Shown: piece by piece, positions 1 through 49,653 of the stretch
How positions within the stretch are numbered: position 1 is the first letter of the stretch
Layout of the letters: each line of letters begins with the position of its first letter
Origin: Escherichia phage BUCT-XGG-1
Length of the DNA stretch: 49,653 nt
Direction: 5' to 3' (one strand)
Sequence record: PP069513
Notes under the pieces: generated by a model
Told to the model about the DNA's origin: nothing
What the model saw: the letters and a program-made list of their open reading frames with translations, nothing else
Database searches by the model: none
Translations under genes and position numbers: made by a program

Positions 1-46
1 CATCAAAGCGAACCTATAGCAAAGCACGGTAAACCATTGACGAGAG

Positions 47-271
47 ATGAAAATGAACCAGGATCTTAATAAAATTGCTTTCAACAATACCATCGCTGAC
101 ATTGCTGCCAAGGTCGAGCTATCCCGCAATCCCGTTAAGCAGATCGCTTCTGAGTGTGAGTTCTTCGCATTGCAGATTGAAGGTGACGAATACAAGAGAG
201 TGTTTGCAGCCCTAAGTAAATGCAAAACACGCAAAGCAATGAGTATTATCATCAATAGCACGAATTGCTAA
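47..271 (+). CDS. hypothetical early protein (74 aa)
   Basis: ORF with AGAGA-like RBS; last codons NSTNC plus TAA stop are supplied by the 19-bp box at 254-272. Confidence 0.5.
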   Translation: MKMNQDLNKIAFNNTIADIAAKVELSRNPVKQIASECEFFALQIEGDEYKRVFAALSKCKTRKAMSIIINSTNC

Positions 272-298
272 ACTAAGCCTCACGGATTGAGGCATAAT
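254..298 (+). promoter_or_regulatory. box promoter candidate (AATAGCACGAATTGCTAAA, then -10 CATAAT)
   Basis: Box 254-272, hairpin GCCTCA/TGAGGC, CATAAT at 293-298 (22-bp gap from TTGCTA); followed by leader CATCGAAACGAA and gene 337..561. Confidence 0.5.
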
Positions 299-336
299 AA
301 TTTCATCGAAACGAAGTACACAAAGAGGAAGTAAAA

Positions 337-561
337 ATGTCAGTTAAAACTCAGAACGTAGTGGCACACATCGAAGCAAAAGGCCGTGCAATCGTCAAGC
401 TGGACCGCGCCGCAGGCGTAAGCCAAATCACCATCACGCGCCGTGAGTTCGACCGCTACGTTGTTGGCACACATCCAGGCTCAATCATCCGTAGCCTTAC
501 CCGTGCTGAGATGGTAAACCTGTTAAACGATAACTCACTTTACATCAATTCCTGGAGCTAG
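337..561 (+). CDS. hypothetical protein (74 aa)
   Basis: ORF with RBS AAGAGGAAG upstream of ATG. Confidence 0.5.
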   Translation: MSVKTQNVVAHIEAKGRAIVKLDRAAGVSQITITRREFDRYVVGTHPGSIIRSLTRAEMVNLLNDNSLYINSWS

Positions 562-563
562 CA

Positions 564-779
564 GTGCATCAAGACAATTTCTGTAGCCGCCACCGCGCGG
601 CACTTGAAGCCGGACTCAATGAAGAGTGGGCGCTCAATGTTGCTTACGGATGCATCGAACTCGATGACGCATTGGGCGTTATGGATATGGATCTGGAAAG
701 CGAAGGCAACCAGTCAGTAGACGGAATCGGTGATGACTTCGACTACCGCTTAAAATTTGATGACGGCATACCGTTCTAA
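564..779 (+). CDS. small acidic protein ending in SSB-like tip (FDDGIPF)
   Basis: GTG start with GGAG RBS; very acidic; C-terminus DDGIPF resembles the SSB C-terminal tip DDDIPF. Confidence 0.5.
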   Translation: MHQDNFCSRHRAALEAGLNEEWALNVAYGCIELDDALGVMDMDLESEGNQSVDGIGDDFDYRLKFDDGIPF

Positions 780-785
780 GGAACC

Positions 786-1028
786 ATGATGAAAATTCTC
801 TGCAAAAACGTAATCACCAGCACAGACAAGAAGGTTCTTACACCATTCGTTAAAGGCTATGTATACGACGCTGAGCCGCTAATCATTAACGGTAAGACAA
901 TCCCGAACGAGTGGGTGATTAATGGCGCTGAGCGACCGCATAAGCACGATTCTGGCTGGATTGCTATCGCTGCATGGCCCAGCGGATTTGCCATCATTGG
1001 CATCGCAACGTTTGACGAGGTGAAATAA
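786..1028 (+). CDS. hypothetical protein (80 aa)
   Basis: ORF in tight early gene array. Confidence 0.45.
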   Translation: MMKILCKNVITSTDKKVLTPFVKGYVYDAEPLIINGKTIPNEWVINGAERPHKHDSGWIAIAAWPSGFAIIGIATFDEVK

Positions 1029-1186
1029 TGCTCACTCAAGCCATCCGATTTGAACTACTACGACAACTACACGATCGCGAAGCTCTCAGGTCAAGGATGG
1101 TATCCATGGAGCACCAGCGCTCAGGTTGAAGACTTGCAAAGCAGTTACGAAATCACAAAGAAAGCAATTGAGAAGGCAAAGAAGAA

Positions 1187-1444
1187 ATGAATAGAAAAAG
1201 AAGTCCAGACGGAAAATTTTCTGGTGATCCGCTACTACCTGGAGGTTTTCATAATTGCAACTCATGCGGAATTAAAAAGGAGGCTGACGATAAAAACTTT
1301 AGAACAATAAATAAAGGAAAAACATGCGAGAGCCTAAGCAAAACTTGCAGAAAATGCGAGTATCAAAAAGGAAAGGATAAACACGCAAGGAACATGAAAA
1401 ACCCTGAATTTGCAGATGCGAGAAGGGAAAGGTGCAGGAACTAG
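1187..1444 (+). CDS. Cys-rich protein (possible N-terminal part of an HNH-like gene)
   Basis: ATGA overlap with upstream frame; CxxC pairs; same reading frame as 1466..1756, separated by TAG at 1442-1444. Confidence 0.4.
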   Translation: MNRKRSPDGKFSGDPLLPGGFHNCNSCGIKKEADDKNFRTINKGKTCESLSKTCRKCEYQKGKDKHARNMKNPEFADARRERCRN

Positions 1445-1465
1445 AGGAGCAACAACAGAAGTAAG

Positions 1466-1756
1466 GTGGCGCTTAAAAATTATCAAGCAATAGATAAAAA
1501 GAAAGGACTTACATGCACCATGACAATTGATGATGTTGATGAGTTGCAGTCAATGCCATGCTACTATTGCGGAGATACGGAGCGGGTTGGTGCTGACAGG
1601 ATTGGCAACTCACTTGCTCACACGCGCAAAAACTGCCTTCCATGTTGCCCTGATTGTAATATCTGTAGGAGTAACACTTTTTCAGTTGATGAGATGATGG
1701 TGATAGGCAAAGCGATAAGACTCGTAAAGAAATCAAGAAATAGCACGAATTGCTAA
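1466..1756 (+). CDS. HNH-like endonuclease domain protein
   Basis: GTG start; Cys/His/Asn pattern CYYCG..DRI..H..N..PCC..CN; C-terminal NSTNC and stop encoded by the box. Confidence 0.45.
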   Translation: MALKNYQAIDKKKGLTCTMTIDDVDELQSMPCYYCGDTERVGADRIGNSLAHTRKNCLPCCPDCNICRSNTFSVDEMMVIGKAIRLVKKSRNSTNC

Positions 1757-1783
1757 AGCCCTTCGGGGCTTTTCCTGTATATT
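1739..1783 (+). promoter_or_regulatory. box promoter candidate (TGTATATT -10)
   Basis: Box 1739-1757, hairpin GCCCTTCGGGGC, TATATT at 1778-1783 (22-bp gap), leader CATCGAAACGAA, gene 1822. Confidence 0.5.
1758..1775 (+). terminator. intrinsic terminator-like hairpin
   Basis: GCCC TTCG GGGC followed by TTTTCC, directly after stop of 1466..1756. Confidence 0.4.
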
Positions 1784-1821
1784 CATCTCATCGAAACGAA
1801 ACACACTAAAGGAAAATAATC

Positions 1822-2175
1822 ATGGCTACCACTATCACCAAAAACTTCGTCACATCCGATAACCGCCTACTGAAAGCTCGCGTGAAAGATGAGGTAGAGC
1901 AAATCAAGGTTGATGGCAAGTGGGTTAACCTGGACGTCAAGGGGCGCTACATTAAGACCAAAACCCTTTACGTTACGAAGATTAATCACAAGTCTTCCGT
2001 TAAAAAAGACTTCACGCAAGGTAAACGCTATCAGGTTGACATGCGCGCAGGACTCGGTAGTAACGCTGGTTACATCTTCGACAACGACGGCGTAGCCTGG
2101 CAATTGTACCGCTCGGATGATGTCGGATTCGAAACAGTGTGCGGAACTTACCGATTTGAGGCGGCGTATAAATAA
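1822..2175 (+). CDS. hypothetical protein (117 aa)
   Basis: ORF with RBS AAAGGAAAA. Confidence 0.5.
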   Translation: MATTITKNFVTSDNRLLKARVKDEVEQIKVDGKWVNLDVKGRYIKTKTLYVTKINHKSSVKKDFTQGKRYQVDMRAGLGSNAGYIFDNDGVAWQLYRSDDVGFETVCGTYRFEAAYK

Positions 2176-2246
2176 GTAGCATTTTCTGGCAAGCGGTTTT
2201 ACCATAGGTGCGTTAACATTAGCGCACCAACTAAGGAGTTATTTTA

Positions 2247-3830
2247 ATGTTTGATTTCAACGAAGATAAATTGTCAATCGATCAGGTCATGGCTGTAGCA
2301 GCTGCCGATAACCTGCCACCTTTGCGCGTTGCCATCAATGCGAACGGATACAGGCAGAGCCAATCATTCTGGAAAGCCCCAACAGAAATTGACTCAGGCG
2401 GTGACAAATATCCGGTTATCTCACTTGGTAACGATTATGATGTCGTTGGTAAGCTGTCAAGCAATGCCGCTCGTTCAGTTCAGTTCCCCGAGTCGTCCGC
2501 TTACATGCATTTCCTCGGATGCATATCAGCCGCCATGCTGGGCAGATTTACGGTTGAGTATCACGGAACACAACAGCCTACCGCGCTGTACGTCGTAACC
2601 AGTCAGCCACCATCGACAGGTAAATCAGCCATCAACTCACTTTCGCTGGCCCCGATGATCGCAGAGACTGAGCGACTCAACGAGATCAGAAAGCGTGACC
2701 GCAAGAAGATTATGGCTAAGCTCTCCGCTCTATCCAAGGAGATGAAGCAGGAGAAATCACCGTCTGACATGGCGGCGCTGTTTGAGGAAAAAGAAGAACT
2801 GGAAGAAAAACTGGAGCGACTTTGTGACATCGTGTTCCCCGTATCCGACACCACGCCGGAAGGTCTTGCGCGAATCAACAACCGCCAGGGAAACTTTGCA
2901 GTGATCTCGGATGAAGCAACGAGCGTGAACTCACTGTTAGGCATGACCTATGGTGATGGCTCGAAGAAAACGAACAGCGAACTCGTTCTTAAGGCGTGGG
3001 ATGCTGGTAACGTATCTATCGCGCGTGCGAACGCAGACAATAACATGAGCTTCATTGCGATGGGCTGCATATCTGTAATTGCACAGGATGAAACGATAAA
3101 CGCGATCATGAACGCTGGCGCGCGTGGTATCGGTGTATCCGAGCGTTTCCTGCTTGTGCGTGAGAAGTCATTCCTTGGTGAGCGTGTGTTCGTAGATGAG
3201 AAAGGCGAATCAACATATGAGCCGATTGATGGCGGACTCAAGGCGGACTACTTCCGTCTGGTCCATGAGATCATGAGCGAACACGAAGTCAACCTGACAG
3301 TGAGCACGTCGGCGATGAAATATCTCAACCGTGCGCGTCAGGATATGGAACCTCACCTTGCGGACGGCGGTAAGTATTCACACACAATGCTTCGCGGCGC
3401 GCTGGGTAAGTTCGATAAGCAGGCTATCAGGATCGCGGCTGTTCTTCACACTGTGCGTAACTGGTTTAATCCCAATGGCGGGAGTCCGCAGAAGTCCAGA
3501 GAGATTGAGCTTGACACAATGCAGGAAGCAGTAATTATGTTCCAGGAACTGAGTAAGACCTATCTGTCATCTGCAAACGCTGCTGGTCATGCTGGCGACC
3601 ATGCGGAGATGAATAAGCTGATCGATATTCTGATCAAGCAAGGTAAGAACGGGAAAGGCGTTGTAGGTGTCCGATCCCTATATGAAGCGGCTCGTAAGGT
3701 TAAGCCATTCGAGGGCCAGGCTGGCGTAATGACTCGAATCAAAGACCATCTGATCCCTATGCTTGATGAGAAAAACTATACGTGCCTGATTGGTGATAAA
3801 ATTTACATTAATCCGCGACTGCTGGGGTAA
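2247..3830 (+). CDS. large early protein with P-loop-like motifs (527 aa)
   Basis: RBS AAGGAG; Walker A-like PSTGKS and Walker B-like VISDEAT; N- and C-terminal segments repeated in 47566..48123. Confidence 0.6.
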   Translation: MFDFNEDKLSIDQVMAVAAADNLPPLRVAINANGYRQSQSFWKAPTEIDSGGDKYPVISLGNDYDVVGKLSSNAARSVQFPESSAYMHFLGCISAAMLGRFTVEYHGTQQPTALYVVTSQPPSTGKSAINSLSLAPMIAETERLNEIRKRDRKKIMAKLSALSKEMKQEKSPSDMAALFEEKEELEEKLERLCDIVFPVSDTTPEGLARINNRQGNFAVISDEATSVNSLLGMTYGDGSKKTNSELVLKAWDAGNVSIARANADNNMSFIAMGCISVIAQDETINAIMNAGARGIGVSERFLLVREKSFLGERVFVDEKGESTYEPIDGGLKADYFRLVHEIMSEHEVNLTVSTSAMKYLNRARQDMEPHLADGGKYSHTMLRGALGKFDKQAIRIAAVLHTVRNWFNPNGGSPQKSREIELDTMQEAVIMFQELSKTYLSSANAAGHAGDHAEMNKLIDILIKQGKNGKGVVGVRSLYEAARKVKPFEGQAGVMTRIKDHLIPMLDEKNYTCLIGDKIYINPRLLG

Positions 3831-3833
3831 ATT

Positions 3834-4208
3834 ATGTTTCTTCTGGATCTGTACCGTTTTTGCGAAGGCTATGAAAAATTCAACCGTCAGCACCTGGCGG
3901 TATTCATATACAAGCATAGGGAGTGCGAGCGACTGGCGAAGGCTGCCGGAGTTACGCCTCGCTACTTCGCATCATCAGCATCAAAGGAGTTCATCGCAAG
4001 ATGCATGGGCGAAGGATACCTTGACGGCGTGAACAACTGGTACTGGTCCAAAGGGGCGCAAAAAAGGCCATTTGAATTTCATTTCAGGTGCTATGGCGGT
4101 GAGAAAGAACGCTATACATGGGAGATGATGAACATAGAGAAGATGAGCGATGAAGAGTCATTCGGAAAGCCAGGTCGTAATCGACGCGATAATCAGATGC
4201 AGTTCTGA
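3834..4208 (+). CDS. hypothetical protein (124 aa)
   Basis: ORF starting 4 nt after stop of 2247..3830. Confidence 0.45.
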   Translation: MFLLDLYRFCEGYEKFNRQHLAVFIYKHRECERLAKAAGVTPRYFASSASKEFIARCMGEGYLDGVNNWYWSKGAQKRPFEFHFRCYGGEKERYTWEMMNIEKMSDEESFGKPGRNRRDNQMQF

Positions 4209-4347
4209 GAATGGCATTAGTGAGGACGGGCTTAACCAAGCCCTTATCTCAATGCTTAACTCATCCATGCGCGCCGGACGACGTGATGAGCATACGTTGT
4301 GCAATAATGAAGGTGAATTGTTGCTACTGGTGCAAAGATTTGGATAA
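4150..4347 (+). CDS. possible small protein (65 aa)
   Basis: ORF ends right before the terminator hairpin; overlaps 3834..4208 by 59 nt so start is uncertain. Confidence 0.3.
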   Translation: MKSHSESQVVIDAIIRCSSENGISEDGLNQALISMLNSSMRAGRRDEHTLCNNEGELLLLVQRFG

Positions 4348-4380
4348 AAAAAGGGAGCCTTTCGGCTCCTTTTATTTTTT
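4346..4380. terminator. bidirectional intrinsic terminator
   Basis: A-run, GGAGCC TTTC GGCTCC, T-run; lies between convergent plus early genes and minus lysis genes. Confidence 0.65.
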
Positions 4381-4785
4381 GCGTCGTTCCAGCCAAATTG
4401 AAAGAGCAATCATCAGAATGCCAATGAACAGGAATACCAGTCCGGCAATCAGATTACCTTTCGAGTCATCGTTCATGATCTCAATCTTATCAGCGATGAT
4501 GGTGTCAGCCTTGATGCTTGAGGTGCTGACAGACTTCCCGTTTGACGTATCAACCTTTCCTACCTTTGAATCTTTGATAGTGGTGTCGTTGTCGTTTGAC
4601 TTATCCACCTTTCCGGTAACGCCTACCGTTTGCTTCACGTTCTCAGCCCCAGCCTGCGCACTGATTTCTGGCTTGCTGCCAATTAAACCAGTCAGCGCAG
4701 ATGTCGCCGAACAACCTGATAACACGAACAAGGCCCACACTACGAAGCCGATAACCAAAGCGCGCTGTAAATTTAGACAACTCAT
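4372..4785 (-). CDS. unimolecular spanin (lipoprotein with C-terminal TMD)
   Basis: Lipobox LSGC near N-terminus and hydrophobic C-terminal segment, last gene of lysis cassette; architecture of T1 gp11-type u-spanins. Confidence 0.6.
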
Positions 4786-5279
4786 TCCTGTAGCTCCTTA
4801 ACACAATATTCATATTCGAATGCCCGACGATTCTTAAGCCCCTTGGACCGCTCTTTCTTTCCGGTCTTCGGATTCTTAAAGTAAGTCCAGGCCCATAGCT
4901 GTTCGCAAGCTTCAAGTAGTTTACCATGGTTAGTAAGTCTCAGCATAGTGGAATTACGGTAAGCACCAGTACCAACGTTGAAAGTGAAGCTGTACATTGC
5001 CGCACGGAAGTGATCTGGCACGTCAACCTTGATTTGCTTATCAACTTCACGCTTGGCGATGTCTATATGCTTGTATAGCAATGCGTCGCATTCTCTTTTG
5101 GTGTACGTCTTGCCGAGAATAACGTCAGGTCCAGTGATGCCAGCGCACACCGTCCATACTCCGGCAATATCCTTATATGGCTTGTACTCAACGCCCTCAA
5201 TCTTTTCAACGAGTGAAGGCGTTAGCGATAAAGCTACACCAAAAGAAATACTAGCAAGCGTCCTGTTTACGCTCATCAT
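4782..5279 (-). CDS. endolysin, lysozyme with N-terminal SAR-type signal
   Basis: N-terminal hydrophobic stretch then E-x8-D-x5-T lysozyme catalytic pattern ([16 protein letters not shown]); ATGA overlap with holin. Confidence 0.75.
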
Positions 5280-5494
5280 TATTTACCCCTTAGTTTAAGC
5301 GCCGTCGGCAAGTCTCCTGAGTCAAGCGCCTGACGAATGGCTTTGCTATCCTGATATTTCCAGTAAGCACCCCAAATGCCAAAACAAAAGAACAGGATGA
5401 ACGTCGCCCCCGCAATCGCCAGTTGGCCCGTCGCAGCGACAGCGAAAGATGCTCCGCCAGTGCCAGCCGTTACAGTGTTTAATACCTCTTTCAT
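5279..5494 (-). CDS. holin (pinholin-like, 71 aa)
   Basis: Two hydrophobic helices and charged C-terminus, directly upstream of SAR endolysin; start taken at MKEVL with GGTGG RBS. Confidence 0.55.
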
Positions 5495-5574
5495 ATGATC
5501 CACCATTTATGTAATTGTCAATATCTCAGTTAGTAAAAAATATAATACATTAGCACAGTATGAAAAAGAAGCGC

Positions 5575-5599
5575 AAAAAAAGGGAGCCTAAAGGCTCCC
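5575..5599 (-). terminator. intrinsic terminator
   Basis: Minus strand GGGAGCC TTTA GGCTCCC followed by T7. Confidence 0.6.
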
Positions 5600-5626
5600 C
5601 GTGCGTAACGTTATGTTTTTATTGCG

Positions 5627-5800
5627 CTAGTCAGCGATAATAAATTCAACCAGCGCACCATCAATCGGCGCAAAAATCCACGTCATATCGTCGCCGTAAA
5701 TCTTGTAGTTACCGTCACCTTGATACTCGGCGCTGTACGGATTGTTGACAGTGAAAGGCAGGGTTTTAGATGTGTTCTTAACGCAAAATAATTTAACCAT
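5627..5800 (-). CDS. small hypothetical protein (57 aa)
   Basis: Unlisted ORF MVKLFCVKNT... with RBS AAGAGGA, between box promoter and terminator. Confidence 0.4.
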   Translation of the reverse strand: MVKLFCVKNTSKTLPFTVNNPYSAEYQGDGNYKIYGDDMTWIFAPIDGALVEFIIAD

Positions 5801-5827
5801 GATTGAATCCTCTTTGAGTGAGATATG

Positions 5828-5873
5828 AATATAGCGCCTTCCGGCGCTATAGTGTTAGGCAATTCGTGCTATC
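5828..5873 (-). promoter_or_regulatory. box promoter candidate (variant ATAGCACGAATTGCCTAA)
   Basis: Box 5855-5873 abutting TGA stop of 5872..7014; hairpin GCGCC GGAA GGCGC; TATATT at 5828-5833 (23-bp gap). Confidence 0.45.
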
Positions 5874-7014
5874 AGATGTCGCTCATTTCAGGACGGTAAA
5901 CAAATCGACCTACTTCGCCGAACTCCTTGGAGTAGACGATTACCGCCGCCTGGCGATACGAGCGCCAACCGCCGCGCGCCGCATAGGCATCTTTCGCGCC
6001 CAACTGACCATGAACCTCATCAATGCCAAGTGTACCCTCAGTGATCGTCTGGTGATGCCAGTGCCCCGAGTGAGTGTAAATATATTTGCTCGTACCGAAC
6101 TCTTCGCGGAAGTCAGTAGCCATTGCCGCCAGTCGAGTATCTGCTTTCTTCATGGTGTGACCATGAGTGTATCCCAGCAATGTTTTGCCCCACTTGGTAC
6201 GGTGAAGAATCATAGGAGATGTATCAACCGTTACACGCACCTCATCTTCAAAGTATGCCGCCATTGCAGCGCGGAGCCAAATCATACCAGCCTGGTCATG
6301 GTTTCCTTCAATGATCTGAATTTCGACCTCTTCGTGCTTATCCAGCATTAGCGCCACCGCGCGGCGTACGGAACGGATTGCAACGTGAACTAGCTTGGCG
6401 TATCGACTATCCTGATCCAGTACGTGACCGCTTGCAGGCGTTACTGCGTCCAGGCCATCAGAGTGAAGGAAGTCACCGCCGATTAACAGGACTGCTTTCT
6501 TAGCCTTCGGAGATACGCCGACAGAATAATCAAAGAAGTTTTTCAGTACTTTCTCTGAGATGTCGGTGCTGTAGTTCTCACCGCATTCATGCTTGTGTGC
6601 CATAGCGCCAATATGAAGATCGAATACCGGATAGAGCGCCAGGAGATTTTCATCGTAGTGAGGTTCGCCAAGGATAGGCTGAGCCGCCGCGCGTGGTAGT
6701 TCATCACAGAATGCTTCAATTGCAGCATCCATCATGGCGGCTAACTTTTCCTTGTCCTGATCGGTCTTAACCCAGCGCACAACCTCAGAACCGTCAGCGC
6801 GAATCATAGTTGATGTACCTTTAACCTGAAAACCCTCTGGTACGTGTACTCTTACGTGTTTATTTCCGTGGAACTCACCGCGCTTTGCCAGGCGGCTTGA
6901 GCGCTGCTCAACAGTTCGAATGTTCATCCCGTATTCCTGGGCGATTTGGCGCAGTGTTTTACCAGCTTCGCGTTCAGCAATGAATTGTTCGTCAGTGATT
7001 TTTTGAATAGCCAT
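5872..7014 (-). CDS. metallophosphoesterase with N-terminal HTH
   Basis: Motifs DLHIG, GGDFLHSD, GNHD, GHTH, GHWHH (calcineurin-like, SbcD/Mre11-like order); N-terminal TLRQIAQEYGMNIRTVEQR helix-turn-helix. Confidence 0.65.
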   Translation of the reverse strand: MAIQKITDEQFIAEREAGKTLRQIAQEYGMNIRTVEQRSSRLAKRGEFHGNKHVRVHVPEGFQVKGTSTMIRADGSEVVRWVKTDQDKEKLAAMMDAAIEAFCDELPRAAAQPILGEPHYDENLLALYPVFDLHIGAMAHKHECGENYSTDISEKVLKNFFDYSVGVSPKAKKAVLLIGGDFLHSDGLDAVTPASGHVLDQDSRYAKLVHVAIRSVRRAVALMLDKHEEVEIQIIEGNHDQAGMIWLRAAMAAYFEDEVRVTVDTSPMILHRTKWGKTLLGYTHGHTMKKADTRLAAMATDFREEFGTSKYIYTHSGHWHHQTITEGTLGIDEVHGQLGAKDAYAARGGWRSYRQAAVIVYSKEFGEVGRFVYRPEMSDI

Positions 7015-7097
7015 TTTTATAAATCCTTATCGTGTTAGTAAGTAGATGATAATAAAACCAATTAGCGTCGGTAATAATACATGAATTAAGCAGCGCA

Positions 7098-7349
7098 TCA
7101 AATCTTTTTCAACCATGTTGTTAAAGTATCTGGATCAACCGCTTCACCTGCACTCTCTGATTCACTGGGAACCATCATACCAGTTGAAGGGCTAAAATAC
7201 ATCAGGCGATAGCCGCCACCGCGCGAACATGGCACATCTTCGAAGTCAGAAGGCAACCAGTCAGCGAAAGGGATGATCGCGAACGTCTCATTGTTGTTGC
7301 TGCAAGTCGGATATTTGTCAGCGTCAAAATCAAGGCCTGGTAAGTTCAT
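7098..7349 (-). CDS. hypothetical protein (83 aa)
   Basis: ORF in operon, ATGA-type overlap with upstream gene. Confidence 0.4.
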   Translation of the reverse strand: MNLPGLDFDADKYPTCSNNNETFAIIPFADWLPSDFEDVPCSRGGGYRLMYFSPSTGMMVPSESESAGEAVDPDTLTTWLKKI

Positions 7350-7591
7350 TTATATCTTCTCTCTGCGTCTTTCGTTGCTTGAATGCAGGCCTTGTAGTCA
7401 ATCTTCACCGGATTTGCCGGAACCCTGATCAGCTTACGTGGCCTTTCGTGTATATACGTCATCTTTCCGTTGAAAATGACGCATATATCTTTAATATCGA
7501 AATACTTTGCTATAAGAGCAATATCATCACTTATGCCTGCCTCCTTGCAGTGATCCCAAACAGCCTGACGACCTACCTCAACAGTTACCAT
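7346..7591 (-). CDS. hypothetical protein
   Basis: Start moved to internal Met (MVTVEVG) with AGGGAG RBS to avoid a 95-nt overlap. Confidence 0.4.
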   Translation of the reverse strand: MVTVEVGRQAVWDHCKEAGISDDIALIAKYFDIKDICVIFNGKMTYIHERPRKLIRVPANPVKIDYKACIQATKDAERRYK

Positions 7592-7811
7592 AAATGTCAA
7601 AGCTCCCTGACATGGCTTGATAGTCAGCCACTGGCAAATGACCATAAGCGCCCTTGAGATAAGTAACGGCAATCACTTCGTCAAGCCCACCATCCTTTCC
7701 AAGTGCCAGCGCTTCACTTGCGCACTCATTAGCCAGACGGAGCAGATGCGGTAATAAAACTTTATTGCGGCCTGCTGCGTGATTGTAGGTGCTAAAAGGT
7801 TGCTTCTTCAT
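7578..7811 (-). CDS. hypothetical protein (77 aa)
   Basis: ORF with RBS GAGGAA, first gene after box promoter at 7842-7886. Confidence 0.4.
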   Translation of the reverse strand: MKKQPFSTYNHAAGRNKVLLPHLLRLANECASEALALGKDGGLDEVIAVTYLKGAYGHLPVADYQAMSGSFDIYGNC

Positions 7812-7841
7812 GATGATTCCTCGTCTCGTTGGTATGAAAGA

Positions 7842-7886
7842 AGTATACCCGCGCGGTGGCGGGTATGTTTAGCAATTCGTGCTATT
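7842..7886 (-). promoter_or_regulatory. box promoter candidate
   Basis: Box 7868-7886 containing TAG stop of 7882..8109; TATACT at 7842-7847 (22-bp gap). Confidence 0.45.
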
Positions 7887-8109
7887 CTGCGAAATATTCG
7901 GGGCAATCTCGCTTATAGTCTTCCATATCCTTTCGTATTGCAGCGCGCCATGATGATACTGACTGATCTTTCAACTCATCAAATGACATATCAAGATCAC
8001 CTGAGAATAACCACGCATCACCTTTGAACCCTGAACTTGTTAACTCATCGCAAACGATAGCACGAAATAAATGAAATTGATTACTTGATTTTACGCTCAT
8101 CTTAAACAC
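7882..8109 (-). CDS. hypothetical protein (75 aa)
   Basis: ORF overlapping end of methyltransferase gene. Confidence 0.4.
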   Translation of the reverse strand: MFKMSVKSSNQFHLFRAIVCDELTSSGFKGDAWLFSGDLDMSFDELKDQSVSSWRAAIRKDMEDYKRDCPEYFAE

Positions 8110-8833
8110 TCCGTTTACGTGGTTTCTTACGGCTTACGCCAGGGCAAATATCAGCGACGCTAACATATGTAGTCTTCTGCGTTTCGCCTTCTTGCAGTTT
8201 TCGCATGACAAAAATCACGCTACCTTTATTGTTGCCATCGACAGGCTTTCCGGTCATTCCAGAGATAAAGGCTAAGCGCCCCGTCCGGCAATATTCGTTG
8301 CTGTCAATATCCACAATAATATCCGCCTCAATCCAGATGATTTCAGCCGCGTTGCGTCTGGCTTCGGCAAACCACGCCGTTGAGTTATCACCAGGAAGCA
8401 ACATATCAATCTGATTGTTGTGCTCCATTTGCTCGATCGCTTTCTTCACGAAAGGATCTGGATGTGAGTACGGCGGATTAAGCCAGATGTGCTTATTGCT
8501 ACCCCACCAGATTTTTAGGCAGTTCACCTTTTCGCTGTAGAACTTTTCGCAAACAGCATTGTTAGCGCTGGCGGCGGCGTCAATGTCATACTTCCCATAG
8601 CGCGATTCCATCCAGGAAATCACTTCTCGGTCGGTGGCCCACAGATCACGCACGGCGTCAGGTGTCTTGCTTCCGGCGTATCGGTTTCCAGTTACCTGAT
8701 AGAAGGTGTCCGGCTTAACCGCCTGGTAATGACCGTTGCCAGGAACAAGCGCATTGTTAACAAAGTTTTCACGCTCGATCTGTTCAAAGCTAACAAATGC
8801 GTCATTGGTATCTTTGTCATTTGAGTCAATCAT
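8102..8833 (-). CDS. dam: DNA N6-adenine methyltransferase (Dam-like)
   Basis: NPPY catalytic motif (IWLNPPYSHPD) typical of N6-adenine amino-methyltransferases. Confidence 0.75.
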   Translation of the reverse strand: MIDSNDKDTNDAFVSFEQIERENFVNNALVPGNGHYQAVKPDTFYQVTGNRYAGSKTPDAVRDLWATDREVISWMESRYGKYDIDAAASANNAVCEKFYSEKVNCLKIWWGSNKHIWLNPPYSHPDPFVKKAIEQMEHNNQIDMLLPGDNSTAWFAEARRNAAEIIWIEADIIVDIDSNEYCRTGRLAFISGMTGKPVDGNNKGSVIFVMRKLQEGETQKTTYVSVADICPGVSRKKPRKRSV

Positions 8834-8834
8834 C

Positions 8835-9107
8835 TTATTTAACCTCGGTAACTTTACAGTTATTTACGGCAACAAACCCACCTACGCTAACTTTGACCTG
8901 ACTTTCAGTCACGTTGTAAACTGCCTTCCCCAAGAAAGTTTGCAGTTCGTAGTGATCGCCTTCACGCTCAATAACAACGCCTTTATCTGAAACAATCTGC
9001 GATTTGGTTACTGTGAAGGATTCCTTGCCGCAATCGTAAAACTTGGTATCTTCTGCGCAACCTGCCATTGCCACAACTGCCAGTAAAGCGATGATTGATT
9101 TTTTCAT
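8835..9107 (-). CDS. lipoprotein (possible superinfection-exclusion type)
   Basis: Signal peptide with lipobox MAGC; small size; first gene after box promoter. Confidence 0.5.
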   Translation of the reverse strand: MKKSIIALLAVVAMAGCAEDTKFYDCGKESFTVTKSQIVSDKGVVIEREGDHYELQTFLGKAVYNVTESQVKVSVGGFVAVNNCKVTEVK

Positions 9108-9146
9108 TTTGATTTCCTTGGTTGGTTACTTCGTTTCGATGAGGTG

Positions 9147-9192
9147 ATAATACACCACCTCACCGATTCGTCTTTAGCAATTAGTGCTATTC
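9147..9192 (-). promoter_or_regulatory. box promoter candidate
   Basis: Box ATAGCACTAATTGCTAAA (9173-9192) supplying NSTNC-stop of 9174..9602; TATTAT at 9147-9152 (22-bp gap); leader CATCGAAACGAA. Confidence 0.5.
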
Positions 9193-9602
9193 AGCATATC
9201 AGCAACGGCTTTCTTGTATTCCTCCTGGCCGTACGCCACCGCCGCGAATCCGCCACGCTCTCGGACACGCCGGAGGAAATCTTTCTGCTCCTTACTGACT
9301 GGTGATGCCTTTCCTTTTCCGCTCTTATTGACGCGCTTTAATTCTATGGCTCCGAAAGGATATTTACCGAACGGACCTAGAAGGAATACAAAGTCACTAA
9401 CCCCCTTCAATAACCCGCTCTGAGCATCCTTTAACGCCGTGTGGATGTGCTTCTTGTTCTCATTAACGGCGTGCCAGAACAGCAAATCACCATGCCTAAC
9501 CTTCGTCCAAGTCACGCAATCTACTTGGTGCTTGCTTTCCGTCCATGTGTCAGATTTGTCTGGCGTGTAATATTCAATGTAATCTATTTTATCGGTTTTC
9601 AT
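9174..9602 (-). CDS. VRR-NUC domain nuclease
   Basis: GVSDFVF ... AIELKR pattern matching VRR-NUC PD-(D/E)xK core. Confidence 0.55.
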   Translation of the reverse strand: MKTDKIDYIEYYTPDKSDTWTESKHQVDCVTWTKVRHGDLLFWHAVNENKKHIHTALKDAQSGLLKGVSDFVFLLGPFGKYPFGAIELKRVNKSGKGKASPVSKEQKDFLRRVRERGGFAAVAYGQEEYKKAVADMLNSTNC

Positions 9603-10081
9603 TTTTTCGCTCCGTGGTTTTTATGGAACCCATTGGTTGACTCTGTAAGTTTTCTTGCTGAGATTGCATCGGCAAGTGACCTTCCTTCGTATAGGAATTT
9701 TTTCTTACCGCCAATCTGTATCTGTGCTACCCATGTCTTATTCCTTGACTTCCAGTTAACTCCTGTAACTCCGCTTTTGTTGTTTGAATACATCGACTTG
9801 TTAAGCATGTTATCGCCGCGACTAACAAGCCTTAAGTTTTCTATTCTATTATCAGTTCTTATGTGGTTTATGTGGTCAACCTCCATTCCGTTCGGCATTG
9901 GTCCGTTATGCATTACCCAAACTATGACGTGAGCGGGTTATGACTTCTTTTTGTACATGACTTTAATGTAACCTTCGCTGTCTATAGTGCCGGCTAAGTC
10001 TCCCTCATACACCTTTGCGCTGGGCTTTATAGCCCAGAATAATAATCCATTTTTATAATTCAGTATGTTATTAAAAATCAT
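9599..10081 (-). pseudogene. HNH-AP2 homing endonuclease interrupted by in-frame TAA
   Basis: ATG at 10081 (ATGA overlap with helicase stop) gives MIFNNILNYKNG...YKKKS then TAA at 9938-9940, then in frame PAHVIVWVMHNG...DHINHIRTDNRIENLRLV; full-length paralogs at 17492, 36060, 12801. Confidence 0.6.
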
Positions 10082-12180
10082 AAGTTACCGTCCAATCCGA
10101 AATCCTTACGTGAGATAATATCCTCACCTTTTGCATTCTTGCGGTGAGTTACCCGCACCGGATGTGCTATGTGGTGAGCGTTGTTTAAAATCATTTTCGC
10201 ACTTCTGTAAGCTGCCATTAATTTTGCGATCTTACTGTCATGCACGTGAGGTAATACCCCTTTTTGTTTCCATATCGTGTGGCATACCTGCGCCGTTGAC
10301 TGAGGGAAGAACTTCTCATACGCGATGAAATTAACTCCCACTGAGTCTGTTAGGTCGTAACGATAAAGAATACCAGTCTGATTGCGTGTCAGCGTTACTT
10401 CAAAACTGTTCACTGTGCACCAGTCGTTTTTGGTGTAAGCCTTACCAGTCAGATTATCATTTGGATCTTTCAGACTCACGTCACAGCAACGGCATATTCT
10501 CGCCACTACGTCATTCTCAGCGCCACATCCCTTAACGATAACCTCACCAGTGCGATCATCAACCTGATCCTCACAAATACGAGACTTCCAGAAATACTCA
10601 CAACGATTGCCGTTTTCGTCCCTGTGAATGCAGCGGCGGGCGTAAAAGCTGTTCTCGGTTCCGCACAGTTCACATTTTTTCGTCTCTTTCTTACCATCGA
10701 AGCGGCGCTGGTACTGAGCCTCTTCAAGAATCGGATCGAAGTAAAGCTGACCAAGCTCATCCATCGTGCCAGCGAAATCCCATACCAAGTGATCTTCTTT
10801 CACCATTCCCATCGCTTTTTGCCACGGCTTAAGCAATCGCATACCTCGACCAAGCAACTGTATTAGCAGGGTAAGTGAGCCGATCTTGCGCATGATTACC
10901 GAAAAATCCCAAAACGGAACGTTAACGCCAGTGGTTAGCGCTAACACCTGGAATATGTATTTGATCTCGCCACGGTTCGCCGCCTCCAGTATCGCTTGTC
11001 GTTTTTTGGTGTTCGTCTTCTCCGTGATGATCTCATAGGTAGCGTCAGGTGGCAGATAGCTCGCCGCCTCTTTGCAATGGCGCTGGCCTGAACACGTAAT
11101 CAGTACACCATTTCGCTTCTTCGCCTCTTCGACTACCATTCCCATTATTCGCTTGGTCATGCTGGCGTTATCATGGATTTTCTTCTCCATCGCCTTCATT
11201 TCTTTCTGACCGAAGTCAGCCGTTCCATCCTGACTGGACGCCTTAAACTCATCCAGATCATATCCAGCGTCACCGACACTTCCGAAGATTGTTGGAACAA
11301 CAGAGCCGAACTCAATCAGGTAGCTGGTGTCGATGTTAGTAACCTGCTCACGCCAGAATCCTGGAAGCTTAGGGTTATCGACAACAATTGGCGCTGTTCC
11401 TCTGAACTCCGAACCAGTCATGCCGAAGATGCGTAATTCCTTCCCGTTCTTCTCTTTGCAGCGGCGCATCAATTCAGTGATTATGATCGTGTACTGGCTT
11501 CGTTTTGTTCCAAGAACAGGCTCGCCAGTCTTCCGGCTTATCAGCAATTGCTTATCCATCACCTGAACGCCAACCTCTACGCCATCAAGGTATCCATTGA
11601 CATAACCTTCGCTGTTTTTCGGGTAGTCAACGAATACACGCTCATCCTTTTCAGTGAGCATCATTTCAATCGTCTCTTCGTTGTCGATGGCGGCGGCAAG
11701 GTCTTCCCAATCCACCTGGTGACATTCATCAATACCCAGCACCATAGGTGTAAAATCACCAAGCGCCTTAAACAGACCGTTCGCAACCGAACCTTCCGAA
11801 CCGACAACGATAGGGAAGTAAGCTGATTTTGTGTTCAGTCCAGCACAGTAAACTGAGTTAGGAACACCGAAGTTTGAGATCTCCTCACTATCCTGAGCGA
11901 CTATATCGCCCTGACGCGCCAGTATCATCATCGACAGGCCCATTTCTTTTACGCGCGATGCAATCATGGCAAAGCCGATCGTCTTACCTGCCGACACTGA
12001 CGCTTTAACGATGAATGGATGCTTATAGCGAGCAATGCGCTTGCCGATCTCGTCATACATTACGCACTGATACTCATAAGGAACCATGTCGCCAAATGTG
12101 AATTTATCCTGAATCTCTTTAATCTTTTGCGGGCCAAGTTCTTCTATCTGTTTTTTAATGGATTTAATGCGCATAGCCAT
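10078..12180 (-). CDS. SF2 DExH-box helicase with C-terminal Cys-rich region
   Basis: Walker A SAGKT, DECH box (GIDECHQ), C-terminal CxxC zinc-finger-like clusters. Confidence 0.8.
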   Translation of the reverse strand: MAMRIKSIKKQIEELGPQKIKEIQDKFTFGDMVPYEYQCVMYDEIGKRIARYKHPFIVKASVSAGKTIGFAMIASRVKEMGLSMMILARQGDIVAQDSEEISNFGVPNSVYCAGLNTKSAYFPIVVGSEGSVANGLFKALGDFTPMVLGIDECHQVDWEDLAAAIDNEETIEMMLTEKDERVFVDYPKNSEGYVNGYLDGVEVGVQVMDKQLLISRKTGEPVLGTKRSQYTIIITELMRRCKEKNGKELRIFGMTGSEFRGTAPIVVDNPKLPGFWREQVTNIDTSYLIEFGSVVPTIFGSVGDAGYDLDEFKASSQDGTADFGQKEMKAMEKKIHDNASMTKRIMGMVVEEAKKRNGVLITCSGQRHCKEAASYLPPDATYEIITEKTNTKKRQAILEAANRGEIKYIFQVLALTTGVNVPFWDFSVIMRKIGSLTLLIQLLGRGMRLLKPWQKAMGMVKEDHLVWDFAGTMDELGQLYFDPILEEAQYQRRFDGKKETKKCELCGTENSFYARRCIHRDENGNRCEYFWKSRICEDQVDDRTGEVIVKGCGAENDVVARICRCCDVSLKDPNDNLTGKAYTKNDWCTVNSFEVTLTRNQTGILYRYDLTDSVGVNFIAYEKFFPQSTAQVCHTIWKQKGVLPHVHDSKIAKLMAAYRSAKMILNNAHHIAHPVRVTHRKNAKGEDIISRKDFGLDGNL

Positions 12181-12217
12181 AGTATTAAATGCCTTTCATG
12201 TTCGTTCGATTGACGTT

Positions 12218-12261
12218 ATAATAACAACCATCGAAACCAATGTTTAACAAAAAGTGCTATT
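12218..12261 (-). promoter_or_regulatory. box promoter candidate (variant ATAGCACTTTTTGTTAAA)
   Basis: Box 12243-12260; TATTAT at 12218-12223 (21-bp gap); upstream of helicase operon. Confidence 0.45.
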
Positions 12262-12264
12262 GAG

Positions 12265-12747
12265 GTGATGAAAATGAATGCAAATGATAAGCGTACTCTT
12301 AACGGTAACAACGGAACTATCCGCACGGAAGATAAGAAGCAGCGCAAACGACCGTCAGGTTACTATGTTCTCAAGGATGAAGTAAAGGCCGGATTAAGAG
12401 CGCGACTTGATATTGTGTTTGAGTTCTACGGCAGCAAGGCGAACATGGCGAAGCAATTAAAAGTTACTCGACAGGCAGTTGAGGAATGGTTTAAGCGTGG
12501 GATGATGTCGGCGCGCGGTGCTCAACTGGCGCACAACCGATATAAGCGAACTGGCGAAGGGTTCCGCGCTACATTCTGCCGACCAGACTTGCAATTCGAC
12601 GGGAACGGTAAGCCGTTAACGCTGCGTTGCAAAAAGCGTCACATGTTGCGCGTCGTCACCGAGGCTGAACTAGCCACTAAGCCTGAATGTCGCTCATGGC
12701 GAAAAATTAAAGCAGCAAACGAAGCAGCACGGAAAGCTAAAGAATAA
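12265..12747 (+). CDS. HTH DNA-binding protein (Cro/YdaS-like)
   Basis: Segment GSKANMAKQLKVTRQAVEEWF fits an HTH; basic protein; divergent from helicase operon. Confidence 0.45.
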   Translation: MMKMNANDKRTLNGNNGTIRTEDKKQRKRPSGYYVLKDEVKAGLRARLDIVFEFYGSKANMAKQLKVTRQAVEEWFKRGMMSARGAQLAHNRYKRTGEGFRATFCRPDLQFDGNGKPLTLRCKKRHMLRVVTEAELATKPECRSWRKIKAANEAARKAKE

Positions 12748-12754
12748 CAATCAA

Positions 12755-12787
12755 GGTTGTGCCATAATTGGTGCAACCTTTTTTTAT
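12755..12787 (+). terminator. intrinsic terminator
   Basis: GGTTGTGCCA TAAT TGGTGCAACC (two G.U pairs) followed by T7. Confidence 0.5.
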
Positions 12788-12800
12788 TGGAGTAAATACA

Positions 12801-13247
12801 GTGAAGATATTAAGATTTTTGTATCTATATAAAGATGGTAATTTAATTCGATGCTACAGGGCTGGGAGGCACGCGCCTGGAGAAGTAGCAGGCACTGCTC
12901 ATATCTCAGGTTACATTCATGTTGGCGTGCTAGGGAAAATAATGAAAGCGCATAGGGTTTCATGGTGGATAAACTATGGCTTCATACCTGATCATTTGCA
13001 TATAGACCACAAAAATCACATTAGGAGTGATAACAGAATAGAAAACCTTGAATTGAAAAGTAACGCCGAGAATCACAAAAACATGTCTATATATAAAAAC
13101 AATAAGAGTGGAACTCATGGCGTTAGATGGAATAGAAAATTCTCAAGGTGGGACGTAAACATCGTAGTTAATGGCAAAAAGTGCTACGTTGGAGTTTTCA
13201 AGTCTCTTTCTGCCGCAGTAGATGCTAAGATTAAAGCAGAAATATAA
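12801..13247 (+). CDS. HNH-AP2 homing endonuclease
   Basis: GTG start after GGAG RBS; HxxH..N..H HNH core (HIDHKNHIRSDNRIENL) and AP2-like tail; start moved downstream of terminator. Confidence 0.7.
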   Translation: MKILRFLYLYKDGNLIRCYRAGRHAPGEVAGTAHISGYIHVGVLGKIMKAHRVSWWINYGFIPDHLHIDHKNHIRSDNRIENLELKSNAENHKNMSIYKNNKSGTHGVRWNRKFSRWDVNIVVNGKKCYVGVFKSLSAAVDAKIKAEI

Positions 13248-13273
13248 AATAAATTTCATAGGAATCATGGAAA

Positions 13274-14218
13274 ATGAATGAGCCAAATTACCAGAAAGAA
13301 GAAGTGCTGCCGTATATGAAGGGATTATGGCGTGAAGCGTTACAATCCATTTGTGGCTTGCAGTCCGGCGTGTTCAATAAGAAGCACCAACCATGCCCTT
13401 ACTGCGGCGGCAAGGATAGATTCCGGTGGACTGACGAACTAGACTCCCCTGGTGACGGCGGCGCGATCTGTAACGGATGTGGTAACGATAAAGGCGTCGG
13501 CTGGATGATGAAACTGACTGGTGAGCCTTACAGTGAAGTGATTAACATCCTTGGTCGATTCCTTAGTAAAGTTCCGCAGGATTACAAAGCTAAGGCTTAC
13601 CGCAGGGCGTCTCGCGTACCGGAGAAAGGCCTTGGCAAGATGGCGGATCATGAGTCGTGCGTATCTGTAATGGAACGCACAGAAAAGCGCGAGAGCACCG
13701 ATTTAAGCGTGTATGAGTGCCTAACCGAAGATTCATATGATGTTGGCGTAAAAGTGCGTCAGAATGGCACTGAGGAGCTAATACACGCACTACCGTGCTA
13801 CATGGTCCACCATGACGGAATTGATGAGGATATGTGTAACGTCATGTTTGCTTATGATAATGGCGAATACACTTTCCTTGCGCGTGATTATTCTCGCGGC
13901 TCAGTGGTTAAACTGGGGGGTGGCGAGGATGATGCAGCTATATATATGACAAGCGATCTGATTGATGGTTATCGTGTGAAGATGGCGACCAGTCAGGAAG
14001 TGTGGGTGACTTTCTCCCCTGAGAATCTTGAGATTGTTGCTTATCGGTATCGTGGCGAACGTGAATTGCGCGTAGCGTGTCCTGCTGATGATTTGCGAAC
14101 GCTTTACATGGCAGATGAACGTGATTTAAAAGTTGTAGTGCCGAACGGAGGAAACTTCAAAATGGGCCTTGAGCGAAAGTTATATACGCCGCAGGATCTG
14201 ATAGATAAGTATTCATAA
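13274..14218 (+). CDS. DNA primase-like protein with zinc-ribbon
   Basis: CPYCGGKDRFRW ... CNGCG zinc-binding motif typical of phage primase N-termini. Confidence 0.6.
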   Translation: MNEPNYQKEEVLPYMKGLWREALQSICGLQSGVFNKKHQPCPYCGGKDRFRWTDELDSPGDGGAICNGCGNDKGVGWMMKLTGEPYSEVINILGRFLSKVPQDYKAKAYRRASRVPEKGLGKMADHESCVSVMERTEKRESTDLSVYECLTEDSYDVGVKVRQNGTEELIHALPCYMVHHDGIDEDMCNVMFAYDNGEYTFLARDYSRGSVVKLGGGEDDAAIYMTSDLIDGYRVKMATSQEVWVTFSPENLEIVAYRYRGERELRVACPADDLRTLYMADERDLKVVVPNGGNFKMGLERKLYTPQDLIDKYS

Positions 14219-14224
14219 CAATTA

Positions 14225-14245
14225 CCCGCTACGGCGGGTTTTTTT
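14225..14245 (+). terminator. intrinsic terminator
   Basis: CCCGC TACG GCGGG followed by T7. Confidence 0.65.
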
Positions 14246-14270
14246 ATGCCTGACGTAATGCTACAATGTG

Positions 14271-14289
14271 TTTTAGCAATTAGTGCTAT
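14271..14289 (-). promoter_or_regulatory. orphan box copy in inverted orientation
   Basis: TTTTAGCAATTAGTGCTAT on plus strand; no -10 at the usual spacing in the box orientation; sits 22 nt upstream of tail fibre ATG. Confidence 0.4.
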
Positions 14290-14312
14290 CCATAAAAAAA
14301 GAGGTTTACATT

Positions 14313-16232
14313 ATGGCAATTTACAGAACTGGTACTGCCTCGCTGGCTGCAAACGGCGTGGTAATTGGTGTAGGGACAAAGTGGCAGGACAAGTTATCTC
14401 TGATCCGTGTCGGAGCTACGATCATGTTTCCAACCGTAGTTGGGGCTATTGGCACTATCTCGGCAATAGTTAGCGATACAGAATTGCGAGTTATGACGAC
14501 GAACGGCTCTGTAGTTCCTGCCGGATCTCAATACGTCATCCTGCTTCACGATTCAATTACGGTTGATGGCTTGGCCCAGGACGTAGCGGAAACACTGCGA
14601 TACTACCAAAGCAAAGAAACTGAGGTTGCCGAAGCGATTGACTTCTTCAAAACGTTCGATTGGGAGCAATTCAAGGTTGTTGCTGACAATGTTACGGCTG
14701 ATGCAGCGGCGGCTAACGCAAGTAAGAACGCAGCGGCGGCATCTCAGACTGCGGCTAAGACGTCAGAGAATAACGCTAAGAATTACGCCGATAGCATTAA
14801 CCCGTCTCTTTTGCTGGCTAAAAACCAGAACCTTGCAGATCTTGCTAACAAGGATACGGCAAGATCTAACATTGGTCTTGATCGATTCTTCCAGCTCATT
14901 GGCGCTGGCGAAACTCGAGTAAAAAGCGGAGATGCTTCAAAATGGGTGTTTGTTAAAGATAACGGTGATTGGGGATGTTGGGATTCTACAACAAGCAAAG
15001 CTAAAGCGCTTGCGTTGCCATTTGGCGGAACTGGCGCGAGTGACGCGGCAGGTGCGCGGACTAACTTTGATGTTTACAGCAAGGAGGAATCACTTGACGC
15101 AGTTGGCATTGGAGCATCGCCAAGGCATATTGCAGACATGGCTGATATTCCGAAAGGGTTTGCTCGAATTGTAGACGGATCAACAACTGGAGGGATTAGC
15201 GGATTCACTGGTGCTGGTTGGATTGCTCAGGTTGACGGATCGCAAAGTTATGCTGGGATGTTTGTACAGCCTGACGGTAACAGGGTTTTTGCTGGGGGGC
15301 AAAACATTGGTTCGTCATGGTCGTGGCATGAAATCCCAACACTTGACAGAAACAACCAATTTAAGGGTGACATTGAAATACTTAGAGAGTGGCCAGGGCT
15401 TAGGTTGTCAGTTGCATCCGCTGCGCAAGATGATATTGGCGGACAAATACATGTAGAGAACAACGGAAAGAGTAGTCTAAACATTTACTTCACTAGGAAG
15501 GATGGAAATACTGACGGAAGGAGCAAAATAGCAATAGAAAGACCACCTAGCGAGGTGCTGCTTTTTATGGGCATGAATGGTGGGCTGGCTCCTAATGGCA
15601 CTAATGATTACTTATTTTCTGGTAACAATTTCAACGTTCAGCCTCAAGGTTGGCGTAATGTTGGTGGCCCATACACTAACGGACCAACATCCGGAAGTGT
15701 TTATGGCTCTTTGTTCACTCAGTGCACGCAAGGTTTATACTTGGGGAACTCTCCTGATGTTAACCCTAATCAAGTGTGGTGGCAGCAAAGGTTCTTTGAT
15801 ACAAATAACAGGATCTTTACAAGGGTTAACACCAACAAAGGAGCTTGGGGAGGGTGGGCTCAGTTAACGACAAGCGCCGTGTCTGATGAGCGACTCAAGA
15901 ATGTACTGGGTAGTTTGAACGTAGAAGGCGCACTGGACAACATCAACCGGATGGAGTTCAAACTTTTTAAATTCAAAGAGGAACAGGTAGAGGGCAAGGA
16001 ACCTACGTTACGACGTGGTGTTATTTCTCAGCAATTGAGATTGATTGACAAGGAATACACCAAGGAAATTGGCGGTTATTATCACCTTGACCAAACTCCG
16101 ATGCTTCTTGATGGCCTTGCTGCAATTAAGGCATTAAGAGAAAGGGATGAGGATAACAAAGTGAGAATTGCAAAACTTGAATCTGATATTGAGGAATTGA
16201 AGGCGATGGTTTTAGCATTGAGTAGCAAATAA
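14313..16232 (+). CDS. tail fibre with C-terminal intramolecular chaperone (peptidase S74-like)
   Basis: C-terminal AVSDERLKNVLG motif of self-cleaving chaperone domains; Ala-rich shaft; start at ATG 14313 after AAAGAGG RBS. Confidence 0.8.
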   Translation: MAIYRTGTASLAANGVVIGVGTKWQDKLSLIRVGATIMFPTVVGAIGTISAIVSDTELRVMTTNGSVVPAGSQYVILLHDSITVDGLAQDVAETLRYYQSKETEVAEAIDFFKTFDWEQFKVVADNVTADAAAANASKNAAAASQTAAKTSENNAKNYADSINPSLLLAKNQNLADLANKDTARSNIGLDRFFQLIGAGETRVKSGDASKWVFVKDNGDWGCWDSTTSKAKALALPFGGTGASDAAGARTNFDVYSKEESLDAVGIGASPRHIADMADIPKGFARIVDGSTTGGISGFTGAGWIAQVDGSQSYAGMFVQPDGNRVFAGGQNIGSSWSWHEIPTLDRNNQFKGDIEILREWPGLRLSVASAAQDDIGGQIHVENNGKSSLNIYFTRKDGNTDGRSKIAIERPPSEVLLFMGMNGGLAPNGTNDYLFSGNNFNVQPQGWRNVGGPYTNGPTSGSVYGSLFTQCTQGLYLGNSPDVNPNQVWWQQRFFDTNNRIFTRVNTNKGAWGGWAQLTTSAVSDERLKNVLGSLNVEGALDNINRMEFKLFKFKEEQVEGKEPTLRRGVISQQLRLIDKEYTKEIGGYYHLDQTPMLLDGLAAIKALRERDEDNKVRIAKLESDIEELKAMVLALSSK

Positions 16233-16263
16233 AAAAAGGAGCCGCAAGGCTCCTTATTTGTTT
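16231..16263. terminator. bidirectional intrinsic terminator
   Basis: A7 GGAGCC GCAA GGCTCC T-rich, between convergent tail fibre and SSB genes. Confidence 0.65.
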
Positions 16264-16268
16264 ACCAA

Positions 16269-16718
16269 TCAGAATGGGATGTCATCATCGAACTGGTTTT
16301 GCTGCTGCGGTTGCTGCTGCTGGCGTTGTTGCTGCTGAGGCTGCTGACGTTGTTGCTGCTGGCCTTGGCCCTGCTGTGATGGCTCACGCTGGCTGAATTG
16401 CAACTGAGGCCGGATCATCTCTGCGGTTACATAAACAGTGCCGTCATTACCCTGGCGTGACGCCAAGTGAAGCGTGTCGGCAGAAATTGATACAATCTTA
16501 CCTTCCTTGAACGCTTCATCATACCACTGCATAACGTTTTCTTTTGCGAAGAACGTAGCGCGGTAGTTACTGTAAACCGTCTCATCCTCGCCCTGTTGAT
16601 TGCGAATCTTCATGCGTTCTGACAGTTCGACGGCGTACATTTTCCAGCGCCCGTTGTTGTTGCTGCCTTCTTTGGTAAATGGTGCTTTTCGGATCTGACC
16701 AGTGATTACGTGTGGCAT
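16269..16718 (-). CDS. ssb: single-stranded DNA-binding protein
   Basis: Gln/Pro-rich linker and acidic C-terminal tip DDDIPF characteristic of bacterial-type SSB. Confidence 0.85.
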   Translation of the reverse strand: MPHVITGQIRKAPFTKEGSNNNGRWKMYAVELSERMKIRNQQGEDETVYSNYRATFFAKENVMQWYDEAFKEGKIVSISADTLHLASRQGNDGTVYVTAEMIRPQLQFSQREPSQQGQGQQQQRQQPQQQQRQQQQPQQQNQFDDDIPF

Positions 16719-16758
16719 TGTATATTTTCCTTTTTGGATGTGGCCGAAGCCACTTTAA

Positions 16759-17415
16759 TTAGAATTGCTCGATGGATTCAGATTGTACAGGTTCGGACGG
16801 TGCATTTGCAACCTTGTCTTCAACCTTTTGAGTATCTGCCTTTTTCGCTGGCTGGAAACCGCGAGCGTTACCGATACTCAGTTCAGCCTTGCGCTTCTGC
16901 AAGTGGTCTTCTGCAATCTTCCATTCCGCCGCGCCAAGCGAACCTTTCGCGCTCTTATAGATCACCTGGAGGTCTTCCAGTTTTTCACAGTTGGTGATAA
17001 GTTTTTTGTAGTCCGCTGCCGTGCGCTTCGCGATTTCAGCGTCGTCATCGCTCTGAGTGATTCCAAGCGCTGCGCACAATGCGTAACGGCGACCGTATGA
17101 GGTTGTTGAGCCGTAAGCCTGGGCGCTAATCTTCTCGATCGGCATATTGTACTGGAACGCAAGCCACTCGCCGGAGCTGTGAAGTATGAGTGTCTCAATG
17201 TGCATTACCTTCTCGGTTGACGTGTCAAGATTTGACTGGATAACCATAAGGTCATGCTCTTTTAGTGCTGGCTCAACAGCCTCCAGAACGTCCGTCAGGT
17301 TTGAGTAATGGTTTTTCAGGTGAGTGTTAAATCCTGATTTTTTTGCGATAGCAAACTGCTTTTTAGCTGCAATTAGAGCGGCTGAAACATTCGAAAACTT
17401 CTCTGATGTACGCAT
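16759..17415 (-). CDS. Erf-family single-strand annealing protein
   Basis: GSTTSYGRRYAL-type motif of ERF recombinases; next to exonuclease and SSB. Confidence 0.7.
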   Translation of the reverse strand: MRTSEKFSNVSAALIAAKKQFAIAKKSGFNTHLKNHYSNLTDVLEAVEPALKEHDLMVIQSNLDTSTEKVMHIETLILHSSGEWLAFQYNMPIEKISAQAYGSTTSYGRRYALCAALGITQSDDDAEIAKRTAADYKKLITNCEKLEDLQVIYKSAKGSLGAAEWKIAEDHLQKRKAELSIGNARGFQPAKKADTQKVEDKVANAPSEPVQSESIEQF

Positions 17416-17452
17416 TATATATACCTTTGTTTACTTTGTTTGATTTACGGTG

Positions 17453-17495
17453 ATTATAGCAAATCACCGCGTTCGTGTTTAGCAAAAAGTGCTAC
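17453..17495 (-). promoter_or_regulatory. box promoter candidate
   Basis: Box GTAGCACTTTTTGCTAAA (17478-17495) containing TAG stop of HNH gene; hairpin CGGTGATT..AATCACCG holding TGCTATAAT (21-bp gap). Confidence 0.5.
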
Positions 17496-17950
17496 CTGCC
17501 ATGCCTTAAAGTAAAATCACCATTCATTGAGATGTATCTTTCCCTTGCCTCTTTCGCTTCAATTGCCGTGTTGAAACTACCAAGGCTTTTCTGCACTCCA
17601 TTTACCTTTACCCTTGCGTTCCATTTACATCTTTGCTTAACAAAAACAACACCTGTGAATCCTGATGTGTTATTTGACTGCATCTTTTTATTTTTATTGT
17701 TGATGGCTCTAGTTACAAGTCTTAGGTTTTCAATCCTGTTATCACTTCTTATTCCGTTAATGTGGTCTATCTCGTAACCTTCTGGTATAGGTCCGTAGTG
17801 CATTTCCCATATAACCCTATGATATAGAAACTTCACATAGTTAAATGAGATCATTAAGTACCCGTTACCTTTCGGTGTTCCGGCAATCTTGCCGCTTTTT
17901 ATCCAGTAAAGGTTGCCGTCTATGTATTTTAATTTCTCATTGAAATTCAT
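17492..17950 (-). CDS. HNH-AP2 homing endonuclease
   Basis: EIDHINGIRSDNRIENLRLV HNH core and AP2-like C-terminal region; inserted between exonuclease and Erf. Confidence 0.8.
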   Translation of the reverse strand: MNFNEKLKYIDGNLYWIKSGKIAGTPKGNGYLMISFNYVKFLYHRVIWEMHYGPIPEGYEIDHINGIRSDNRIENLRLVTRAINNKNKKMQSNNTSGFTGVVFVKQRCKWNARVKVNGVQKSLGSFNTAIEAKEARERYISMNGDFTLRHGR

Positions 17951-18981
17951 AGTATTGACTCAAATTGCTTCATTACCCATGGCGGCGTCTCCAGTTCGAC
18001 TTCCGGCTCGCCATTATTGTATGAAGGCCACACATCATTGGCTTCGCACATTGAAAAGGTGTGAATCACGCTCATGTACTGCGCTCGCCCAATCTTAAGC
18101 TGATCGCCACTCATCCGGTACGCCATAGGCAAGTAAGGTTCTTTCTTCTCCTGGGCCAGCAAGCGCACAACCACAGGTCGCGTTTCCTCAAAGCATTTAA
18201 CGAACAGGTCACGCTGCAATGCCATCTTGAGGTAATATCCAAGGTTGAACGCCAGGCGCGGGAACTCGGTCGGGTTGGCGCTCATTGTCGTTTTGTAATC
18301 AGTGATGACGACGATTTCAGGGTGAATCTCAGGATCGTAACCCATGCGCCGAATTGCTTCTGGATCATTAATGATGTCAACATGGTCAAGTCGCACCTTA
18401 ACTTTAACGCCACATATTACGCCGAACAAAGAATACTCACGGAATGCCGTTTCGCTGTTCATGCAAGCGTTATGCTCAGGAATCATTTCAAGAACCTGGC
18501 GCATACTGACGCAAGCGTCGTAGTCTTCCGCCTTAACCAGTTCCACGCCATCTGCCCACGCCTGACATTGTGCGATCATATCAATCAGCCACATGACGTT
18601 GAGGTCTTCTCCGCAATCAACCATCATCTTGATCAGCTCTGGATATTGCTTGCCGCTTGTACCAGTCAGGCCAAATGATTTTAATTTCGTTGCCAATGCC
18701 GCCTGGCTAGTGATTACGTTTTCAATCTCGCTATCTTTCGGTGCACGGCGATACTGGCGTTCAAACAGTGCCTTACTCTCGAAATTGGTATGCGACTGCG
18801 TACCGAAGACCAGTGCCTTAGTCGTCGAGTTCATTTCAAACTTCCACGCCGCAGGGCAAGTACTGTGGATCTTGCTGAGTGACGAACCTGATACATACTC
18901 GGCGGTCCACTCATCTTTGCTGTGGTAAAAGTCGTTGCTCATTTCTTCTGACGTGAAGTATTGAAACAGTGGCTTTGTCAT
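17947..18981 (-). CDS. PD-(D/E)xK recombination exonuclease
   Basis: RLDHVD ... ITDYKT motif consistent with a PD-(D/E)xK nuclease; partner position to Erf. Confidence 0.55.
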   Translation of the reverse strand: MTKPLFQYFTSEEMSNDFYHSKDEWTAEYVSGSSLSKIHSTCPAAWKFEMNSTTKALVFGTQSHTNFESKALFERQYRRAPKDSEIENVITSQAALATKLKSFGLTGTSGKQYPELIKMMVDCGEDLNVMWLIDMIAQCQAWADGVELVKAEDYDACVSMRQVLEMIPEHNACMNSETAFREYSLFGVICGVKVKVRLDHVDIINDPEAIRRMGYDPEIHPEIVVITDYKTTMSANPTEFPRLAFNLGYYLKMALQRDLFVKCFEETRPVVVRLLAQEKKEPYLPMAYRMSGDQLKIGRAQYMSVIHTFSMCEANDVWPSYNNGEPEVELETPPWVMKQFESIL

Positions 18982-19266
18982 CTCTTTAATCCTCGTTAGT
19001 TGTTGATGCTGGTAACTATACTCGCTTGGTTGCGTTAGTCAAGTGGTTACATGTAGATGTTTGTAATCACGTGTATGCAATGGCGTCAGTTACATAAAAT
19101 GTCTATCCATACCAGCTATAGCTTGATGTAAACAGCTTGTATATCGTGTATACCATTTTTCGCTGAGGGTGCATTAGTGTATGCGTGATTAGATACTGTA
19201 TGAATATACATATTAGAAATTTATAAGCGGAATACTCTATAGAAGTAGTTACACGATATACACAGT

Positions 19267-19345
19267 AATATATATAATAATAATAATTATAGTAGAGGGT
19301 TGATATATATAGATATTTTAATGTAACTATCGCGTAACTAGGCGT
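19267..19345 (+). repeat. AT-rich element, copy A of a two-copy repeat
   Basis: ATATATAATAATAATAAT..GAGGGTTGATATAT..GATATTTTAATGTAAC..GCGTAACT, homologous to 48941-49016; GTAACT/GTTACA iterons around it. Confidence 0.6.
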
Positions 19346-19412
19346 AACTGCGCGTATATCATTTTCCGCGGACGAGATTGTATACATCGAGTTACATCGG
19401 TTACACGTATAC

Positions 19413-19458
19413 AATAGCACAAATAGCTAAAGACTCCGCCGCTCGTTGCATGTATAGT
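19413..19458 (+). promoter_or_regulatory. box promoter candidate (variant AATAGCACAAATAGCTAAA)
   Basis: Box 19413-19431, TGTATAGT at 19453-19458 (23-bp gap), then membrane peptide and lipoprotein genes. Confidence 0.45.
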
Positions 19459-19494
19459 TACTCCATAGAAAGCAAATCACATAAGGGTTAAGAA

Positions 19495-19590
19495 ATGAAA
19501 AACGTAATCATCTCAATAATTTTCGGCGCGGCTGTTACTGGTTTCTTCGTGTGGGTTCTCACTCTTGCTTCTAACTTCAACGGATTCTAA
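19495..19590 (+). CDS. small membrane peptide (31 aa)
   Basis: Unlisted ORF MKNVIISIIFGAAVTGFFVWVLTLASNFNGF; hydrophobic. Confidence 0.3.
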   Translation: MKNVIISIIFGAAVTGFFVWVLTLASNFNGF

Positions 19591-19591
19591 T

Positions 19592-19816
19592 ATGAAAAAG
19601 TTAATTTTGATTGTGGCTGCACTTGCCTTTACTGGTTGTTCATCAATGCCTGAGCGCACTTGCACGGCTGTGTATGAATCAGGCGGTGCAGATTACTCGG
19701 TTTATGTTTTTGGTACGCAGAAACGCGGAGAGGAACTTTTACTCAGGGCTGGATACCCATTCTCGTTTCACTACGTATCTGAGCGTAACTTCAAAGATCA
19801 TGACTGCGGCGGTTGA
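19592..19816 (+). CDS. lipoprotein (possible Cor-like exclusion protein)
   Basis: MKKLILIVAALAFTGC lipobox; small; start taken at ATG 19592. Confidence 0.45.
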   Translation: MKKLILIVAALAFTGCSSMPERTCTAVYESGGADYSVYVFGTQKRGEELLLRAGYPFSFHYVSERNFKDHDCGG

Positions 19817-19820
19817 TTAA

Positions 19821-19845
19821 TAAAAAAGCCCCGAAAGGGGCTTTA
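19821..19845. terminator. bidirectional intrinsic terminator
   Basis: A6 GCCCC GAAA GGGGC; strongest for minus strand after the late operon. Confidence 0.65.
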
Positions 19846-20535
19846 ATCGTATGCGGCTGTGTTAATTGCAGTAATCACATTACCGTTATTCGTAGTGCTA
19901 AGAACTTGACCGCCCCCCATTGTTGACTGGGCGTTTATTCTTGTTCTGCTTCCATCAAACCTACACGATGAGCCAGCTGTCGCGTTAGATATTATTGGTT
20001 GACCTGTTGGTAGTGAGCCAACCCGTATCTGACTGTTGCCAAGTGTGGTAGGAACAACCGCCCAGCTACCATTTAGTGTAACATCTATGTTTAATCCACC
20101 ACCAGAAAATCCAGGCGTACCAACTGTTGTTAAATCACTCAAAACCTTTGTCTCGTTTGTAAGAATTAGCTTACCTTGAGCATCCCATATAGCCATACCC
20201 CACCTAGGAAGGGTTTGAGGGAATATTGCAAAAATATAATACGTCAGAACAAATGACTGATTATTTGGGTTTACGCCCTGAAAGTAAATCTTACCAACGT
20301 TTGCACCGGATCTAAACGTGAATGCTGAGAGTGCTGTGCCATTACTGGTATTTGTCGTTTTGCAAAATGCAATAACTGGCACACCCTGCGGTATGTTTAC
20401 GTATCTCTCTGCATACTGAGTTCTGTTTTTTTCACCAGACGATATTGTGCCTTTAGAGTAAAGGGCGAACGGTGTTGATAAAGGTGTTATAAACGGGTTT
20501 CCGTTCACATCTATAAAAGCTCCATATTCAGCCAT
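19843..20535 (-). CDS. distal tail protein (possible receptor-binding accessory)
   Basis: Last gene of late operon; N-terminus MAEYGAFIDVNGNPF paralogous to 20535..20843. Confidence 0.45.
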   Translation of the reverse strand: MAEYGAFIDVNGNPFITPLSTPFALYSKGTISSGEKNRTQYAERYVNIPQGVPVIAFCKTTNTSNGTALSAFTFRSGANVGKIYFQGVNPNNQSFVLTYYIFAIFPQTLPRWGMAIWDAQGKLILTNETKVLSDLTTVGTPGFSGGGLNIDVTLNGSWAVVPTTLGNSQIRVGSLPTGQPIISNATAGSSCRFDGSRTRINAQSTMGGGQVLSTTNNGNVITAINTAAYD

Positions 20536-20843
20536 TATGATTTCTCCAGGTATGCTATCAAATAGCAGTTTGATGATGGGTACACGTTCGCCCCTGGTGA
20601 TGACGTCGGGGTTATAGTGATCTTATTGCCGCTGGCTACAATCTTTCTTGCTGGTCCGCTTATCGCACCATCATCAAGACTGATAACAAACCCTACCTTT
20701 GTTCCTGCTGGTATTGAGTATGAAAAAGAGTATGAGTTTTTGCCAGCCGAAAGGAAATCAAAACCAACAACACTGACAGGTTTGATACCATAGTTGTTAT
20801 ATTTACCATTTGCATCATATGTAGCAATTCCGTATTCATCCAT
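20535..20843 (-). CDS. distal tail protein paralog
   Basis: N-terminus MDEYGIATYDANGKY similar to downstream gene; overlapping stop/start. Confidence 0.45.
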   Translation of the reverse strand: MDEYGIATYDANGKYNNYGIKPVSVVGFDFLSAGKNSYSFSYSIPAGTKVGFVISLDDGAISGPARKIVASGNKITITPTSSPGANVYPSSNCYLIAYLEKS

Positions 20844-20890
20844 AATTTTTCTCCAATTTAAAAGGCAAGTCCATTTGCCTATGTTATCAC

Positions 20891-23800
20891 TTAGTAAGAG
20901 CCAGTCAAACGTCCGATCTGAACTCTAAGCATACCAGAACCATCTGCAACCGATATAGTTTGGTTTGTTTGTTTCATCTTGCCCTCTCCAGATGTTGAGC
21001 CGTTATTCTCGAATGTACCCCCTTTGTCAAGCCTCCAACCAGTCTGACCTGCAACATAGTTGTTGGACTCAATCTCGTTACCGATTTTTGCGTTGGTAAT
21101 GGAGCCATTCTTGATGAATGCGTCACGCATAAATACCTGCGAACCTTCAATAAGGAACGGGAACTGCGCCAGAGTTCCGCCAGAAATCCTACCGACTGCG
21201 AACCTGTCAACGTCAAACAATACCTGTGCTTTCGGTGCCGATTCGCTGCCAACTAACTGCATACCGAACCCAGCATTGTACTCAACGCCGTCGCGCTTAA
21301 TACCCAGCTTGACGGTGTACGTTGAACCTACCGAACCGTTATCAATCCACGAGTCAAGTTTCTGGCTTACCGTCGCTGCCGCCTGATTCGCCGTGTTCTC
21401 CGCATTACCTGCCGCAGTGTTAGCCGCGTTTGCTTTCGCTTCAACCTGAGTGATTGCCGATGCCCTGGCGCTTGCCTCATCTGCGATTGCTTTATCCACT
21501 CGCGTGATTGATGCCTGAGTCTCAGTTTTTAAATCGCCAACCTGCTTAGTAAACTTGGTGTCGAGTGCCGTAATTGCCTGCGCTCTAGCCATGCTCTCAT
21601 TGGTGATTGCCTCATCCAAACGACCGATGCTTGCGTTAGTCGTAGTGGTAAGGTCGCCTACCTGCTTAGTGAACTTAGCATCAAGCTCCTGTACTGCCTT
21701 CACCCGCGCTTCCGTTTCTGTCGCCACCGCTTCCTTAATGGTAGTGATCTGGCCCTGAATGTCATCACCGATGCTTGCTCTCAGTTCTTCGATTGCAGCG
21801 ACGCGTGCCTCAGTCTCAGTAGCGATAAGTTCTACAGCGTGACCATACTCAGCCTTACGAAGTCCATTCTGTTTCCTGGTCCAAATCAGGTTGTAATCGT
21901 TAGCCAGGGCGTTGTGAATATCCGCCTGCGCCTGCTCCCTGATCTTGTTTGCGCTTTCGATTGTGCTTTCAGCAAGCTCCTTGAAGATCTCAGAGTTTTC
22001 AATGTCAATCTTAACGACGTCCATAATCTGATCCGCATCATCCGAAGCCATACCCCTGACAAAATCAGTCCATTCAGACACGTTACCGATCCTGTCAACC
22101 GATCGGATTCTGTACCAGTCAACGTAACCAGCCGGAAGAACGCTGTGCCAGTATTCGTACTGCGGATAAGGGATCAGCGTAAGCAGTGATGAATCACTAA
22201 CCTGACCTGACGGCGATTGATGCAATTCAATGTAGGCCGTATCCTCTGTTCCCGCTGGCATACCCCATTTCACGCGAATGCCGAATACTTCGTCCGTACT
22301 GGCTGTCAGGTTAATTGGTTTGCCTGGTGCGCCAATCTTGCCTGTCAACCCAACACTCACAACCTCAGACCATGGAGACGCATTCTCTCCGCTTGAGATG
22401 CTCCTTACGCGTACGTGATAATTGCCTGCGTAAATCCCTTCAACCTCGACTTCTTTGTTTGCTGTGCGCGGTACGTTCATCCAGTTGCCATTGTCCTTGC
22501 GCCACTGCACATCGTACTTGCTCGCGTACTGCACTTTATCCCATGAGATGACCATAGTTTCTACGCTCATTCCCTGGACAATCCTTGAGTATGAAGACGC
22601 CTTGATATTTTTAGGCGGCTGCATGTTGTCAGGATCTACAATGCTGGTTGGTCGGTCATCAATATTTACGCCGTAGTCGATTTCGTCGTATTTGTTCGGA
22701 TCGTATTCAACTGCCGTGATGCTGTATGTGAACTCATCATCTCCGTCGCCCTTCGTGATTCCGGTTACAACGTATTGCTGCAAGGCCACATCAGTGCGGT
22801 CGATTGCGAACACTGTGTTGGGTTGAACATCAAAGCCGAATCCAATGTTAAGCTCAATGGTTTTCCCGTCCGCAGATACTTTTGAAATCGTCCGACGCAC
22901 CGGATTTCCGTCAGCCTTGTTCACGATAATGAAATCACCAGCGCGCGCATCGACCTTAAAGTGTGTGAACACTTGCAGGCCTGACACTTCCATTACACGA
23001 CCTGATAACGAAAGCGTCAGATTGCTTGACCAGAAGTTATCAGCGATTGCTACCACGTCGCCAATCATCGGAATCATACCCTCAAGGCCAGTTGCAAAAC
23101 TCACCGTTGTGCTGCGAAGGTTTGTTTTGAGAACCCAGCGGCCCCGTCGATTCGCTTCACTGCGTCGAGTACATCCGATCGCCGTAATGCTTGTCGGGTT
23201 ATGCCCGAAGCGTAACGAAGCGTTAAGGTCGAACACCCCCTCAATGTCTTGGCTGTACATGTTCTGCTCATCGTCGAACGTGACGTTGCATGTTGTGTAC
23301 ATGCTTTTTTCACTTGCGAACGTATAGGCAAATGAGCCATCAACGACGTTATCGTTAGTAAAAATATACGACGCCTCTCTCGGTCGGTCGATGACAATTG
23401 AAAGGCTCTCGCCGTTCCAGAAGCTCATTCCTCGGAATATTGAGCAAATGTCTCGCACAAGATTGTACGCTTCAACCTGAGATTGAATAACTACATCGCA
23501 AAGATAGCGAGGCTCTGTTCCGCCGTGACCGTCTGGCACTTTCTGGTCGCAGTATTGACCAGCGTCATATAGTGACCACTTATCAACTGCAATCCCCAAT
23601 TCACGTTGGTCGAGTCCGTAGCGCTGATTGGTGATCAAATCATAAAGCACCCACGCCGGATTATTTGACCACGCTTTTTTGAAGCTGCCATCCCATGTGC
23701 CGTTATACTCGCGAAGCTCTGGATTATAGTTGCTCGGAACGTTAATGAGCTTCCATTTCTTTTTCGTGCTAATGCTTGGGATCTGCGTGAATAGCTCGCT

Positions 23801-24499
23801 GTTAAACTCGACGTAAACAAGACCAGTCAGAGGGTAACGGAATTTAGCATCAACCACTTCGGCATAAGACTGAATGTTTATCGTATCAACGACGCGCGCA
23901 TCAGTTGAATCAGCCGTAACTCGGCGCACACGCAATAGAACCTGGCTATTGAACGTTGGTAGGTCGATTCGCTTTGTTTTGTCATATCCGCTAATTGTCT
24001 TTCCGTCGATTACGTCCGATAAAACCTCTTGGTAGCTCCCGCCATCAACCGCCATATCTACGGCCCACTTCACGACCACGCCGACCATATCGCCGTTTTC
24101 TTTCGTGGTAACGCCGCGAGGCATCAGGATTTTGACGCGTACGGCTGATAGCTGTTTATTCGTTACCGAGATCACGTAGGGCGTCGTTGTTTTCAATTCA
24201 CGACCTACAGTAAATTCAGCCGCCGTGTCGTTGAAGCCTTTGATGTAATCCTGTGTCTGAGTACCAGGTCTGAACTCAGCCGTTACTCCTTCATAGTTAA
24301 CCTCGCCGGAAGGTGCAATTACAGGAACATCATTAAGATACAAGTCCTTTAATGAGAAATTAGCATCAACCTCGCCATCACTGACAGCGAGTAAAACCTT
24401 AATCTTGTTGATTGAGATCAGGTTATCTTCCATCTCCTGTGGGGTATGCGGCTTGCTGCTGCCACCCTTTCGGCCAGTCACTACATTATTTTTAATCAT
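20891..24499 (-). CDS. tail tip/central fibre protein (lambda J-like host specificity protein)
   Basis: 1202 aa, follows M-L-K-I homologues; fibronectin-III-like segments and imperfect ~35-39-aa repeats (TETEARV, FTKQVGDL). Confidence 0.8.
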   Translation of the reverse strand: MIKNNVVTGRKGGSSKPHTPQEMEDNLISINKIKVLLAVSDGEVDANFSLKDLYLNDVPVIAPSGEVNYEGVTAEFRPGTQTQDYIKGFNDTAAEFTVGRELKTTTPYVISVTNKQLSAVRVKILMPRGVTTKENGDMVGVVVKWAVDMAVDGGSYQEVLSDVIDGKTISGYDKTKRIDLPTFNSQVLLRVRRVTADSTDARVVDTINIQSYAEVVDAKFRYPLTGLVYVEFNSELFTQIPSISTKKKWKLINVPSNYNPELREYNGTWDGSFKKAWSNNPAWVLYDLITNQRYGLDQRELGIAVDKWSLYDAGQYCDQKVPDGHGGTEPRYLCDVVIQSQVEAYNLVRDICSIFRGMSFWNGESLSIVIDRPREASYIFTNDNVVDGSFAYTFASEKSMYTTCNVTFDDEQNMYSQDIEGVFDLNASLRFGHNPTSITAIGCTRRSEANRRGRWVLKTNLRSTTVSFATGLEGMIPMIGDVVAIADNFWSSNLTLSLSGRVMEVSGLQVFTHFKVDARAGDFIIVNKADGNPVRRTISKVSADGKTIELNIGFGFDVQPNTVFAIDRTDVALQQYVVTGITKGDGDDEFTYSITAVEYDPNKYDEIDYGVNIDDRPTSIVDPDNMQPPKNIKASSYSRIVQGMSVETMVISWDKVQYASKYDVQWRKDNGNWMNVPRTANKEVEVEGIYAGNYHVRVRSISSGENASPWSEVVSVGLTGKIGAPGKPINLTASTDEVFGIRVKWGMPAGTEDTAYIELHQSPSGQVSDSSLLTLIPYPQYEYWHSVLPAGYVDWYRIRSVDRIGNVSEWTDFVRGMASDDADQIMDVVKIDIENSEIFKELAESTIESANKIREQAQADIHNALANDYNLIWTRKQNGLRKAEYGHAVELIATETEARVAAIEELRASIGDDIQGQITTIKEAVATETEARVKAVQELDAKFTKQVGDLTTTTNASIGRLDEAITNESMARAQAITALDTKFTKQVGDLKTETQASITRVDKAIADEASARASAITQVEAKANAANTAAGNAENTANQAAATVSQKLDSWIDNGSVGSTYTVKLGIKRDGVEYNAGFGMQLVGSESAPKAQVLFDVDRFAVGRISGGTLAQFPFLIEGSQVFMRDAFIKNGSITNAKIGNEIESNNYVAGQTGWRLDKGGTFENNGSTSGEGKMKQTNQTISVADGSGMLRVQIGRLTGSY

Positions 24500-24534
24500 G
24501 ATGTTTAACCTTTCGTGCGATTTATCGAAGTTTC

Positions 24535-24543
24535 ATTATACAG
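24535..24543 (-). promoter_or_regulatory. candidate sigma70 -10 (CTGTATAAT) upstream of J
   Basis: TATAAT preceded by TG, placed after terminator and before RBS of J gene. Confidence 0.3.
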
Positions 24544-24546
24544 GCA

Positions 24547-24571
24547 CAAAAAAACCCGCGCAAGGCGGGTT
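24547..24571 (-). terminator. intrinsic terminator between I and J
   Basis: CCCGCC TTGC GCGGG followed by T7 on minus strand. Confidence 0.6.
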
Positions 24572-24575
24572 TAAC

Positions 24576-25169
24576 TTAGGCCACATCTTCCGCAACGCTG
24601 TATGCTGAGAACGTTGCTCCGCCAACTGTTCGATACCCGTATGGCACAGGGATCGGGTTTCCTGCTGCGGTAGTGTTTACTGCGCCGCCGAATGCGTATG
24701 ATGGTTTGTTCTTGCTGCTTTTAACCTCCATCTTTGAGCCGCCTTGCTGCGGTGAAATCATCTGCATTACGCCGCCGAGAACCATCGCGCCGCCCATCAT
24801 GAATGCTGATGTTGCGAATGTACCCATTAGCGCCAGCGATGCGCCGCCAGTGTAGAATGCCGCCACCATCATTACCGCGCCTACAACAATCTGGAACATC
24901 CCGCCGTTTTTTGAGCCTGTAGGGATCGGAATAATGCGAACCTCCTTAGCACAAACGAATGCGGCCTCGTCATGCTGACCTACATTCTTTCCGTCAACGA
25001 ATACTGCGAAGTGCATACGTGAGCCGATCTCACTCTGCATGAACTCCTTAAACCCTTCCACCTGGGAGGATAACGCCCGAATTGCTTCGGGGTATGAGTC
25101 AACGTCGAACTTATGGAAAACACCGAATCGACGGCCAAGAGAACCGGATAGCTTAATTGTTTTTAACAT
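24576..25169 (-). CDS. tail assembly protein (lambda I-like)
   Basis: Position after K; Gly/Ala-rich hydrophobic C-terminal half. Confidence 0.65.
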   Translation of the reverse strand: MLKTIKLSGSLGRRFGVFHKFDVDSYPEAIRALSSQVEGFKEFMQSEIGSRMHFAVFVDGKNVGQHDEAAFVCAKEVRIIPIPTGSKNGGMFQIVVGAVMMVAAFYTGGASLALMGTFATSAFMMGGAMVLGGVMQMISPQQGGSKMEVKSSKNKPSYAFGGAVNTTAAGNPIPVPYGYRTVGGATFSAYSVAEDVA

Positions 25170-25888
25170 TTTTCTAAGTCCTTATGTCTGCAAACCATTA
25201 CTGTATGTTCCTGGAACCAGCCTGAGTAAATATCCGTCTTTGACAGCTTACCGAAGGCGTGGTGAAGAATTTGATTGTTTCCAAGGTAAATTCCCGCATG
25301 ATTCCACACTTCGGCCTGTAGCTTCATGATTACCATGTCTCCAGGTTCAGGATCTTTCCCTGTTTCAACGAATCCCTCTTTGATGTAGTTGTCCTGGTAT
25401 AGATTCTCTCCATGCTCAGGCTTCCACCATTCGTAAGGCTTTCGGAAGTCATTCAGGATTAAGCCCTGCTCTTTGTGCCACGCCATCACCAAGCCCCAAC
25501 AATCGAATGAGCCAAGCGACCAGGGCCGACCAATCAGCGGCATAGCTTCTGGATGAACGATTCTCATGTCACCTTCTGGCAGACTTACAATCACCCATGG
25601 CAATTCCATCTCATTCAATACGCATAGGTCATGTGCGCTTGGTAAAGTGGTCGCCCCGTCGCCAGTGTGACTATGGACGATGGCGATCGTGGTTAGGTCG
25701 GCGTCATCCTCAATGCAGGCGTACTGTACAGAATGAAGCTGAAAACCTTTTTCCGGCTCTGAGTGAACGTTGTCAATAGGCCAGTATTTTTGCACTCGGC
25801 CTTTCTGAGTAACCACCCCGCAACATTCATTGGGGTAAACTGATTTTGCATGTTCGAAGATTGCCATCTTAATTTTGCCGTTAATCAT
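25163..25888 (-). CDS. tail assembly protein (lambda K-like; MPN/JAMM + NlpC/P60)
   Basis: HSHTGDGATTLPSAHD JAMM-like motif and Cys...His NlpC/P60-like pair (FDCWGLV, WNHAG). Confidence 0.75.
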   Translation of the reverse strand: MINGKIKMAIFEHAKSVYPNECCGVVTQKGRVQKYWPIDNVHSEPEKGFQLHSVQYACIEDDADLTTIAIVHSHTGDGATTLPSAHDLCVLNEMELPWVIVSLPEGDMRIVHPEAMPLIGRPWSLGSFDCWGLVMAWHKEQGLILNDFRKPYEWWKPEHGENLYQDNYIKEGFVETGKDPEPGDMVIMKLQAEVWNHAGIYLGNNQILHHAFGKLSKTDIYSGWFQEHTVMVCRHKDLEKC

Positions 25889-26631
25889 TGGTTTTTCCTG
25901 TCAAGTGATGCGACCGCGCAGCCGCCGAAATCTAATTCATTTTTGTCGCCAAATCGTAATTTGCAGGCGGTTACCGTTCCTGCGCATACGTCCTGTGATG
26001 GATCAGTTACTGGATTGTTGTCTTTGTCAAACATCCTGCTTCCATTATAACCGCAACCGCGTCCGCTCCGATACCATCCACGCTGCGCCCAAAAGCAAAC
26101 ACTCTGAGTAACTCGCGGCGGGATCATAATGCCATCCATATCGTATGGTGATGTCAGGTCGAATCGCGCAAGGCTCTGATCCACAAAGTTCGGTCGTTCA
26201 ACGTAGTAAACGTATTTTCGGAAGTCACCAGCCGCAACGTTACCTGTGCTGCCTAGCATTTCGCGTGAGGTTATCCAGATAGTCACCTTGGCCTGCATCA
26301 TGCCGTTGTAGGACCGGATAAGCGCCGACACGCGGCTATCAAGGTTTGACAAAGATAGCTGAGGCTTTCCGGCCTTGCCGTTACCATTTAGGTCAATGCC
26401 AGAGATGCCGAAAGGGCGTGCGCCATATTCATTTCCCTGAAAGGTGATTGTTTTTGGCTTAAGGCTTCCGCCTGGTTGTGTCGCTGCGAGAATCTCTTCC
26501 GGCGTAAACTGGATGTTCTCGTTGTGGAATCTGTAGACCTGCGCGCCGAACTTAGTTCCGTCAACGTCAATTAGCGTCATGATCTCACCAGGGAATAGCC
26601 CCTGCAATACGTTTTCAAACTTAGGTGTCAT
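25885..26631 (-). CDS. minor tail protein (lambda L-like)
   Basis: Size and position between M and K homologues; C-terminal Cys cluster. Confidence 0.7.
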   Translation of the reverse strand: MTPKFENVLQGLFPGEIMTLIDVDGTKFGAQVYRFHNENIQFTPEEILAATQPGGSLKPKTITFQGNEYGARPFGISGIDLNGNGKAGKPQLSLSNLDSRVSALIRSYNGMMQAKVTIWITSREMLGSTGNVAAGDFRKYVYYVERPNFVDQSLARFDLTSPYDMDGIMIPPRVTQSVCFWAQRGWYRSGRGCGYNGSRMFDKDNNPVTDPSQDVCAGTVTACKLRFGDKNELDFGGCAVASLDRKNQ

Positions 26632-26674
26632 GTGATTACCTCCAATAAAAAAGCCCCCGTTAGGAGGCTTTATT

Positions 26675-27022
26675 CTACACCGCTGTGAAGGCTTCTACAA
26701 TGGTGCATTTTACAACAAGAAGACCACGACCGATTGGCTGAGTATTCAGCGTGTCCGGCTTCAATAGGAAGACGCCGATCTTGTCCTCCGGTGGGGTAAA
26801 GGCAAAGGCTTTCAGTCTATGCGATCGCAAAAACTCGCGCACTTCTTTCCAGTCCTTGCCAACGTAACTGATTGCGTACTCTCGTCGCTCAGTGTTATAG
26901 CCAGACGATGCAACCTGGCGGAATCCATTGCCAAACTGCACCTGCCTGTCATTGTTAGTGACGGTCATTACACCGCCACCATCCTGAACCTGTACGCACC
27001 ACTTGAACACGTCTATGGCCAT
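26675..27022 (-). CDS. minor tail protein (lambda M-like)
   Basis: 115 aa directly downstream of tape measure. Confidence 0.65.
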   Translation of the reverse strand: MAIDVFKWCVQVQDGGGVMTVTNNDRQVQFGNGFRQVASSGYNTERREYAISYVGKDWKEVREFLRSHRLKAFAFTPPEDKIGVFLLKPDTLNTQPIGRGLLVVKCTIVEAFTAV

Positions 27023-27025
27023 TTA

Positions 27026-29941
27026 TTACGCTCCTGCTTTTCCGTTGATGTAATTGTAAACTTCGCCACCCTGGGAACATGATTCCTGAATCATTTGCTT
27101 GAAAATCATTTTCACGCCCTGCTCCATGCCCTTCGGATCGCTACCGTTATTGATGCTAACAGGGATGCTACCAATTGTCACGCCGCCAGCCATGATTGCA
27201 CCGCCACCGCCACCACCGCTTGAAGTTCCACCAACCATCCCACCATTCGCATAACCGCGCATCATTCGATAAAGGTTATCGACTCCAATTCGCTTGGTAG
27301 CTTCCTTGGTCATGACAAATTCACCTTTATGAACTGTGCCCGCTGGCTCATACTTTCCGCCGTCTCCGGTATATCCGCCAGTGGCGAACCATCCTGAGTT
27401 AGCGAAGGAGAACCCCTTACCGCTGCCACCGCCCATCATACCTGACAGTGAGTTAAAGATTACCATCTGCGTTATCATCTTAATAATCTGGCTGATAATA
27501 CTCTTTGCAAAGTCGGCAAAGTTGGCCTGGCCCGTCATCAAGAACTCAGTCATCATGTCAGACAAACCGTTCAGGGCGTTAGCTGCGATGTTGCCTACGT
27601 TGGTGTACATATCCGTTGCGCTTTCTCCGTAGTCTTCAAATGCACGTTGCGCGCCTGCAAGCCAGTCTCTGCGTTTCTCATCCTCGTTGGCGTAATACTC
27701 TTTCTGCTTGTCAATCATTTTCTTGAGAGCTTCATCATCCTGACCGCCGCCCTTAGACATGTAATCCGCTCGGATCTTCTCAAGCTGAATCTGGCGTTCT
27801 GCCTCAAGTGTACCCATGGCGCGCGTGGCGTTAAGGCTTTTGCTCGCTGCGTCAATTTGCATGATGAACTTCATTGATTCGTCATTCAGTTTGTTGATCT
27901 GCTCCTGCTTAACAATCTGATCACCAATCTCTGCTTTCTCCTTCGCTAACGAAAGCACCTTTTGCTGACTGGCTAGCAATGCTTTTTCCTCGTTGGTCAG
28001 CTTGCGCTTACTCTGTGCATCCTGGAGGATTGAAATCTGAGCCTCTGTAGCCCACAAAGCACGGCGCTGTGTTGAGATCTTGTCGTTAATAGACTTGTGA
28101 TCTTCTAAAACTTTAAGCTGAGCTTTGAGAACGTAAAGTTCTTTATCAAGCTGTTCAGTAGCGCCCTTGGTTACTACTGCGCCGCTGCTCTTAGTCTTCT
28201 TCCTGTTCTGCTCTTCAATGGCTTTTGCTTCCTTCTCTACAGCCTCCTTTGTCTCCTTGCTGTATTGCTTCTCCATATCGCGTCGGTTCTTGAGAGCGTT
28301 GATGTAACCCATTTCGCCCTTTTCTACTCGCGCGTTAATCACGTCCAGATCTTTTGCGAGGCTGTCATAGGTGTCTTTGGAGTTCTTAACGATAGTCTGC
28401 TGTTCGTTGAGAATATCCTTACCGAAATCACTCATACCAGGCAGGCTTTGCGTTGCCTTGATTGCTGAGGCAATAAAGCTAGAAATGTACTCGTCACCTT
28501 TGGCGAGAATCATTTTTACCTGAATCACCGTACCGCTAACCACGTCAATTATGAGGTTTAGAGCACCAAGCGTATGATCGCCAACCCACCCCCAGGCGTC
28601 GGATGACCATTTCTTAATGTCGGTCCACATTTTCTCAAGCGGCGTTGCAGTACCTGCAATCTTGCTCATGCGTTCTTCCATGGTGTCAGCAAACAGCTTG
28701 GTCGCCTCCGTCACGGCTTCGGTTTCGCCCTTGGTTTTAACAATCCCGTTGATATAGGTCAGTTGGCCTTTCTCCAGGAAGTTGTATTGCTCATTTAGCT
28801 TCGCAAGCCCTTTCACCGGATCATCTGCAATCTTGCCAAAGTCACTGATAATGTCGCTCGTAGCTCGGCCCGTTGCGGCTGACCATTCAGCGGTGGCGCG
28901 GGTGATATTCCTGATTTGGTCCTGAGTGTACTTACCGCTTTTTGCAAGCTCAGTGGCAATTTCTCGCACAGATCCGATAGTCGCATTGCTGGTGTCTGCA
29001 ATTTTGTTTGCGATCTGGTCAAGGTCCGCCGCGCTCGCCGCTGCAAATCCGCCAGTCTCAATCAGGGCGTTTTTCATGTCTGTGATGGATCGGTAGGAGT
29101 CGTAACCAGCTTTAGCAAGGCCAGCAAGTGCGATACCCATAGCGCCCATACCAACCGTTACCGGATTAAGGTAAGAAAGCAAAACTTTAAACGTATTCCC
29201 AACACCGCCGAACGAATCCTTGATCTGCCCGCCCTGCTGGATTGCAACCAGCCATACAGGCATACCGGAAGCAAGGGAGGTAACAACGTCAGTGATCTGC
29301 ATTGGCAAGATGCGCAGCGCGTTCTTGTACTCGCCAGCGGAAAGGCCAGCCGCATTTGTCGCTACAGTCTGCTTGTTCATCGCTGCAATTAAAGGTGCGG
29401 CCTGATTCGATACGCCAAGCTGTGCCGCCTTCAATTCGAGAAGCTCAGTCTTGGTCATTGTCGCAGCATTGGCTTGTTCTTGCAGTGATTTAAGGAACCT
29501 GTCAGCGTCCTTTGTTGCCGCCTCTTTGGCTTTTGAGTTAGCCATAGCCGCACGGCCTTCTTCGGTCAGCGCCATCTTGGATCGGTTAAGCGCATTGATC
29601 TGAGTTTCAATCATGCTTGACAGATTGAAGAACTCGGCGTCTGGAACTAGGCCTTTGCTCCAGAGGTTATCCAGGTCAACGCTCGCCTTCTGCAACTGGC
29701 GCATTTTTCCGATTGTAGGATCAATGGCTTTCTCTACGTCGGCAAATTCTTTCTTCTGGCGCTTAACCTCGTTGTTGAACTCTTTCATCTTCTGCTTTGC
29801 TACTTGCTCAGCATCAATGAAATTGTCAAAGCTCTTTCCGGCTGTGTTGTTCGCCCTGGATAAGTCATCCAGAGATTTAACCGCCGCATCAACCTGGGAT
29901 ACGTCAACCCCAAGCGATAGCCCTGCAAATTTATCTGTCAT
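27026..29941 (-). CDS. tail tape measure protein
   Basis: 971 aa, Ala/Lys/Glu-rich helical composition, Gly-rich C-terminal part, follows G/GT chaperone. Confidence 0.85.
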
Positions 29942-29977
29942 AAAACCCCCATACGAAAAAAGCGCCCGTAGGCGCTA

Positions 29978-30606
29978 TTATTTTTTGTGCATCTGCTTAA
30001 GCGCTTCCGCTTCCATCACACGCACATCATTTAAGGCCATTTCTTCACAATCTATTTTATAGATTCGAAATAGCATAGGCAAGACATTATAATCAAGCCC
30101 GTAGGCTCCGGCTCCGGCAGATCTCCATTGCGTTTGCATCGCGGTGAATACTTCCCATGACTGGTATGTTTCCTCGTCGAACTGCAATATCTCCGGCTCT
30201 TCGTTGTCGTAGTCTTCACGGGTTAATCCGTATGCCTCAAGCTCTGAGTCGGTGGGCGCTCGCCTGAATAATAGCTCGACCGCCCGTTTTAGTTTTTTAC
30301 TCGGTAGCCAGCCAGCGCTTGAGTGTAGGTTGAGATCAGGCCACCAACAACGGCAGGGTAACTATCAACAAGCTTATTGATGTTTTCATCATTGAACTCG
30401 TCCTCAAGTTCCCACCCGCTAGCCAGGGATTTTACAAACTGAGCGCCAGTCTGTTTTTCTGCATTTTTCAGCGTGGCGTTAAGTTCGGATGACGTTAGCG
30501 CCTTGACAGTGAATGAAAACGAAGCTTCAACGCCGTTCGGCAATACGAATTTAACCGGAAGCGGGAAGTCTGGCAGGCGTTCAGATAGGGTTACTTTAAA
30601 GCTCAT
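29978..30606 (-). CDS. tail assembly chaperone G-T fusion (via -1 frameshift)
   Basis: -1 frame stays open from slippery site 30292-30298 to stop at 29978; lambda G/GT-like arrangement between major tail and tape measure. Confidence 0.5.
30289..30606 (-). CDS. tail assembly chaperone (G-like)
   Basis: 105-aa ORF ending GYRVKN just after AAAAAAC heptamer. Confidence 0.6.
   Translation of the reverse strand: MSFKVTLSERLPDFPLPVKFVLPNGVEASFSFTVKALTSSELNATLKNAEKQTGAQFVKSLASGWELEDEFNDENINKLVDSYPAVVGGLISTYTQALAGYRVKN
30292..30298 (-). other. -1 programmed frameshift slippery heptamer A_AAA_AAC
   Basis: Minus strand GTA AAA AAC TAA: X_XXY_YYZ heptamer in frame with G, 3 nt before its stop. Confidence 0.55.
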
Positions 30607-30650
30607 GGTGTTTTCCTCTTTGTTTGAATTGGTGATATTAAATCACAAAT

Positions 30651-30674
30651 AGAAAAAGGGGGCAATAGCCCCCC
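30651..30674 (-). terminator. intrinsic terminator after major tail gene
   Basis: GGGGG CTATTG CCCCC followed by T5. Confidence 0.55.
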
Positions 30675-30678
30675 TGCA

Positions 30679-31350
30679 TTACTCAGATTCTTTCATGTGC
30701 GTGTATTTGCCATCAAGCGAGATGGTCAGAGTGGTCGTTTCATCTTCGTTCATCACCGTGTTAGGGATGTCATCGAAAGATGGCGTGCCAGAGAAGGTGC
30801 GGATCGGATAGCTTGCCTTCGGTACAAACATTCGCATAGCGCGCGTCTTGCCGTCTTCGTCGTAACCAATCAGAAGCTGCGTGATTGGGTTAGAGTAGTC
30901 GAAGTCGAACGTATACGCGATGGACGTCGCAGATTTAAAGGTCGGGATCTGCTTCTCTCGGTCATCTGATAGACACTGCTTAGTATAGAACTGCTGCTCG
31001 CCACCAGATTTTGCGATGTCGCTCACGCATGGAATCTCAATCCAGCTTTCGATCTTAACGAAAGTGGAAGCGCCGCCAGCGGGGAACTTGTTAAGGTCAG
31101 CCGTGGAAGTGTTCTTGTCGCCTTCAAGCGTGATTGATGCGTTGCTAACCACTTCTTTTACGCGCATTACGCGGTTTTTAAATGCAGCCCATACGCTTTC
31201 CAGCACCAGGACGTAATCGCCTTTCACAATGCCAGTGGTCGATGTAACAGTCGCTATCGGATCATCCGCGTTGCTTACTTTGCTTGCGTCAATTTCAGTG
31301 GCTGCTCGGGTCTGTTCAATAAAGATTTGGGAACCGTTAGGAAGTGCCAT
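30679..31350 (-). CDS. major tail protein
   Basis: 223 aa, immediately upstream of chaperone and tape measure, followed by terminator. Confidence 0.65.
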   Translation of the reverse strand: MALPNGSQIFIEQTRAATEIDASKVSNADDPIATVTSTTGIVKGDYVLVLESVWAAFKNRVMRVKEVVSNASITLEGDKNTSTADLNKFPAGGASTFVKIESWIEIPCVSDIAKSGGEQQFYTKQCLSDDREKQIPTFKSATSIAYTFDFDYSNPITQLLIGYDEDGKTRAMRMFVPKASYPIRTFSGTPSFDDIPNTVMNEDETTTLTISLDGKYTHMKESE

Positions 31351-31363
31351 AGTTAATGCTCCT

Positions 31364-31783
31364 TTATTCGTCGTATTGTACTGTGAGGCGGATTGGAATT
31401 AACCAGCCTCTTTGGGATTTCTGCACGGGCTTTTGGCTCGCGCCTTCGAAAATAAAACCTACAGAAAGGATTTTACCATCTTCGAAGAAATTAGCAATTT
31501 CTTTTGCGAGCTTGCGCGCGTCGTCCATGCCAGTATCAGGCGAAAAAACAATGCCAATTTGGACAAGGCCACGAATCCTGATACACTTCCGGCTCAAAGA
31601 TTTGTACGTCTTCTCTGCCGGAATGTAATCAAACTTCAACCACGTAGAGCCATCGTCAGGCTCAGTGAACGCTACGTTCTCATACATGATAGGGAATCGA
31701 CTTCCGAACTCACCATGTAGCGCCTTACGCGCCGCGACCGCCAGGTCATAATCGTCATAAACCATTTTTATTCCTTGATTCAA
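31364..31783 (-). CDS. tail terminator / tail completion protein (putative)
   Basis: Position upstream of major tail gene; start may be the internal Met at 31765. Confidence 0.4.
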   Translation of the reverse strand: MNQGIKMVYDDYDLAVAARKALHGEFGSRFPIMYENVAFTEPDDGSTWLKFDYIPAEKTYKSLSRKCIRIRGLVQIGIVFSPDTGMDDARKLAKEIANFFEDGKILSVGFIFEGASQKPVQKSQRGWLIPIRLTVQYDE

Positions 31784-32198
31784 TAATTGCTTCTGCCATG
31801 TAAGATCTCAACCGGATAGCCACCAGGCCAAGCACGCCAGCTGGAGCTTGCTGTGAATGTCCGTACTCCAGAGCATTTGCATAGATCAGCATGTTAGAAA
31901 AATAGATGGTAGTTACCGCGCCGCCACGACCTAACGGCAATGAGTTAGCTGCTCGTATACCTGCGGCGATGGTTTTGTCACCCGTTTTGTCATACTCATT
32001 CAGCGCGTACATTGGGATGTGGTTATAGGTTATCTGCCAGTTAGCTCTAAATCGCCCTGTATCGACTGGAGAGCCTTTAACTAAATCGGCGTGTACAGCC
32101 TTGACGAACTCACGAATAACGTCATCAAGGCCCGATTTAACCTGCTTAATCCACTTCTCTATATCGCCATGGAATTTCCTGACGATATAGTTAGCCAT
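31755..32198 (-). CDS. neck / tail-component protein (putative)
   Basis: Position in head-tail joining block; start taken at MANYIVRKF. Confidence 0.4.
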   Translation of the reverse strand: MANYIVRKFHGDIEKWIKQVKSGLDDVIREFVKAVHADLVKGSPVDTGRFRANWQITYNHIPMYALNEYDKTGDKTIAAGIRAANSLPLGRGGAVTTIYFSNMLIYANALEYGHSQQAPAGVLGLVAIRLRSYMAEAIIESRNKNGL

Positions 32199-32571
32199 TT
32201 GCTGCCACCTTACGCAAGATCGGACGGTATGCGATAACGTGAGATTGAGTCGGGTTAACTGGTCGATTGTCAACGACTCGCCAGTGCTGGCCCTCAAGGA
32301 TGATAATCATCCCATTCTCAATCGGTGTAACGTTAGAGAAGAACGCACGCTTGTCTCCCAGCTTGATAGATTCGCCATCAATCATGTGATAGTTGATCGC
32401 TCTCACAGCGCCGAACACTTTACCTCGAACCTCCGGCACTTTCACCTCTTCACCGTCAACCATTTGGACGCCGCCACCAGTAATGATAATGTCGAACCCG
32501 ACCTCATCGTTACCAGAGAAGGCATTAATCCCCTGATCGGTAAGCCTTTGGACTTCGTTATAATCAATCAT
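32191..32571 (-). CDS. head closure protein (putative)
   Basis: Position; start taken at MIDYNEV giving ATGA overlap with upstream gene. Confidence 0.4.
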   Translation of the reverse strand: MIDYNEVQRLTDQGINAFSGNDEVGFDIIITGGGVQMVDGEEVKVPEVRGKVFGAVRAINYHMIDGESIKLGDKRAFFSNVTPIENGMIIILEGQHWRVVDNRPVNPTQSHVIAYRPILRKVAANG

Positions 32572-32996
32572 CGCACACACCCCCGCGCCCGAATACCAGA
32601 GATAATGCCGAAGCCGCCGCCTTTCTTCTTGTTGAGAACGTCGTACATTTTGCCCCATGGGGTTTGTGTAATCTGACGCCCATCAGTGTTCTGAGTTACA
32701 GATCCGTAGCCAGTCGAAAATTCACCGCTCAGGGAGAATGACGTTACTCGCCGTGAGTAGTTCTCCAGACTTTCATTCTCTCCCTTCATTGCGCCATCCA
32801 AAAACATCAGGTGCATGGTGTACAGTGCCAACGCTTTGTAATAATCCTTACCGAATTTATTCTTGCACACAAAAGATTCAGCCAGCACCATCCACGCAAG
32901 AAATATTTCAGGATCAACCTCCTTTAATGCTGGGGCTAGTTGGCACATAAACTCGAAAGCCTTAGTCTGATATTCATTCATATTTTGCCTCCACAA
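32568..32996 (-). CDS. head-tail connector protein (putative)
   Basis: Position downstream of capsid gene. Confidence 0.4.
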   Translation of the reverse strand: MWRQNMNEYQTKAFEFMCQLAPALKEVDPEIFLAWMVLAESFVCKNKFGKDYYKALALYTMHLMFLDGAMKGENESLENYSRRVTSFSLSGEFSTGYGSVTQNTDGRQITQTPWGKMYDVLNKKKGGGFGIISGIRARGCVR

Positions 32997-33026
32997 TCAA
33001 AAAAGGACCCGTAAGGGTCCATTGAT

Positions 33027-33272
33027 TTAAACGGTCCCGCCGTTTTCAGCCTCAGGGATGCTCTTAGCTTCTTTCTTCCCTTTCTTCTTGCTATTAATTT
33101 CTTCGGCGATCTCTTTAGTCTTTGTTCGACTCTCTTCAACCTCAAGTCGACCTTCTGCGATTAGTCGCTTGTGCGAGTCCTGCAGTTCTTCAACATCAAA
33201 GAAATCACCAGGAAGAACCATTTTTTCAGGTGTAAAGATGATGCTTACGCTAATGTTTGTTAAACGAATCAT
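33027..33272 (-). CDS. hypothetical structural-module protein (81 aa)
   Basis: Charged Lys/Glu-rich C-terminal half; RBS AAGAGGAG. Confidence 0.4.
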   Translation of the reverse strand: MIRLTNISVSIIFTPEKMVLPGDFFDVEELQDSHKRLIAEGRLEVEESRTKTKEIAEEINSKKKGKKEAKSIPEAENGGTV

Positions 33273-33321
33273 TTATTAACTCCTCTTGTTTGAATTGATT
33301 AAATTCTACATTAACCAAAAT

Positions 33322-33354
33322 AAAAAAGCCACCAATTAAGGTGGCTTTTATTTT
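33322..33354. terminator. intrinsic terminator after major capsid gene
   Basis: A6 GCCACC AATTAA GGTGGC T4AT4, overlapping capsid stop codon. Confidence 0.65.
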
Positions 33355-34300
33355 AAGCGGCTGTGATACCCTTCATCACAGCGATGGTCAGCGGTCGGTA
33401 GATTACCAGTCCAGTGGTTTTGGATGTAACAGGCACTTTGAAGTGCAGATCTTTCGGCTGCATAGGCAGCGCGTTAGTCGCCTCAGGGATCTCAATGCTC
33501 ATGTTCATCGGATCGTATTCGTAAGCCAGTGCAGCTTTGCCACCTGCGCCATCGTAATCATCAAGAAGCGCAAGATACTGTAGCTCAACACCTGGGTTGT
33601 TCTTGGTGTACAGTTCTTGATAACTAACTGTGGTATTCGGAGCCAGTTGCTGCATCAGGCGACGCATTGAAGCAGGCAGAAGAATACGGTTTGCACGGTG
33701 GAAGCCTTGAGTTGCAGTCTCGATACTGTCGATAAGACGAGTAATATCGTTGCTTGCAACCTCTGGGCTTGTCCACGCGCCAGTAGGCGTTACCTGGTTT
33801 ACGTTGGAGGCCTCGAACACGCTCTTAATACCATGCGGAGCGGAACCTTTCCATACCAGCTTATCAAGCAGGTTGTCGTGAGCCTCAAAAGCTATGTTTT
33901 GCTTACGAGTCTGCAAGCTGTTACCAAGAGCAGCGCCAGCTTTGATTTCGTCGATTGAGATCAGATAGGCGTTACCGAAACGGAATACTTTACCTTGCTT
34001 CTCTGTCATCAGCGCATCAACCAGCGGCAGGTCGTCAGAGTAATCTGCGACAATCTGCGCTACACCTACTGCGTCCAGTTCGGGGTATTCGAAATACTTA
34101 GCATGGCTAGGAATTTCGTTGCTAACAGGGAACAAGTTAACTACGGAGGTGGTAGGGTAATCACGCTCATAGACACGCTTCAACTGAGCGGTTAACTGCT
34201 TAACAGTCCAGATGCCAACAGCGTCAGCCTTATCAACGCCAGAGCGGCGAAGGTGGCTAGTGATTTCGTTTAGTTCGAAAGAGTCTAATTTCATGGTCAT
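33353..34300 (-). CDS. major capsid protein
   Basis: 315 aa, preceded by strong promoter and followed by strong terminator; position after scaffold and decoration-like genes. Confidence 0.7.
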   Translation of the reverse strand: MTMKLDSFELNEITSHLRRSGVDKADAVGIWTVKQLTAQLKRVYERDYPTTSVVNLFPVSNEIPSHAKYFEYPELDAVGVAQIVADYSDDLPLVDALMTEKQGKVFRFGNAYLISIDEIKAGAALGNSLQTRKQNIAFEAHDNLLDKLVWKGSAPHGIKSVFEASNVNQVTPTGAWTSPEVASNDITRLIDSIETATQGFHRANRILLPASMRRLMQQLAPNTTVSYQELYTKNNPGVELQYLALLDDYDGAGGKAALAYEYDPMNMSIEIPEATNALPMQPKDLHFKVPVTSKTTGLVIYRPLTIAVMKGITAA

Positions 34301-34334
34301 TTTAAATTTCCTTTTGGGTTAATGTACGTGATTG

Positions 34335-34364
34335 ATTATACATTGCTGAGCCTGCGGATTGCAA
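34335..34364 (-). promoter_or_regulatory. sigma70-type promoter (TTGCAA-N18-TGnTATAAT)
   Basis: Minus strand TTGCAA at 34359-34364, 18-bp spacer, TG-extended TATAAT at 34335-34340, then RBS and capsid ATG. Confidence 0.5.
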
Positions 34365-34399
34365 TAGTGGGTAGAATATTTATTTTATCTTAATTGATC

Positions 34400-34420
34400 A
34401 AAAAACCTCCCGAAGGAGGT
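34400..34420 (-). terminator. intrinsic terminator
   Basis: ACCTCC TTCG GGAGGT with T6 on minus strand after 34438..34914. Confidence 0.55.
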
Positions 34421-34437
34421 CTTTGTTTTTATACCAA

Positions 34438-34914
34438 TTACTTCTGCAGTAACTGAACTTCAACAAGCGCTGGCTCGCCAGACACTGCATCAGCCGCCTG
34501 GAATCCACCAGCCGCAGTACCAAGAGCAAAGTCAGCAGCACCAGCGACGGTTGAACTTGCAATACCAGATGCGTTAACGGTGATTGCTGAGCCAAATGCC
34601 GGGGCAGCGTCTAAGCTAGTTTGAACCCAGATTCGACCATGTGTCATTACGTTTGCCACTTGGTAATTATCAATATCACCAGCTGCACCGCCATAAGTTC
34701 CTTTTGGTGATTCGTAGTGCGATTTAACCAGAACGCCGTATACACTTTCAGCTGACGGAGCGGCCAGTACTTTGTGACCATCAACAACAGAGCTAACCCC
34801 AACAGCCGTACCAACCTGACGAACCAAGCTGGATGACATTGCGCAAGCACCATCAATGTTATAAAGGGAAGTATCTGCGATCATGCCCGCAGTGGCTTGA
34901 CGACGAATTGCCAT
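34438..34914 (-). CDS. capsid decoration-like protein (putative)
   Basis: Gly/Ala/Val-rich 158-aa protein between scaffold and capsid genes (lambda D-like position). Confidence 0.4.
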   Translation of the reverse strand: MAIRRQATAGMIADTSLYNIDGACAMSSSLVRQVGTAVGVSSVVDGHKVLAAPSAESVYGVLVKSHYESPKGTYGGAAGDIDNYQVANVMTHGRIWVQTSLDAAPAFGSAITVNASGIASSTVAGAADFALGTAAGGFQAADAVSGEPALVEVQLLQK

Positions 34915-34926
34915 GATATTTTATCC

Positions 34927-36063
34927 TTACTTTTTGTTAATTAATTTTTTCAGTCGATCTTGCGGATCAAATGATTCGTTTTCTTTACCGTCAGATTTGT
35001 CGGCAGTGCCGAAAACCTTAACGCGCTGAGCGGCCATTTTATCAGACTCTTTAGCCAAATCAAAGGCAGCTTCGATGTACGAGTCAGATTTCTCAGTAGC
35101 ATCAATACCAGAAACCTCCTTGATGTAGGCAACCTTAATTTCTTTTGCGCCAAGTCCATCGCACTTAATGCCAATCTCACCAGCAATAGCAACCAGGCCA
35201 GCCAGCTCATCAGCGTCAGCTTTTGCTTTAGCAACAGCGGCTTCGATCTGTGCTGGAATGCCATCCACTTTAACTTTCAGAGCGTCGCGCTCAGCTTCAA
35301 TTTCGCTAACCTTTTTCTTTTCTGCATCTGCATCTGCCTTGATGGATGCGATGTGGTCAGCTACGTCTTTTGACACTTCCACTTCTGCGGAATCAATTTT
35401 GATTTTTACGGTCATTTTACTTTCCTCTTTTGGTAATTGAACATGCTCATCATATTTAATTTCTTCTGAGCCGTCAAGGTTTAATCTGGCAATACCTGCG
35501 CGACCGTGCTTTACCTTGGCGACGTGGTTTGGGATGATGTTCGTTTGCAGCACGTCAAACTCTTCCCACTCGTCGGTCATGACGGTTCCGTTAGGGAATT
35601 GCGCCTCCATTCCCTCAGCGTCATCCTTGAAAACATACTCGCCAGTATTGACGTTTCCCCACCCTTCGCGGTGAATGTCATTGGTCTTGTAACCAACCGA
35701 CAATTCTGCGGCGTCGCCACGCTTGGCGGATTCAATTGATTCCTTGTCGTGAATTACGATCGGACACTTCAAGCCAATACCATCACGACGACCAGCGCCG
35801 GATAGTGAGCCGACAACAATCTTCCGCGCGTTGCTTGTGCTTACTTCCTGGTGGCCCTCTACGATCGGCATACCGCGAAACAGTTCCATCGCCTCGGCCT
35901 TGAACACTTCGTTTGCTGGTCGGAACTCACGCTGAATTGTTCCATCGGCACGCATATATTCCTGAATACCGATTCGCGCAATGATTGGCTCATCATGCAT
36001 GAATCCGTTAGAGTCAAAGCGTGCTTTCAGTTGCACGCTATCGTATCGTTGCTTAGTGGTCAT
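34927..36063 (-). CDS. prohead scaffold / protease-like protein
   Basis: 378 aa with Ala/Lys/Glu/Asp-rich helical C-terminal half typical of scaffolds. Confidence 0.5.
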   Translation of the reverse strand: MTTKQRYDSVQLKARFDSNGFMHDEPIIARIGIQEYMRADGTIQREFRPANEVFKAEAMELFRGMPIVEGHQEVSTSNARKIVVGSLSGAGRRDGIGLKCPIVIHDKESIESAKRGDAAELSVGYKTNDIHREGWGNVNTGEYVFKDDAEGMEAQFPNGTVMTDEWEEFDVLQTNIIPNHVAKVKHGRAGIARLNLDGSEEIKYDEHVQLPKEESKMTVKIKIDSAEVEVSKDVADHIASIKADADAEKKKVSEIEAERDALKVKVDGIPAQIEAAVAKAKADADELAGLVAIAGEIGIKCDGLGAKEIKVAYIKEVSGIDATEKSDSYIEAAFDLAKESDKMAAQRVKVFGTADKSDGKENESFDPQDRLKKLINKK

Positions 36064-36545
36064 TTTTTACTCCCGTGATTTTTATGAAATTTATATACAG
36101 ACTCCGCAACCTTTCTTGCAGAGATTGCGTCATCTTTTCTATCGTATCTACCAAGGAATTTCTCCTTTTTGTCCACCCTTATTGAAGCAATCCATTTACT
36201 GGTTCTATTACACCAGCTAACGCCAACAACTCCGCTTTTGTTTGACTTGCTCATGGATACGTTTTTGCAATTCTCTTGTCTAGTAGTTACGAGCCTTAGG
36301 TTTTCTATCCTGTTATCATCTCTGATATGGTTTATATGGTCAATCTCCATTCCTTCAGGTATTTTACCATGGTGCATCTCCCATATTACCCTATGAGCCG
36401 GAGTTAGCCTACCCATAATCCTAACGTAAATATATCCACCCTCATCCTTCCAGCCAGCCATATCGCCAACTTTAACCCTTTTCGATGTCGGATTTTTCCA
36501 GATGAGATCTTTCTCTATATGATAAAAATAATCATTGAAATTCAT
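36060..36545 (-). CDS. HNH-AP2 homing endonuclease
   Basis: EIDHINHIRDDNRIENLRLV core and AP2-like tail; inserted between head morphogenesis and scaffold genes with 4-nt overlaps. Confidence 0.8.
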   Translation of the reverse strand: MNFNDYFYHIEKDLIWKNPTSKRVKVGDMAGWKDEGGYIYVRIMGRLTPAHRVIWEMHHGKIPEGMEIDHINHIRDDNRIENLRLVTTRQENCKNVSMSKSNKSGVVGVSWCNRTSKWIASIRVDKKEKFLGRYDRKDDAISARKVAESVYKFHKNHGSKK

Positions 36546-37312
36546 AGTTGATCCCCACTGCTATCAAATGATGGCACGGCCCAGCATCGGCAGCCGTAAG
36601 GCTCACCAGGGAACGGATGGTCACTTGAGATCTCAATACGTTTCCCTTCCCATTTTACGTGCTGCAATCGCTCGCGTTCATCCAGCTTACCATGCCAGAA
36701 GTAGTGAGTTACTCCCGCATCCTCCAGGCGCTGGCGCATCAGTACGCTGTTCCATGTGGACACAATTCCACGTGAGCGATTCACAGTCCAGCCAGTATAC
36801 ACCTTGTAGCGCTGCTTTAAAACTTCATCAATCTGCTGACTTGTTTTATTGCGCACGTTTTCGACGCGTAGGTTTTGCGACCAGTCAGAGATAATGTCGT
36901 TCGATAACTTTAGGATGCTAGCCTCAGCCGAACCGCGCCATTGCGATGACTTCTCGCGATACCATGACTCATTGGCATTCGCCCCGAGCGCGCCAAGCAA
37001 GATCACAGATTGATTCTTTCCGCCACCAGCCTTTTTCGCCACGTTGAGGAATTGCCTTGAGTTAAACTTGTAGATAGTCAGAGCCAGCGCCGGAAGCGTG
37101 GCAACAATCGCCGCGATCAGTCCGGCAGCATATTCCGCAAGATCACTTTCTGCATCATTGATTTCTTCGTCCGAAGCGTCAAACCTCATGCCGCCAGTAA
37201 GCGATCTGGCTTTCTTTGCCATCTCGCCTGCGAATATTGACAATGAGCGGCTAAGCTGCCGCTCGCTTGCTTCGGGGTAACTCCATTGGTTTACAATGCC
37301 GTTAACCTTCAT
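36542..37312 (-). CDS. head morphogenesis protein (minor capsid, Mu F/SPP1 gp7-like)
   Basis: Position after portal; C-terminal ...GEPYGCRCWAV motif. Confidence 0.6.
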   Translation of the reverse strand: MKVNGIVNQWSYPEASERQLSRSLSIFAGEMAKKARSLTGGMRFDASDEEINDAESDLAEYAAGLIAAIVATLPALALTIYKFNSRQFLNVAKKAGGGKNQSVILLGALGANANESWYREKSSQWRGSAEASILKLSNDIISDWSQNLRVENVRNKTSQQIDEVLKQRYKVYTGWTVNRSRGIVSTWNSVLMRQRLEDAGVTHYFWHGKLDERERLQHVKWEGKRIEISSDHPFPGEPYGCRCWAVPSFDSSGDQL

Positions 37313-37314
37313 GA

Positions 37315-38577
37315 TTATTCCTCGTTGTTCACCTGCTGGTTAGTTGGCTCGATCTCTTCAATCTCCGGCGCTGGGCCTTGAATCTTGATAAAGTCTGCGA
37401 TTGCCTCAAGTGTATCACGCGCTTCGTCACGGTCAATTACCTGCTCTGTCAACAGCTTTGAAAGTGACTCAACGTTATTTTTCAGCGTCTCTGATTGCTC
37501 TTTCTCGCTTGGCATTGATAGCGGCTCAAAGCGGATTGACCATTCCTCCTCCTGAATAAGCATAGGAAGCAACCACTCCAGAAGAGGTCTGTAATACTCG
37601 TTACGCTTGCGGTCAATCATCTTATAGAAAGTCTCAAGCGCTGTATTCTGACTCGCTGACACGCCGCCTACGTTCTTATTCTTGAGGATAATCTCATGAA
37701 TGCCAGAGTAGTTCACGATGCGGTCCATTTTCTTATCCAAGAAAGCATCAACGCCGCCAATGTCAGAGTTAAGAACGTCGTATTCTTCGTCGGTGGCATC
37801 AATGCCAATCGTCCGGCCTACTCCGCTATTGTCATCAACCTGAGCTAATCGCATTCGAGCCGCGTAACGCCCTTCGTCATCGTCGCACAAATCAGCCAGT
37901 CCTTTTGCTTTCCATACGCCTTGCTGCTTACGGCGCAATAGCTGAGTAGCCAGTTCTTCACAGTAGTTGTAGTCCAAGATGGCGTCAATCAAGCCCTTAC
38001 TCAGCACCGATGCGCCCCAATCGTTATTCTGCGCGCGAAGTGAGTTAGGTACGCGCTCGCCGCCGTTAACATAGATTCGCGTGTAGTGTACGTCGTATTC
38101 CGGTACGCTGCCGCCAGGGTTAATGGTGTAAATCTTCGGCATACCATAGCGAGGGTTGCGTGCGTTCTTCTCGCGGTCCTTGATGCGGATCTGCTCTTTC
38201 TCGTACACTCGGATTGATTCAAGCTGCGCACCTTCCTTGATTGGTGATGTCAGGAGTCGGTTGTCACGGACGACGGCAACGATAGCGGAACCACCATAAA
38301 GCCGCTCCCATGAGAACGCCTCGACAATCTGCTTGTTCAGCTTCATGCCATCCCACAAAGATTTGAACGCCTTCTCATCCTTCACCCCGTCCAGGCCGAA
38401 TCCAGGGAAAACCATTTCCTCTGGAATAACATCGACAATTTTCTTAGCCATAGGATCATCAATGTAAAACTGCGTCACATACATCTGATCGTATAGCGAT
38501 GCAAGCGCGCCGCCTGCCGTACCTTCACCCTTAAACGTCTTGTTGTAAGAGTCGGTCTTTACGCTTTTTTTACTCAT
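37315..38577 (-). CDS. portal protein
   Basis: 420 aa directly downstream of large terminase; acidic C-terminus. Confidence 0.75.
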   Translation of the reverse strand: MSKKSVKTDSYNKTFKGEGTAGGALASLYDQMYVTQFYIDDPMAKKIVDVIPEEMVFPGFGLDGVKDEKAFKSLWDGMKLNKQIVEAFSWERLYGGSAIVAVVRDNRLLTSPIKEGAQLESIRVYEKEQIRIKDREKNARNPRYGMPKIYTINPGGSVPEYDVHYTRIYVNGGERVPNSLRAQNNDWGASVLSKGLIDAILDYNYCEELATQLLRRKQQGVWKAKGLADLCDDDEGRYAARMRLAQVDDNSGVGRTIGIDATDEEYDVLNSDIGGVDAFLDKKMDRIVNYSGIHEIILKNKNVGGVSASQNTALETFYKMIDRKRNEYYRPLLEWLLPMLIQEEEWSIRFEPLSMPSEKEQSETLKNNVESLSKLLTEQVIDRDEARDTLEAIADFIKIQGPAPEIEEIEPTNQQVNNEE

Positions 38578-38628
38578 CCGCTTTTCTCCAAATAAAAATG
38601 GCTAGGTTGTTAGCTTAGCCATTATACA

Positions 38629-40215
38629 TTATTTGCGCATTCCCGCTAATCGTTTCATTCGCGCTACCGGATCATCAAGCAAGTTCATTTCGAAGTTTCC
38701 AGCATCAACCACGTTATCCACGATATCATCGTGAGGATGGCTATCATCAAAGGTGAAGCCTACCAGTTCCGCTTCCATTTCAGTAAGCATTGGGTGAGAT
38801 TCAGGAAAAACGATTCGCCCTGCTTTCATGATTGGTGCTGCGTCCATTGCACGCGTAACCTTGTCGGTATCTCGCTGCACTGGCGTGATGTCAATCGGGA
38901 GCTTCTTGTTAATTGACTGGATCAGGCCCGTACCGCTCGCCTTGTCTTCAATGTAAACCTTGCGTAATGACGTCTTGTTCTCCTTCGCCCACTTAAAGCA
39001 GTTGCCATAAAAGTTAAGGGCCATCGTCTCAAGGTCCGGCGCTTCCCACTTACCGCGAATGCCGTCGATGAAATATACGCGATCCTTATACTTGCCCCAC
39101 AAAACAAAGACGCTGTAGTCGTGAATTTCCTCGGCCTTCTGCGCAGTATCCGCAGTGGTAAAAAGGTATTCGAAGCGATCCGGTTTTGGCATATTGGCTT
39201 TCTCACCGTCGCCGTAATACTGGAACCAGTCCGACTTAAACGCATTGCCACCAAGCGCAATGGGCTTCTGCTGATACTGAGACTCGAAGGTGTACAGGTC
39301 AGCTTCGCGCAACGCCAGTAGGCTTTCTGCGCTTTCCTTCGCAGGCCAGAAAGAGAAGTGCTCAACACCGTCAATCATTACCGACGGGGACGATAGCACG
39401 TCTTTATCAAATTCCTCTTTCAACCAGTCAGGAAGCGTGTCTCTGTATTCCTCAGTTACCAGCGCCGGAATGATTACCTGCTCAAACTTCATGCCACCCA
39501 TGCCGCCATTCATCAGGAACCACGTCGAGTCGTTAACGTGCAGTCGCTGCTGCACAACAACGCATGGCGTTCTGTCAGTCATACGACGTGATCGCACGGT
39601 GTTTTTTAGCAGTGTATGAGCCGCCTTGCGCTTAACGGACGAATACATGTCTTTCGGTTTGTCGGGGTCATCAAGCGTTAACATTCCGGTAAAGCTCCAG
39701 GGTTTACTGGGGTCTTCCATGTACCCGCCACGCTTACCAGTTACCTGGCCGCCGATCGCACGTGATGTTAACGTCAGCCACTCCTTATCGTTATCGTTAA
39801 GTGCGGTAATATCGCCACCGGACGCCTTAGCTAGTTTGGTAGGCCATAGCTCCTGGAACTCATCGCAACCGATAATCTCACGCGTCCTGATCCCGTTATC
39901 CTTCACCAGACTGTCAGAGAACGAAAGGTTCAAATTTCGAACCTTCGGACTCTTTAACATCCCGTACACTGGCATGTGGATGGAGAAGATCTCAGTTTTG
40001 CCGGAGCCTGGCGTGATGTTGAATATCACGTTCTGAGCCTCACCTTTGATGATCTGCTCAACCTTCCAGCAAAGGTAAGTGAAGTGCCAGTTGCTTTGGA
40101 ACTTCTGAGCCTGCCCGATCTGGAACCAGATTCGTAACATCTTTTCGAATGACTGCTCAGAGAGCGCCTTTATTGCCTGCTTTCTTGCAAGGTCGAGATC
40201 TTCCCACTGGATCAT
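38629..40215 (-). CDS. terminase large subunit
   Basis: Walker A-like ITPGSGKTE near N-terminus, nuclease-type C-terminal half, 528 aa. Confidence 0.8.
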   Translation of the reverse strand: MIQWEDLDLARKQAIKALSEQSFEKMLRIWFQIGQAQKFQSNWHFTYLCWKVEQIIKGEAQNVIFNITPGSGKTEIFSIHMPVYGMLKSPKVRNLNLSFSDSLVKDNGIRTREIIGCDEFQELWPTKLAKASGGDITALNDNDKEWLTLTSRAIGGQVTGKRGGYMEDPSKPWSFTGMLTLDDPDKPKDMYSSVKRKAAHTLLKNTVRSRRMTDRTPCVVVQQRLHVNDSTWFLMNGGMGGMKFEQVIIPALVTEEYRDTLPDWLKEEFDKDVLSSPSVMIDGVEHFSFWPAKESAESLLALREADLYTFESQYQQKPIALGGNAFKSDWFQYYGDGEKANMPKPDRFEYLFTTADTAQKAEEIHDYSVFVLWGKYKDRVYFIDGIRGKWEAPDLETMALNFYGNCFKWAKENKTSLRKVYIEDKASGTGLIQSINKKLPIDITPVQRDTDKVTRAMDAAPIMKAGRIVFPESHPMLTEMEAELVGFTFDDSHPHDDIVDNVVDAGNFEMNLLDDPVARMKRLAGMRK

Positions 40216-40748
40216 AATTCCCCCAAAATATCCTTAACGGCTTCTTTAAATTCATCAGTAGTCACGGACACCGCGCCAGCAGATACGTTGTTCTGCACGT
40301 TCACTTCTGCAGCCTTGTCGATACCAATGTCTTTGCCTACGAATCCGGCGTTGATAAGGTTGGACGCAGCTAACTGATATTTCTGTTCAATAATTACTGA
40401 GTCGATGAACTCCATTACCTCAGAGAATCCAGGCGACGCGCGCCAGCTTTGGATCGCACCGGAGGTAACGCCGCAATAAAGCTGGAAGCCGTTGAGCGTG
40501 AACACTCGCGGCTTGTGCACTAGGTTCTCAGTGACAACGCCCTGGAAGCTCGCCGTTTCGATTGCCTTAATTGCCTGGTCCTCGGCCCATGAGAAATATT
40601 TAACCGCAAGGTTGAATACAGTCTCAGGCGTCATTGGGTGACGATGGTTCAGGTTGGCAATGTCGCCATACTTTTTATTGTATAGCTCTTTGAAGTTACC
40701 GATTCGAACCTTCTCGTTCGCGTGACTGGTGAAGTTTTCGTCTTTCAT
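40212..40748 (-). CDS. terminase small subunit (putative)
   Basis: 178-aa gene overlapping start of large terminase by 4 nt; first gene after late promoter. Confidence 0.5.
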   Translation of the reverse strand: MKDENFTSHANEKVRIGNFKELYNKKYGDIANLNHRHPMTPETVFNLAVKYFSWAEDQAIKAIETASFQGVVTENLVHKPRVFTLNGFQLYCGVTSGAIQSWRASPGFSEVMEFIDSVIIEQKYQLAASNLINAGFVGKDIGIDKAAEVNVQNNVSAGAVSVTTDEFKEAVKDILGEL

Positions 40749-40777
40749 AGTTGTTTCCCCTTGTTGAATAGGAATGA

Positions 40778-40786
40778 ATTATACCA
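40778..40786 (-). promoter_or_regulatory. extended -10 promoter (TGGTATAAT) for packaging/head operon
   Basis: Minus strand CTGGTATAAT ~30 nt upstream of the terminase small-subunit ATG. Confidence 0.45.
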
Positions 40787-40796
40787 GATTGCAGGC

Positions 40797-40823
40797 ATAA
40801 AAAAAGCACCCCGAAGGATGCTT
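40797..40823 (-). terminator. intrinsic terminator
   Basis: AAGCATCC TTCG GGGTGCTT followed by T7. Confidence 0.65.
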
Positions 40824-40830
40824 AAATGAA

Positions 40831-41052
40831 TCAGTCAACGTATTTGATGGCCCCAGGCTTCCGCCCCGATCGAATGTCGTTAATCTCGTTAAACACAGAG
40901 ATAAACTTGCCGGATACTCGCCACTGCTTTTTCTTCTCATCGTATCGCGCTTGAGCGAATTGCCCGCGCTTGATTAGCTTGGCAATCCAGGCGCAAGATA
41001 ACGAGATGATCAGGACGGAAGCGAAAATAAAACCATAAATAAACGTCAGCAT
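40831..41052 (-). CDS. small membrane protein (73 aa)
   Basis: N-terminal hydrophobic helix; followed by terminator. Confidence 0.4.
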   Translation of the reverse strand: MLTFIYGFIFASVLIISLSCAWIAKLIKRGQFAQARYDEKKKQWRVSGKFISVFNEINDIRSGRKPGAIKYVD

Positions 41053-41234
41053 GAAATACCCCTTACATAATTAACTAAAAATTTATGAGTCGTTGTATCG
41101 ACCCCGCTCATTTCCTTCACCTTTGAAACGGCTTCTTCGGCGCTACTGGCCTCGACATTTGCTTCAAAGTTTTGCTTACACGATGCGCATGTGCGCCCCA
41201 TGAGAAGGATTGTTAATTTAACTTCGTATATCAT
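41046..41234 (-). CDS. hypothetical protein (62 aa)
   Basis: ORF overlapping start of downstream gene. Confidence 0.35.
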   Translation of the reverse strand: MIYEVKLTILLMGRTCASCKQNFEANVEASSAEEAVSKVKEMSGVDTTTHKFLVNYVRGISC

Positions 41235-41452
41235 TTAATGACCTTTGAATGTCACTGAACCCATGGTTATCAATACTGTTATTGTGCTCAATACTAATAT
41301 TTACATACACCCCATTCATTAATCCTAAGTGCTCTTTCTGCTAGCCGCCTTTTAATCTTTGATTATACTTGGAGATACTTCCAGTAACGGTGTCTTTTAC
41401 AATTACAGTTACAATCTTCATATTTACCTCAATGCACATAGTGCTGGTTATT

Positions 41453-41529
41453 TGGCGTTCAGCGCTGGACTCGAACCAGCAACTAAGACTTAGGAGGTCT
41501 TTGCGTTATCCTGTTAACGCCAGCAGAAC
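41453..41529 (-). tRNA. tRNA-Arg (anticodon CCU)
   Basis: Hand-folded cloverleaf: D stem GCGT/ACGC, anticodon stem AAGAC/GTCTT, loop CU-CCU-AA, T arm GCTGG-TTCGAGT-CCAGC, encoded CCA; acceptor stem has one U.U mismatch. Confidence 0.65.
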
Positions 41530-41734
41530 TGAATTAAGGCCGGTTACGGATCTCCGGCGAGCTTTCACAATGCTCCGACAAACAACGCAGTCTCTTTTGG
41601 CAGCTGCCGCCATTTGCAAGTTTACGCCTTATCTTGCATGGTCCAAGCTATATATACGACTTACGAATCGCTCGTTGCCAATTAGTGGCCTCGTCTGTTT
41701 ACGGGATTAAATATACCAGTCAGTGAGATGTCTG

Positions 41735-41929
41735 TCAATCAACTTTTTTAAAAGTTCCATACGTCGGGCAGACAGGGTAGTCGATCGCGACCTTATTCCC
41801 CTCGTCACTGTAGACGTAAACGTATCCCTGGGAATCAACTTTTTCCACTGTGCACTCGCAGCCAGTAAAGAACTCATAACCGCGCGCGCCGATGCACTTG
41901 ATCACGTCACCTTTCTTGATCTTACTCAT
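41735..41929 (-). CDS. hypothetical protein (64 aa)
   Basis: Start taken at MSKIKKGDV with GGAGAAAG RBS; Cys-containing. Confidence 0.4.
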   Translation of the reverse strand: MSKIKKGDVIKCIGARGYEFFTGCECTVEKVDSQGYVYVYSDEGNKVAIDYPVCPTYGTFKKVD

Positions 41930-42161
41930 AGACACTTTCTCCGTTTTCACGTTTGCCAACCAGACCCTTAAGATAACCAGCAATCCACACAAATTTGTCA
42001 CGCGATATAATGGTCGCTACGGCATCATGGTGCTTGGTAATAATTGAGGCAACCAGCTTATCATCTTTGCGATCTTTCTTGTTCAGATCGGCATACGCTG
42101 CGTTTAATTGCTTGGCTTTGGCCTTTACTGCGTTCATCTGCGGGTCAGTTAATCCAAACAT
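41922..42161 (-). CDS. hypothetical protein (79 aa)
   Basis: ORF in operon. Confidence 0.4.
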   Translation of the reverse strand: MFGLTDPQMNAVKAKAKQLNAAYADLNKKDRKDDKLVASIITKHHDAVATIISRDKFVWIAGYLKGLVGKRENGESVYE

Positions 42162-42487
42162 TATTCGTACACCTCATCAATGATTTCGCTGATCTTGTTC
42201 ATTATGTCAACCTTGGCGCAATCCCATTCCGGTGAGCCTGGTTCTTCCCATGATCCGCCAGGGCCGTGACACGTCATGTTATCGATAAGCTCTGACACTT
42301 CGCTTTCCAGAACATTGCGCATGTGCTCAATCTGCCAGCACTCAACCGAGTCTTCTGCGTCGCGGTAAGCCTTGAACTCACCGCCGAGAACTTTTTGCGC
42401 CGCTTCTGCTGATTCCTTCGTTTCGTGAACGGTCCGATGAATCTCTTTGCCGAACTTGCCAACGCCGTAAGTGTGTATGTAAATCAT
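42161..42487 (-). CDS. hypothetical acidic protein (108 aa)
   Basis: ORF, 4-nt overlap with upstream gene. Confidence 0.45.
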   Translation of the reverse strand: MIYIHTYGVGKFGKEIHRTVHETKESAEAAQKVLGGEFKAYRDAEDSVECWQIEHMRNVLESEVSELIDNMTCHGPGGSWEEPGSPEWDCAKVDIMNKISEIIDEVYE

Positions 42488-42696
42488 TCTTCGATCACCT
42501 TATATTCATTTTCGCTAATACTGATCTCGTTGCCTACGTGCACAAACTCAGTTTCACGGATAGCCTTGATTGAAAGGTCGCCGTCCTTGTATTTACCTGA
42601 CACTTCGATTACGTCGCCAACCTTAAAGCCGCAATCTTCCAGGGTGAGAGCGTAGTCATCGGTCACATAGTTGACGTCGATAATTTCAATTTTCAT
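42484..42696 (-). CDS. hypothetical protein (70 aa)
   Basis: First gene after box promoter 42727-42770; RBS GAGGAAG. Confidence 0.45.
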   Translation of the reverse strand: MKIEIIDVNYVTDDYALTLEDCGFKVGDVIEVSGKYKDGDLSIKAIRETEFVHVGNEISISENEYKVIEE

Positions 42697-42726
42697 TTCT
42701 GCTTCCTCGTTCGTTTCGATGGGGTA

Positions 42727-42770
42727 ACTATACAGCCACCCCGATTATGAGTTTTAACAAAAAGTGCTAT
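42727..42770 (-). promoter_or_regulatory. box promoter candidate
   Basis: Box ATAGCACTTTTTGTTAAAA (42752-42770) containing TAG stop of upstream gene; hairpin with TGTATAGT (22-bp gap); leader CATCGAAACGAA. Confidence 0.5.
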
Positions 42771-43165
42771 CGTTGGTGATTTCGTGCATTCTTTTTCATT
42801 GCGGCGAATGCGATAAAGCAGAACATCCCAGGCTCAGTAAATCGAAGCTTACCGTACTGGCGGCACATGCGGCGAAATTTACGCTTGTCGTTTAACACGT
42901 TAGTTACACGTTTTTCAGTCACCACTAAGCTGCGCGGACCCTTTACTACCACGAAAGTGACGGCTGGGCCACTTGCGAGATTCAGGTTGTACTTGCTTCC
43001 TTTCTGGACGGCGTACCATGAAAGACCGTTATAATCATCAATGACATCAGCCACGTTGAGGTGACGGTTAGGTCGGCGCTTGGCCTCGTATACTTGACCA
43101 ACCTGAAAGTAATCATTAAACAGCATCGCTAACCCTGGATGTATTTTAACACAACGTAATTTCAT
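42767..43165 (-). CDS. hypothetical basic protein
   Basis: Start taken at MKLRCV (GGGGA RBS); stop TAG lies inside the box. Confidence 0.45.
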   Translation of the reverse strand: MKLRCVKIHPGLAMLFNDYFQVGQVYEAKRRPNRHLNVADVIDDYNGLSWYAVQKGSKYNLNLASGPAVTFVVVKGPRSLVVTEKRVTNVLNDKRKFRRMCRQYGKLRFTEPGMFCFIAFAAMKKNARNHQR

Positions 43166-43167
43166 GG

Positions 43168-43326
43168 TTATCCCCATTCGTTTTCGTCAAATTGTTGATT
43201 GTTGATCTGAGTGCGAACCTCTTTAACCATCTCTGAGAACTCATCGGCTGAGCACTGCATAGTCTGAGTGGCCAGTAGTTGCTTAAGGATGACGGCTTGC
43301 TTGTCTGACAGGTTGATAGTAATCAT
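43168..43326 (-). CDS. small hypothetical protein (52 aa)
   Basis: Unlisted ORF MITINLSDKQAVILKQ... with GAGAGGAAAG RBS. Confidence 0.3.
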   Translation of the reverse strand: MITINLSDKQAVILKQLLATQTMQCSADEFSEMVKEVRTQINNQQFDENEWG

Positions 43327-43355
43327 TTTGCTTTCCTCTCGTTTGGTGTGAACTA

Positions 43356-43401
43356 ACTATAACAAAACCCGCCGGAGCGGGTTTAGCAATTCGTGCTATT
43401 T
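43356..43401 (-). promoter_or_regulatory. box promoter candidate
   Basis: Box 43382-43401 abutting TAA of kinase gene; hairpin CCCGCTCCGGCGGG; TGTTATAGT (22-bp gap). Confidence 0.5.
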
Positions 43402-44020
43402 ACCAAGGAATATCGTCGGCCCAATCATCATCCATTGAAGGACTAACCAAGCAAGCGCGAACTACTTTAAGGACGCCATCATCAACATCACCATTTACCA
43501 GATGCACATCATGCTCGTTATATTTCTTGTAATCAGGGAAGTGCGATTCCTTGATGCGGATGTAATCACGGCTATCTCCCGCGAAAGTCTTGCCATCCAT
43601 GAACAAGCGGACCAGGGTAACATCGTGACCATCTTCAACGAGTCGAATCACTTCATCGGGGAAGCCGCCATCAGTGCAAACAAAACAGAAGCCTTCATCA
43701 CACAGACGGATATGTTCGCTCATCAATTTGCCGAACTGCTGATTGCCAAAAAGCGGCTTGACCACCGTTTCGCTAATCCAGATCATGAACTCACGGCAGG
43801 TCTTGCCACCGAGAAAGACCTGAGGCTGCTCTTTCTGATCGCGGTCGTCGTATGCTGTGATGAACTTTGAAAAAGCCCTGGCCCCAAGGATGGATGCTGC
43901 AATCTCAAACATCGGACGTTTGAAGCTGGTAGGGATGCAATTGTAATCTGCTGCCAGTGCATTGCCGATCGTGTCTTTACCTACGCCAGCAGGGCCGTTT
44001 AGAATGATAATCTTTGACAT
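43400..44020 (-). CDS. P-loop kinase (dNMP kinase-like) with SSB-like tip DDIPW
   Basis: Walker A GPAGVGKDT; C-terminus DDDWADDIPW. Confidence 0.6.
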   Translation of the reverse strand: MSKIIILNGPAGVGKDTIGNALAADYNCIPTSFKRPMFEIAASILGARAFSKFITAYDDRDQKEQPQVFLGGKTCREFMIWISETVVKPLFGNQQFGKLMSEHIRLCDEGFCFVCTDGGFPDEVIRLVEDGHDVTLVRLFMDGKTFAGDSRDYIRIKESHFPDYKKYNEHDVHLVNGDVDDGVLKVVRACLVSPSMDDDWADDIPW

Positions 44021-44069
44021 TTTGATATTCCTGAGAAGTGGGCGCGATGTGCGCCAGTTAAGGTTAGTT

Positions 44070-44687
44070 TTATTTACCGCTTACGAGATTGCATTTTTTG
44101 CACTGGCGAACGCCATGTGGAGGTAGCGGATCGCTAAATTCGTGCTCGCAAACTTTTTCTACGCCGTGAGACTTAAGTCCAGAGTGCACGTTGTCGCCAT
44201 AGTCACACACCTGATAGGTGGTGATGCCGAGGCTTCTGAAGTGCGCGATAACGCTAGGACTATCATCAAAGGCCGCAGTGATGCGGTGCAAGCCAATGTA
44301 TCGTAAAAATTCTTCCTTGATGATCGTATCCTTTCGATTGTCATCAGCTTGGCGCATGACCAGAAAGTTGTATTTAGCGCCAGCATCATACAGCCATTGC
44401 GTTGATTCTTCAACAACTGCATCCGATCGACCAGTAAGTACGATGATGAAAGCGCCGGAAGCGAACAGGCCATTCATTACGTCAATCGTTTCCTGGAATG
44501 GCGTGTCGAATTTACTCAGTGAGTTAAATTCAAGCCATGACTCAGTGAGGTGTAAATCTTTGGTCGGTAGCTTATGCAGGCGGTGAGTTCCGTCTGACAG
44601 AGTGCCGTCGAAATCAAAGCAGTATACTTTTTTATTGACTGCAACTGTTTCTAAATGGTGTTTAATCATGGTGTATAGCTGATTCAT
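44070..44687 (-). CDS. HAD-superfamily phosphatase
   Basis: HAD motif I FDFDGTLSD near N-terminus; C-terminal Cys pairs. Confidence 0.65.
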   Translation of the reverse strand: MNQLYTMIKHHLETVAVNKKVYCFDFDGTLSDGTHRLHKLPTKDLHLTESWLEFNSLSKFDTPFQETIDVMNGLFASGAFIIVLTGRSDAVVEESTQWLYDAGAKYNFLVMRQADDNRKDTIIKEEFLRYIGLHRITAAFDDSPSVIAHFRSLGITTYQVCDYGDNVHSGLKSHGVEKVCEHEFSDPLPPHGVRQCKKCNLVSGK

Positions 44688-45136
44688 AGTAAGTATCCTG
44701 TAGTTATCACTCTGTATGCTGTTCTTTTGCCAACTCCCATTGCGTCAGCTATATCCTGATAGGTCATGCCATCAGTTCTCATTCTTAACATCTTTCTTGA
44801 GTCTTCGCTAGTTACTATTGACTTCGGGTTCTTAAGCCCCTCAACGCTTCGGAACCTGCCCTTCGATACGCAATCAATCACGTTATCATGCTGACTACCT
44901 ACCGATAGGTGCTTTGGATTAATGCAAGAAGGATTATCGCATGAATGCATTATTACACCTTTTACGCATTCATAATCTACATCATTGCTTATGAAGTAAG
45001 CTACTTTGTGCGCCCTTCTAGTAGCTCCAGCGTATCTTACCTGGCCATATCCATCAACGGTCCTTGAGTTATTCCACTCTATACAATCATCCGTCTGCCT
45101 CCTTATCATTATTATTAATTCATCTACCTTTTTCAT
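44684..45136 (-). CDS. HNH endonuclease with C-terminal HTH
   Basis: HSCDNPSCINPKHL HNH/zinc motif and C-terminal HTH (MTYQDIADAMGVGKRTAYRV); 4-nt overlap with phosphatase. Confidence 0.65.
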   Translation of the reverse strand: MKKVDELIIMIRRQTDDCIEWNNSRTVDGYGQVRYAGATRRAHKVAYFISNDVDYECVKGVIMHSCDNPSCINPKHLSVGSQHDNVIDCVSKGRFRSVEGLKNPKSIVTSEDSRKMLRMRTDGMTYQDIADAMGVGKRTAYRVITTGYLL

Positions 45137-45167
45137 GTTGCCACCCTTTCGTGTGGTTGGTGTGGGG

Positions 45168-45212
45168 ATTATACCAGTCAGGATGAATCCCCTTTTAACA
45201 AAAAGTGCTATT
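45168..45212 (-). promoter_or_regulatory. box promoter candidate
   Basis: Box 45194-45212 containing TAG stop; hairpin GGGGATT..AATCCCC holding TGGTATAAT (22-bp gap). Confidence 0.5.
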
Positions 45213-46014
45213 TGATATAGAACTGAGCCACTACGCCACCATCAGGATTTATGATTGCGTATGCGTCACCGAGCGTTGCCTTGGCATTCATAACCTTACC
45301 AATTCTCCTGGCTTCCCAACGGTAATCACCTTTTAATCCAGAGCAGAAGGCATCTTGCGTGATTTGAATAAGTCGCGGATCACATCCTGGTTCGCATTCA
45401 TCAATTTCATACGCGTACTCGCAACCATTGATAAACTCATTGCCTCCAACATGGTAGCAAACCGCCACCTTGCGATCGCGTGCTGATTCACATTCACCCA
45501 CCGCCCATACGTGACGATTGCTATAACCGTAACCTCCGCTTCGTGGTTCCATTTTCGCGGTTGACATGGTAAGCGCCTTGCCTTCACCGAAATTGCTACC
45601 GAAAGTGAACTTGGCATCTTTCGTCAGGTAATCAAACTTTACGCCATCATCTACGACGGTTTTCCCTGAGCCAGCCGCAAGCTCATTCACGAATGCATCG
45701 ACAGTGCTGTGACACGGATCGCCATTGTACTTAGGCAAATCCTTGAGCAATTGCTCACATGCTTCGTGAATCAACTTTCCAGCCACCGCTTTGAGGATTG
45801 CTTGCTCAACATGGTCAGCGATAATCGACGGTGAAGAAATTTGATGTTTTTGAGTCCATTCTAAGGCCTTTAAACGCTCCTGTAACGAATCGATTTCTTG
45901 CTTATGCATTGCGTAGGATACCCATGCTCCATCGTCGCAGGCTTGCATTCCGACGCCGTGAATGTTGACGCTGGTTGCCACTGCTACATGGTTAAAACGG
46001 TTGATGCTGTTCAT
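45208..46014 (-). CDS. hypothetical Cys-rich protein (268 aa)
   Basis: ORF after box promoter; no recognisable motif. Confidence 0.5.
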   Translation of the reverse strand: MNSINRFNHVAVATSVNIHGVGMQACDDGAWVSYAMHKQEIDSLQERLKALEWTQKHQISSPSIIADHVEQAILKAVAGKLIHEACEQLLKDLPKYNGDPCHSTVDAFVNELAAGSGKTVVDDGVKFDYLTKDAKFTFGSNFGEGKALTMSTAKMEPRSGGYGYSNRHVWAVGECESARDRKVAVCYHVGGNEFINGCEYAYEIDECEPGCDPRLIQITQDAFCSGLKGDYRWEARRIGKVMNAKATLGDAYAIINPDGGVVAQFYIK

Positions 46015-46055
46015 ATGTGATTCCTCAGTTGGTTTGTGTTCACTTGACAGGAGAC

Positions 46056-46099
46056 ACTATAGCTAATGTCTCCGAGCAAGTTTTAACAAAAAGTGCTAT
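46056..46099 (-). promoter_or_regulatory. box promoter candidate
   Basis: Box 46081-46099 containing TAG stop; hairpin GGAGACA..TGTCTCC with GCTATAGT (22-bp gap). Confidence 0.5.
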
Positions 46100-46314
46100 T
46101 CGATGAACCCAACGCGAACCGCAGCATCAAGTGTGATGTAATCATCGGCCGTCAACGATGAGTGATAGGTAAAGATTCCAGCCTGGATGCCCTTTACCAA
46201 CTGATCCTGTGTGATGCGTGAGATTTTAACAACCCCGACATCGCTACCAGTGCGCAGGATAACATCGCCTACCGCGCAAAACTCAACGCCTTTACTGTTA
46301 ACATAGACTTGCAT
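46096..46314 (-). CDS. hypothetical protein (72 aa)
   Basis: ORF; stop inside box. Confidence 0.4.
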   Translation of the reverse strand: MQVYVNSKGVEFCAVGDVILRTGSDVGVVKISRITQDQLVKGIQAGIFTYHSSLTADDYITLDAAVRVGFIE

Positions 46315-46492
46315 GATTATTGCTCCTTCAACTTTTGGTAGATGCCCTTAACCACTCCGAGCGAAATGGCCAGGGGCCAGATAGCGGCAACGATTACCAT
46401 GTCGTACCACTTGTTGTCACTATTGCTAACATCTTTTGCAATTGCATAAACCGGAAGTGCGCCAAGAGCGTAAAGCAGAATGCATAAAGTAA

Positions 46493-46723
46493 TCATAAAT
46501 ACCCCTTCTCAGCGCGGTGGGCCGCTTCCATCAGATACACTGCCAACTGGCGCGCCTGGTCTGGCGTGTACACCATGTAACTTGATGCGTCAACATACTC
46601 TTCAGGATTGAAGTCAACGCACACCTTGAATGCAAAGCCCTGGGTGCTGCTATGCAGTTTCTTTACCATTACCTCGGCCTGTTCGCCTGAGTCGTCAGCG
46701 ATGCGTACGGCGGTTGTGCTCAT
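46493..46723 (-). CDS. hypothetical protein (76 aa)
   Basis: ORF after box promoter; RBS AAGGGG. Confidence 0.4.
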   Translation of the reverse strand: MSTTAVRIADDSGEQAEVMVKKLHSSTQGFAFKVCVDFNPEEYVDASSYMVYTPDQARQLAVYLMEAAHRAEKGYL

Positions 46724-46762
46724 AAATTACCCCTTAGTTTATTGTTTCACTTCAATGAGTGC

Positions 46763-46806
46763 ACTATAGCAAATGCACTCACGGCAGTTTTAACAAAAAG
46801 TGCTAT
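46763..46806 (-). promoter_or_regulatory. box promoter candidate
   Basis: Box 46788-46806 containing TAG stop; hairpin GAGTGCA..TGCACTC with TGCTATAGT (22-bp gap). Confidence 0.5.
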
Positions 46807-47093
46807 CGTTCATCTTCTCTGGAGCATCCCTTGCCGCAACCATGGCGACCAACTCCCACGATCCCGGCGCCGCTTAAGCTGATGTATTCCTGACCAGTGT
46901 CCTTATCGGTGATGACGTATATCGCTCTGACGTTCTCATATGCCAGTTCATCCCTGAACTCCTGAATCTTCACAACCTGGACGCGATCGTTGACATTCAC
47001 TGGCATCTTCTGCCGAGCCTCTGAATCTACACAGGTGCTTCCGAAATCACATCCAGCCAGAGCTAGTGCTGCTAATAAAATTAGTTTCTTCAT
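46803..47093 (-). CDS. lipoprotein
   Basis: MKKLILLAALALAGC signal peptide with lipobox. Confidence 0.5.
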   Translation of the reverse strand: MKKLILLAALALAGCDFGSTCVDSEARQKMPVNVNDRVQVVKIQEFRDELAYENVRAIYVITDKDTGQEYISLSGAGIVGVGRHGCGKGCSREDER

Positions 47094-47290
47094 TCGATAA
47101 TCCTCACTACTTTCTCTTTGCGATGCGGTGCGCCGGACTTATGCAGCCAGTAGCGAGCCTGGTAAAGCTGGCTTGCATGGGCCACTGTAACCCACCAGAA
47201 CAAAGCCACCCGTTTTTGGACGGAATACCACTTGACCGGATGACCGAAGGTGGTAGTCGTGTCAACCAATGCGATCCTGAATTTACTCAT
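47090..47290 (-). CDS. hypothetical protein (66 aa)
   Basis: ORF with 4-nt overlap to downstream gene. Confidence 0.35.
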   Translation of the reverse strand: MSKFRIALVDTTTTFGHPVKWYSVQKRVALFWWVTVAHASQLYQARYWLHKSGAPHRKEKVVRIIE

Positions 47291-47348
47291 CGGCTTCTGC
47301 CTCCACTTCCTCAGCCGCCCTGATGAGTGCCGCCGCCAGTTTGCGGGC

Positions 47349-47501
47349 TTACTTAGGACTGTATTGCATCAGTGTCTGGCCGCCCCTGTAGTAATCCGGA
47401 TCGAAGTCAATGGACACAACGGTATCCCAATCTCTTTTTGTGATGGCTACTTCAGCCTGGTCAAAGTAAACATCTTCAATACGAACATTTTTCATCTTCA
47501 T
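47349..47501 (-). CDS. hypothetical protein (~50 aa)
   Basis: Start taken at MKMKNV after AAAGAGGAAA RBS. Confidence 0.35.
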   Translation of the reverse strand: MKMKNVRIEDVYFDQAEVAITKRDWDTVVSIDFDPDYYRGGQTLMQYSPK

Positions 47502-47525
47502 TTCCTCTTTGTTGTCTATGGGGTA

Positions 47526-47571
47526 ATCATAGCTGACTACCCGATCCATTGTTTAGCAATTCGTGCTATTC
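47526..47571 (-). promoter_or_regulatory. box promoter candidate
   Basis: Box 47552-47571 containing TAG stop of 47566..48123; hairpin GGGTA..TACCC with GCTATGAT (22-bp gap). Confidence 0.5.
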
Positions 47572-48123
47572 ACCATTCAGGAGTGATTTAGCTTTCCGAT
47601 AAAACTCGACAGCCTTTCTGACCTCATCTGCATCATAGCCATGAATCATGTCTGAGCTTGCCTGCAATTTGCTATGAGATTTGCGCTCAACCGATCTCCA
47701 TGAGTCGCACCACTTGTGAATGTCTCTCCCATACATGCCCACCAGGTATGGGTGTGCATATATCTTGTCACCAATAAGGCAAATGATTCCCGAGTCCTGT
47801 AGTGATGGTAGGATGTTGTCAATCAGGTTATTCATTACTCCATTACGCTCGACGAACGGCTGGACCTTTCTGATCGCCTCATATGTTGAGCGAACTCCCA
47901 CAACGCCTTTTCCATTTATCGCTTGCTTCCAGATCTTTTCAACCACGACGCATTGTTCACGATTTAGGTTTGCGCGACGCATAACTTCTAATTCGCACCA
48001 GTACTTTTGTGACTGTCGGTATCCGTTAGCATTGATTGCAACTCGTAGTGGTGGAAGCCCATCTTCCGTAGCAATCTTCACAATCTGCTCATCTGTCAGC
48101 TTCTCTTCGTTAAAATCAAACAT
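47566..48123 (-). CDS. mini-paralog of the 527-aa early protein
   Basis: N-terminus MFDFNEEKL..LPPLRVAINANGYRQSQ and segment NGKGVVGVRS..CLIGDKIY match the two ends of 2247..3830. Confidence 0.55.
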   Translation of the reverse strand: MFDFNEEKLTDEQIVKIATEDGLPPLRVAINANGYRQSQKYWCELEVMRRANLNREQCVVVEKIWKQAINGKGVVGVRSTYEAIRKVQPFVERNGVMNNLIDNILPSLQDSGIICLIGDKIYAHPYLVGMYGRDIHKWCDSWRSVERKSHSKLQASSDMIHGYDADEVRKAVEFYRKAKSLLNGE

Positions 48124-48128
48124 CCCCG

Positions 48129-48656
48129 TTATTTCGTCTCCCTAATCATTTCCTGGTACATTTTGATTGCCTTGATGGCTCCTGTAATCTCATCGCCCTC
48201 AAAGTTAGTCACGGATGGCATCAGCTTGAGTATTTTGACCTTAAAGTCGCTCACGGCCTTCTCTGCAATCTGGCCGTTTGCCTTCACTCGCTTTCCTGTC
48301 TGGATTGCGCCATCAACCAAAGACAGATAAGCACACCGAACCTCGACGTCATCACCGAAATCACCATCCTTAATTGAAAGTTTTGCACGAACGTTTGCCT
48401 CCTGTATCTCTGGCATCCTGGCTACCGTATTGGCGACATATGACGCCTTCAGCTTTGACATGCTGTACTTGCCACCTACATCCAGATCCTCACGACTTAT
48501 GCCTCCTATATCACTAGATGTGAGGCCGTAAACCTGGCGAGCTATTAGATGGATTGGAACGTGGTAGCTGCGGTTCTCGGACTTGAGCGCTTGCTCAGCC
48601 ATGTAGCGGATAACGTCACCGAGGCTTACTGCTTCTTTGTGCTCTGACATACTCAT
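48129..48656 (-). CDS. hypothetical protein (175 aa)
   Basis: First gene of leftward early operon. Confidence 0.5.
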   Translation of the reverse strand: MSMSEHKEAVSLGDVIRYMAEQALKSENRSYHVPIHLIARQVYGLTSSDIGGISREDLDVGGKYSMSKLKASYVANTVARMPEIQEANVRAKLSIKDGDFGDDVEVRCAYLSLVDGAIQTGKRVKANGQIAEKAVSDFKVKILKLMPSVTNFEGDEITGAIKAIKMYQEMIRETK

Positions 48657-48692
48657 TACTCCTGATTGGTTTGTCTTCGTTAAGATGAATAC

Positions 48693-48720
48693 ATAGTATC
48701 ACACATCTACGCGTTATCAA
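48693..48720 (-). promoter_or_regulatory. candidate sigma70 promoter (TTGATA-N16-TACTAT)
   Basis: Minus strand TTGATA at 48715-48720, 16-bp spacer, TACTAT at 48693-48698, ~35 nt upstream of first leftward gene. Confidence 0.4.
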
Positions 48721-48940
48721 GCGTTATCCGTGCAAATTATCTGACTAGTTACAGATTTCTGCCAATTTCGCCATATATAGCTCAATGTAAAGTCTGCGTA
48801 CAGTTTGTAGATAAAGATTTTTAGCAAATTGGCCCCTATATGCCTTTTTATTCCTACAATGTCGTCATATTCCTACAAGTGTAGGAAAATATCATAGAAA
48901 ACTATCGCAATATCCCATATCCCTTATCTACATTATCTAC

Positions 48941-49016
48941 ATATATATATAATAATAATAATAATATAGATAAAGGGTTGTTATATAAGGATATTTTATT
49001 GTAACCATGGCGTAAT
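48941..49016 (+). repeat. AT-rich element, copy B of a two-copy repeat
   Basis: Homologous to 19267-19345 by eye; flanked by short direct/inverted repeats (TTCCTACAA x2, ATCTACAT x2, GGCGTAA x3). Confidence 0.6.
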
Positions 49017-49283
49017 TCTGCGTGATAAGCGTACACGATTCCTACGGTGGGCTTCTTCATCTACACGGCGTAACTTTTATAACGCGTATGCGCTAGAAAC
49101 GTGTGGTGGGAAAATCCTACCAGGCGATCAGGTGATCAGACTTCACCCCATCATTCCCCCCATCAATGAATCATTGCTCAATTCGCAACAATCGAAAACA
49201 TAATTGCAATAGATGCAATATTGCTATCTGCGCAATAGTGAAGTGAATCATTGCAATAGCTGCAACAATCCATAAATCGAACG

Positions 49284-49328
49284 AATAGCACTTTTTGCTA
49301 AATACATAAATCATCATTCTGGTAATGT
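49284..49328 (+). promoter_or_regulatory. box promoter candidate
   Basis: Box AATAGCACTTTTTGCTAAA (49284-49302); TGgTAATGT at 49320-49328 (22-bp gap). Confidence 0.4.
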
Positions 49329-49528
49329 GTATCTCAAGGAAGCAGTGAAGCGAACGCCAAGTAGCTACTTCCCAGAGGTCGAATCGTCCAGATGAAAAAT
49401 GCTGGCGAGTGTTGAGAAAGGGCACGTTGAGTCACTTCCGAATAGGTAAACTCCCAGACACCTTCTCCGGCAGCAAAGTCTGACCGGGTTCCTCGAAAGA
49501 AGTAAATGAAGTAGAAATAAGGTTAGTA

Positions 49529-49573
49529 AATAGCACGAAATGTTAAAACAGCAATAAAGAAAATAAGTATAGT
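49529..49573 (+). promoter_or_regulatory. box promoter candidate reading across window end
   Basis: Box AATAGCACGAAATGTTAAA (49529-49547), TATAGT at 49568-49573 (22-bp gap); no long ORF before window end. Confidence 0.45.
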
Positions 49574-49653
49574 TAGCACATAGAGAACGGAGTGGGAAGT
49601 AAAGAGCCGAACGGCCTCCTGAAGGAACAGGATAACCACTCAAGCAGCGATGA

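What the first reader, a model, noticed from the sequence alone, without database searches (positions are those of the whole stretch)
8835..9107. Three small lipoproteins, candidates for superinfection exclusion or receptor masking
Lipobox-containing small ORFs occur at 8835..9107 (MAGC), 19592..19816 (FTGC, preceded by a 31-aa membrane peptide) and 46803..47093 (LAGC), each expressed from a box promoter. In T1-like phages small lipoproteins of this size are known to block the phage receptor. Three in one genome could target different receptors or envelope steps.
Basis: partly seen in the sequence, partly recalled or inferred. Interest (0 to 1): 0.45.

Follow-up and report, generated by a model that had tools for sequence, protein, structure and literature searches.

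The report
One Cor plus two unrelated phage lipoproteins
This T1-like coliphage does encode the three small lipoproteins, but only one is the known FhuA-blocking exclusion protein Cor; the other two belong to unrelated families of unknown function, and one of those two is predicted to fold like a bacterial lysozyme inhibitor.

Summary
Three ORFs with lipoprotein signal peptides sit at the stated coordinates: 8835..9107 (-), 19592..19816 (+) and 46803..47093 (-).

- Lp2 (19592..19816) is a textbook Cor. It is 77% identical to T1 Cor, scores above the NCBIfam curated cut-off, and lies in the T1-type FhuA host-recognition cassette.
- Lp1 (8835..9107) shows no detectable relation to Cor, Llp or Rtp45. 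It is fixed between the VRR-NUC and Dam genes in Drexlerviridae that use different receptors. It is 100% identical in phage P817, which has a different receptor module. Its AlphaFold model is a disulfide-stapled beta-barrel whose best structural matches are the lysozyme/muramidase inhibitors PliC, MliC, PhiA and ACP. Sequence-level homology to these is not established.
- Lp3 (46803..47093) belongs to a large family (281 clusters at 50% identity) of membrane-tethered periplasmic domains. Members were seen among early-type genes of T1-like and Mu-like elements and in jumbo phages. An invariant Asp at +2 predicts inner-membrane retention. No known fold matches.

Two of the three genes sit directly behind a real repeated "box" promoter motif; Lp3 is the third gene of a box-driven unit.

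Overall: one known exclusion gene plus two conserved hypothetical proteins, each with a new, testable lead.

The parts
19592..19816 (+). Lp2 = cor, the superinfection-exclusion lipoprotein (74 aa, lipobox FTGC, Cys16; conserved Cys24/Cys72 and AGYPF motif)
   Evidence: phrog_1119 E 1.7e-27. NCBIfam NF047972 scores 50.6 bits against a cut-off of 31. 76.7% identical to T1 Cor and 35% to phi80 Cor. All family-invariant columns are kept.
19495..19590 (+). 31-aa single-pass membrane peptide ORF, first gene of the cor transcription unit
   Evidence: ORF. 69-72% aa identity to ORFs directly upstream of cor in JulesPiccard and RobRod40. Absent in T1.
19414..19431 (+). Box motif (ATAGCACAAATAGCTAAA) upstream of the 31-aa ORF and cor. 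A TATAGT hexamer follows at 19453..19458.
19825..19844 (.). GC-rich hairpin between the convergent cor and 230-aa genes. The scan called it a terminator on the minus strand; a bidirectional role is my inference.
19843..20535 (-). 230-aa 'membrane associated protein' of the FhuA-type host-recognition cassette
   Evidence: phrog_425 E 7.6e-69. 75% identical to the T1 homologue.
20535..20843 (-). 102-aa 'outer membrane protein' of the same cassette, directly downstream of the J-like tail tip gene (20891..24499)
   Evidence: phrog_557 E 2.7e-27. 77% identical to the T1 homologue.
8835..9107 (-). Lp1: 90-aa lipoprotein (lipobox MAGC, Cys17, Ala+2). Mature domain of about 73 aa with invariant Cys26 and Cys84. 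Predicted 8-9-stranded beta-barrel.
9173..9190 (-). Box motif (ATAGCACTAATTGCTAAA) inside the 3' end of the VRR-NUC gene, 65 nt upstream of the Lp1 ATG. A TATTAT hexamer at 9147..9152 lies within an inverted repeat at 9141..9161.
46803..47093 (-). Lp3: 96-aa lipoprotein (lipobox LAGC, Cys15, Asp+2). Flexible linker, then a 60-aa all-beta domain (residues 37-96) ending in ...DER.
47090..47290 (-). 66-aa ORF (phrog_2010, unknown function) whose stop overlaps the Lp3 start (ATGA), which suggests translational coupling
47552..47569 (-). Nearest upstream box motif for the unit ORF 47349..47549 / ORF 47090..47290 / Lp3
46789..46806 (-). Box motif that overlaps the Lp3 stop codon and precedes the next gene (46493..46723)
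4372..4785 (-).
   Evidence: phrog_1804 'Rz-like spanin' E 1.6e-47. The homologue is annotated as a (u-)spanin in GaoY1-9D and P817.

Best explanation
The three ORFs are real lipoprotein genes. They belong to three unrelated families, have different predicted envelope addresses, and probably do different jobs.

(1) Lp2 is Cor. After signal peptidase II processing it should sit in the inner leaflet of the outer membrane (Ser+2). There it would bind the periplasmic face of FhuA, so that this phage, its progeny and other FhuA-dependent phages cannot use an infected cell or its debris. It is co-transcribed with a conserved 31-aa membrane peptide from a box promoter. It belongs to a T1-type FhuA recognition cassette (J, 102-aa protein, 230-aa protein, cor) that was swapped into a Nouzillyvirus-like backbone. 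Identity is shown; the mechanism is inferred from work on Cor and Llp.

(2) Lp1 is an accessory lipoprotein of many Drexlerviridae, embedded in the helicase / VRR-NUC / Lp1 / Dam operon. It is predicted to be outer-membrane anchored (Ala+2). It folds as a small disulfide-stapled beta-barrel of the MliC/PliC/PhiA type. My best guess (about 0.3) is that it binds and inhibits a periplasmic peptidoglycan hydrolase. The target could be an exogenous or host lysozyme or lytic transglycosylase, or a murein hydrolase of a superinfecting phage. That would be a receptor-independent function analogous to T4 Spackle. It is not a receptor mask.

(3) Lp3 is a member of a very large family seen in diverse phages, in which a 60-aa all-beta periplasmic domain is tethered by a lipid, a TM helix or a prepilin-like helix. 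In coliphages the invariant Asp+2 predicts retention on the outer face of the inner membrane. In the two contexts where gene order could be read (this window and a Mu-like element) it lies among early-type genes. It most likely acts on an inner-membrane or periplasmic process, for example DNA entry of a second phage as with Imm, SieA or gp15 (about 0.15-0.2). No specific target can be named.
For: Cor:
- Family and similarity.
- Cassette synteny and 75-77% identity of both neighbouring proteins to T1.
- Literature on the Cor/FhuA cassette and on Llp: PMC13164509, PMC9586334 and PMC12685063.
- Module swap.

Lp1:
- Conserved synteny in Tls, KP36 and IsaakIselin.
- Invariant lipobox and two invariant Cys.
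- Confident AF2 barrel.
- The Cys pattern matches E. coli MliC: FYDC...VNNC against EYQC...LNNC. MliC is an 8-stranded barrel stapled by a conserved disulfide (PMC2267010).
- Lp1 is 100% identical in P817 despite a different receptor module.
- It evolves faster (34-36% identity) than its flanking genes (55-69%).

Lp3:
- Family size.
- By a rule-based scan, 107 of 149 listed members have a lipoprotein signal. Most of the rest have a hydrophobic N-terminal anchor, a few of them prepilin-like.
- Homologues in jumbo phages, in a Mu-like element and in T1-like phages.
- Asp+2 is invariant among close homologues.
- Many invariant polar residues: D48, Y52, D63, E95, plus R, H and E positions.
- Confident all-beta model without a known fold match.
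Against: Nothing was tested experimentally.

Lp1:
- No member matches the Pfam MliC model.
- The family profile finds no PDB sequence at E <= 10.
- Mature-only hhalign against an MliC profile gives only P = 0.03 over 15 columns.
- The lysozyme-contacting stretches conserved in the three aligned MliC/PliC sequences (ISxSGAxY and YxxWxKG) are not conserved. Only GxAxY remains.
- T1 lacks Lp1 yet has a 65%-identical endolysin, so Lp1 is not an obligate partner of the phage's own lysin.
- No murein hydrolase domain was found in the tape measure protein.

Lp3:
- The +2 rule is an E. coli rule, and across the whole family +2 is variable.
- The proposed function is a guess from location and timing only.
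Confidence: 0.65

Rival explanations
1. One reading: all three are outer-membrane receptor masks of the Cor/Llp/Rtp45 type, each blocking a different receptor or envelope step.
For: All three are small lipoproteins whose mature part holds a Cys near the N-terminus and a Cys near the C-terminus, as in Cor. PHROG scans give weak hits of Lp1 and Lp3 to the Cor family (E 0.002-0.003). Two are directly behind the same promoter type as cor. Exclusion lipoproteins for different receptors (Cor, Llp, Rtp45) are mutually very divergent, so lack of sequence similarity is not decisive.
Against: The weak PHROG hits cover the signal peptide. Mature-only profiles give P = 0.29 and 0.19. Neither gene lies in the receptor locus, where all known Drexlerviridae exclusion genes sit (PMC8594841; PMC13164509). 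Lp1 is identical in P817, which has another receptor module, and is present in YncD- and TolC-dependent phages. Lp3 has the inner-membrane retention residue. The phage carries only one receptor-binding cassette, so there is no obvious second or third receptor of its own to mask.
Confidence: 0.1
2. Lp1 (and possibly Lp3) are lysis-timing accessories. They would restrain the SAR endolysin, the pinholin or the spanin until the proper time, or protect against lysis from without.
For: Lp1 has the fold of proteinaceous lysozyme inhibitors. The phage endolysin is a GH24 Phage_lysozyme with an N-terminal hydrophobic segment; a relative annotates its homologue as a SAR endolysin. That would expose it to the periplasm before lysis. 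Both lipoproteins are periplasmic.
Against: Neither gene lies in or near the lysis cassette (4372..5506). T1 has a 65%-identical endolysin but no Lp1 or Lp3. MliC/PliC are known to inhibit c-type (GH22) enzymes, not GH24, and their contact motifs are missing.
Confidence: 0.12
3. Lp1 is simply a small beta-barrel binding module with a target unrelated to murein hydrolases, for example an immunity-like protein against a toxin, or a lipid or ligand binder. The MliC/PliC resemblance would be convergent topology.
Against: The top of both structure searches is enriched for the MliC/PliC/PhiA/ACP group, which has the same size, the same periplasmic or lipoprotein setting and the same first-strand/last-strand Cys pair.
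Confidence: 0.3
4. Lp3 is a membrane-tethered periplasmic nuclease-like protein that attacks incoming DNA. The family motif RGIY-x10-YIG resembles the GIY-YIG signature.
For: The consensus RGxYxIxDxxTGxEYIGVSG reads like GIY-x10-YIG. Five of 101 members give weak Pfam SegE_GIY-YIG hits (best E 0.016; matched stretches). Conserved R, H and E residues follow the motif.
Confidence: 0.04

Closest known systems
Cor of phages T1, phi80, N15 and HK022 (NCBIfam NF047972, phrog_1119)
   Same: Lp2 is 77% identical to T1 Cor over its full length. It has the same lipobox, Cys pair, AGYPF motif, size, orientation and position next to the J / 102-aa / 230-aa cassette.
   Different: A conserved 31-aa membrane-peptide ORF lies between the promoter and cor. 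This is shared with Braunvirinae such as JulesPiccard and is absent in T1. The backbone genome is Nouzillyvirus-like, and its nearest relative lacks the cassette. Lp1 and Lp3 are not related to this family.
T5 Llp and Rtp Rtp45 (outer-membrane exclusion lipoproteins that bind the periplasmic face of FhuA or LptDE)
   Same: They share Cor's logic: a small lipoprotein encoded beside the receptor-binding gene that blocks the cognate receptor from inside (PMC9586334, PMC12685063). Published modelling finds a Cor fold similar to Llp (PMC13164509).
   Different: Lp2 and Llp have no significant sequence similarity (phmmer E 1.1, signal-peptide region only). Lp1 and Lp3 match neither by sequence, and no chain described as Llp or Rtp45 is listed in the fold searches.
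MliC/PliC family (COG3895, PF09864) and the fold-related PhiA and Neisseria ACP inhibitors
   Different: There is no Pfam or profile match. The barrel is about 15 residues shorter. The ISxSGAxY and YxxWxKG stretches that are invariant in the three aligned MliC/PliC sequences are not conserved. It is encoded by a virulent phage in a replication-gene operon.
T4 Spackle (gp61.3)
   Same: A functional analogy proposed for Lp1. Spackle is an early, periplasmic phage protein that inhibits a murein hydrolase (the gp5 lysozyme) and so excludes superinfecting phage independently of the receptor (PMC7677548, PMC7650644; abstracts).
   Different: By established knowledge Spackle is a soluble protein, not a lipoprotein. 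I did not compare its fold or sequence with Lp1. No target hydrolase is known for Lp1.
Inner-membrane superinfection-exclusion proteins (T4 Imm, P22 SieA, HK97 gp15)
   Same: A functional analogy proposed for Lp3. These are phage proteins at the inner membrane that stop DNA entry (SieA: PMC10883804; Imm and gp15 from established knowledge).
   Different: By established knowledge those are integral membrane proteins. Lp3 is a lipid-tethered periplasmic beta domain. I ran no direct comparison, and no phenotype is known for Lp3.

Membership tests
Cor exclusion lipoprotein (NF047972 / phrog_1119): Lp2 | Profile score above the curated family cut-off | tested here: met
   NF047972 scores 50.6 bits against a cut-off of 31, E 1.4e-13. 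phrog_1119 E 1.7e-27 over residues 1-73.
Cor exclusion lipoprotein: Lp2 | Lipoprotein signal peptide with lipobox Cys; conserved mature Cys pair; AGYPF motif | tested here: met
   G15, C16, C24, C72 and A53-G54-Y55-P56-F57 are invariant across T1, phi80, N15, Henu8, GeorgBuechner, JulesPiccard, RobRod40 and the window.
Cor exclusion lipoprotein: Lp2 | Position in the FhuA-type cassette downstream of the J-like gene, with the 102-aa and 230-aa proteins, convergent orientation | tested here: met
   Same order as in T1, JulesPiccard and RobRod40. Neighbouring proteins are 75% and 77% identical to T1. The cassette's link to FhuA is described in PMC13164509.
Cor exclusion lipoprotein: Lp2 | Confers exclusion of FhuA-dependent phages / binds FhuA | not testable with these tools
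   Needs expression and plating assays.
Cor/Llp/Rtp45-type receptor-masking lipoproteins: Lp1 and Lp3 | Sequence or profile similarity of the mature domain to a known exclusion lipoprotein | tested here: not met
   hhalign of mature domains against Cor: P = 0.29 (Lp1) and 0.19 (Lp3). Family profiles against all PDB sequences at E <= 10 return no Llp (8A60) or Rtp45 (9RPS). The weak PHROG hits cover the signal peptide.
Cor/Llp/Rtp45-type receptor-masking lipoproteins: Lp1 and Lp3 | Encoded in the receptor-binding locus and co-varying with receptor specificity | tested here: not met
   Lp1 lies between VRR-NUC and Dam in every genus examined. It is 100% identical in P817, which lacks the cor cassette. 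It is present in the YncD-dependent IsaakIselin. Lp3 lies in the early small-gene region, 26 kb from the J gene.
MliC/PliC lysozyme inhibitors (PF09864 / COG3895): Lp1 | Eight-stranded antiparallel beta-barrel | tested here: met
MliC/PliC lysozyme inhibitors: Lp1 | Conserved disulfide-forming Cys pair (first and last strands) | tested here: met
   C26 is invariant and C84 at least 90% conserved in 51 sequences. The positions parallel E. coli MliC C37/C102: FYDC..VNNC against EYQC..LNNC. The disulfide is described in PMC2267010. Bond formation itself is inferred.
MliC/PliC lysozyme inhibitors: Lp1 | Match to the family sequence profile | tested here: not met
   None of 51 members hits PF09864 at E <= 10. 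hhalign of mature Lp1 against an MliC profile gives probability 1.7% and P 0.03. The full-length hhalign signal (83%) comes mostly from the signal peptide.
MliC/PliC lysozyme inhibitors: Lp1 | Lysozyme-contacting motifs (SxSGAxY loop and YxxxTKG loop) | tested here: not met
   In the alignment of three MliC/PliC sequences, ISxSGAxY and YxxWxKG are invariant. Lp1 retains only G60-x-A62-x-Y64 and has a shorter hairpin in place of the second motif. That these loops contact lysozyme is from established knowledge.
MliC/PliC lysozyme inhibitors: Lp1 | Inhibits a lysozyme in vitro | not testable with these tools
   Needs purified protein and enzyme assays.
GIY-YIG nuclease superfamily: Lp3 | GIY-x(9-11)-YIG hairpin followed by the helical region carrying the catalytic Arg/Glu/Asn; alpha/beta fold | tested here: not met
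Bacterial lipoproteins (all three) | n-region with Lys/Arg, hydrophobic h-region, lipobox [LVI][ASTVI][GAS]C within the first 35 residues, conserved in homologues | tested here: met
   (rule-based). Pfam LPAM_1 E 0.0019 for Lp1. Conservation. The -3 residues M (Lp1) and F (Lp2) are atypical, but relatives have L or I there. Lipidation itself is not testable here.

The most novel reading that the evidence does not exclude
Lp1 would be a phage-encoded, miniaturised MliC/PliC-type inhibitor. It would neutralise a periplasmic murein hydrolase and give many Drexlerviridae a receptor-independent, Spackle-like protection of the infected cell. Candidate targets are a superinfecting phage's cell-wall-piercing enzyme, a host lytic transglycosylase or an environmental lysozyme. 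Lp3 would define a family, seen in very different phages, of inner-membrane-tethered periplasmic effectors with a conserved polar active surface and a C-terminal DER.
Probability: 0.2. Interest if true: 0.65.

Novelty: new member of a known kind. Interest (0 to 1): 0.4.

Why it matters
Cor itself adds nothing new beyond predicting that this phage uses FhuA and that its receptor module was exchanged horizontally.

The other two proteins are more useful.
- Lp1 is conserved in at least 233 deposited phage genomes, including therapeutic-candidate Klebsiella weberviruses. It is annotated 'hypothetical' or, in two of the records listed, '(putative) adhesin'.
- Lp3 belongs to a family with hundreds of sequence clusters in T1-like, Mu-like and jumbo phages.

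A demonstrated function for either would annotate many genomes at once. It would also add to the short list of known periplasmic phage effectors. If Lp1 proves to be a murein-hydrolase inhibitor, it would be a second, structurally unrelated example of the T4 Spackle strategy. It would also link bacterial anti-lysozyme proteins with phage-phage competition.

Tried and rejected
- Word-indexed homologue searches with single Lp1 and Lp3 sequences found only close relatives. IMG/VR pattern scans found 1-2 loci.
- The exhaustive HMMER search (Lp3) and a profile-seeded search (Lp1) were needed to get usable alignments.
- Pfam, NCBIfam and PHROGs give no functional name for Lp1 or Lp3. Weak DUF6440 hits (7 of 101 Lp3 members, best E 0.004) led nowhere: one unrelated paper mentions the family, and ten further members gave no hit.
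- PDB sequence searches with both family profiles were empty.
- The AFDB50 fold library was unavailable.
- 'All three are Cor paralogues' is rejected by mature-only profile comparisons.
- 'Lp3 is a GIY-YIG nuclease' is rejected on fold.
- 'Lp1 regulates the phage's own endolysin' is weakened because T1 has the same endolysin but no Lp1.
- The simple sigma-70 scan found no promoter upstream of any of the three genes. The box motif explains this: its TTGCTA/TTGTTA hexamer sits about 22 nt from the -10-like hexamer.
- The inverted repeat at 9141..9161 is unique in the window. It is the short palindrome around the -10-like hexamer that several box promoters have.
- The genome-contig scan with MliC returned only Enterobacteriaceae orthologues. 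The MliC profile used for hhalign was therefore shallow (Neff about 2).
Full report
WHAT THE WINDOW IS

The 49.6-kb window is essentially a complete genome of a T1-like coliphage (Drexlerviridae). The nearest deposited relatives are P817, vB_EcoM_50EP and ESCO41, at about 90% identity over 55-70% of the first 25 kb. P817 is classified in Nouzillyvirus.

CHECKING THE OBSERVATION

All three ORFs exist exactly where stated.
- Lp1: 8835..9107, minus strand, 90 aa, MKKSIIALLAVVAMAGC|AE.
- Lp2: 19592..19816, plus strand, 74 aa, MKKLILIVAALAFTGC|SS. It is preceded by a 31-aa hydrophobic ORF at 19495..19590.
- Lp3: 46803..47093, minus strand, 96 aa, MKKLILLAALALAGC|DF.

A rule-based scan finds five ORFs of at least 60 aa with a lipoprotein-type signal. 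Shuffled sequence gives 0.22 on average.
- One of the five is a nested out-of-frame ORF at 2389.

In each of the three family alignments the lipobox Cys is invariant or nearly so. These are genuine lipoprotein genes.

THE 'BOX PROMOTER'

The motif is real. ATAGCAC-N4-TG(C/T)TAAA occurs 20 times within two mismatches, against 1.6 expected. The 18 copies I extracted, leaving out the two weakest matches inside the terminase gene, point towards a downstream start codon wherever one can be read. About 22 nt further on there is a TATAGT, TATTAT or TATAAT hexamer, then a leader and a Shine-Dalgarno sequence.

- One copy lies 65 nt upstream of the Lp1 start (9173..9190).
- One lies 63 nt upstream of the 31-aa ORF that precedes cor (19414..19431).
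- Lp3 has none of its own. Its ATG overlaps the stop codon of ORF 47090..47290, and the unit begins at the box at 47552..47569, two ORFs upstream.

The generic sigma-70 scan missed all of these, because the spacing between the two hexamers is unusual.

LP2 IS COR

- It matches PHROG 1119 'Cor superinfection exclusion protein' at E 1.7e-27.
- It scores 50.6 bits against the curated cut-off of 31 for the NCBIfam equivalog NF047972, 'phage exclusion lipoprotein Cor'.
- It is 76.7% identical to T1 Cor, 79% to JulesPiccard Cor, and 33-36% to the Cor proteins of phi80, N15 and HK022.
- It keeps every invariant column of an alignment spanning those phages: G15, C16, C24, C72 and the AGYPF motif.

The neighbourhood is the T1 arrangement: J-like tail tip gene, a 102-aa protein, a 230-aa protein, then cor on the opposite strand. 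The two neighbouring proteins are 77% and 75% identical to their T1 counterparts.

This cassette has been described as a consistent feature of FhuA-dependent phages. Cor is described as an outer-membrane lipoprotein that blocks FhuA, with a predicted fold and docking site like T5 Llp (PMC13164509; T5 Llp structure PMC9586334).

P817 shares a 96%-identical exonuclease and a 76%-identical J protein. It has no cor, no 230-aa protein and no 102-aa protein, and carries a 320-aa ORF instead. The window phage therefore carries a horizontally exchanged receptor module. This fits the modular exchange of these loci described for small siphophages (PMC8594841).

The 31-aa membrane peptide is conserved (69-72% aa identity) immediately upstream of cor in JulesPiccard and RobRod40. 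It is absent from T1. Its role is unknown.

LP1 IS NOT COR-LIKE

Lp1 belongs to PHROG 7420, of unknown function. It is found in 233 phage records. These are mostly Klebsiella weberviruses, but also include Tls (gp60), IsaakIselin, and Salmonella and Citrobacter phages, at 31-39% identity.

In every genus I looked at, it sits between the VRR-NUC gene and the Dam methylase gene, downstream of the helicase. T1 lacks it: there VRR-NUC is followed directly by Dam, and tblastn finds nothing.

Lp1 diverges faster (34-36% identity) than its flanking genes (55-69%).

It does not follow the receptor.
- It is 100% identical in P817, which has a different receptor module.
- It occurs in IsaakIselin, which depends on YncD.
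- It occurs in Tls, a TolC-dependent phage by established knowledge.

With the signal peptide removed, a profile-profile comparison with the Cor family gives P = 0.29. The family profile finds no PDB sequence, including Llp and Rtp45, at E <= 10.

An AlphaFold2 model built on 51 sequences is confident (pLDDT above 90 for residues 21-89) and is a small beta-barrel.

Foldseek's best hit is PhiA, with probability 0.97 but E 0.27.

E. coli MliC is itself a lipoprotein with an eight-stranded barrel held by a conserved disulfide (PMC2267010). Its two cysteines lie in contexts (EYQC...LNNC) that mirror the conserved cysteines of Lp1 (FYDC...VNNC).

Against membership:
- No Lp1 homologue hits the Pfam MliC model.
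- Mature-only hhalign gives only P = 0.03 over 15 columns.
- The ISxSGAxY and YxxWxKG stretches conserved in MliC/PliC are not kept.

I therefore call Lp1 'MliC/PliC-like in fold and setting'. Homology and function remain unproven.

The labels 'adhesin' and 'putative adhesin' that two deposited genomes give this gene may reflect the same resemblance to the Neisseria adhesin complex protein. I could not verify how those labels were assigned.

The phage endolysin is a GH24 Phage_lysozyme and is 65% identical to T1's. T1 has no Lp1, so Lp1 is not an obligate partner of that enzyme.

LP3 IS NOT COR-LIKE EITHER

Its best PHROG is 16585, of unknown function. An exhaustive HMMER search of 1.84 billion cluster representatives with the mature protein finds 281 representatives at E <= 0.001.

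- By a rule-based scan, 107 of the 149 listed members have a lipoprotein signal.
- Most of the rest have a hydrophobic N-terminal anchor (several more lipoboxes were missed by the filter). In a few the anchor is a prepilin-type GFTxxE helix.

The domain is therefore an extracytoplasmic module that only needs a membrane tether.

Homologues with intact lipoboxes occur in:
- Serratia jumbo phage 2050HW, Burkholderia phage BcepSauron and an Enterobacter phage;
- a 379-kb jumbo-phage-like contig;
- a Mu-like element, fused behind Gam, downstream of a 726-aa ORF and an AAA_22 (MuB-like) gene.

The alignment shows an unusually polar set of invariant residues: D48, Y52, D63, G77 and E95. R37, R56, Y59, T66, H84 and R96 are at least 90% conserved. 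Most members end with a C-terminal ...DER.

The residue after the lipidated Cys is Asp in every close coliphage homologue that retains the lipobox, while the next residue varies (F, L, S, D). It is also Asp in the NBD2 and Enterobacter phage homologues. By the established E. coli +2 rule this predicts retention in the inner membrane. Lp1 (Ala+2) and Cor (Ser+2) should instead go to the outer membrane.

The core motif RGIY-x10-YIG resembles the GIY-YIG signature and draws a few sub-threshold Pfam hits. The fold evidence speaks against a nuclease.

T1 lacks Lp3.

HOW IT MOST LIKELY WORKS

Shown: three lipoprotein genes from three unrelated families, and Lp2's identity as Cor within an FhuA-type cassette.

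Inferred from the literature on Cor and Llp: Lp2 binds the periplasmic side of FhuA and prevents further FhuA-dependent adsorption or injection. This protects the infected cell and spares progeny from being lost on debris.

Inferred from fold and genomic behaviour: Lp1 is a receptor-independent periplasmic binder. Its most likely target is a murein hydrolase (about 0.3), by analogy with MliC/PliC/PhiA and, functionally, with T4 Spackle (PMC7677548).

Inferred from the predicted address and gene position: Lp3 acts at the outer face of the inner membrane early in infection. It may act against DNA entry of competitors (about 0.15-0.2).

COMPARISON, NOVELTY AND VERDICT

Cor is already known, and here it is simply another allele. 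Lp1 and Lp3 are members of existing but uncharacterised PHROG families. I found no paper that assigns them a function.

New here:
- the structural lead for Lp1;
- the evidence that Lp1 is independent of the receptor module;
- the breadth of the Lp3 family, its interchangeable anchors and its Asp+2 signal.

Its interpretation is right for one gene of three. Interest is moderate.

Noticed in passing
window, 18 sites, e.g. 255-272(+), 1740-1757(+), 7868-7885(-), 9173-9190(-), 19414-19431(+), 42753-42770(-), 46789-46806(-), 47552-47569(-): Repeated promoter-like 'box' ATAGCAC-N4-TG(C/T)TAAA: 20 matches against 1.6 expected. About 22 nt downstream lies a TATAGT, TATTAT or TATAAT hexamer, often inside a short palindrome, followed by a conserved leader (TCATCGAAACGAA). 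The gap between the TTGCTA/TTGTTA hexamer and the -10-like hexamer is too long for a canonical sigma-70 promoter. This may point to a phage- or activator-dependent promoter class. A Drexlerviridae protein with a Sigma70_r4_2 domain is annotated in KP36.
   Followed up: partly
window 4372..4785 (-): A fourth lipoprotein gene, not in the finding: the unimolecular spanin of the holin / endolysin / spanin cassette (lipobox LSGC; phrog_1804, E 1.6e-47).
   Followed up: yes
window 19495..19590 (+); L002 2647..2802; L001 2573..2803: The 31-aa single-pass membrane peptide upstream of cor is conserved (69-72% aa, C-terminal ...AVTGFFVWVL.LASNF.GF) in Braunvirinae phages JulesPiccard and RobRod40. It is absent from T1. 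It may be a small partner or regulator of Cor.
   Followed up: partly
window 19490..20890 against L099 (P817) 18868..19830: The receptor-binding/cor cassette is mosaic. P817 shares a 100%-identical Lp1 and a 96%-identical exonuclease, but replaces cor and the 230-aa and 102-aa genes with one 320-aa ORF. The J proteins are 76% identical up to about residue 1169 of 1202.
   Followed up: partly
L009 (phage NBD2, KX130668.1) 1587..1907: The deposited CDS NBD2_05 (1681..1920) is in the wrong frame. The real ORF (106 aa, lipobox LTGC|DN) is the Lp3 homologue.
   Followed up: yes
Lp3 family (alignment A1); window 46803..47093: The family's core motif RGIY-x10-YIG-VSG mimics the GIY-YIG nuclease signature. 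Most members end in ...DER. In this window the stop codon TAG is part of the next box promoter.
   Followed up: partly
L105/L106 (Rariglobus MAG, protein P0071); L104 (379-kb contig, P0032): The Lp3-type domain occurs fused behind a Mu Gam domain and a prepilin-like N-terminal-methylation helix in a Mu-like element. It also occurs in a jumbo-phage-like array of small genes.
   Followed up: partly
window 9820-9932, 17710-17822, 36284-36396: A 113-nt direct repeat family (69-78% identity) lies within three small ORFs (9599..9913, 17492..17950, 36060..36545). The first has HNH-like sequence features, so these may be homing-endonuclease paralogues.
   Followed up: no
window 19274-19345 and 48952-49023: A 72-nt AT-rich repeat (79% identity) lies in the two large intergenic regions. 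Both copies are within about 300 nt of box promoters and may be shared regulatory or origin-like sequence.
   Followed up: no
window 16286-16408: A tandem GCTGCTG/GTTGCTG-rich repeat (15-nt period, 6 copies) lies inside ORF 16269..16718 (-), probably encoding a low-complexity Gln/Ala-rich stretch.
   Followed up: no

Follow-up and report, generated by a model that had tools for sequence, protein, structure and literature searches.

The helicase/VRR-NUC junction of Escherichia phage BUCT-XGG-1 carries a homing endonuclease gene that, with a probability of roughly 0.76, was recently inactivated by a nonsense mutation and is now a very young pseudogene. The window referred to throughout is the whole 49,653-nucleotide stretch of sequence record PP069513. 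Recent inactivation is favoured because near-identical intact orthologues of the gene exist and because each of the three changes found only in the window copy is non-synonymous. A preliminary description of the locus had proposed three options, namely recent inactivation, a sequencing error, or expression of the C-terminal 104 amino acids only. This was the right set, and the options can now be ranked, with recent inactivation clearly ahead. The features of the locus are the following.

9599..10081, minus strand: HNH_3 + AP2 homing endonuclease gene, disrupted by TAA at codon 48; 160 codon positions and a terminal stop; collinear with intact orthologues, without indels
9938..9940, minus strand: codon 48 as an in-frame TAA, in place of the orthologues' TAC (Tyr); base 9938 is changed from C to A in the coding strand, hence from G to T in the plus strand
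9941..10081, minus strand: N-terminal 47 codons; first beta-hairpin and most of the second, in the I-HmuI-like N-terminal region
9599..9913, minus strand: residual 104-aa ORF from the Met57 codon; beta-beta-alpha-metal core and AP2 domain kept
10078..10081, minus strand: ATGA overlap of helicase stop and endonuclease start; the same ATGA joins helicase to VRR-NUC in element-free phages
9599..9602, minus strand: ATGA overlap of endonuclease stop and VRR-NUC start; the GGAG Shine-Dalgarno sequence for VRR-NUC lies inside the endonuclease 3' end
9756, minus strand: window-specific S109N, codon 109 AGC to AAC; variable position
9646, minus strand: window-specific A146T, codon 146 GCA to ACA; AP2 helix; Ala in 39 of 45 relatives, Thr in none
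9174..9602, minus strand: VRR-NUC nuclease gene, downstream neighbour, 142 aa (PF08774, E = 6e-10)
9300..9598, minus strand: putative co-conversion tract, 5' part of VRR-NUC; up to 32% divergence per 50 bp from P817, 97-100% identity with element carriers
10078..12180, minus strand: 700-aa helicase gene, upstream neighbour; Helicase_C, with ResIII slightly under its Pfam cutoff

The minus strand was read from 9450 to 10250. The ATG at 10081-10079 overlaps the helicase TGA at 10080-10078 through an ATGA, the helicase ORF ending in GGT AAC TTA TGA. The ORF that starts at this ATG comprises 47 sense codons, MIFNNILNYKNGLLFWAIKPSAKVYEGDLAGTIDSEGYIKVMYKKKS, followed by the TAA at 9940-9938. Past this stop, the zero frame is open for 112 codons (PAHVIVWVMHNGPMPNGMEVDHINH...HKNHGAKK) up to the TGA at 9601-9599, which overlaps the VRR-NUC ATG (9602) through a second ATGA. 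The first in-frame start after the TAA is the ATG at 9913, which opens an ORF of 104 aa. On re-reading, every coordinate given earlier for the start at 10081, its coupling to the helicase, the 47 codons, the stop at 9938-9940 and the in-frame continuation was borne out. The same holds for the internal ATG at 9913 and its 104-aa product, which is the protein annotated in GenBank: the annotation at the locus consists of this downstream ORF only (WVX93023.1, "HNH homing endonucleas" [Escherichia phage BUCT-XGG-1]).

For the identification of the gene, a repaired protein of 160 aa was obtained from the window sequence by placing Tyr at codon 48. Its residues 48-92 match the Pfam family HNH_3 with E = 5e-21. 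Given that the repaired protein matches both this profile and an intact orthologue (E = 1.6e-90), a chance ORF is excluded. Among the 46 relatives aligned, D69, N78 and N82 are invariant and H70 is near-invariant. The AP2 domain is less directly visible: the repaired protein alone scores 12.6 bits against a Pfam cut-off of 33.3, whereas 40 of the 46 aligned relatives match AP2 (E <= 1; best 1.3e-8), and the family profile matches the AP2 domain of WRI1 with E = 4e-4. Positions 1-98 of the same profile align to residues 1-103 of I-HmuI (PDB 1U3E) with E = 7e-8.

The fold was examined in an AlphaFold model of the intact orthologue P0001, which is 88% identical to the window protein (pLDDT 89.6). 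The model presents N-terminal beta-hairpins at 7-16 and 39-49 (strands 7-10, 13-16, 39-43 and 46-49), a helix at 50-59, and a beta-beta-alpha-metal unit formed by strands 66-70 and 83-87 and helix 88-92. Residues 108-149 form three strands and a helix of AP2 type, and match the AP2 structures of TEM1 and ERF1 with a probability of 0.99-1.00. The best PDB matches of the model found by Foldseek are I-HmuI, at the top with E = 9e-4, and plant and Plasmodium AP2 domains. From sequence profiles and the predicted fold, we assign the gene as a free-standing HNH_3 + AP2 homing endonuclease gene with an I-HmuI-like N-terminus, and the window copy as a disrupted allele of it, in which the frame over the domains is interrupted by the TAA at codon 48. 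The HNH-AP2 identity proposed in the preliminary description was therefore upheld, with the correction that the AP2 domain of the window protein itself is below the Pfam threshold and rests on the family profile and the predicted fold.

The intact 160-aa orthologue P0001 was found in a large protein collection, with 88% identity and E = 1.6e-90, and its 90% cluster contains at least 13 distinct full-length alleles of 160-163 aa. In these alleles residue 48 is Tyr in all but one, which has His; among the wider relatives, Tyr is present in 28 of 45. Orthologue contigs have the same gene order as the window, i.e., helicase (695-700 aa), 160-aa HNH, 142-aa VRR-NUC, a 90-aa gene and Dam. In comparison with the closest DNA orthologues (L011-L014), the window gene differs at 8-11 of 483 bases, with no indels. 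Codon 48 is TAC in all five DNA orthologues (L007, L011, L012, L013 and L014). As these have TAC and none has indels, the stop is explained by one C-to-A transversion at 9938. That a single nucleotide change could explain the stop had been suggested earlier and agrees with this result, and the comparison with related phages proposed at the time finds intact alleles with TAC at the same locus in related contigs.

The same TAA was not found in a second genome, either by protein-pattern or by DNA-pattern scans of IMG/VR, and a metagenome DNA-pattern scan that allowed any base at the third codon position yielded no TAA allele elsewhere. Exact look-ups of the 104-aa and 47-aa products returned no second carrier. 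Megablast and blastn searches returned no close copy of the allele among GenBank phages, the best match being Klebsiella phage Opt-817 with 66% amino acid identity; the close orthologues came from the large protein collection only.

The substitutions in the gene were compared between the window and the 87%-identical L007, and the changed codons comprise 31 synonymous and 20 non-synonymous ones. These values indicate purifying selection over most of the gene's history. The changes unique to the window copy, in turn, are Y48*, S109N and A146T, i.e., three non-synonymous and none synonymous, a count too small for significance. On the sequence, this pattern would fit relaxed constraint after a recent inactivation.

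BUCT-XGG-1 is a Nouzillyvirus-like phage of the Drexlerviridae, and its closest GenBank phages are P817, GaoY1-9D and CJ19 (genus Nouzillyvirus), with about 92% identity across some two-thirds of the window's first 25 kb. The element is absent in CJ19 and P817, where the helicase is joined to VRR-NUC through the same ATGA, and its absence in 50EP, PH1062 and p111 is implied by the geometry of the matches. Relative to P817, the insertion is 482 bp long. Other alleles occupy the same site in further relatives. ETEP102 (L002:1687-2184) has another HNH-AP2 allele at the helicase/VRR-NUC site, intact, of 165 aa and distantly similar in DNA. GaoY1-9D (PP971806.1, L001:1693-2194) has a different HNH-AP2 allele there, also only distantly similar at the DNA level, in which a frameshift near codon 33 leaves ORFs of 47 aa and 136 aa, both annotated as hypothetical proteins. 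The closest homologues in GenBank, from Webervirus Opt-817 (Klebsiella), Tunavirus S2_02 and LHE71, have 59-66% amino acid identity and are likewise located between a helicase gene and a VRR-NUC or resolvase gene.

The flanks of the element are also informative. The gene and about 150-300 bp of flank are 97-100% identical to the element carriers L011 and L012, and farther out the identity is 88-94%. Against the element-free P817, the region 9300-9598 presents 6-16 mismatches per 50 bp, compared with 1-7 per 50 bp elsewhere. The intact element is, as the sequence comparisons show, an apparently mobile cassette that is present or absent at one precise site and is linked to about 250-300 bp of the VRR-NUC 5' end. 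The flank pattern is as would be expected from homing with co-conversion, from which cleavage and homing by the intact orthologues may be inferred. The divergence tract is asymmetric, with no such peak on the helicase side.

Among the relatives, HNH genes are also found at other sites, for example ahead of the helicase gene in L011:7389-7895 or, in P817, between the genes for spanin and lysin. The complement of such elements therefore differs between phages.

Judging from what is known of homing endonucleases, the course of events may be as follows. The intact enzyme would cut or nick the empty junction in a mixed infection, and during repair the recipient would acquire a copy of the gene together with adjacent flank. 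In this isolate, a C-to-A transversion would have turned Tyr48 from TAC into TAA. Ribosomes coming from the helicase ORF would make only a 47-residue fragment with the N-terminal hairpins, and nothing else is expected from the native helicase-coupled start. Some ribosomes may re-initiate at the conserved Met57 codon, which follows the stop by 24 nt, and give a 104-aa fragment. The window copy would thus stand at the first stage of the cycle of gain, decay and loss of homing endonuclease genes.

The Shine-Dalgarno energy is -6.8 kcal/mol at the native start and -5.8 kcal/mol at the VRR-NUC start, the latter with a GGAG. As VRR-NUC has this ribosome-binding site of its own, its translation probably survives. 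The 104-aa ORF is without positions 1-9 of the HNH_3 profile, both N-terminal hairpins and most of helix 50-59, and is also missing Y38, H51 and W55, which are invariant or near-invariant in the relatives. Given these losses in the sequence and the model, the nuclease function of the 104-aa fragment has most probably been lost, while DNA binding mediated by its AP2 domain might remain. In I-HmuI, the N-terminal sheet contacts DNA beside the active site (1U3E structure).

Further lesions in related HNH-AP2 genes surfaced as short matches in the protein search, and are listed below. Those at other phage loci are in more distant genes, each with one in-frame stop and the remainder of the gene intact.

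L017:1086-1445, L018:1240-1599 and L019:1009-1368: same orthologous locus, codon 31 GGA/GGC to TGA (G31*), rest intact; stop about 30 codons after the ATGA start
L016:1300-1839: W16*, TGG to TGA at codon 16; 7 contigs, other phage locus
L020:800-1291: TGA in place of GGA, with the ATG of MQVDH following directly; 6 contigs, other phage locus
L022:810-1345 and L023:180-714: TAA immediately ahead of the AHR motif, with an ATG two codons later; 20 contigs, other phage loci
GaoY1-9D: frameshift in a different allele at the helicase/VRR-NUC site; ORFs of 47 aa and 136 aa, one genome

The G31* allele, which is present in three assemblies (JGI 3300006879, ERZ27252336 and SRR5699024) that possibly derive from one underlying sample, is a second, independent nonsense allele at the helicase/VRR-NUC locus, and arose by a G:C to T:A transversion, as did the stop in the window. 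All lesions found lie in the N-terminal 40% of the gene. About 5-6 disruptions are N-terminal, against two candidate C-terminal truncations (P0061 and P0067); as the cases were ascertained from fragments of at least about 93 aa, the expected ratio is near 1:1, and the difference is not significant. Hence, given this ascertainment and the two C-terminal candidates, the recurrence of such stops, though striking, and their N-terminal bias cannot be told apart statistically from ordinary decay. It is very improbable that the N-terminal stops, seen in at least five lineages (Y48*, G31*, W16*, L020 and L022/L023), constitute a tolerated or selected state based on termination and re-initiation. If this were true, a truncated protein with the HNH core and AP2 could serve as a DNA-binding factor that blocks related endonucleases or regulates the neighbouring genes, with the nuclease toxicity removed. 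What the cases do show, as far as assembled sequences tell, is that broken HNH-AP2 genes appear to be common and to persist in circulating phages. A genuine mutation in the window thereby gains in plausibility, and becomes more ordinary too.

Under a sequencing or assembly error, codon 48 of the phage would in truth be TAC (Tyr), and its 160-aa enzyme would be intact and active; alternatively, the stop could be a variant from laboratory propagation. We consider an error unlikely, even though only one base separates the window from the intact alleles, the TAA allele is in no other assembly scanned, and two more singleton changes are located within the same 483 bp. Changes from G to T or from C to A are also a known class of oxidative-damage artefact, which counts in favour of an error; against it, a deep phage consensus rarely contains substitution errors. 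Of the P817 proteins, 63 have a match in the window, and no in-frame stop or change of frame was seen in any of these (61 match over nearly their whole length, and the other two match divergent genes in part). As all 63 common genes are unbroken, a generally error-prone assembly is unlikely, and low overall quality was rejected as an explanation. Moreover, independent in-frame stops occur in related genes of other assemblies, some of them on 6-20 contigs, so that alleles of this kind exist in nature. A different proposal accepts the stop as real and assigns a role to the 104-aa product of re-initiation at ATG 9913, with its HNH core and AP2 domain: it could be a DNA-binding protein or a weakened nuclease, or its translation could keep ribosomes on the mRNA and spare VRR-NUC from polarity. 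The ATG follows the stop in frame at a distance of 24 nt, the fragment keeps the beta-beta-alpha-metal motif and the entire AP2 domain, and four other lineages combine a single stop in the N-terminal 40% with an uninterrupted ORF downstream, three of them with an ATG at most 10 codons further on. However, Met57 is ancestral, being present in 36 of 45 relatives, rather than a newly evolved start. The Shine-Dalgarno sequence before ATG 9913 is weak (-3.7 kcal/mol, the 34th percentile of all ATGs on the minus strand), and no strong promoter or ribosome-binding site was found for the 104-aa ORF. The start is located inside helix 50-59, so the product lacks Y38, H51 and W55, and A146T affects a conserved AP2 position in the window copy. 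VRR-NUC has its own GGAG, and the N-terminal bias of the disruptions is not significant given how the cases were found. Because conserved N-terminal elements are missing and the ribosome-binding site is weak, a functional 104-aa product is quite unlikely.

Programmed or suppressor-mediated readthrough of the TAA, which would yield full-length enzyme at a low level and throttle a toxic nuclease, can be regarded as extremely unlikely. A C follows the stop, which makes for a comparatively weak context of termination, although this is documented mainly for UGA; among the stop codons of E. coli, UAA terminates most efficiently. Nor is the stop conserved, since codon 48 is a sense codon in every orthologue compared (TAC in the five DNA orthologues, and His in one protein allele). 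A suppressor tRNA was rejected, for the sole tRNA gene of the genome is tRNA-Arg (CCT), at 41453-41529 on the minus strand. A recoding RNA structure was rejected as well: the 121 nt that surround and follow the stop fold no better than their shuffled controls (z = +1.22), the tendency being towards less structure. The AAAAAG run immediately ahead of the stop was also considered as a site of -1 frameshifting, which was rejected because the downstream ORF is in the zero frame and such a shift would not rescue it.

Homing endonucleases that combine HNH and AP2 are a recognised class, found in phages, cyanobacteria and protists (Magnani et al. 2004, as cited in PMC10448857). Boundaries of genetic exchange are where nuclease genes of phages are located, and the 'IPA-HNH' genes of vibriophage ICP1 include a frameshift-inactivated HNH+AP2 copy, gp115-gp116 (PMC10448857). 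The flank divergence pattern described here matches the published observation of nuclease genes at exchange boundaries (PMC10448857). As in the window, the ICP1 genes have an N-terminal HNH and a C-terminal AP2 domain, are free-standing between conserved phage genes at an exchange boundary, and include an inactivated copy. The lesion differs, however, being a nonsense codon in the window and a frameshift in ICP1, and the HNH domains of ICP1 are too divergent for the HNH_3 profile, whereas that of the window is canonical HNH_3 (E = 5e-21). In the literature, we found no biochemical test of any member of the Drexlerviridae helicase/VRR-NUC lineage.

In comparison with I-HmuI of Bacillus phage SPO1 (1U3E), the family shares N-terminal beta-hairpins followed by the HNH beta-beta-alpha-metal motif, yet sequence identity is only about 22%. 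I-HmuI is an intron-encoded nicking enzyme whose C-terminal domain is a helix-turn-helix rather than AP2. The textbook life cycle of homing endonucleases runs through invasion, degeneration and loss, as reportedly described by Goddard and Burt in 1999. Once a nuclease gene is fixed, or no empty targets are left, it escapes selection and gathers inactivating mutations. An example is the truncated I-TevIII of T4, compared with the full-length version of RB3. Both in this model and here, empty sites, intact copies and broken copies exist side by side among close relatives, although life-cycle examples such as I-TevIII are intron-associated, whereas the window element is free-standing and translationally coupled to both neighbours. 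The window gene is a new broken allele of a known HNH + AP2 family, and its state is probably one of ordinary decay.

The main consequence is for annotation: what is entered as a 104-aa "HNH homing endonuclease" is the end of a gene of 160 codons that one base has broken, and the entry needs a flag as a pseudogene or disrupted gene. Within a single phage group, the locus also neatly illustrates how homing endonuclease genes come and go: one junction presents empty sites, intact copies, two independent nonsense alleles, a frameshifted allele of a different HNH gene and what appears to be a clear co-conversion tract. There is no obvious consequence for phage engineering or therapy, and current understanding is unchallenged.

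The window contains three paralogues of the disrupted gene.

12768..13247, plus strand: HNH-AP2 paralogue with a start at TTG 12768 or GTG 12801, between a gene of 157-160 aa and the primase gene; shorter C-terminus; 38% identity to the repaired protein
17492..17950, minus strand: intact HNH-AP2 paralogue of 152 aa, between the exonuclease and ERF-like genes; 44% identity to the repaired protein
36060..36545, minus strand: intact HNH-AP2 paralogue of 161 aa, between genes of the capsid region; 51% identity to the repaired protein

The preliminary description had reported these as three full-length paralogues. All three do exist, but the one given as 12801..13247 is on the plus strand, has a non-ATG start and is shorter at its C-terminus.

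Regarding the remainder of the genome, the tail-fibre, host-specificity J-like and capsid-region genes at 14313-14675, 20993-24499 and 33359-36063 have 40-76% amino acid identity to P817, partly in partial matches. Judged by sequence, the divergence of these regions indicates a probable mosaic exchange of structural and host-range modules. Over most of the remaining genome, identity to P817 is mostly above 90%.

Follow-up and report, generated by a model that had tools for sequence, protein, structure and literature searches.

Two conserved copies of an A/T-rich module with iteron-type anatomy in an Rtp-like coliphage: candidate replication origins or binding arrays

Satellite phage P4 possesses two separate non-coding loci, the origin ori and its cis-required partner crr, that carry the same short repeat TGTTCACC in both orientations with a spacing of 9-11 bp. 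The plasmid origins of pSC101 and R6K gamma consist of an A/T-rich region for unwinding, a site where IHF bends the DNA and at least three direct repeats to which the initiator binds, and plasmid iterons measure about 17-22 bp with a spacing of about 22 bp. In the lytic phages T4 (oriF/oriG) and T7 (primary origin), a promoter is followed by an A/T-rich unwinding element, replication is primed by the transcript and several origins are present per genome. To our knowledge, the T4 and T7 origins do not contain phased iterons. Finally, in the origins of E. coli PICIs, iterons flank an A/T-rich region considered to be where melting occurs, and the element codes for its own initiator, a helicase (PMC6092414).

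The stretch of DNA analysed here as a whole, hereafter the window, is 49,653 nucleotides of Escherichia phage BUCT-XGG-1 (record PP069513) and represents a near-complete Nouzillyvirus/Rtp-like Drexlerviridae genome, that is to say a T1/Rtp-like coliphage. Two of its non-coding regions, A and B, each harbor one copy of what appears from sequence comparison to be an ancient cis-acting DNA module, conserved family-wide, with the anatomy of an iteron-type replication origin.

The repeat pair and its anatomy

An earlier note on this DNA had pointed to a repeat of about 75 bp shared in the same orientation by 19267-19345 and 48941-49016, and this repeat is present at both places. A repeat search of the window aligned 19274-19345 with 48952-49023 over 72 nt without gaps and with 79% identity, the alignment score of the element was 14 SD above shuffles, and the core pattern GGGTTGNTATATANNGATATTTTANTGTAAC gave two exact matches in the window versus none in 100 shuffles. 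The two elements are direct-orientation paralogues. Their similarity is longer than first noted and extends over about 19247-19375 and 48924-49052, while the 285 bp to the left of the element show a weaker homology between A and B (z=4.3). Within this homology, a second common box, TATAGCTYRATGTAAA, lies about 150 bp to the left; it is found in the window at 19117 and 48776 only and is conserved in relatives. The two module copies are 29.7 kb apart, or 19.9 kb the other way round a circular map, versus about 4.5 kb between the two loci of P4.

Region A is flanked leftward by the exonuclease/Erf/SSB operon and rightward by genes for a small membrane protein and a lipoprotein. Leftward of region B lies a long minus-strand operon whose first gene is DUF7174. 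Both are divergent early-promoter regions. They had been described as non-coding, which holds true since their only ORFs of length, 19103-19420 and 49171-49425, both on the minus strand, translate as poly-Tyr or Cys-rich readings of A/T repeats; the A/T repeat under the former also shows indels of 1-2 nt among relatives.

The features of module A and its vicinity are as follows.

19114-19133, plus strand: second shared box, copy A, the palindrome AGCTATAGCT and then TGATGTAAA
19138-19150: left arm TGTATATCGTGTA of a 13-bp inverted repeat, whose right arm is 19250-19262
19248-19264, plus strand: two TACAY sites 9 bp apart (GTTACAC, GATATACAC), directly left of the A/T tract
19266-19291: 26-bp A/T-only tract, (AT)n(AAT)n, candidate DNA unwinding element
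19293-19305, plus strand: IHF-like site TAGAGGGTTGATA, that is YAANNNNTTGATW with one mismatch
19306-19322, plus strand: conserved A/T-rich core TATATAGATATTTTAAT
19323-19358, plus strand: four direct repeats (GTAAC, GCGTAAC, GCGTAAC, GCGTATA), 11, 10 and 10 bp apart, candidate iterons
19359-19375, plus strand: conserved module tail TCATTTTCCGCGGACGA, still similar to GATTCCTACGGTGGG of copy B
19389-19406, plus strand: two more GTTACA sites 9 bp apart (starts 19391 and 19400), in opposite orientation to the GTAAC repeats

Module B is built in the same way.

48776-48791, plus strand: second shared box, copy B, TATAGCTCAATGTAAA
48924-48941, plus strand: two tandem 9-mers TTATCTACA with 8/9 match to the DnaA-box consensus, directly left of the A/T tract
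48941-48968: 28-bp A/T-only tract, candidate unwinding element
48971-48983, plus strand: IHF-like site TAAAGGGTTGTTA, one mismatch
48984-49000, plus strand: conserved A/T-rich core TATATAAGGATATTTTATT
49001-49052, plus strand: four direct repeats (GTAAC, GCGTAAT, GCGTGAT, GCGTACA), 11, 10 and 9 bp apart, then the conserved tail

The 13 pairs of the inverted repeat form in 18-20 of 20 diverse homologues and ten of them never vary. Because no covariation was observed, this repeat reads as a pair of DNA-level sites rather than as shown RNA pairing; its right arm coincides with the TACAY sites. The GTTACA pair on the other side of the tract has a comparable counterpart in region A of T1 (positions 422 and 441, 19 bp apart) and corresponds in TLS to GTGAACA..GGAACA. 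In the same way, the A/T-rich core is still recognisable in TLS as TATATAGATATTTAAT.

The short motifs that had been listed around the repeat were largely found again. GTAACT is present three times in region A (19323, 19334, 19344) and so is GTTACAT (19046, 19089, 19391). In region B, TTCCTACAA occurs at 48851 and 48870, its only two copies in the genome, along with the inverted TGTAGGAA, and ATCTACAT is found at 48926 and 48935; an inverted copy of TTATCTACA lies at 48806-48814. Three copies of GGCGTAA had been counted in B, where the motif does exist but with two exact copies only (49009 and 49067), the phased series being GCGTAA / GCGTGA / GCGTAC. On the contrary, the idea of A-tract phasing had to be abandoned: tracts of at least four A or T number four in the 514 bp of region A (starts 19096, 19156, 19316 and 19362) and nine in the 644 bp of region B, with irregular spacing and at about the genome average of 8.9 per kb. 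Intrinsic bending through phased A-tracts is likewise not supported, runs of at least four A/T showing no repetition of about 10.5 bp in A or B.

The two A/T tracts stand out in the whole genome. They are the longest A/T-only runs of the window (28 bp in B and 26 bp in A, the next being 17 bp) and, by nearest-neighbour calculation over 49.6 kb, its two least stable duplex segments at 30, 60 and 100 bp; at 30 and 60 bp the B tract ranks first and the A tract second, the latter lying about 5 SD from the genome mean. The phased repeats are also far from random since GCGTA-N5-GCGT has five matches in the window, three of them inside the two modules, versus 0.22 expected. As in iteron-type origins, A and B both contain at least three similarly oriented short repeats with regular spacing, and an A/T-rich element of the unwinding type adjoins these repeats in both modules. 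For host factors, the exact IHF consensus has no match in the window, each module copy having one mismatch. Directly left of its A/T tract, module A also contains ATATACACA, an 8/9 match to the DnaA-box consensus, but such 9-mers are not significantly enriched, with four in the two regions versus about 1.5 expected, an estimate from genome-wide density.

Conservation in the Drexlerviridae

Both copies of the module are kept in every relative examined. T1 and TLS, which belong to other subfamilies, possess counterparts at the same two loci, where their longest or near-longest A/T runs are also located. An alignment of 27 module copies from 18 phages contains 51 invariant columns, including ATAATAATAAT in the A/T tract and the GCGTA and GCGT of the phased repeats; the TAAA..GGTT of the IHF-like site is invariant or nearly so, and most A copies of relatives display the perfect IHF consensus TAAAAGGTTGATA.

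Identity between phages is 0.93 for A-A, 0.83 for B-B and 0.75 for A-B comparisons, copy A being the better conserved one. No gene conversion between the copies was detected, A-B identity being 0.747 within a phage and 0.748 across phages. Together with the higher A-A and B-B values, this indicates that both copies have long been kept separately. Region A is very well conserved over about 385 bp and persists while flanking genes are swapped; in some divergent metagenome contigs nothing else, or very little else, aligns to the window at the DNA level. Of the alternatives weighed below, an operator/enhancer array shared by divergent early-promoter regions would give the same pattern of conservation.

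The motif beside the tract differs between subfamilies but does not change between the two loci of a given phage. All six genomic copies of TGTAACA in T1 fall in the two regions, and TLS has GTGAACA/TGGAACA in its place. Such a subfamily-specific motif common to both loci argues for a binder that would be encoded by the phage rather than supplied by the host.

As for the distribution of the element, a 16-nt pattern was too short for a scan of viral contigs and returned chance matches only, whereas a longer one matched in Rtp-like phages only. Outside the Drexlerviridae, no match was found in PLSDB plasmids or E. coli genomes, and all genome and metagenome matches show a Drexlerviridae-like context, so that no known replicon is the source of the element.

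Comparison with described systems and competing readings

In its two-locus layout this phage resembles P4, one short repeat being carried here too by two separate non-coding loci. In addition, the Zn-ribbon of the phage primase is homologous to that of the P4 alpha protein (35% over 85 aa, E=2e-11) and the GTTCAC core found at both loci of TLS-type relatives resembles the P4 repeat. However, the window has GTAAC/GCGTAA as its repeat instead of TGTTCACC, no homologue of the helicase and DNA-binding parts of alpha could be detected in this phage, no similarity was found between alpha and DUF3987 helicases, and P4 ori has no pure A/T tract of 26-28 bp, its longest run being 16 bp. The role in replication is proven for P4, while the modules are candidates. 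Membership in the P4-type ori/crr system was rejected since an alpha-type primase-helicase with a C-terminal origin-binding domain is absent; the phage may nevertheless work in a similar manner.

The PICI/SaPI origins (Pri/Rep) offer a parallel in the disposition of the sites, with GTTACA/TACAY on one side of the tract and GTAAC/GCGTAA plus more GTTACA on the other. PICI origins are yet single and adjacent to pri-rep, whereas here there are two copies, both distant from the genes for helicase and primase; the helicase belongs to the DUF3987 (MCM-like) type rather than to the PICI Rep family, and the replication role is that of a candidate. The order of parts is the same as in pSC101 and R6K gamma. 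Unlike in iteron plasmids, the repeat cores measure 5-7 bp and follow each other every 10-11 bp, the IHF consensus is matched imperfectly in the window, no Rep-family initiator is encoded and there is no DNA similarity to PLSDB. The shortness of the phased repeat cores (5-6 bp, 10-11 bp spacing) relative to classical plasmid iterons counts against an origin. With T4 and T7 the phage shares a lytic lifestyle without classical initiator and an A/T-rich element adjoining promoter-like hexamers, but a convincing promoter at the element is missing.

One part of the module has been noticed before. The T1 counterpart of copy B (T1 positions 233-274) is none other than the 'ATATA repeats' of that phage, which, as reported in later work, were read as a packaging signal at one locus. 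They are the sole earlier mention of the element that was found, the original Rtp and T1 genome papers being left aside. With the same reservation, no earlier mention was found of the second copy, between cor and the exonuclease gene, of the phased GCGTAA repeats or of the family-wide conservation.

The best reading, which we favour tentatively, is that the module is an origin with iterons and an unwinding element, or an origin and its cis-required partner as in P4 ori/crr. More broadly, the interpretation as origin or binding array is a supported hypothesis. Genes for a primase and a DUF3987 helicase are present in the phage, whereas no initiator was recognised, and the authors of the TLS and SU57 genome papers report having found no origin. 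GC skew was uninformative as an origin signal because it follows gene orientation only. The events that we infer at the modules (protein binding, melting and any replication function) could be ordered as follows. A DNA-binding protein of the phage would bind on both sides of the tract, at the phased GTAAC/GCGTAA repeats and at the TACAY/GTTACA sites. The best candidate would be the MCM-like DUF3987 replicative helicase (2247-3830), such proteins being proposed replicative helicases with a C-terminal wHTH (PMC4889955); the alternative would be the Cro-like HTH protein (12265-12747) whose gene adjoins the primase gene. The DNA would then be bent by host IHF, or by intrinsic flexibility at TAAAGGGTTGWTAT, and the (AT)n(AAT)n tract of 26-28 bp, the least stable duplex of the genome, would melt. 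Finally, the helicase would be loaded and the phage primase (13274-14218) would prime synthesis by host polymerase. Searches of PDB and NCBIfam with the HTH protein and the helicase gave nothing useful, and comparison of both proteins between this phage, T1 and TLS showed the three phages to be about equidistant, so that neither protein could be linked to the type of motif. T1 requires host elongation genes and is not known to require host initiation genes, which fits a phage-encoded initiator and speaks against a DnaA-dependent version. A reading of (TAA)n as DnaA-trios was discarded on the same ground and on account of the weak DnaA-box evidence.

The two copies would be either two origins or an origin and a cis-required partner, by analogy with ori and crr of P4. 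A more specific proposal, which we consider unlikely in its entirety, is a two-locus replication of the Drexlerviridae in which a pac-side and a recombination-gene-side module, each with a trinucleotide-repeat unwinding element and mini-iterons phased at 10-11 bp and both recognised by the DUF3987 helicase as initiator, would cooperate in a P4-like manner or serve different stages, for instance theta-type replication early and recombination-linked replication late.

The elements that flank the modules, all located outside the repeat, are as follows.

19015-19042, minus strand: leftward sigma-70 promoter of the exonuclease/Erf/SSB operon, TTGACT-16-TATAGT, 10/12 match
19412-19457, plus strand: putative rightward promoter of the small membrane protein and lipoprotein genes, with the 21-nt family repeat at 19412-19431, a weak -35 and the -10 TATAGT at 19452-19457
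48693-48765, minus strand: leftward sigma-70 promoters of the DUF7174-led operon, TTGATA-16-TACTAT with TG, and TTGGCA-18-GATAAT
49130-49275: probable pac region, including a 47-bp tandem unit with TGCAAYA repeats

An equivalent of the 19015-19042 promoter is kept in relatives, and its TLS homologue P51 is among the sigma-70-like intergenic promoters in Table S1 of the TLS paper, as is P01, the TLS counterpart of the 48693-48765 promoters; the main text of that paper counts three sigma-70-like intergenic promoters. The rightward promoter flanking module A is suggested by conserved spacing. Copies of the 21-nt repeat family (PMC11447400) lie beside the modules at 19412-19431 and 49283-49302, and the module was found not to be this intergenic direct repeat of T1-like phages (aaATAGCACnnnTTGnTAAAA), the sequence being different. 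Separate sigma-70 and repeat-associated promoters flank both modules, which leaves about 370-500 bp of conserved DNA without a promoter role. In the pac region, TGCAAYA is found at 49205, 49214, 49252 and 49261, position 1 of the T1 record (start of the annotated terminal repeat) maps to about 49219, and the reported PhageTerm start of phage MSK falls at about 49132. The likely pac region is thereby placed 110-200 bp to the right of copy B.

The main alternative to the origin, possible though on balance doubtful, is a regulatory nucleoprotein array. A phage regulator, perhaps together with IHF, would bind operators or an enhancer there and govern both divergent early-promoter regions, e.g. in an early-to-late switch or in sigma-70 shut-off, and the module would play no part in replication. 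Both loci are indeed divergent promoter regions whose gene-proximal leftward promoters match TLS P01 and P51, the gene at 12265-12747 specifies a Cro-like HTH 'transcriptional regulator', looping is suggested by invariant inverted-repeat pairs with a separation of about 112 bp, and a phage regulator would account just as well for the subfamily-specific motif shared by both loci. Phasing of direct repeats at 10-11 bp is moreover typical of winged-helix regulators. In the window, both A/T tracts start at the same distance of 285 bp from the start codon of the first leftward gene, but this offset varies in T1 and TLS from 242 to 323 bp. With 230-250 bp to the leftward promoters and 120-280 bp to the rightward ones, the module also stands at a long distance for a simple operator, the promoter-associated element of the family is another motif, the 21-nt repeat, and an operator role does not explain why a pure A/T trinucleotide-repeat tract of 26-28 bp, the stability minimum of the genome, is conserved. 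It is quite improbable that the module is itself a promoter, be it a rightward sigma-70 promoter with a TACA-type -35 and a -10 in (AT)n(AAT)n, an UP element, or a leftward variant (GTTACG-17-TACAWT) that would transcribe into the A/T tract and could prime replication as in T4/T7 origins. TATACA-16-AATAAT and TACACA-17-AATAAT can be read in A and TCTACA-18-AATAAT twice in B, all copies retain the TACA sites and the tract, the ETEP102 annotation predicts promoters over the tract, and GTTACG-17-TACATT (A) and TACAAT (B) are readable on the minus strand. These are however 9/12 matches only, at numbers close to those in shuffles (3 versus 2.8 in region A, 6 versus 3.3 in B), any (AAT)n register gives a -10-like hexamer, several B copies lack the final T of the leftward -10, promoters already exist for both flanking gene sets and the conserved sequence downstream shows no RNA structure signal. 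The A/T tract does stand at UP-element distance from TTGATA/TTGTTA, but no -10 is present at 16-18 bp from these, the hexamers there being TGTAAC, GTAACT and TAACTA, none of the TAnnnT form. The bent UP-element-like promoter region that the earlier note had also envisaged does not fit either, given the lack of phased A-tracts and of a -10 at 16-18 bp and the 9/12 matches occurring as in shuffles.

That the element belongs to a packaging signal is very improbable, even though 110-200 bp separate copy B from the packaging start, as mapped or inferred. Pac sites that are bipartite and have bent flanks are known from SPP1. The SU57 paper locates pac in this untranslated region, and according to the MSK paper Wietzorrek et al. 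(2006), when dealing with the location of pac, predicted five ATATA repeats in T1. Against such a role, the element has two copies, of which the better conserved one, A, is 29.7 kb away in a region devoid of the TGCAAYA block, while the inferred starts at about 49132 (MSK) and about 49219 (T1) fall outside the element. One PhageTerm position is given for MSK and one annotated end in the T1 record, a second start appearing in neither. Classical mapping of T1 also reportedly detected one pac only, and a better pac candidate is available in the TGCAAYA tandem block, which is conserved separately. Least probable of all is a small RNA or a cis-acting RNA leader. The strong conservation of about 385 bp in region A would suit it, and the consensus fold of 19044-19270 beats column-shuffled controls (z -4.8 on the plus and -3.0 on the minus strand). 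This signal nevertheless comes from inverted repeats with invariant or one-sided pairs and no compensatory change, and it is present on both strands as expected for DNA-level sites. Single-sequence folds have z-scores of -0.44 and +0.24, neither region matches an Rfam 15 family even at E<=1, no terminator was found in region A, and a convincing promoter is missing.

Significance for T1-like phages

T1 belongs to the set of seven classical T phages, and phages of its type are notorious contaminants of laboratories and fermentations. Recent genome papers (TLS, SU57) report that an origin could not be located. The candidate pair of sites is short, sharply defined and conserved across five family lineages, so that the origin question becomes directly testable. 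In addition, the 385-bp region A is the most conserved DNA among divergent relatives and could be used as a detection marker or as a CRISPR target protecting production strains. If the modules were instead a regulatory array, they would constitute the main conserved cis-control element of the two early-promoter regions of the family. If they are origins, they would provide the first DNA target for DUF3987-type replicative helicases, and if the two-locus reading is true, they would be the first origin for this classical family and the first one assigned to a DUF3987 helicase.

The two loci and their shared module

The 49.6-kb window represents, almost in full, a T1-like siphophage genome of the family Drexlerviridae. 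Its nearest database records are those of the Nouzillyvirus phages 50EP, CJ19 and GaoY1-9D, with more distant matches to Rtp, ESCO41 and other Braunvirinae. Two of its non-coding regions carry a common element.

Regions carrying the element
18982-19494: region A; to the left the RecE-like exonuclease/Erf/SSB operon (minus strand), to the right a small membrane-protein and lipoprotein pair (plus strand)
48657-49300: region B; to the left a long minus-strand block, to the right plus-strand early genes, whose series carries on at the start of the window

The block left of region B consists of a first DUF7174 gene, then terminase, head and tail genes, and in many GenBank records of relatives the start point falls inside this region. 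A Dam-type methylase is encoded by the phage at 8102-8833, yet region A (18982-19494) is devoid of GATC sites; region B has two (49126 and 49134), both near the point where packaging is inferred to start.

The repeat that an earlier note had placed at 19267-19345 and 48941-49016 was recovered there in direct orientation, as an ungapped 72-nt match with 79% identity. The similarity is real, since the 31-nt core pattern gave 2 matches versus 0 in 100 shuffles and the alignment score stood 14 SD over shuffles. Its extent is nevertheless longer than had been claimed: in a 27-copy alignment its left limit is a pair of TACAY sites that precede an A/T tract and its right limit a CCGCGG-like tail (about 19247-19375 in A and 48924-49052 in B). 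The small motifs listed in the same note are present, except that GGCGTAA occurs in B twice instead of three times, while the proposed A-tract phasing was not borne out. The 285 bp left of the A/T tract show weak A/B homology (z=4.3), and the start codon of the leftward gene lies exactly 285 bp from the tract start in both regions. The 285-bp stretch includes a second shared box, TATAGCTYRATGTAAA, which occurs in the window at 19117 and 48776 only.

Parts of the module (the paired conserved element), left to right, plus strand
Leftmost part: two TACAY sites, 9 bp apart, GTTACAC and GATATACAC in A; two tandem TTATCTACA 9-mers in B (DnaA box match 8/9)
Second part: A/T-only tract (AT)n(AAT)n, 26 bp in A and 28 bp in B
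Third part: TAAAnGGTTGWTAT, corresponding to the IHF consensus YAANNNNTTGATW; candidate site
Fourth part, right of the IHF-like site: A/T-rich core TATATAnnGATATTTTAWT
Fifth part: four direct repeats GTAAC, GCGTAA, GCGTRA and GCGTAY, starts 11, 10 and 9-10 bp apart

The 26- and 28-bp tracts are the two longest A/T-only runs of the genome (the next longest is 17 bp) and its two least stable duplex segments at 30-, 60- and 100-bp windows, about 5 SD from the mean. Each window copy departs from the IHF consensus at one position; among relatives, most A copies match it perfectly. GCGTA-N5-GCGT has five matches versus 0.22 expected, three of them in the two modules. Region A contains in addition two GTTACA sites further right and a 13-bp inverted repeat (TGTATATCGTGTA at 19138-19150, TACACGATATACA at 19250-19262) that brackets about 100 bp, with centres about 112 bp apart, and hardly differs among 20 diverse homologues, with 10 of its 13 pairs constant throughout.

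A looser analogue of different sequence is seen in region B (TGTAGATAA at 48806, TTATCTACA at 48924 and 48933) and is missing from some relatives. Region B also holds its own set of TTCCTACAA twice within 48851-48888, the sole copies in the genome, followed by inverted TGTAGGAA; this set is kept in Nouzillyvirus, JulesPiccard, Msk and RobRod40 and not in the ESCO41 type.

Conservation and distribution

Copies A and B were both present in all nine phages in which both regions were compared, including ESCO41, IME253, ETEP102, ES and RobRod40, and the B copy also in the Rogunavirinae phage Opt-719. Between phages, identity is 0.93 for A-A and 0.83 for B-B, whereas A-B identity is 0.75 whether within one phage or across phages, which argues for old paralogues separately kept by selection and not homogenised by recombination. 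Region A is fixed in place despite exchange of adjacent genes, JeanPiccard having a Dcm methylase to its right and Rtp-type phages a different gene to its left. In some divergent metagenome contigs, it is the only stretch, or among very few, aligning to the window (81-91% identity). The same two loci hold the longest or nearly longest A/T runs of T1 (Tunavirinae) and of TLS (Tempevirinae), and in T1 region B two GGCGTAAT repeats 10 bp apart adjoin the run.

Sequence searches did not find the element in plasmids, E. coli genomes or other phage groups. The sole match among 185,579 bacterial and archaeal genomes was NZ_VSMK01000220.1, a contig of 46,669 bp that carries the label Nitratidesulfovibrio liaohensis XJ01. 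It has a B-type element in a Drexlerviridae-like layout and is probably a T1-like phage contaminant of that assembly, not Desulfovibrio sequence.

Promoters, probable packaging region and other repeats

Features flanking the modules and elsewhere in the window
19042-19015: leftward promoter of region A, TTGACT-16-TATAGT
48765-48693: two leftward promoter candidates of region B
19412-19431 (A) and 49283-49302 (B), plus strand: 21-nt family repeat on the rightward promoter sides
255, 1740, 19414, 49285 (also 49528-49547), plus strand: copies of the 21-nt repeat aATAGCACnnnTTGnTAAA
7868, 9173, 12243, 14272, 42753, 43382, 45194, 46082, 46789, 47552, minus strand: further copies of aATAGCACnnnTTGnTAAA
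49180-49275: TGCAAYA tandem block, 47-bp unit, TGCAAYA at 49205, 49214, 49252 and 49261, plus CGCAAC/CGCAAT
9820-9932, 17710-17822, 36284-36396 (also 12768-13247, 17492-17950, 9599-9913): ~113-nt segment, repeat family D1
9836-9877, 13005-13046: D1-related inverted copies
41453-41529, minus strand: tRNA-Arg gene, anticodon CCU
4345-4372, 5574-5601, 16229-16256, 32996-33023, 40797-40824: similar stem-loops with T runs (AAAAAGGGAGCC...GGCTCC)

The leftward promoters of A and B have counterparts in phage TLS, P51 and P01, both listed there as intergenic and sigma-70-like. The conserved DNA between the flanking promoters measures about 370 bp in A and about 500 bp in B. The 21-nt repeat, already known in TLS as an intergenic repeat (PMC11447400), has at least 14 copies in the window, holds inverted half-sites TAGCA/TGCTA and, except at 14272, points toward the downstream gene. 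Downstream of the repeat, relatives of region B carry ATGACn, then 17 nt and TATAnT, so that it occupies about positions -38 to -58 relative to a weak promoter, where an activator site or UP element would sit.

The TGCAAYA block is distinct from the module and very highly conserved, Rogunavirinae included. The annotated terminal repeat of the T1 record starts at its position 1, which maps to ~49219; the published PhageTerm start of MSK maps to ~49132. This block is a probable packaging site (pac) or small-terminase binding region.

Elsewhere, the D1 segment is common to several HNH homing-endonuclease genes. The SSB gene (minus strand) contains a GCTGCTG repeat with 15-nt periodicity (family D2, 16286-16408); near the C-terminus of the protein this gives a low-complexity linker rich in Gln and Pro. 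The tRNA-Arg (CCU) gene has been reported in other T1-like phages as well, and the stem-loops look like intrinsic terminators between transcription units, some of them bidirectional.

Candidate functions of the module

A short flank motif varies by subfamily, yet the two loci of any one phage share the same version. T1 has six genomic copies of TGTAACA, all of them within the two counterpart regions (29851-30377 and 48675-48836 + 1-538); in TLS (28707-29117 and 49708-49902 + 1-588), GTGAACA (4 of 8 genomic copies) and TGGAACA (4 of 11) occupy equivalent positions of both loci. As the motif changes with phage lineage though all these phages infect E. coli, it points to a putative binder of phage and not of host origin. 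The phage primase has a Zn-ribbon like that of alpha, the primase-helicase of satellite phage P4, and a Cro-like HTH protein is encoded beside its gene. An SF2 RadD-like helicase is also encoded, as is a DUF3987 protein (2247-3830); DUF3987 proteins have been placed among the SF6 replicative helicases as MCM-like members carrying a winged helix at the C-terminus (PMC4889955). The GTTCAC core of TLS resembles the P4 type-1 origin repeat TGTTCACC, and the DNA-binding part of alpha has no detectable homologue in TLS.

The predicted anatomy of the module is that of an iteron-type origin: putative initiator sites would flank the genome's least stable DNA on either side, a candidate bend site lying between them. 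The nearest precedents are the origins of E. coli PICIs, in which an A/T-rich melting region lies between two iteron sets and the initiator is a helicase (PMC6092414), and P4, which requires two loci, ori and crr, sharing the same 8-mer with 9-11 bp spacing. Given this anatomy and these precedents, an origin function is favoured, if tentatively: the modules may be two origins, or one origin and a partner required in cis. A regulatory array governing both early-promoter regions is a somewhat less likely possibility that accounts equally well for the location and the phage-specific motifs but leaves the extreme A/T tract unexplained.

A promoter or UP element is unlikely. Regions A and B each have their own flanking promoters, so the module is not needed as one; moreover, its hexamer matches (9/12) do not exceed chance, and TTGATA has no -10 hexamer to pair with. 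The ATATA repeats of T1, which are the T1 counterpart of copy B, were according to a later paper predicted in connection with pac, but such a role is very improbable, since the existence of a second copy and the mapped termini speak against it. That the region is an RNA gene is scarcely credible, with no support from Rfam, fold statistics or covariation.

The genome papers of TLS (PMC11447400) and SU57 report that their authors identified no origin, and apart from the T1 prediction the literature searched, which did not extend to the original Rtp and T1 papers, holds no earlier mention of the element. Judged by its sequence, the element is a putative iteron-plus-unwinding-element module, a kind already known; what may be more novel is the P4-like two-locus arrangement, together with a possible link to the DUF3987 helicase.

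Follow-up and report, generated by a model that had tools for sequence, protein, structure and literature searches.

To our knowledge, there has been no experimental demonstration of the receptor-binding protein (RBP) of T1, which is among the oldest model phages, and the locus that follows J is the field's candidate for it. In the Drexlerviridae, Dhillonvirus and their relatives, the position directly after gpJ has been described as the 'bona fide RBP locus'. Its alleles agree with the terminal receptor in every case and are transferred horizontally (PMC8594841; bioRxiv 10.64898/2026.04.02.716166). Genome-wide screens in a 2026 preprint bore this out, and families specific for FhuA, BtuB, LptD and YncD, together with accessory proteins, were named there (bioRxiv 10.64898/2026.04.02.716166). 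The T1 block, for which the term extended cor cassette is also in use, consists of ORF32, ORF31 and ORF30, the last of which is cor (PMC5238451). Two genes together with cor were described in the KanT1 paper for T1, HK022, N15, ES18 and phi80, and the BASEL phages carrying two genes and cor were all found to depend on FhuA (10 of 10) (PMC13164509); indeed, all characterised carriers use FhuA (PMC13164509, PMC8594841, PMC10373560). The corresponding pair of Dhillonvirus JLBYU60 was modelled in 2025 as an Ig-like protein of ~11 kDa and a 'hand-like' protein of ~23 kDa, the latter giving the best predicted complex with FhuA (PMC12309495). Published AF2/AF3 models put the homologue of the 230-aa protein discussed below on FhuA (PMC12309495; bioRxiv 10.64898/2026.04.02.716166).

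This analysis concerns the same locus in Escherichia phage BUCT-XGG-1 (PP069513), a T1-like member of the Drexlerviridae and, going by its closest relatives, a Nouzillyvirus; its tail genes share 91-94.5% nucleotide identity with those of the Nouzillyvirus phages PH1062 and P817 (Drexlerviridae). The window is the whole stretch of DNA that was analysed, 49,653 nt in length. The C-terminal third of J, a 102-aa gene, a 230-aa gene and a convergent cor were found to form one exchangeable block, which is homologous to ORF32-ORF31-cor of T1 and in place of which a close relative carries an LptD-type block. We interpret this block as a receptor-recognition cassette of the T1 type, specific for FhuA, in a T1-like siphophage, and we assign this reading, including the mechanism proposed below, a probability of about 0.75. 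The cassette is of an already known kind, and the BUCT-XGG-1 copy is a new allele. FhuA is predicted as the terminal receptor of BUCT-XGG-1, on the basis of the correlation across phages and of structure prediction.

Gene layout and transcription of the locus

A preceding sequence-only reading had described two tandem genes of 230 and 102 aa at the end of the late operon, directly downstream of a J-like protein. Both ORFs are present on the minus strand, and the J-like protein is a 1202-aa J homologue (central tail fibre / tip attachment protein) at 24499..20891, likewise on the minus strand (phrog_31, E = 0; PF24801, PF13550, PF09327). The tandem position after J therefore stands, while the gene order has to be corrected: J is followed by a 47-nt spacer, the 102-aa gene (20843..20535) and then the 230-aa gene (20535..19843). 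The overlap between the two genes, previously given as one codon, amounts to a single nucleotide at the junction TCA TAA TGG (TAATG). The 102-aa gene has a GGAG ribosome-binding site 8 nt upstream.

The pair does form the end of the transcription unit, as had been proposed. It is followed by a G+C-rich, terminator-like hairpin at 19825-19844, flanked by an A-run and a T-run, which separates the convergent 230-aa gene and cor and is classed as a bidirectional intrinsic terminator. The hairpin scan gave an 8-bp stem with 5 GC pairs and a T-tail on the minus strand (sequence AAAAAAGCCCCGAAAGGGGCTTT), and a search of positions 18900-21000 against Rfam returned a terminator hairpin alone, below threshold. 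Another terminator-like hairpin, with a 6-bp stem and a T-run in the consensus scan, is located on the minus strand at 20863..20880, in the 47-nt spacer that follows J. Expression of the 102-aa and 230-aa genes might be lowered by it in comparison with J, yet the call is weak, as the number of such sites does not exceed shuffle expectation.

On the plus strand, cor (19592..19816) encodes a superinfection-exclusion lipoprotein of 74 aa with a signal peptide and a lipobox (...AFTGC; phrog_1119, E = 1.7e-27). The protein scores 50.6 bits against the NCBIfam equivalog NF047972, 'phage exclusion lipoprotein Cor', for which the cut-off is 31, and it is 76.7% identical to T1 Cor (ORF30). Its sequence similarity to T5 Llp is weak (E = 1.1); a similarity in fold between Cor and Llp has been reported (PMC13164509). 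A 31-aa, strongly hydrophobic ORF (MKNVIISIIFGAAVTGFFVWVLTLASNFNGF), read from the sequence at 19495..19590 on the plus strand, ends 1 nt before the cor start codon, inside the swapped segment. Homologues of this peptide were found upstream of cor in two of the relatives' loci (L053 and L066), and it may be a small membrane peptide that is co-expressed with Cor and is possibly its partner.

Two further observations concern the neighbourhood of the cassette. Between the exonuclease gene and the cassette lies an AT-rich non-coding stretch (19103-19420), whose spurious translation (…MYTISSAENDIRAVT…YYNYYYYIYY…) is nearly unchanged in the distant relatives Rtp L058, L006 and L054. As this translation recurs at such a distance, the DNA itself is unusually conserved, and the stretch, for which Rfam gave no match, may be a promoter or a regulatory region. 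On the other side of the exonuclease gene, before the Erf-like gene, a segment of ~460 nt (~17496-17958) is absent in P817, with flanks that are ~93% identical. It carries a 152-aa ORF (17492-17950, minus strand) that has the look of an HNH-type homing endonuclease by eye, and the segment looks like a homing-endonuclease insertion.

An exchangeable block and its counterparts in relatives

The extent of the block was obtained by blastn against P817 (L002), which is 92.5-92.9% identical to BUCT-XGG-1 at 16254-19419 and 89.9% identical at 21990-26000, and which shows no homology to window positions 19420-21989 except for a patch of 59 nt. At this position, P817 has a 320-aa gene (L002 3630-4592) that is convergent with J and encodes an LptD-type RBP, matching the LptD-binding RBP of Oekolampad (9rpt_C) with an E-value of 8.3e-66. 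Given where the homology breaks, the swapped unit, an exchangeable receptor-specificity cassette at 19420..21989, therefore consists of the C-terminus of J, both genes and cor, with the upstream 31-aa ORF. These boundaries are exact and could serve to exchange receptor specificity with P817 and similar relatives by engineering.

The part of J that belongs to the swapped unit comprises residues ~837-1202, corresponding to the 3' ~1.1 kb of the gene (20891-21989). Identity to T1 J is 72.8% for residues 1-836 and 49.7% from residue 837 to the end. Residues ~837-1130 (window 21000-21990) form a long helical region of repeated units (…ATETEARVAAIEELRA… …ATETEARVKAVQELDAKFTKQVGDL… …ITALDTKFTKQVGDL…), to which Pfam gave a spurious sub-threshold coiled-coil match alone (Cor1/Xlr) and for which Opt-79 and P817 gave no nucleotide match. 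Two motif-like units terminate the protein, WRLDKGGTF and ISVADGSGMLRV; in the motif scan, the last 50 residues contain two hairpin-like motifs, WRLDKGGTF at 1155 and ISVADGSGML at 1182.

The idea that this is a host-range cassette is supported by the published match between alleles and receptors and by P817, where flanks of 90-93% identity enclose an LptD-type RBP. The pair is thus not kept unchanged across phages with different receptors, P817 having the LptD-type block instead. The 102-aa and 230-aa proteins do not stand in for one another; they are two components of one cassette.

A wider comparison was made with 72 loci of relatives, recovered with the conserved part of J, in which at least five alternative gene sets follow J. 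Besides BUCT-XGG-1, 14 related loci show the T1-type arrangement, with a 102-type gene, a 230-type gene and a convergent cor. Other loci carry the LptD type or one of three two-protein types (L010/L064; L014/L046/L047/L007; L054), and a further set consists of long J proteins without extra genes, as in TLS. The extreme C-terminus of J was found to vary with the type of cassette. The orientation of the genes also differs: in every case (P817, L006, L058 and others), the LptD-type RBP gene lies on the other strand from J and converges on it, in an operon with its lipoprotein gene, whereas FhuA-type genes are co-directional with J. In the LptD type, a virion protein would thus be transcribed together with an exclusion gene, which is odd with regard to the timing of expression.

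Four loci (L009, L012, L048 and L067) have a 230-type gene and cor without a recognisable 102-type gene. In L009 and L012, its place is taken by a short frame-broken ORF (MGSQLGMQTGSITTT…), which suggests that the small gene is decayed or frameshifted there. If such phages are viable, the small protein is either dispensable or misassembled in the record.

Both genes occur together in ~340 phage records, which include Tunavirus, Dhillonvirus, the lambdoid phages HK022 and phi80, and Klebsiella phages. Among these carriers are the FhuA-dependent phages phi80, HK022, JLBYU37 and Teewinot (receptors: PMC10373560, PMC13164509). The best nucleotide match of the cassette is Tunavirus Sfin-3, with 72.7% identity. 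The closest cassette allele, with 84-87% identity, belongs to a Klebsiella phage, so the FhuA variant that is recognised may differ.

The two proteins, their shared motif and their proposed roles

The 102-aa protein (20535..20843, minus strand) is a homologue of T1 ORF32 (phrog_557, E = 2.7e-27), to which it is 76.5% identical (L032), and the 230-aa protein (19843..20535, minus strand) is a homologue of T1 ORF31 (phrog_425, E = 7.6e-69), with 75.0% identity over 228 residues (L032). Neither Pfam nor NCBIfam contains a family for them. Soluble beta-sandwich folds were predicted for both by AF2. The model of the 102-aa protein (pLDDT 82.9, with low confidence at residues 1-20) shows an N-terminal conserved motif (1-22) and a six-strand beta-sandwich (24-101); searched against BFVD with Foldseek, it gave no match below E = 1e-3. 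The model of the 230-aa protein (pLDDT 81.8) comprises two beta domains, ~20-105 and ~135-230, the second being the larger, each preceded by a conserved motif segment of low confidence (1-19 and 106-130). The N-termini of both proteins are acidic.

The 230-aa model has three-dimensional similarity to the solved RBP of Oekolampad, and its fold thus matches that of a virion RBP. At the level of sequence, the family profile, run with hmmsearch on PDB sequences, had no match at E-values up to 10, and hhalign gave a weak alignment to the LptD-type RBP (probability 33%, E = 4.5e-4) that is collinear from the N-terminus over 184 columns. The alignment with the large protein of the L010-type cassette has a probability of 90% over 203 columns. 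We also considered whether the 102-aa and 230-aa proteins (332 aa together) represent a split version of the ~320-aa LptD-type RBP. This idea is not supported, because the alignment of the 230-aa family with the LptD-type protein is collinear and begins at residue 1 of the latter, and no alignment to that protein was obtained for the 102-aa family. The LptD-type RBP contains three copies resembling the motif described below when examined by eye, and two according to the regular expression.

The fold and the gene layout bear on whether the pair belongs to the virion at all. [quoted passage not shown] However, no signal peptide, lipobox, beta-barrel or transmembrane/hydrophobic segment was found in either protein, their maximum 19-residue hydropathy being 0.85 and 0.76 against 1.5 for Cor, and the membrane-protein names in the databases are therefore not borne out. 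Low membrane affinity has been computed for homologues (PMC12309495). In addition, transcription of the pair belongs to the late tail operon and runs on the other strand from cor, with a terminator lying in between; the fold corresponds to that of a virion RBP of solved structure, and the C-terminus of J co-varies with the pair. We consider such a partnership with Cor very unlikely.

The two proteins had further been proposed to share an N-terminal module. Their N-termini, MDEYGIATYDANGKY and MAEYGAFIDVNGNPF, are indeed alike, but the resemblance is short: M[D/A]EYG at residues 2-7, with a score of 13 that is reached in 0.2% of fixed-register shuffles, and a BLASTP E-value of 2.8 for the two N-termini alone. 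The best match of the N-terminus of the 102-aa protein, MDEYGIATYDANGK, is internal to the 230-aa protein, at residues 109-122 (LPRWGMAIWDAQGK), with a BLOSUM score of 36 that none of 2000 shuffles reached and a BLASTP E-value of 0.006. What is shared is consequently a motif of ~13 residues and no domain. It reads YG-x4-D-x2-G or, in other forms, [Y/W]G-x4-D-x2-G-x-hydrophobic and [Y/W]G-x4-[D/N]-x2-G, and it occurs three times outside J: each of the two proteins opens with it, and a further copy begins the second half of the 230-aa protein. Residue G5 does not vary in either family, and WGMAIWDAxGK hardly varies.

The motif segments combine high conservation with low model confidence. In the 230-aa family, residues 11-30 and 101-160 are the most conserved (mean column identity 0.73-0.91), and in the model the pLDDT is below 50 at residues 1-19, 123-125 and 127-129, blocks over 101-130 averaging 49-69. 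In four of the five cassette types, both proteins start with the motif, as does the LptD-type RBP, examples being MAEYGYAIYDDRGRE, MPAGLQAWDASGNL, MSGFEVLNNDGSTI, MAGLYGWEMYDSAGRL, MSDYGVELINDYGLK and M..GIFIDLNDGRP. The strict pattern is present in 24 of 124 cassette-zone ORFs and in 17 of 1431 others, counts that include related sequences and hence inflate the significance. The lateral tail-fibre gene of BUCT-XGG-1 (14283-16232, plus strand) begins with MAIYRTGTASLAANGVVIGVGTKW, and an N-terminus homologous to it in the relative L023 is among the few background matches of the pattern.

The suggestion that the pair are paralogues received moderate support. When profiles of close homologues were compared with hhalign, the 13-column motif alone was aligned (probability 46%). 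After 46 diverse representatives from the HMM search described below had been added to the profile, the 102-aa family aligned with residues 1-91 of the 230-aa protein, N-terminus to N-terminus, over 83 columns (probability 80%, E = 1.3e-5). The AF models agree in outline, with a poorly modelled N-terminal segment followed by a beta domain in both the 102-aa protein and residues 1-105 of the 230-aa protein. Paralogy of the 102-aa protein and domain 1 of the 230-aa protein is thus plausible from profiles and models; between domains 1 and 2 of the 230-aa protein, no similarity was detected beyond the motif (probability 0.4%). The 102-aa HMM, searched against 1.84 billion representative proteins, gave 76 matches, most of them ~100 aa long and none of them a ~225-aa, 230-type protein. 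The few long matches (433-4211 aa) were rejected as compositional noise: a Pfam scan of four of them returned mainly sub-threshold fragments of unrelated repeat/Ig-like families for three and none for the fourth.

On the basis of fold similarity and the published complex models, the most likely FhuA-binding RBP is the 230-aa protein, with the 102-aa protein most likely serving as an adaptor or accessory subunit. We propose that the RBP would be attached by non-covalent contacts at the distal tip of the J trimer, like pb5 on pb4 in T5, and would bind the extracellular face of the E. coli outer-membrane transporter FhuA, thereby triggering irreversible adsorption. The 102-aa protein, as a related single-domain subunit, would act as adaptor or accessory between the J tip and the RBP. 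The motif segments may fold only upon assembly, forming a docking interface with the matching J C-terminus, which would explain why this part of J travels with the cassette. We suggest such docking because the motif is at once the best-conserved and the least confidently modelled part and because a similar motif ends J; a limited literature search found no description of the motif segments as an assembly interface with the J tip. In favour of docking, the tail-proximal end of the RBP is disordered in the cryo-EM map of Oekolampad (PMC12685063). Cor produced in the infected cell would block FhuA and thereby keep released progeny and other FhuA-dependent phages from adsorbing, FhuA blocking being the mechanism of Cor given in literature cited in PMC13164509.

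The division of labour between the two proteins could also be reversed or shared, with a trimer of the 102-aa protein capping the J trimer as the FhuA-binding tip, in the manner of the C-terminal domain of lambda J, and the 230-aa protein serving as an accessory or second-receptor factor. For FhuA, the small-protein trimer gave the weakest and the large protein the best predicted interaction, although a stable small-protein homotrimer was modelled on the spike tip in the same work and the better scorer varies by phage (PMC12309495). The small protein directly follows J, and conservation of the small-protein families extends over two cassette types (probability 94-97%). Nevertheless, LptD-type cassettes function with a single large protein and no small one, and in the four loci mentioned above, the 230-type gene and cor are present but a small gene is not recognisable. 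Taken together, we regard a reversal or sharing of roles as unlikely.

One or both proteins might instead be assembly chaperones of the J tip, like tail-fibre assembly proteins, and not be retained in the virion. Small genes right after fibre genes often encode chaperones, no density for ORF31 or ORF32 is reported in the T1 cryo-EM structure (PMC11945409), and our literature search yielded no proteomic or structural report of T1 ORF31/ORF32 homologues in virions. However, J is simply unresolved beyond residue 820 in that structure (PMC11945409). The fold of the 230-aa protein matches a direct receptor binder, and the matching of alleles to receptors (PMC8594841) is hard to explain by a chaperone alone. 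We therefore judge this explanation very unlikely and retain the 230-aa protein as the probable RBP, with the 102-aa protein as its probable adaptor or accessory subunit.

The docking proposal can be extended tentatively. Every protein of the locus may be attached to the end of J by the motif [Y/W]G-x4-[D/N]-x2-G, acting as a universal plug, a possibility that we consider doubtful. Under this extension, the single motif copy of the 102-aa protein and the two of the 230-aa protein, which are all there are outside J, could cap the three J chains and convert the threefold symmetry into a single asymmetric RBP. If this were true, the FhuA, LptD and other receptor families, now called unrelated, would form one superfamily built on a repeated module of ~100 residues, and retargeting would need only a matching plug and J tip. 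Irrespective of this extension, the analysis makes two small additions: the FhuA-type protein and the solved LptD-type RBP share a fold, and a docking-like motif is common to the proteins of the locus and co-varies with the J C-terminus. Both could possibly help in the design of chimeric tails.

Comparison with T1, Oekolampad, T5 and lambda

The closest described system is ORF32-ORF31-cor of T1, which has the same position after J, gene order, gene sizes, strands, convergent cor and PHROG families, with 75-77% protein identity. In comparison with the T1 block, that of BUCT-XGG-1 is a distinct allele on a Nouzillyvirus backbone whose sequenced relatives carry other cassettes, and it has an extra 31-aa hydrophobic ORF before cor. 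The LptD-type cassette is represented by the RBP of Oekolampad (Bas18), solved by cryo-EM (PDB 9RPT; PMC12685063), and by Rtp44 with the lipoprotein Rtp45. In contrast to the pair described here, the Oekolampad type relies on one protein of ~320 aa that lacks a small partner and whose gene is convergent with J; its receptor is LptD, and its identity to the 230-aa protein is 9%.

In T5, a separate monomeric RBP, pb5, is located at the end of the trimeric pb4 fibre and binds FhuA, which in outline is the same arrangement as proposed here; pb5 has no fold or sequence similarity to the 230-aa protein. The lipoprotein Llp of T5, to which Cor has been likened, blocks FhuA from the periplasm. With lambda, finally, BUCT-XGG-1 shares a homologous J scaffold. 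Lambda recognises its receptor at the tip of J, by a binding domain within J, and has no separate RBP genes after it, whereas J of BUCT-XGG-1 ends in a short conserved strand, and recognition appears to be delegated to the genes downstream of J.

Follow-up and report, generated by a model that had tools for sequence, protein, structure and literature searches.

A -1 ribosomal frameshift at the slippery heptamer A_AAA_AAC very probably (we would put it at about 0.9) makes a GT tail assembly chaperone from the start codon of the G-like gene in Escherichia phage BUCT-XGG-1 (PP069513). The window referred to throughout is the whole stretch of DNA that was analyzed, 49,653 nucleotides, and it comes from a Drexlerviridae (T1-like) phage of the genus Nouzillyvirus; the chaperone region is 99.8% identical to that of Escherichia phage vB_EcoM_50EP and 94-99.6% identical to those of other Nouzillyvirus phages, and ~700 further Drexlerviridae records match the region at 60-80%. 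The feature is real, well conserved and ordinary, since arrangements of this kind are known and one is already on record in this phage family.

The G-like Gene and Its Neighborhood

The genes of the region follow the order tail terminator (PF13554), tail tube, PF08748 chaperone, PF08809 (in the -1 frame), tape measure and minor tail protein M (PF05939). The features around the chaperone pair are these:

30679..31350, minus strand: tail tube (major tail) protein gene, the upstream neighbor (PF08813 Phage_tail_3, E 5.2e-48)
30656..30675, minus strand: terminator-like GC-rich hairpin with a T-run, between the tail tube gene and G (pattern scan)
30614..30619, minus strand: Shine-Dalgarno-like AGAGGA, 7 nt 5' of the G start codon (read from the sequence)
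30289..30606, minus strand: G-like tail assembly chaperone gene, 105 aa, with ATG at 30606 and TAA at 30291..30289
29961..29976, minus strand: terminator-like hairpin AGCGCCUACGGGCGCU with a U-run, after the T stop and before the tape measure start (pattern scan)
27026..29941, minus strand: tape measure protein gene, the downstream neighbor, 971 aa (PF06791 TMP_2, E 7e-67; PF09718 Tape_meas_lam_C, E 1.8e-23)

The counterpart of the AGCGCCUACGGGCGCU hairpin is annotated as a terminator in phage Solomon and is also visible in SRT8.

On the minus strand the G ORF closes with GGC TAC CGA GTA AAA AAC TAA and its protein with ...AGYRVKN, a terminus of the form R[V/A/T]KN being present in 13 of 13 aligned database homologues. 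In the Pfam scan, PF08748 (Phage_TAC_4) covers the protein over its full length, residues 1-105 aligning to positions 1-124 of the 124 in the model, and the match passes the gathering threshold (81.5 bits against a cut-off of 21.1, E 7.5e-23). Two PHROG profiles, phrog_569 and phrog_17368, match it as well. Tail assembly chaperones with solved structures include HK97 gp13 (2OB9), YqbN (3KLU) and Rbstp2171 (3FGX); a sequence search of the PDB gave no match at E <= 1.

The Proposed Slip Site and the Extension Behind It

At the end of the G-like gene lie the elements of the proposed frameshift:

30292..30298, minus strand: slippery heptamer A_AAA_AAC, the proposed -1 slip site, in the zero-frame register GT[A AAA AAC], that is, X_XXY_YYZ
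30289..30291, minus strand: zero-frame stop UAA, adjoining the heptamer without a spacer and sharing its bases with the -1 codons CUA and AAA
29978..30292, minus strand: T-like segment in the -1 frame, 104 codons (LKRAVELLFRRAPTD...KQMHKK), followed by TAA at 29980..29978
29978..30606, minus strand: predicted GT fusion, 209 aa, joining 30606..30292 to 30292..29978 (conceptual translation)

A preliminary description of this DNA, made from its letters, had the G-like ORF ending in GTA AAA AAC TAA, took A_AAA_AAC at 30292-30298 for a canonical slippery site, and held that the -1 frame stays open from there to a stop at 29978, just before the tape measure gene. These points were borne out: the ending is there in the minus-strand sequence (30606..30289), the heptamer has the X_XXY_YYZ register in the zero frame, and the 104 codons of the -1 frame lead up to the tape measure ATG at 29941, with 36 nt between the T stop and that ATG. 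The -1 frame is open from as early as 30361 down to the TAA at 29980..29978, so that the two frames share 73 nt upstream of the G stop; A_AAA_AAC is the single heptamer within this overlap.

Heptamers of this kind are common in the window, so that the motif by itself is no proof. AAAAAAC occurs 11 times when both strands are counted, and the 61 long ORFs of the window hold 37 in-frame X_XXY_YYZ heptamers in 13,958 codon positions (~0.27% per codon). Under the codon usage of the window phage (GTA for 26% of Val, AAA for 48% of Lys and AAC for 64% of Asn codons), Val-Lys-Asn would be spelled GTA AAA AAC only ~8% of the time. What sets the site apart is its position: in the whole window it is the sole in-frame heptamer that makes up the final two sense codons of its ORF and is followed by a long startless -1 frame, and ORF ends of this sort are expected by chance ~0.16 times per whole window. 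It is thus the position and not the motif that is special, and conservation in relatives, judged by sequence comparison, puts the site well beyond chance.

Two other heptamers with a long -1 frame were considered and set aside. T_TTG_GGG at 40227..40221 lies 6 nt before the ATG of the next gene (40215), where the two genes overlap by ATGA, and was read as part of that gene's ribosome-binding site; C_CCT_TTC at 49422..49416 sits at the GTG with which the next ORF starts. Neither heptamer is a candidate for recoding.

The -1 extension is itself a recognizable protein. PF08809 (DUF1799) matches it with 52.2 bits against a cut-off of 26 (E 7.5e-14, Pfam scan), T residues 22-101 falling on positions 2-80 of the 80 in the model; the only other match of T at E <= 0.1 was PF12135, which at 13.6 bits against a cut-off of 23 is below threshold and attributable to chance. 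The profile phrog_17368 (213 positions) matches G on 4-107 and the extension on 109-211, so that this PHROG family profile covers first G and then T, in that order. The junction of the predicted fusion joins ...AGYRVKN to LKRAVELLF..., and a search of the protein collection with the conceptual 209-aa fusion returned only three matches, all of them to the T half.

Conservation Among Relatives

Homologous loci were collected by two routes. The first, through the G protein, gave 42 IMG/VR loci; the second, independent of it, went through the T segment and gave 80 Drexlerviridae loci, the query being an alignment of four Drexlerviridae sequences (a query of 15 diverse T segments proved too divergent).

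All 42 loci of the first route have a -1 frame of 99-111 codons after the G stop, and in 36 of them a canonical heptamer directly abuts that stop:

G_GGA_AAC: 22 loci
T_TTA_AAC: 9 loci
A_AAA_AAC: 4 loci
G_GGA_AAG: 1 locus

The codon that holds the first X is varied (ATG, TCG, CTG, CAG, GAG, AAG, GTG, GCG, CGT, GTA, GCA, CTA), and its third base always equals X. The three X positions therefore co-vary, which a simultaneous slip of two tRNAs requires and which is not predicted by slippage of the Asn-tRNA only or of RNA polymerase.

Among the 80 loci of the second route, 57 carry GTA or GCA followed by AAA AAC and then at once by TAA or TGA, and at the heptamer of these 57 the synonymous alternatives (AAG, AAT and the other forms of GTN/GCN) occur zero times. 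No heptamer-bearing locus of either route (36/42 and 57/80) has a heptamer with no directly adjoining stop. Another 20 of the 80, forming one clade, read GCA AAA GTT/GTC/GCC TAA and keep the A_AAA tetramer alone, one codon before the stop; the canonical heptamer is thus not indispensable in Drexlerviridae. The remaining 3/80 have A5 in place of A6, which shifts T into the +1 frame and looks like a homopolymer sequencing error.

These counts also bear on the idea that RNA polymerase slips on the A6 run and adds one A to some transcripts, which would give the junction ...VKK-LKR... instead of ...VKN-LKR.... The site is indeed a homopolymer of six A, and the A5 in three IMG/VR contigs shows that errors arise in the run with some polymerase or with some sequencing chemistry. 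We nevertheless consider this very unlikely, since the homologues with G_GGA_AAC or T_TTA_AAC, whose runs of three are too short to slip, share the same architecture, and since the need for a matching X_XX is the signature of tRNA re-pairing. Six A is also shorter than the runs on which productive polymerase slippage is known in bacteria.

Support for the ribosomal frameshift comes also from nucleotide variability in 64 distinct Drexlerviridae sequences. Inside the A_AAA_AAC group the heptamer bases are invariant, whereas in the four codons that precede it the third positions have entropies of 1.65-1.98 bits, the neighboring synonymous sites being nearly saturated. The comparative data thus show constraint on the heptamer as a nucleotide sequence. 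The heptamer is also the exact point where the phase of codon variability leaves the G frame for the -1 frame, as the mean entropies over the same 64 sequences show:

Upstream of the slip, G frame: position 1, 0.80; position 2, 0.56; position 3, 1.66
Downstream of the slip, -1 frame: position 1, 0.56; position 2, 0.52; position 3, 1.28

This pattern shows that the -1 frame is translated, with protein-coding selection acting on it right from the slip; even for the most distant homologues, the alignment of T segments begins at residue 1, where they share L-[KI]-x-[AV]-[AV].

The GenBank records of the closest relatives imply a different account, in which no recoding takes place and the T ORF has an internal start of its own. 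Within the -1 extension the earliest ATG, GTG or TTG is the TTG at 30187, codon 36, which has GGAG before it, and relatives have short separate ORFs annotated here as a truncated "hypothetical protein" or "tape measure protein" (69 aa from TTG 30187 in vB_EcoM_50EP; 53 aa in PH1062). The DUF1799 match, however, begins at residue 22, upstream of this TTG, and the 35 codons before it, none of them a possible start, show conservation of the encoded protein and vary at the third positions of the -1 frame. Nor is the first possible T-frame start conserved: it moves between codons 42, 18, -25, 8, 23 and 36 according to lineage, the codon-36 TTG being the first candidate in only 1 of 80 loci. Independent initiation cannot reach the stretch before codon 36 in the window phage, and it leaves the invariant heptamer unexplained, so that we regard this account as extremely improbable.

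The anatomy of the site, the protein families on either side of it, its conservation and the coding selection on the -1 frame are established at the level of sequence, and all of them accord with a frameshift at A_AAA_AAC.

A Hairpin Downstream of the Heptamer

The preliminary description had proposed looking for a stimulatory structure downstream by RNA folding, and one local candidate was found:

30254..30285, minus strand: candidate hairpin stimulator, separated from the heptamer by 6 nt (GGGCG-G-UCG, loop of 14 nt, CGA-G-CGCCC)

In a local 36-nt fold it has -15.4 kcal/mol, with z -2.6 against dinucleotide shuffles. Under a second null, in which synonymous codons were resampled 2000 times with the T protein kept, it is marginal, 6% of the samples being equally stable, and folds of the 70-99 nt downstream are unremarkable (z -0.8 to -1.3 in the window, and likewise in most distant homologues). 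A short hairpin is thus present in the window, marginal under the synonymous-codon null, and in the longer folds nothing stands out.

Most A_AAA_AAC Drexlerviridae have GGGCGGUUU/AAACCGCCC as the homologous hairpin, with energies from -16 to -20 kcal/mol and z from -4.8 to -5.8. In the sister genera it is strongly supported: for five sister lineages, 0 of 2000 synonymous-codon samples were as stable as the hairpin observed. Over 34 distinct sequences the pairing is kept in 83.7% of cells and the register is better than all slid registers; compensatory double changes are seen at three hairpin pairs, two of them from the window's lineage (U-A to C-G and U-A to G-C). The hairpin is absent in lineages L048, L065, L078, L083, L086, L110 and L113. 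A long-range hairpin in the heptamer-less clade (GGCGGGCUG...CAGCUUGCC) was also tried and rejected, since it was no better than shuffles (z -0.85 to +0.23).

We read these sequence comparisons as evidence of a genuine accessory hairpin, under selection in some members of the family; the window carries a weaker version, with a plausible candidate role here. No conserved upstream Shine-Dalgarno-like stimulator was evident by eye in the alignment of relatives, and Rfam gave no match at E <= 1 over 29800-30800.

Proposed Mechanism

We infer the slip itself, its efficiency, any role of the hairpin and the chaperone functions, and the order of events would be as follows. Most ribosomes would make the 105-aa G-like protein and end at the UAA (30291..30289). 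A minority would slip back by one base, tRNA-Lys re-pairing from AAA to AAA and tRNA-Asn from AAC to AAA, after which reading in the -1 frame (CUA AAA CGG...) would yield the 209-aa GT, with the DUF1799 domain as its C-terminal half. The hairpin 6 nt downstream may increase the yield. If lambda is taken as the model, the tape measure protein would be coated by G and by the G part of GT, and recruitment of the tail tube protein would fall to the T part; neither G nor GT would remain in the virion.

The percentage of GT is expected to be low because AAC is weakly shifty, one of the codons that favor a shift less than others do when in the A site in E. coli (PMC4066793), and because the abutting stop competes with slippage; the efficiency could be very low. 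In the only bacterial test located, an E. coli experiment with a heptamer and an adjacent stop, as it is summarized in PMC4373837, the stop lowered frameshifting and over-expression of the release factor abolished slippage (Horsfield 1995). The notion that the abutting stop stimulates the -1 shift is not upheld by that summary (PMC4373837). The stop nevertheless looks selected, since the -1 Leu codon could equally be CUU or CUC, or a pyrimidine could come next.

This persistence of the stop raises a question of timing within the frameshift. It is possible, although we think it rather unlikely, that the same product arises by a slip in the E and P sites while the stop is in the A site, with a slow or competing release factor setting the G:GT ratio. 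A stop adjoins the heptamer in every heptamer-bearing homologue (36/42 and 57/80 loci) and looks selected although the -1 Leu codon has stop-free options; the hairpin is dispensable in several lineages; and the release-factor level modulated -1 slippage at a heptamer with a stop in E. coli, according to the account of Horsfield (1995) in PMC4373837. In that same account, however, the stop lowered frameshifting and did not raise it, and the abutting stop could merely make G and the N-terminal part of GT equally long. The hairpin fits instead the classical slip in the P and A sites, which it would stall: its spacing of 6 nt is canonical, and several sister genera show strong selection for it. 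The two models give the same protein, so that sequence cannot tell them apart, and the frameshift at A_AAA_AAC that we favor is common to both.

An extension of this thought is still more tentative, and we think it doubtful: the PF08748/PF08809 family might use a composite signal of X_XXA_AAC with an obligatory abutting stop, and in some lineages the hairpin at +6, in which the stop would be more than the passive close of an ORF and would set the G:GT ratio through the contest between the release factor and slippage of the E/P-site tRNAs. If that were true, the family, including the A_AAA-tetramer clade, would be a natural series that separates P/A-site from E/P-site slippage.

Annotation and Significance

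The practical value of the -1 frameshift reading lies mainly in annotation. The records of SRT8 and BrunoManser split the chaperone pair into two genes, the three Nouzillyvirus records examined do not annotate the frameshift join, and the RefSeq record of ESCO41 leaves the 315-nt T region empty. A corrected Nouzillyvirus annotation would have the 209-aa fusion, joined at 30292.

For the biology of recoding the site is nothing new in kind. The comparative series could nonetheless offer a convenient set of natural variants on which to test what determines low-level frameshift efficiency in E. coli phages, as it contains a co-varying X, a stop that always abuts the heptamer, a hairpin under strong selection in some genera that other genera have lost, and a clade that has no heptamer.

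Comparison With Known Systems

By its architecture the site falls in the G/GT class that Xu, Hendrix and Duda described in 2004, as that work is cited in PMC5009743 and PMC10885494. For lambda itself, the G and GT chaperones are the subject of Levin (1993) and Xu, Hendrix and Duda (2004, 2013, 2014), in the summary given in PMC5009743, and the lambda G:GT ratio is 30:1 (PMC5009743), which the low percentage of GT expected here would resemble. As in lambda, two overlapping ORFs lie between the major tail and tape measure genes, a heptamer ends the first ORF, the second is in the -1 frame without its own start, and the predicted fusion is a low-level product. Unlike lambda, the window has A_AAA_AAC (G_GGA_AAG in lambda), a stop that directly abuts the heptamer, and terminator-like hairpins that flank the G/T pair. 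No Pfam families other than PF08748 and PF08809 were above threshold for G or T in the scan at E <= 0.1, and the names "G-like" and "T-like" therefore refer to position and architecture, not to sequence similarity to lambda G and T. The preliminary description had called this the G/GT arrangement conserved in lambda-like tail modules; synteny, protein families, conservation and the annotated join in Solomon uphold the arrangement, while similarity to lambda G/T at the sequence level was not detected in the Pfam scan.

Outside the phage tails, A_AAA_AAC is the proven low-efficiency -1 shift site of IS1 insA-insB' in E. coli, which has no established stimulator (PMC4066793). The heptamer is identical and the host is the same, but the proteins and the biology are unrelated and there is no homology. 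The E. coli dnaX site, from which gamma and tau are made, resembles the window in its Lys-tRNA-based A_AAA_AAN slippage and in having a downstream hairpin at short spacing; it differs in using AAG, which is far more shift-prone, in having an upstream Shine-Dalgarno stimulator, and in making the shorter product at high efficiency.

The closest precedents are in the T1-like phages, where a chaperone frameshift has been reported for Citrobacter phage Stevie (PMC4319613) and where, in Klebsiella phage Solomon, a frameshift is annotated at the same heptamer (CPT_Solomon_015/016; MT701592; PMC8407766); these published statements are annotation calls. The Solomon record has a joined CDS (QPB09474.1) at GCA AAA AAC TAA, in the context GCA AAA AAC TAA AAC GGG. 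Solomon belongs to the genus Webervirus and the window to Nouzillyvirus, with ~67% nucleotide identity over the region, and Solomon, judged on L002 and the near-identical L110, is without the GGGCGG/CCGCCC hairpin. The genes are nevertheless orthologous Drexlerviridae genes, read there as a joined CDS, and the element in Solomon is the same as the one in the window.

Surroundings of the G/T pair and other heptamers in the window

The tail assembly chaperone gene (G) and the DUF1799 segment in its -1 frame (T) are flanked on both sides by terminator-like GC hairpins with U-runs:

30656-30675, minus strand: terminator-like GC hairpin and U-run, after the tube gene
29961-29976, minus strand: terminator-like GC hairpin and U-run, between T and the tape measure gene

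Two relatives, Solomon (a Klebsiella phage) and SRT8, also have the hairpin upstream of the tape measure gene, and the Solomon record annotates a terminator there. Together, the two hairpins might lower expression in two steps, first between tube and chaperones and then between chaperones and tape measure protein.

Heptamers of slippery form also occur elsewhere:

24906-24912, minus strand: second in-frame A_AAA_AAC, within ORF 24576-25169
49422..49416, minus strand: C_CCT_TTC, right where the second of two small ORFs begins with GTG

At the former, the -1 frame is open for 61 codons and 109 zero-frame codons are left; its occurrence is probably due to chance. The two small ORFs, 49365-49643 and 49171-49425 (both minus strand), lie near the window end and overlap by 61 nt, an overlap that probably reflects start-codon calling rather than recoding.

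The window carries a single tRNA gene:

41453-41529, minus strand: tRNA-Arg, anticodon CCT (reads codon AGG)

The Arg codon two codons past the slip is AGG in several relatives and CGG in the window.

Variation at the slip site among relatives

Three IMG/VR contigs have A5 in place of A6 at the slip site (L074, L084 and L104, each at 880-910), so that G and T are related by a +1 shift of frame. One more indel is present in L084. In all three contigs the cause is probably a sequencing or assembly error in the homopolymer, not a different recoding mode.

One Drexlerviridae clade (20 of the 80 loci) has GCA AAA GTT/GTC/GCC TAA instead of the heptamer, the sole remnant being an A_AAA tetramer one codon upstream of the stop:

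L105-L109, L111, L112, L114-L126 (and L007-L012): heptamer-less loci; example L109:880-910

The -1 DUF1799 frame is still intact in this clade, and a candidate long-range hairpin proved no more stable there than in shuffled sequences.

A distant group carries T_TTA_AAC:

L014-L022, IMG/VR contigs: T_TTA_AAC loci; example L016:1477-1560

The structure downstream, beginning 1 or 11 nt past the heptamer depending on the locus, is very stable (-28 to -35 kcal/mol; z of -2 to -4 against mononucleotide shuffles) and differs from the Drexlerviridae hairpin, the candidate stimulatory element that starts 6 nt downstream of A_AAA_AAC.
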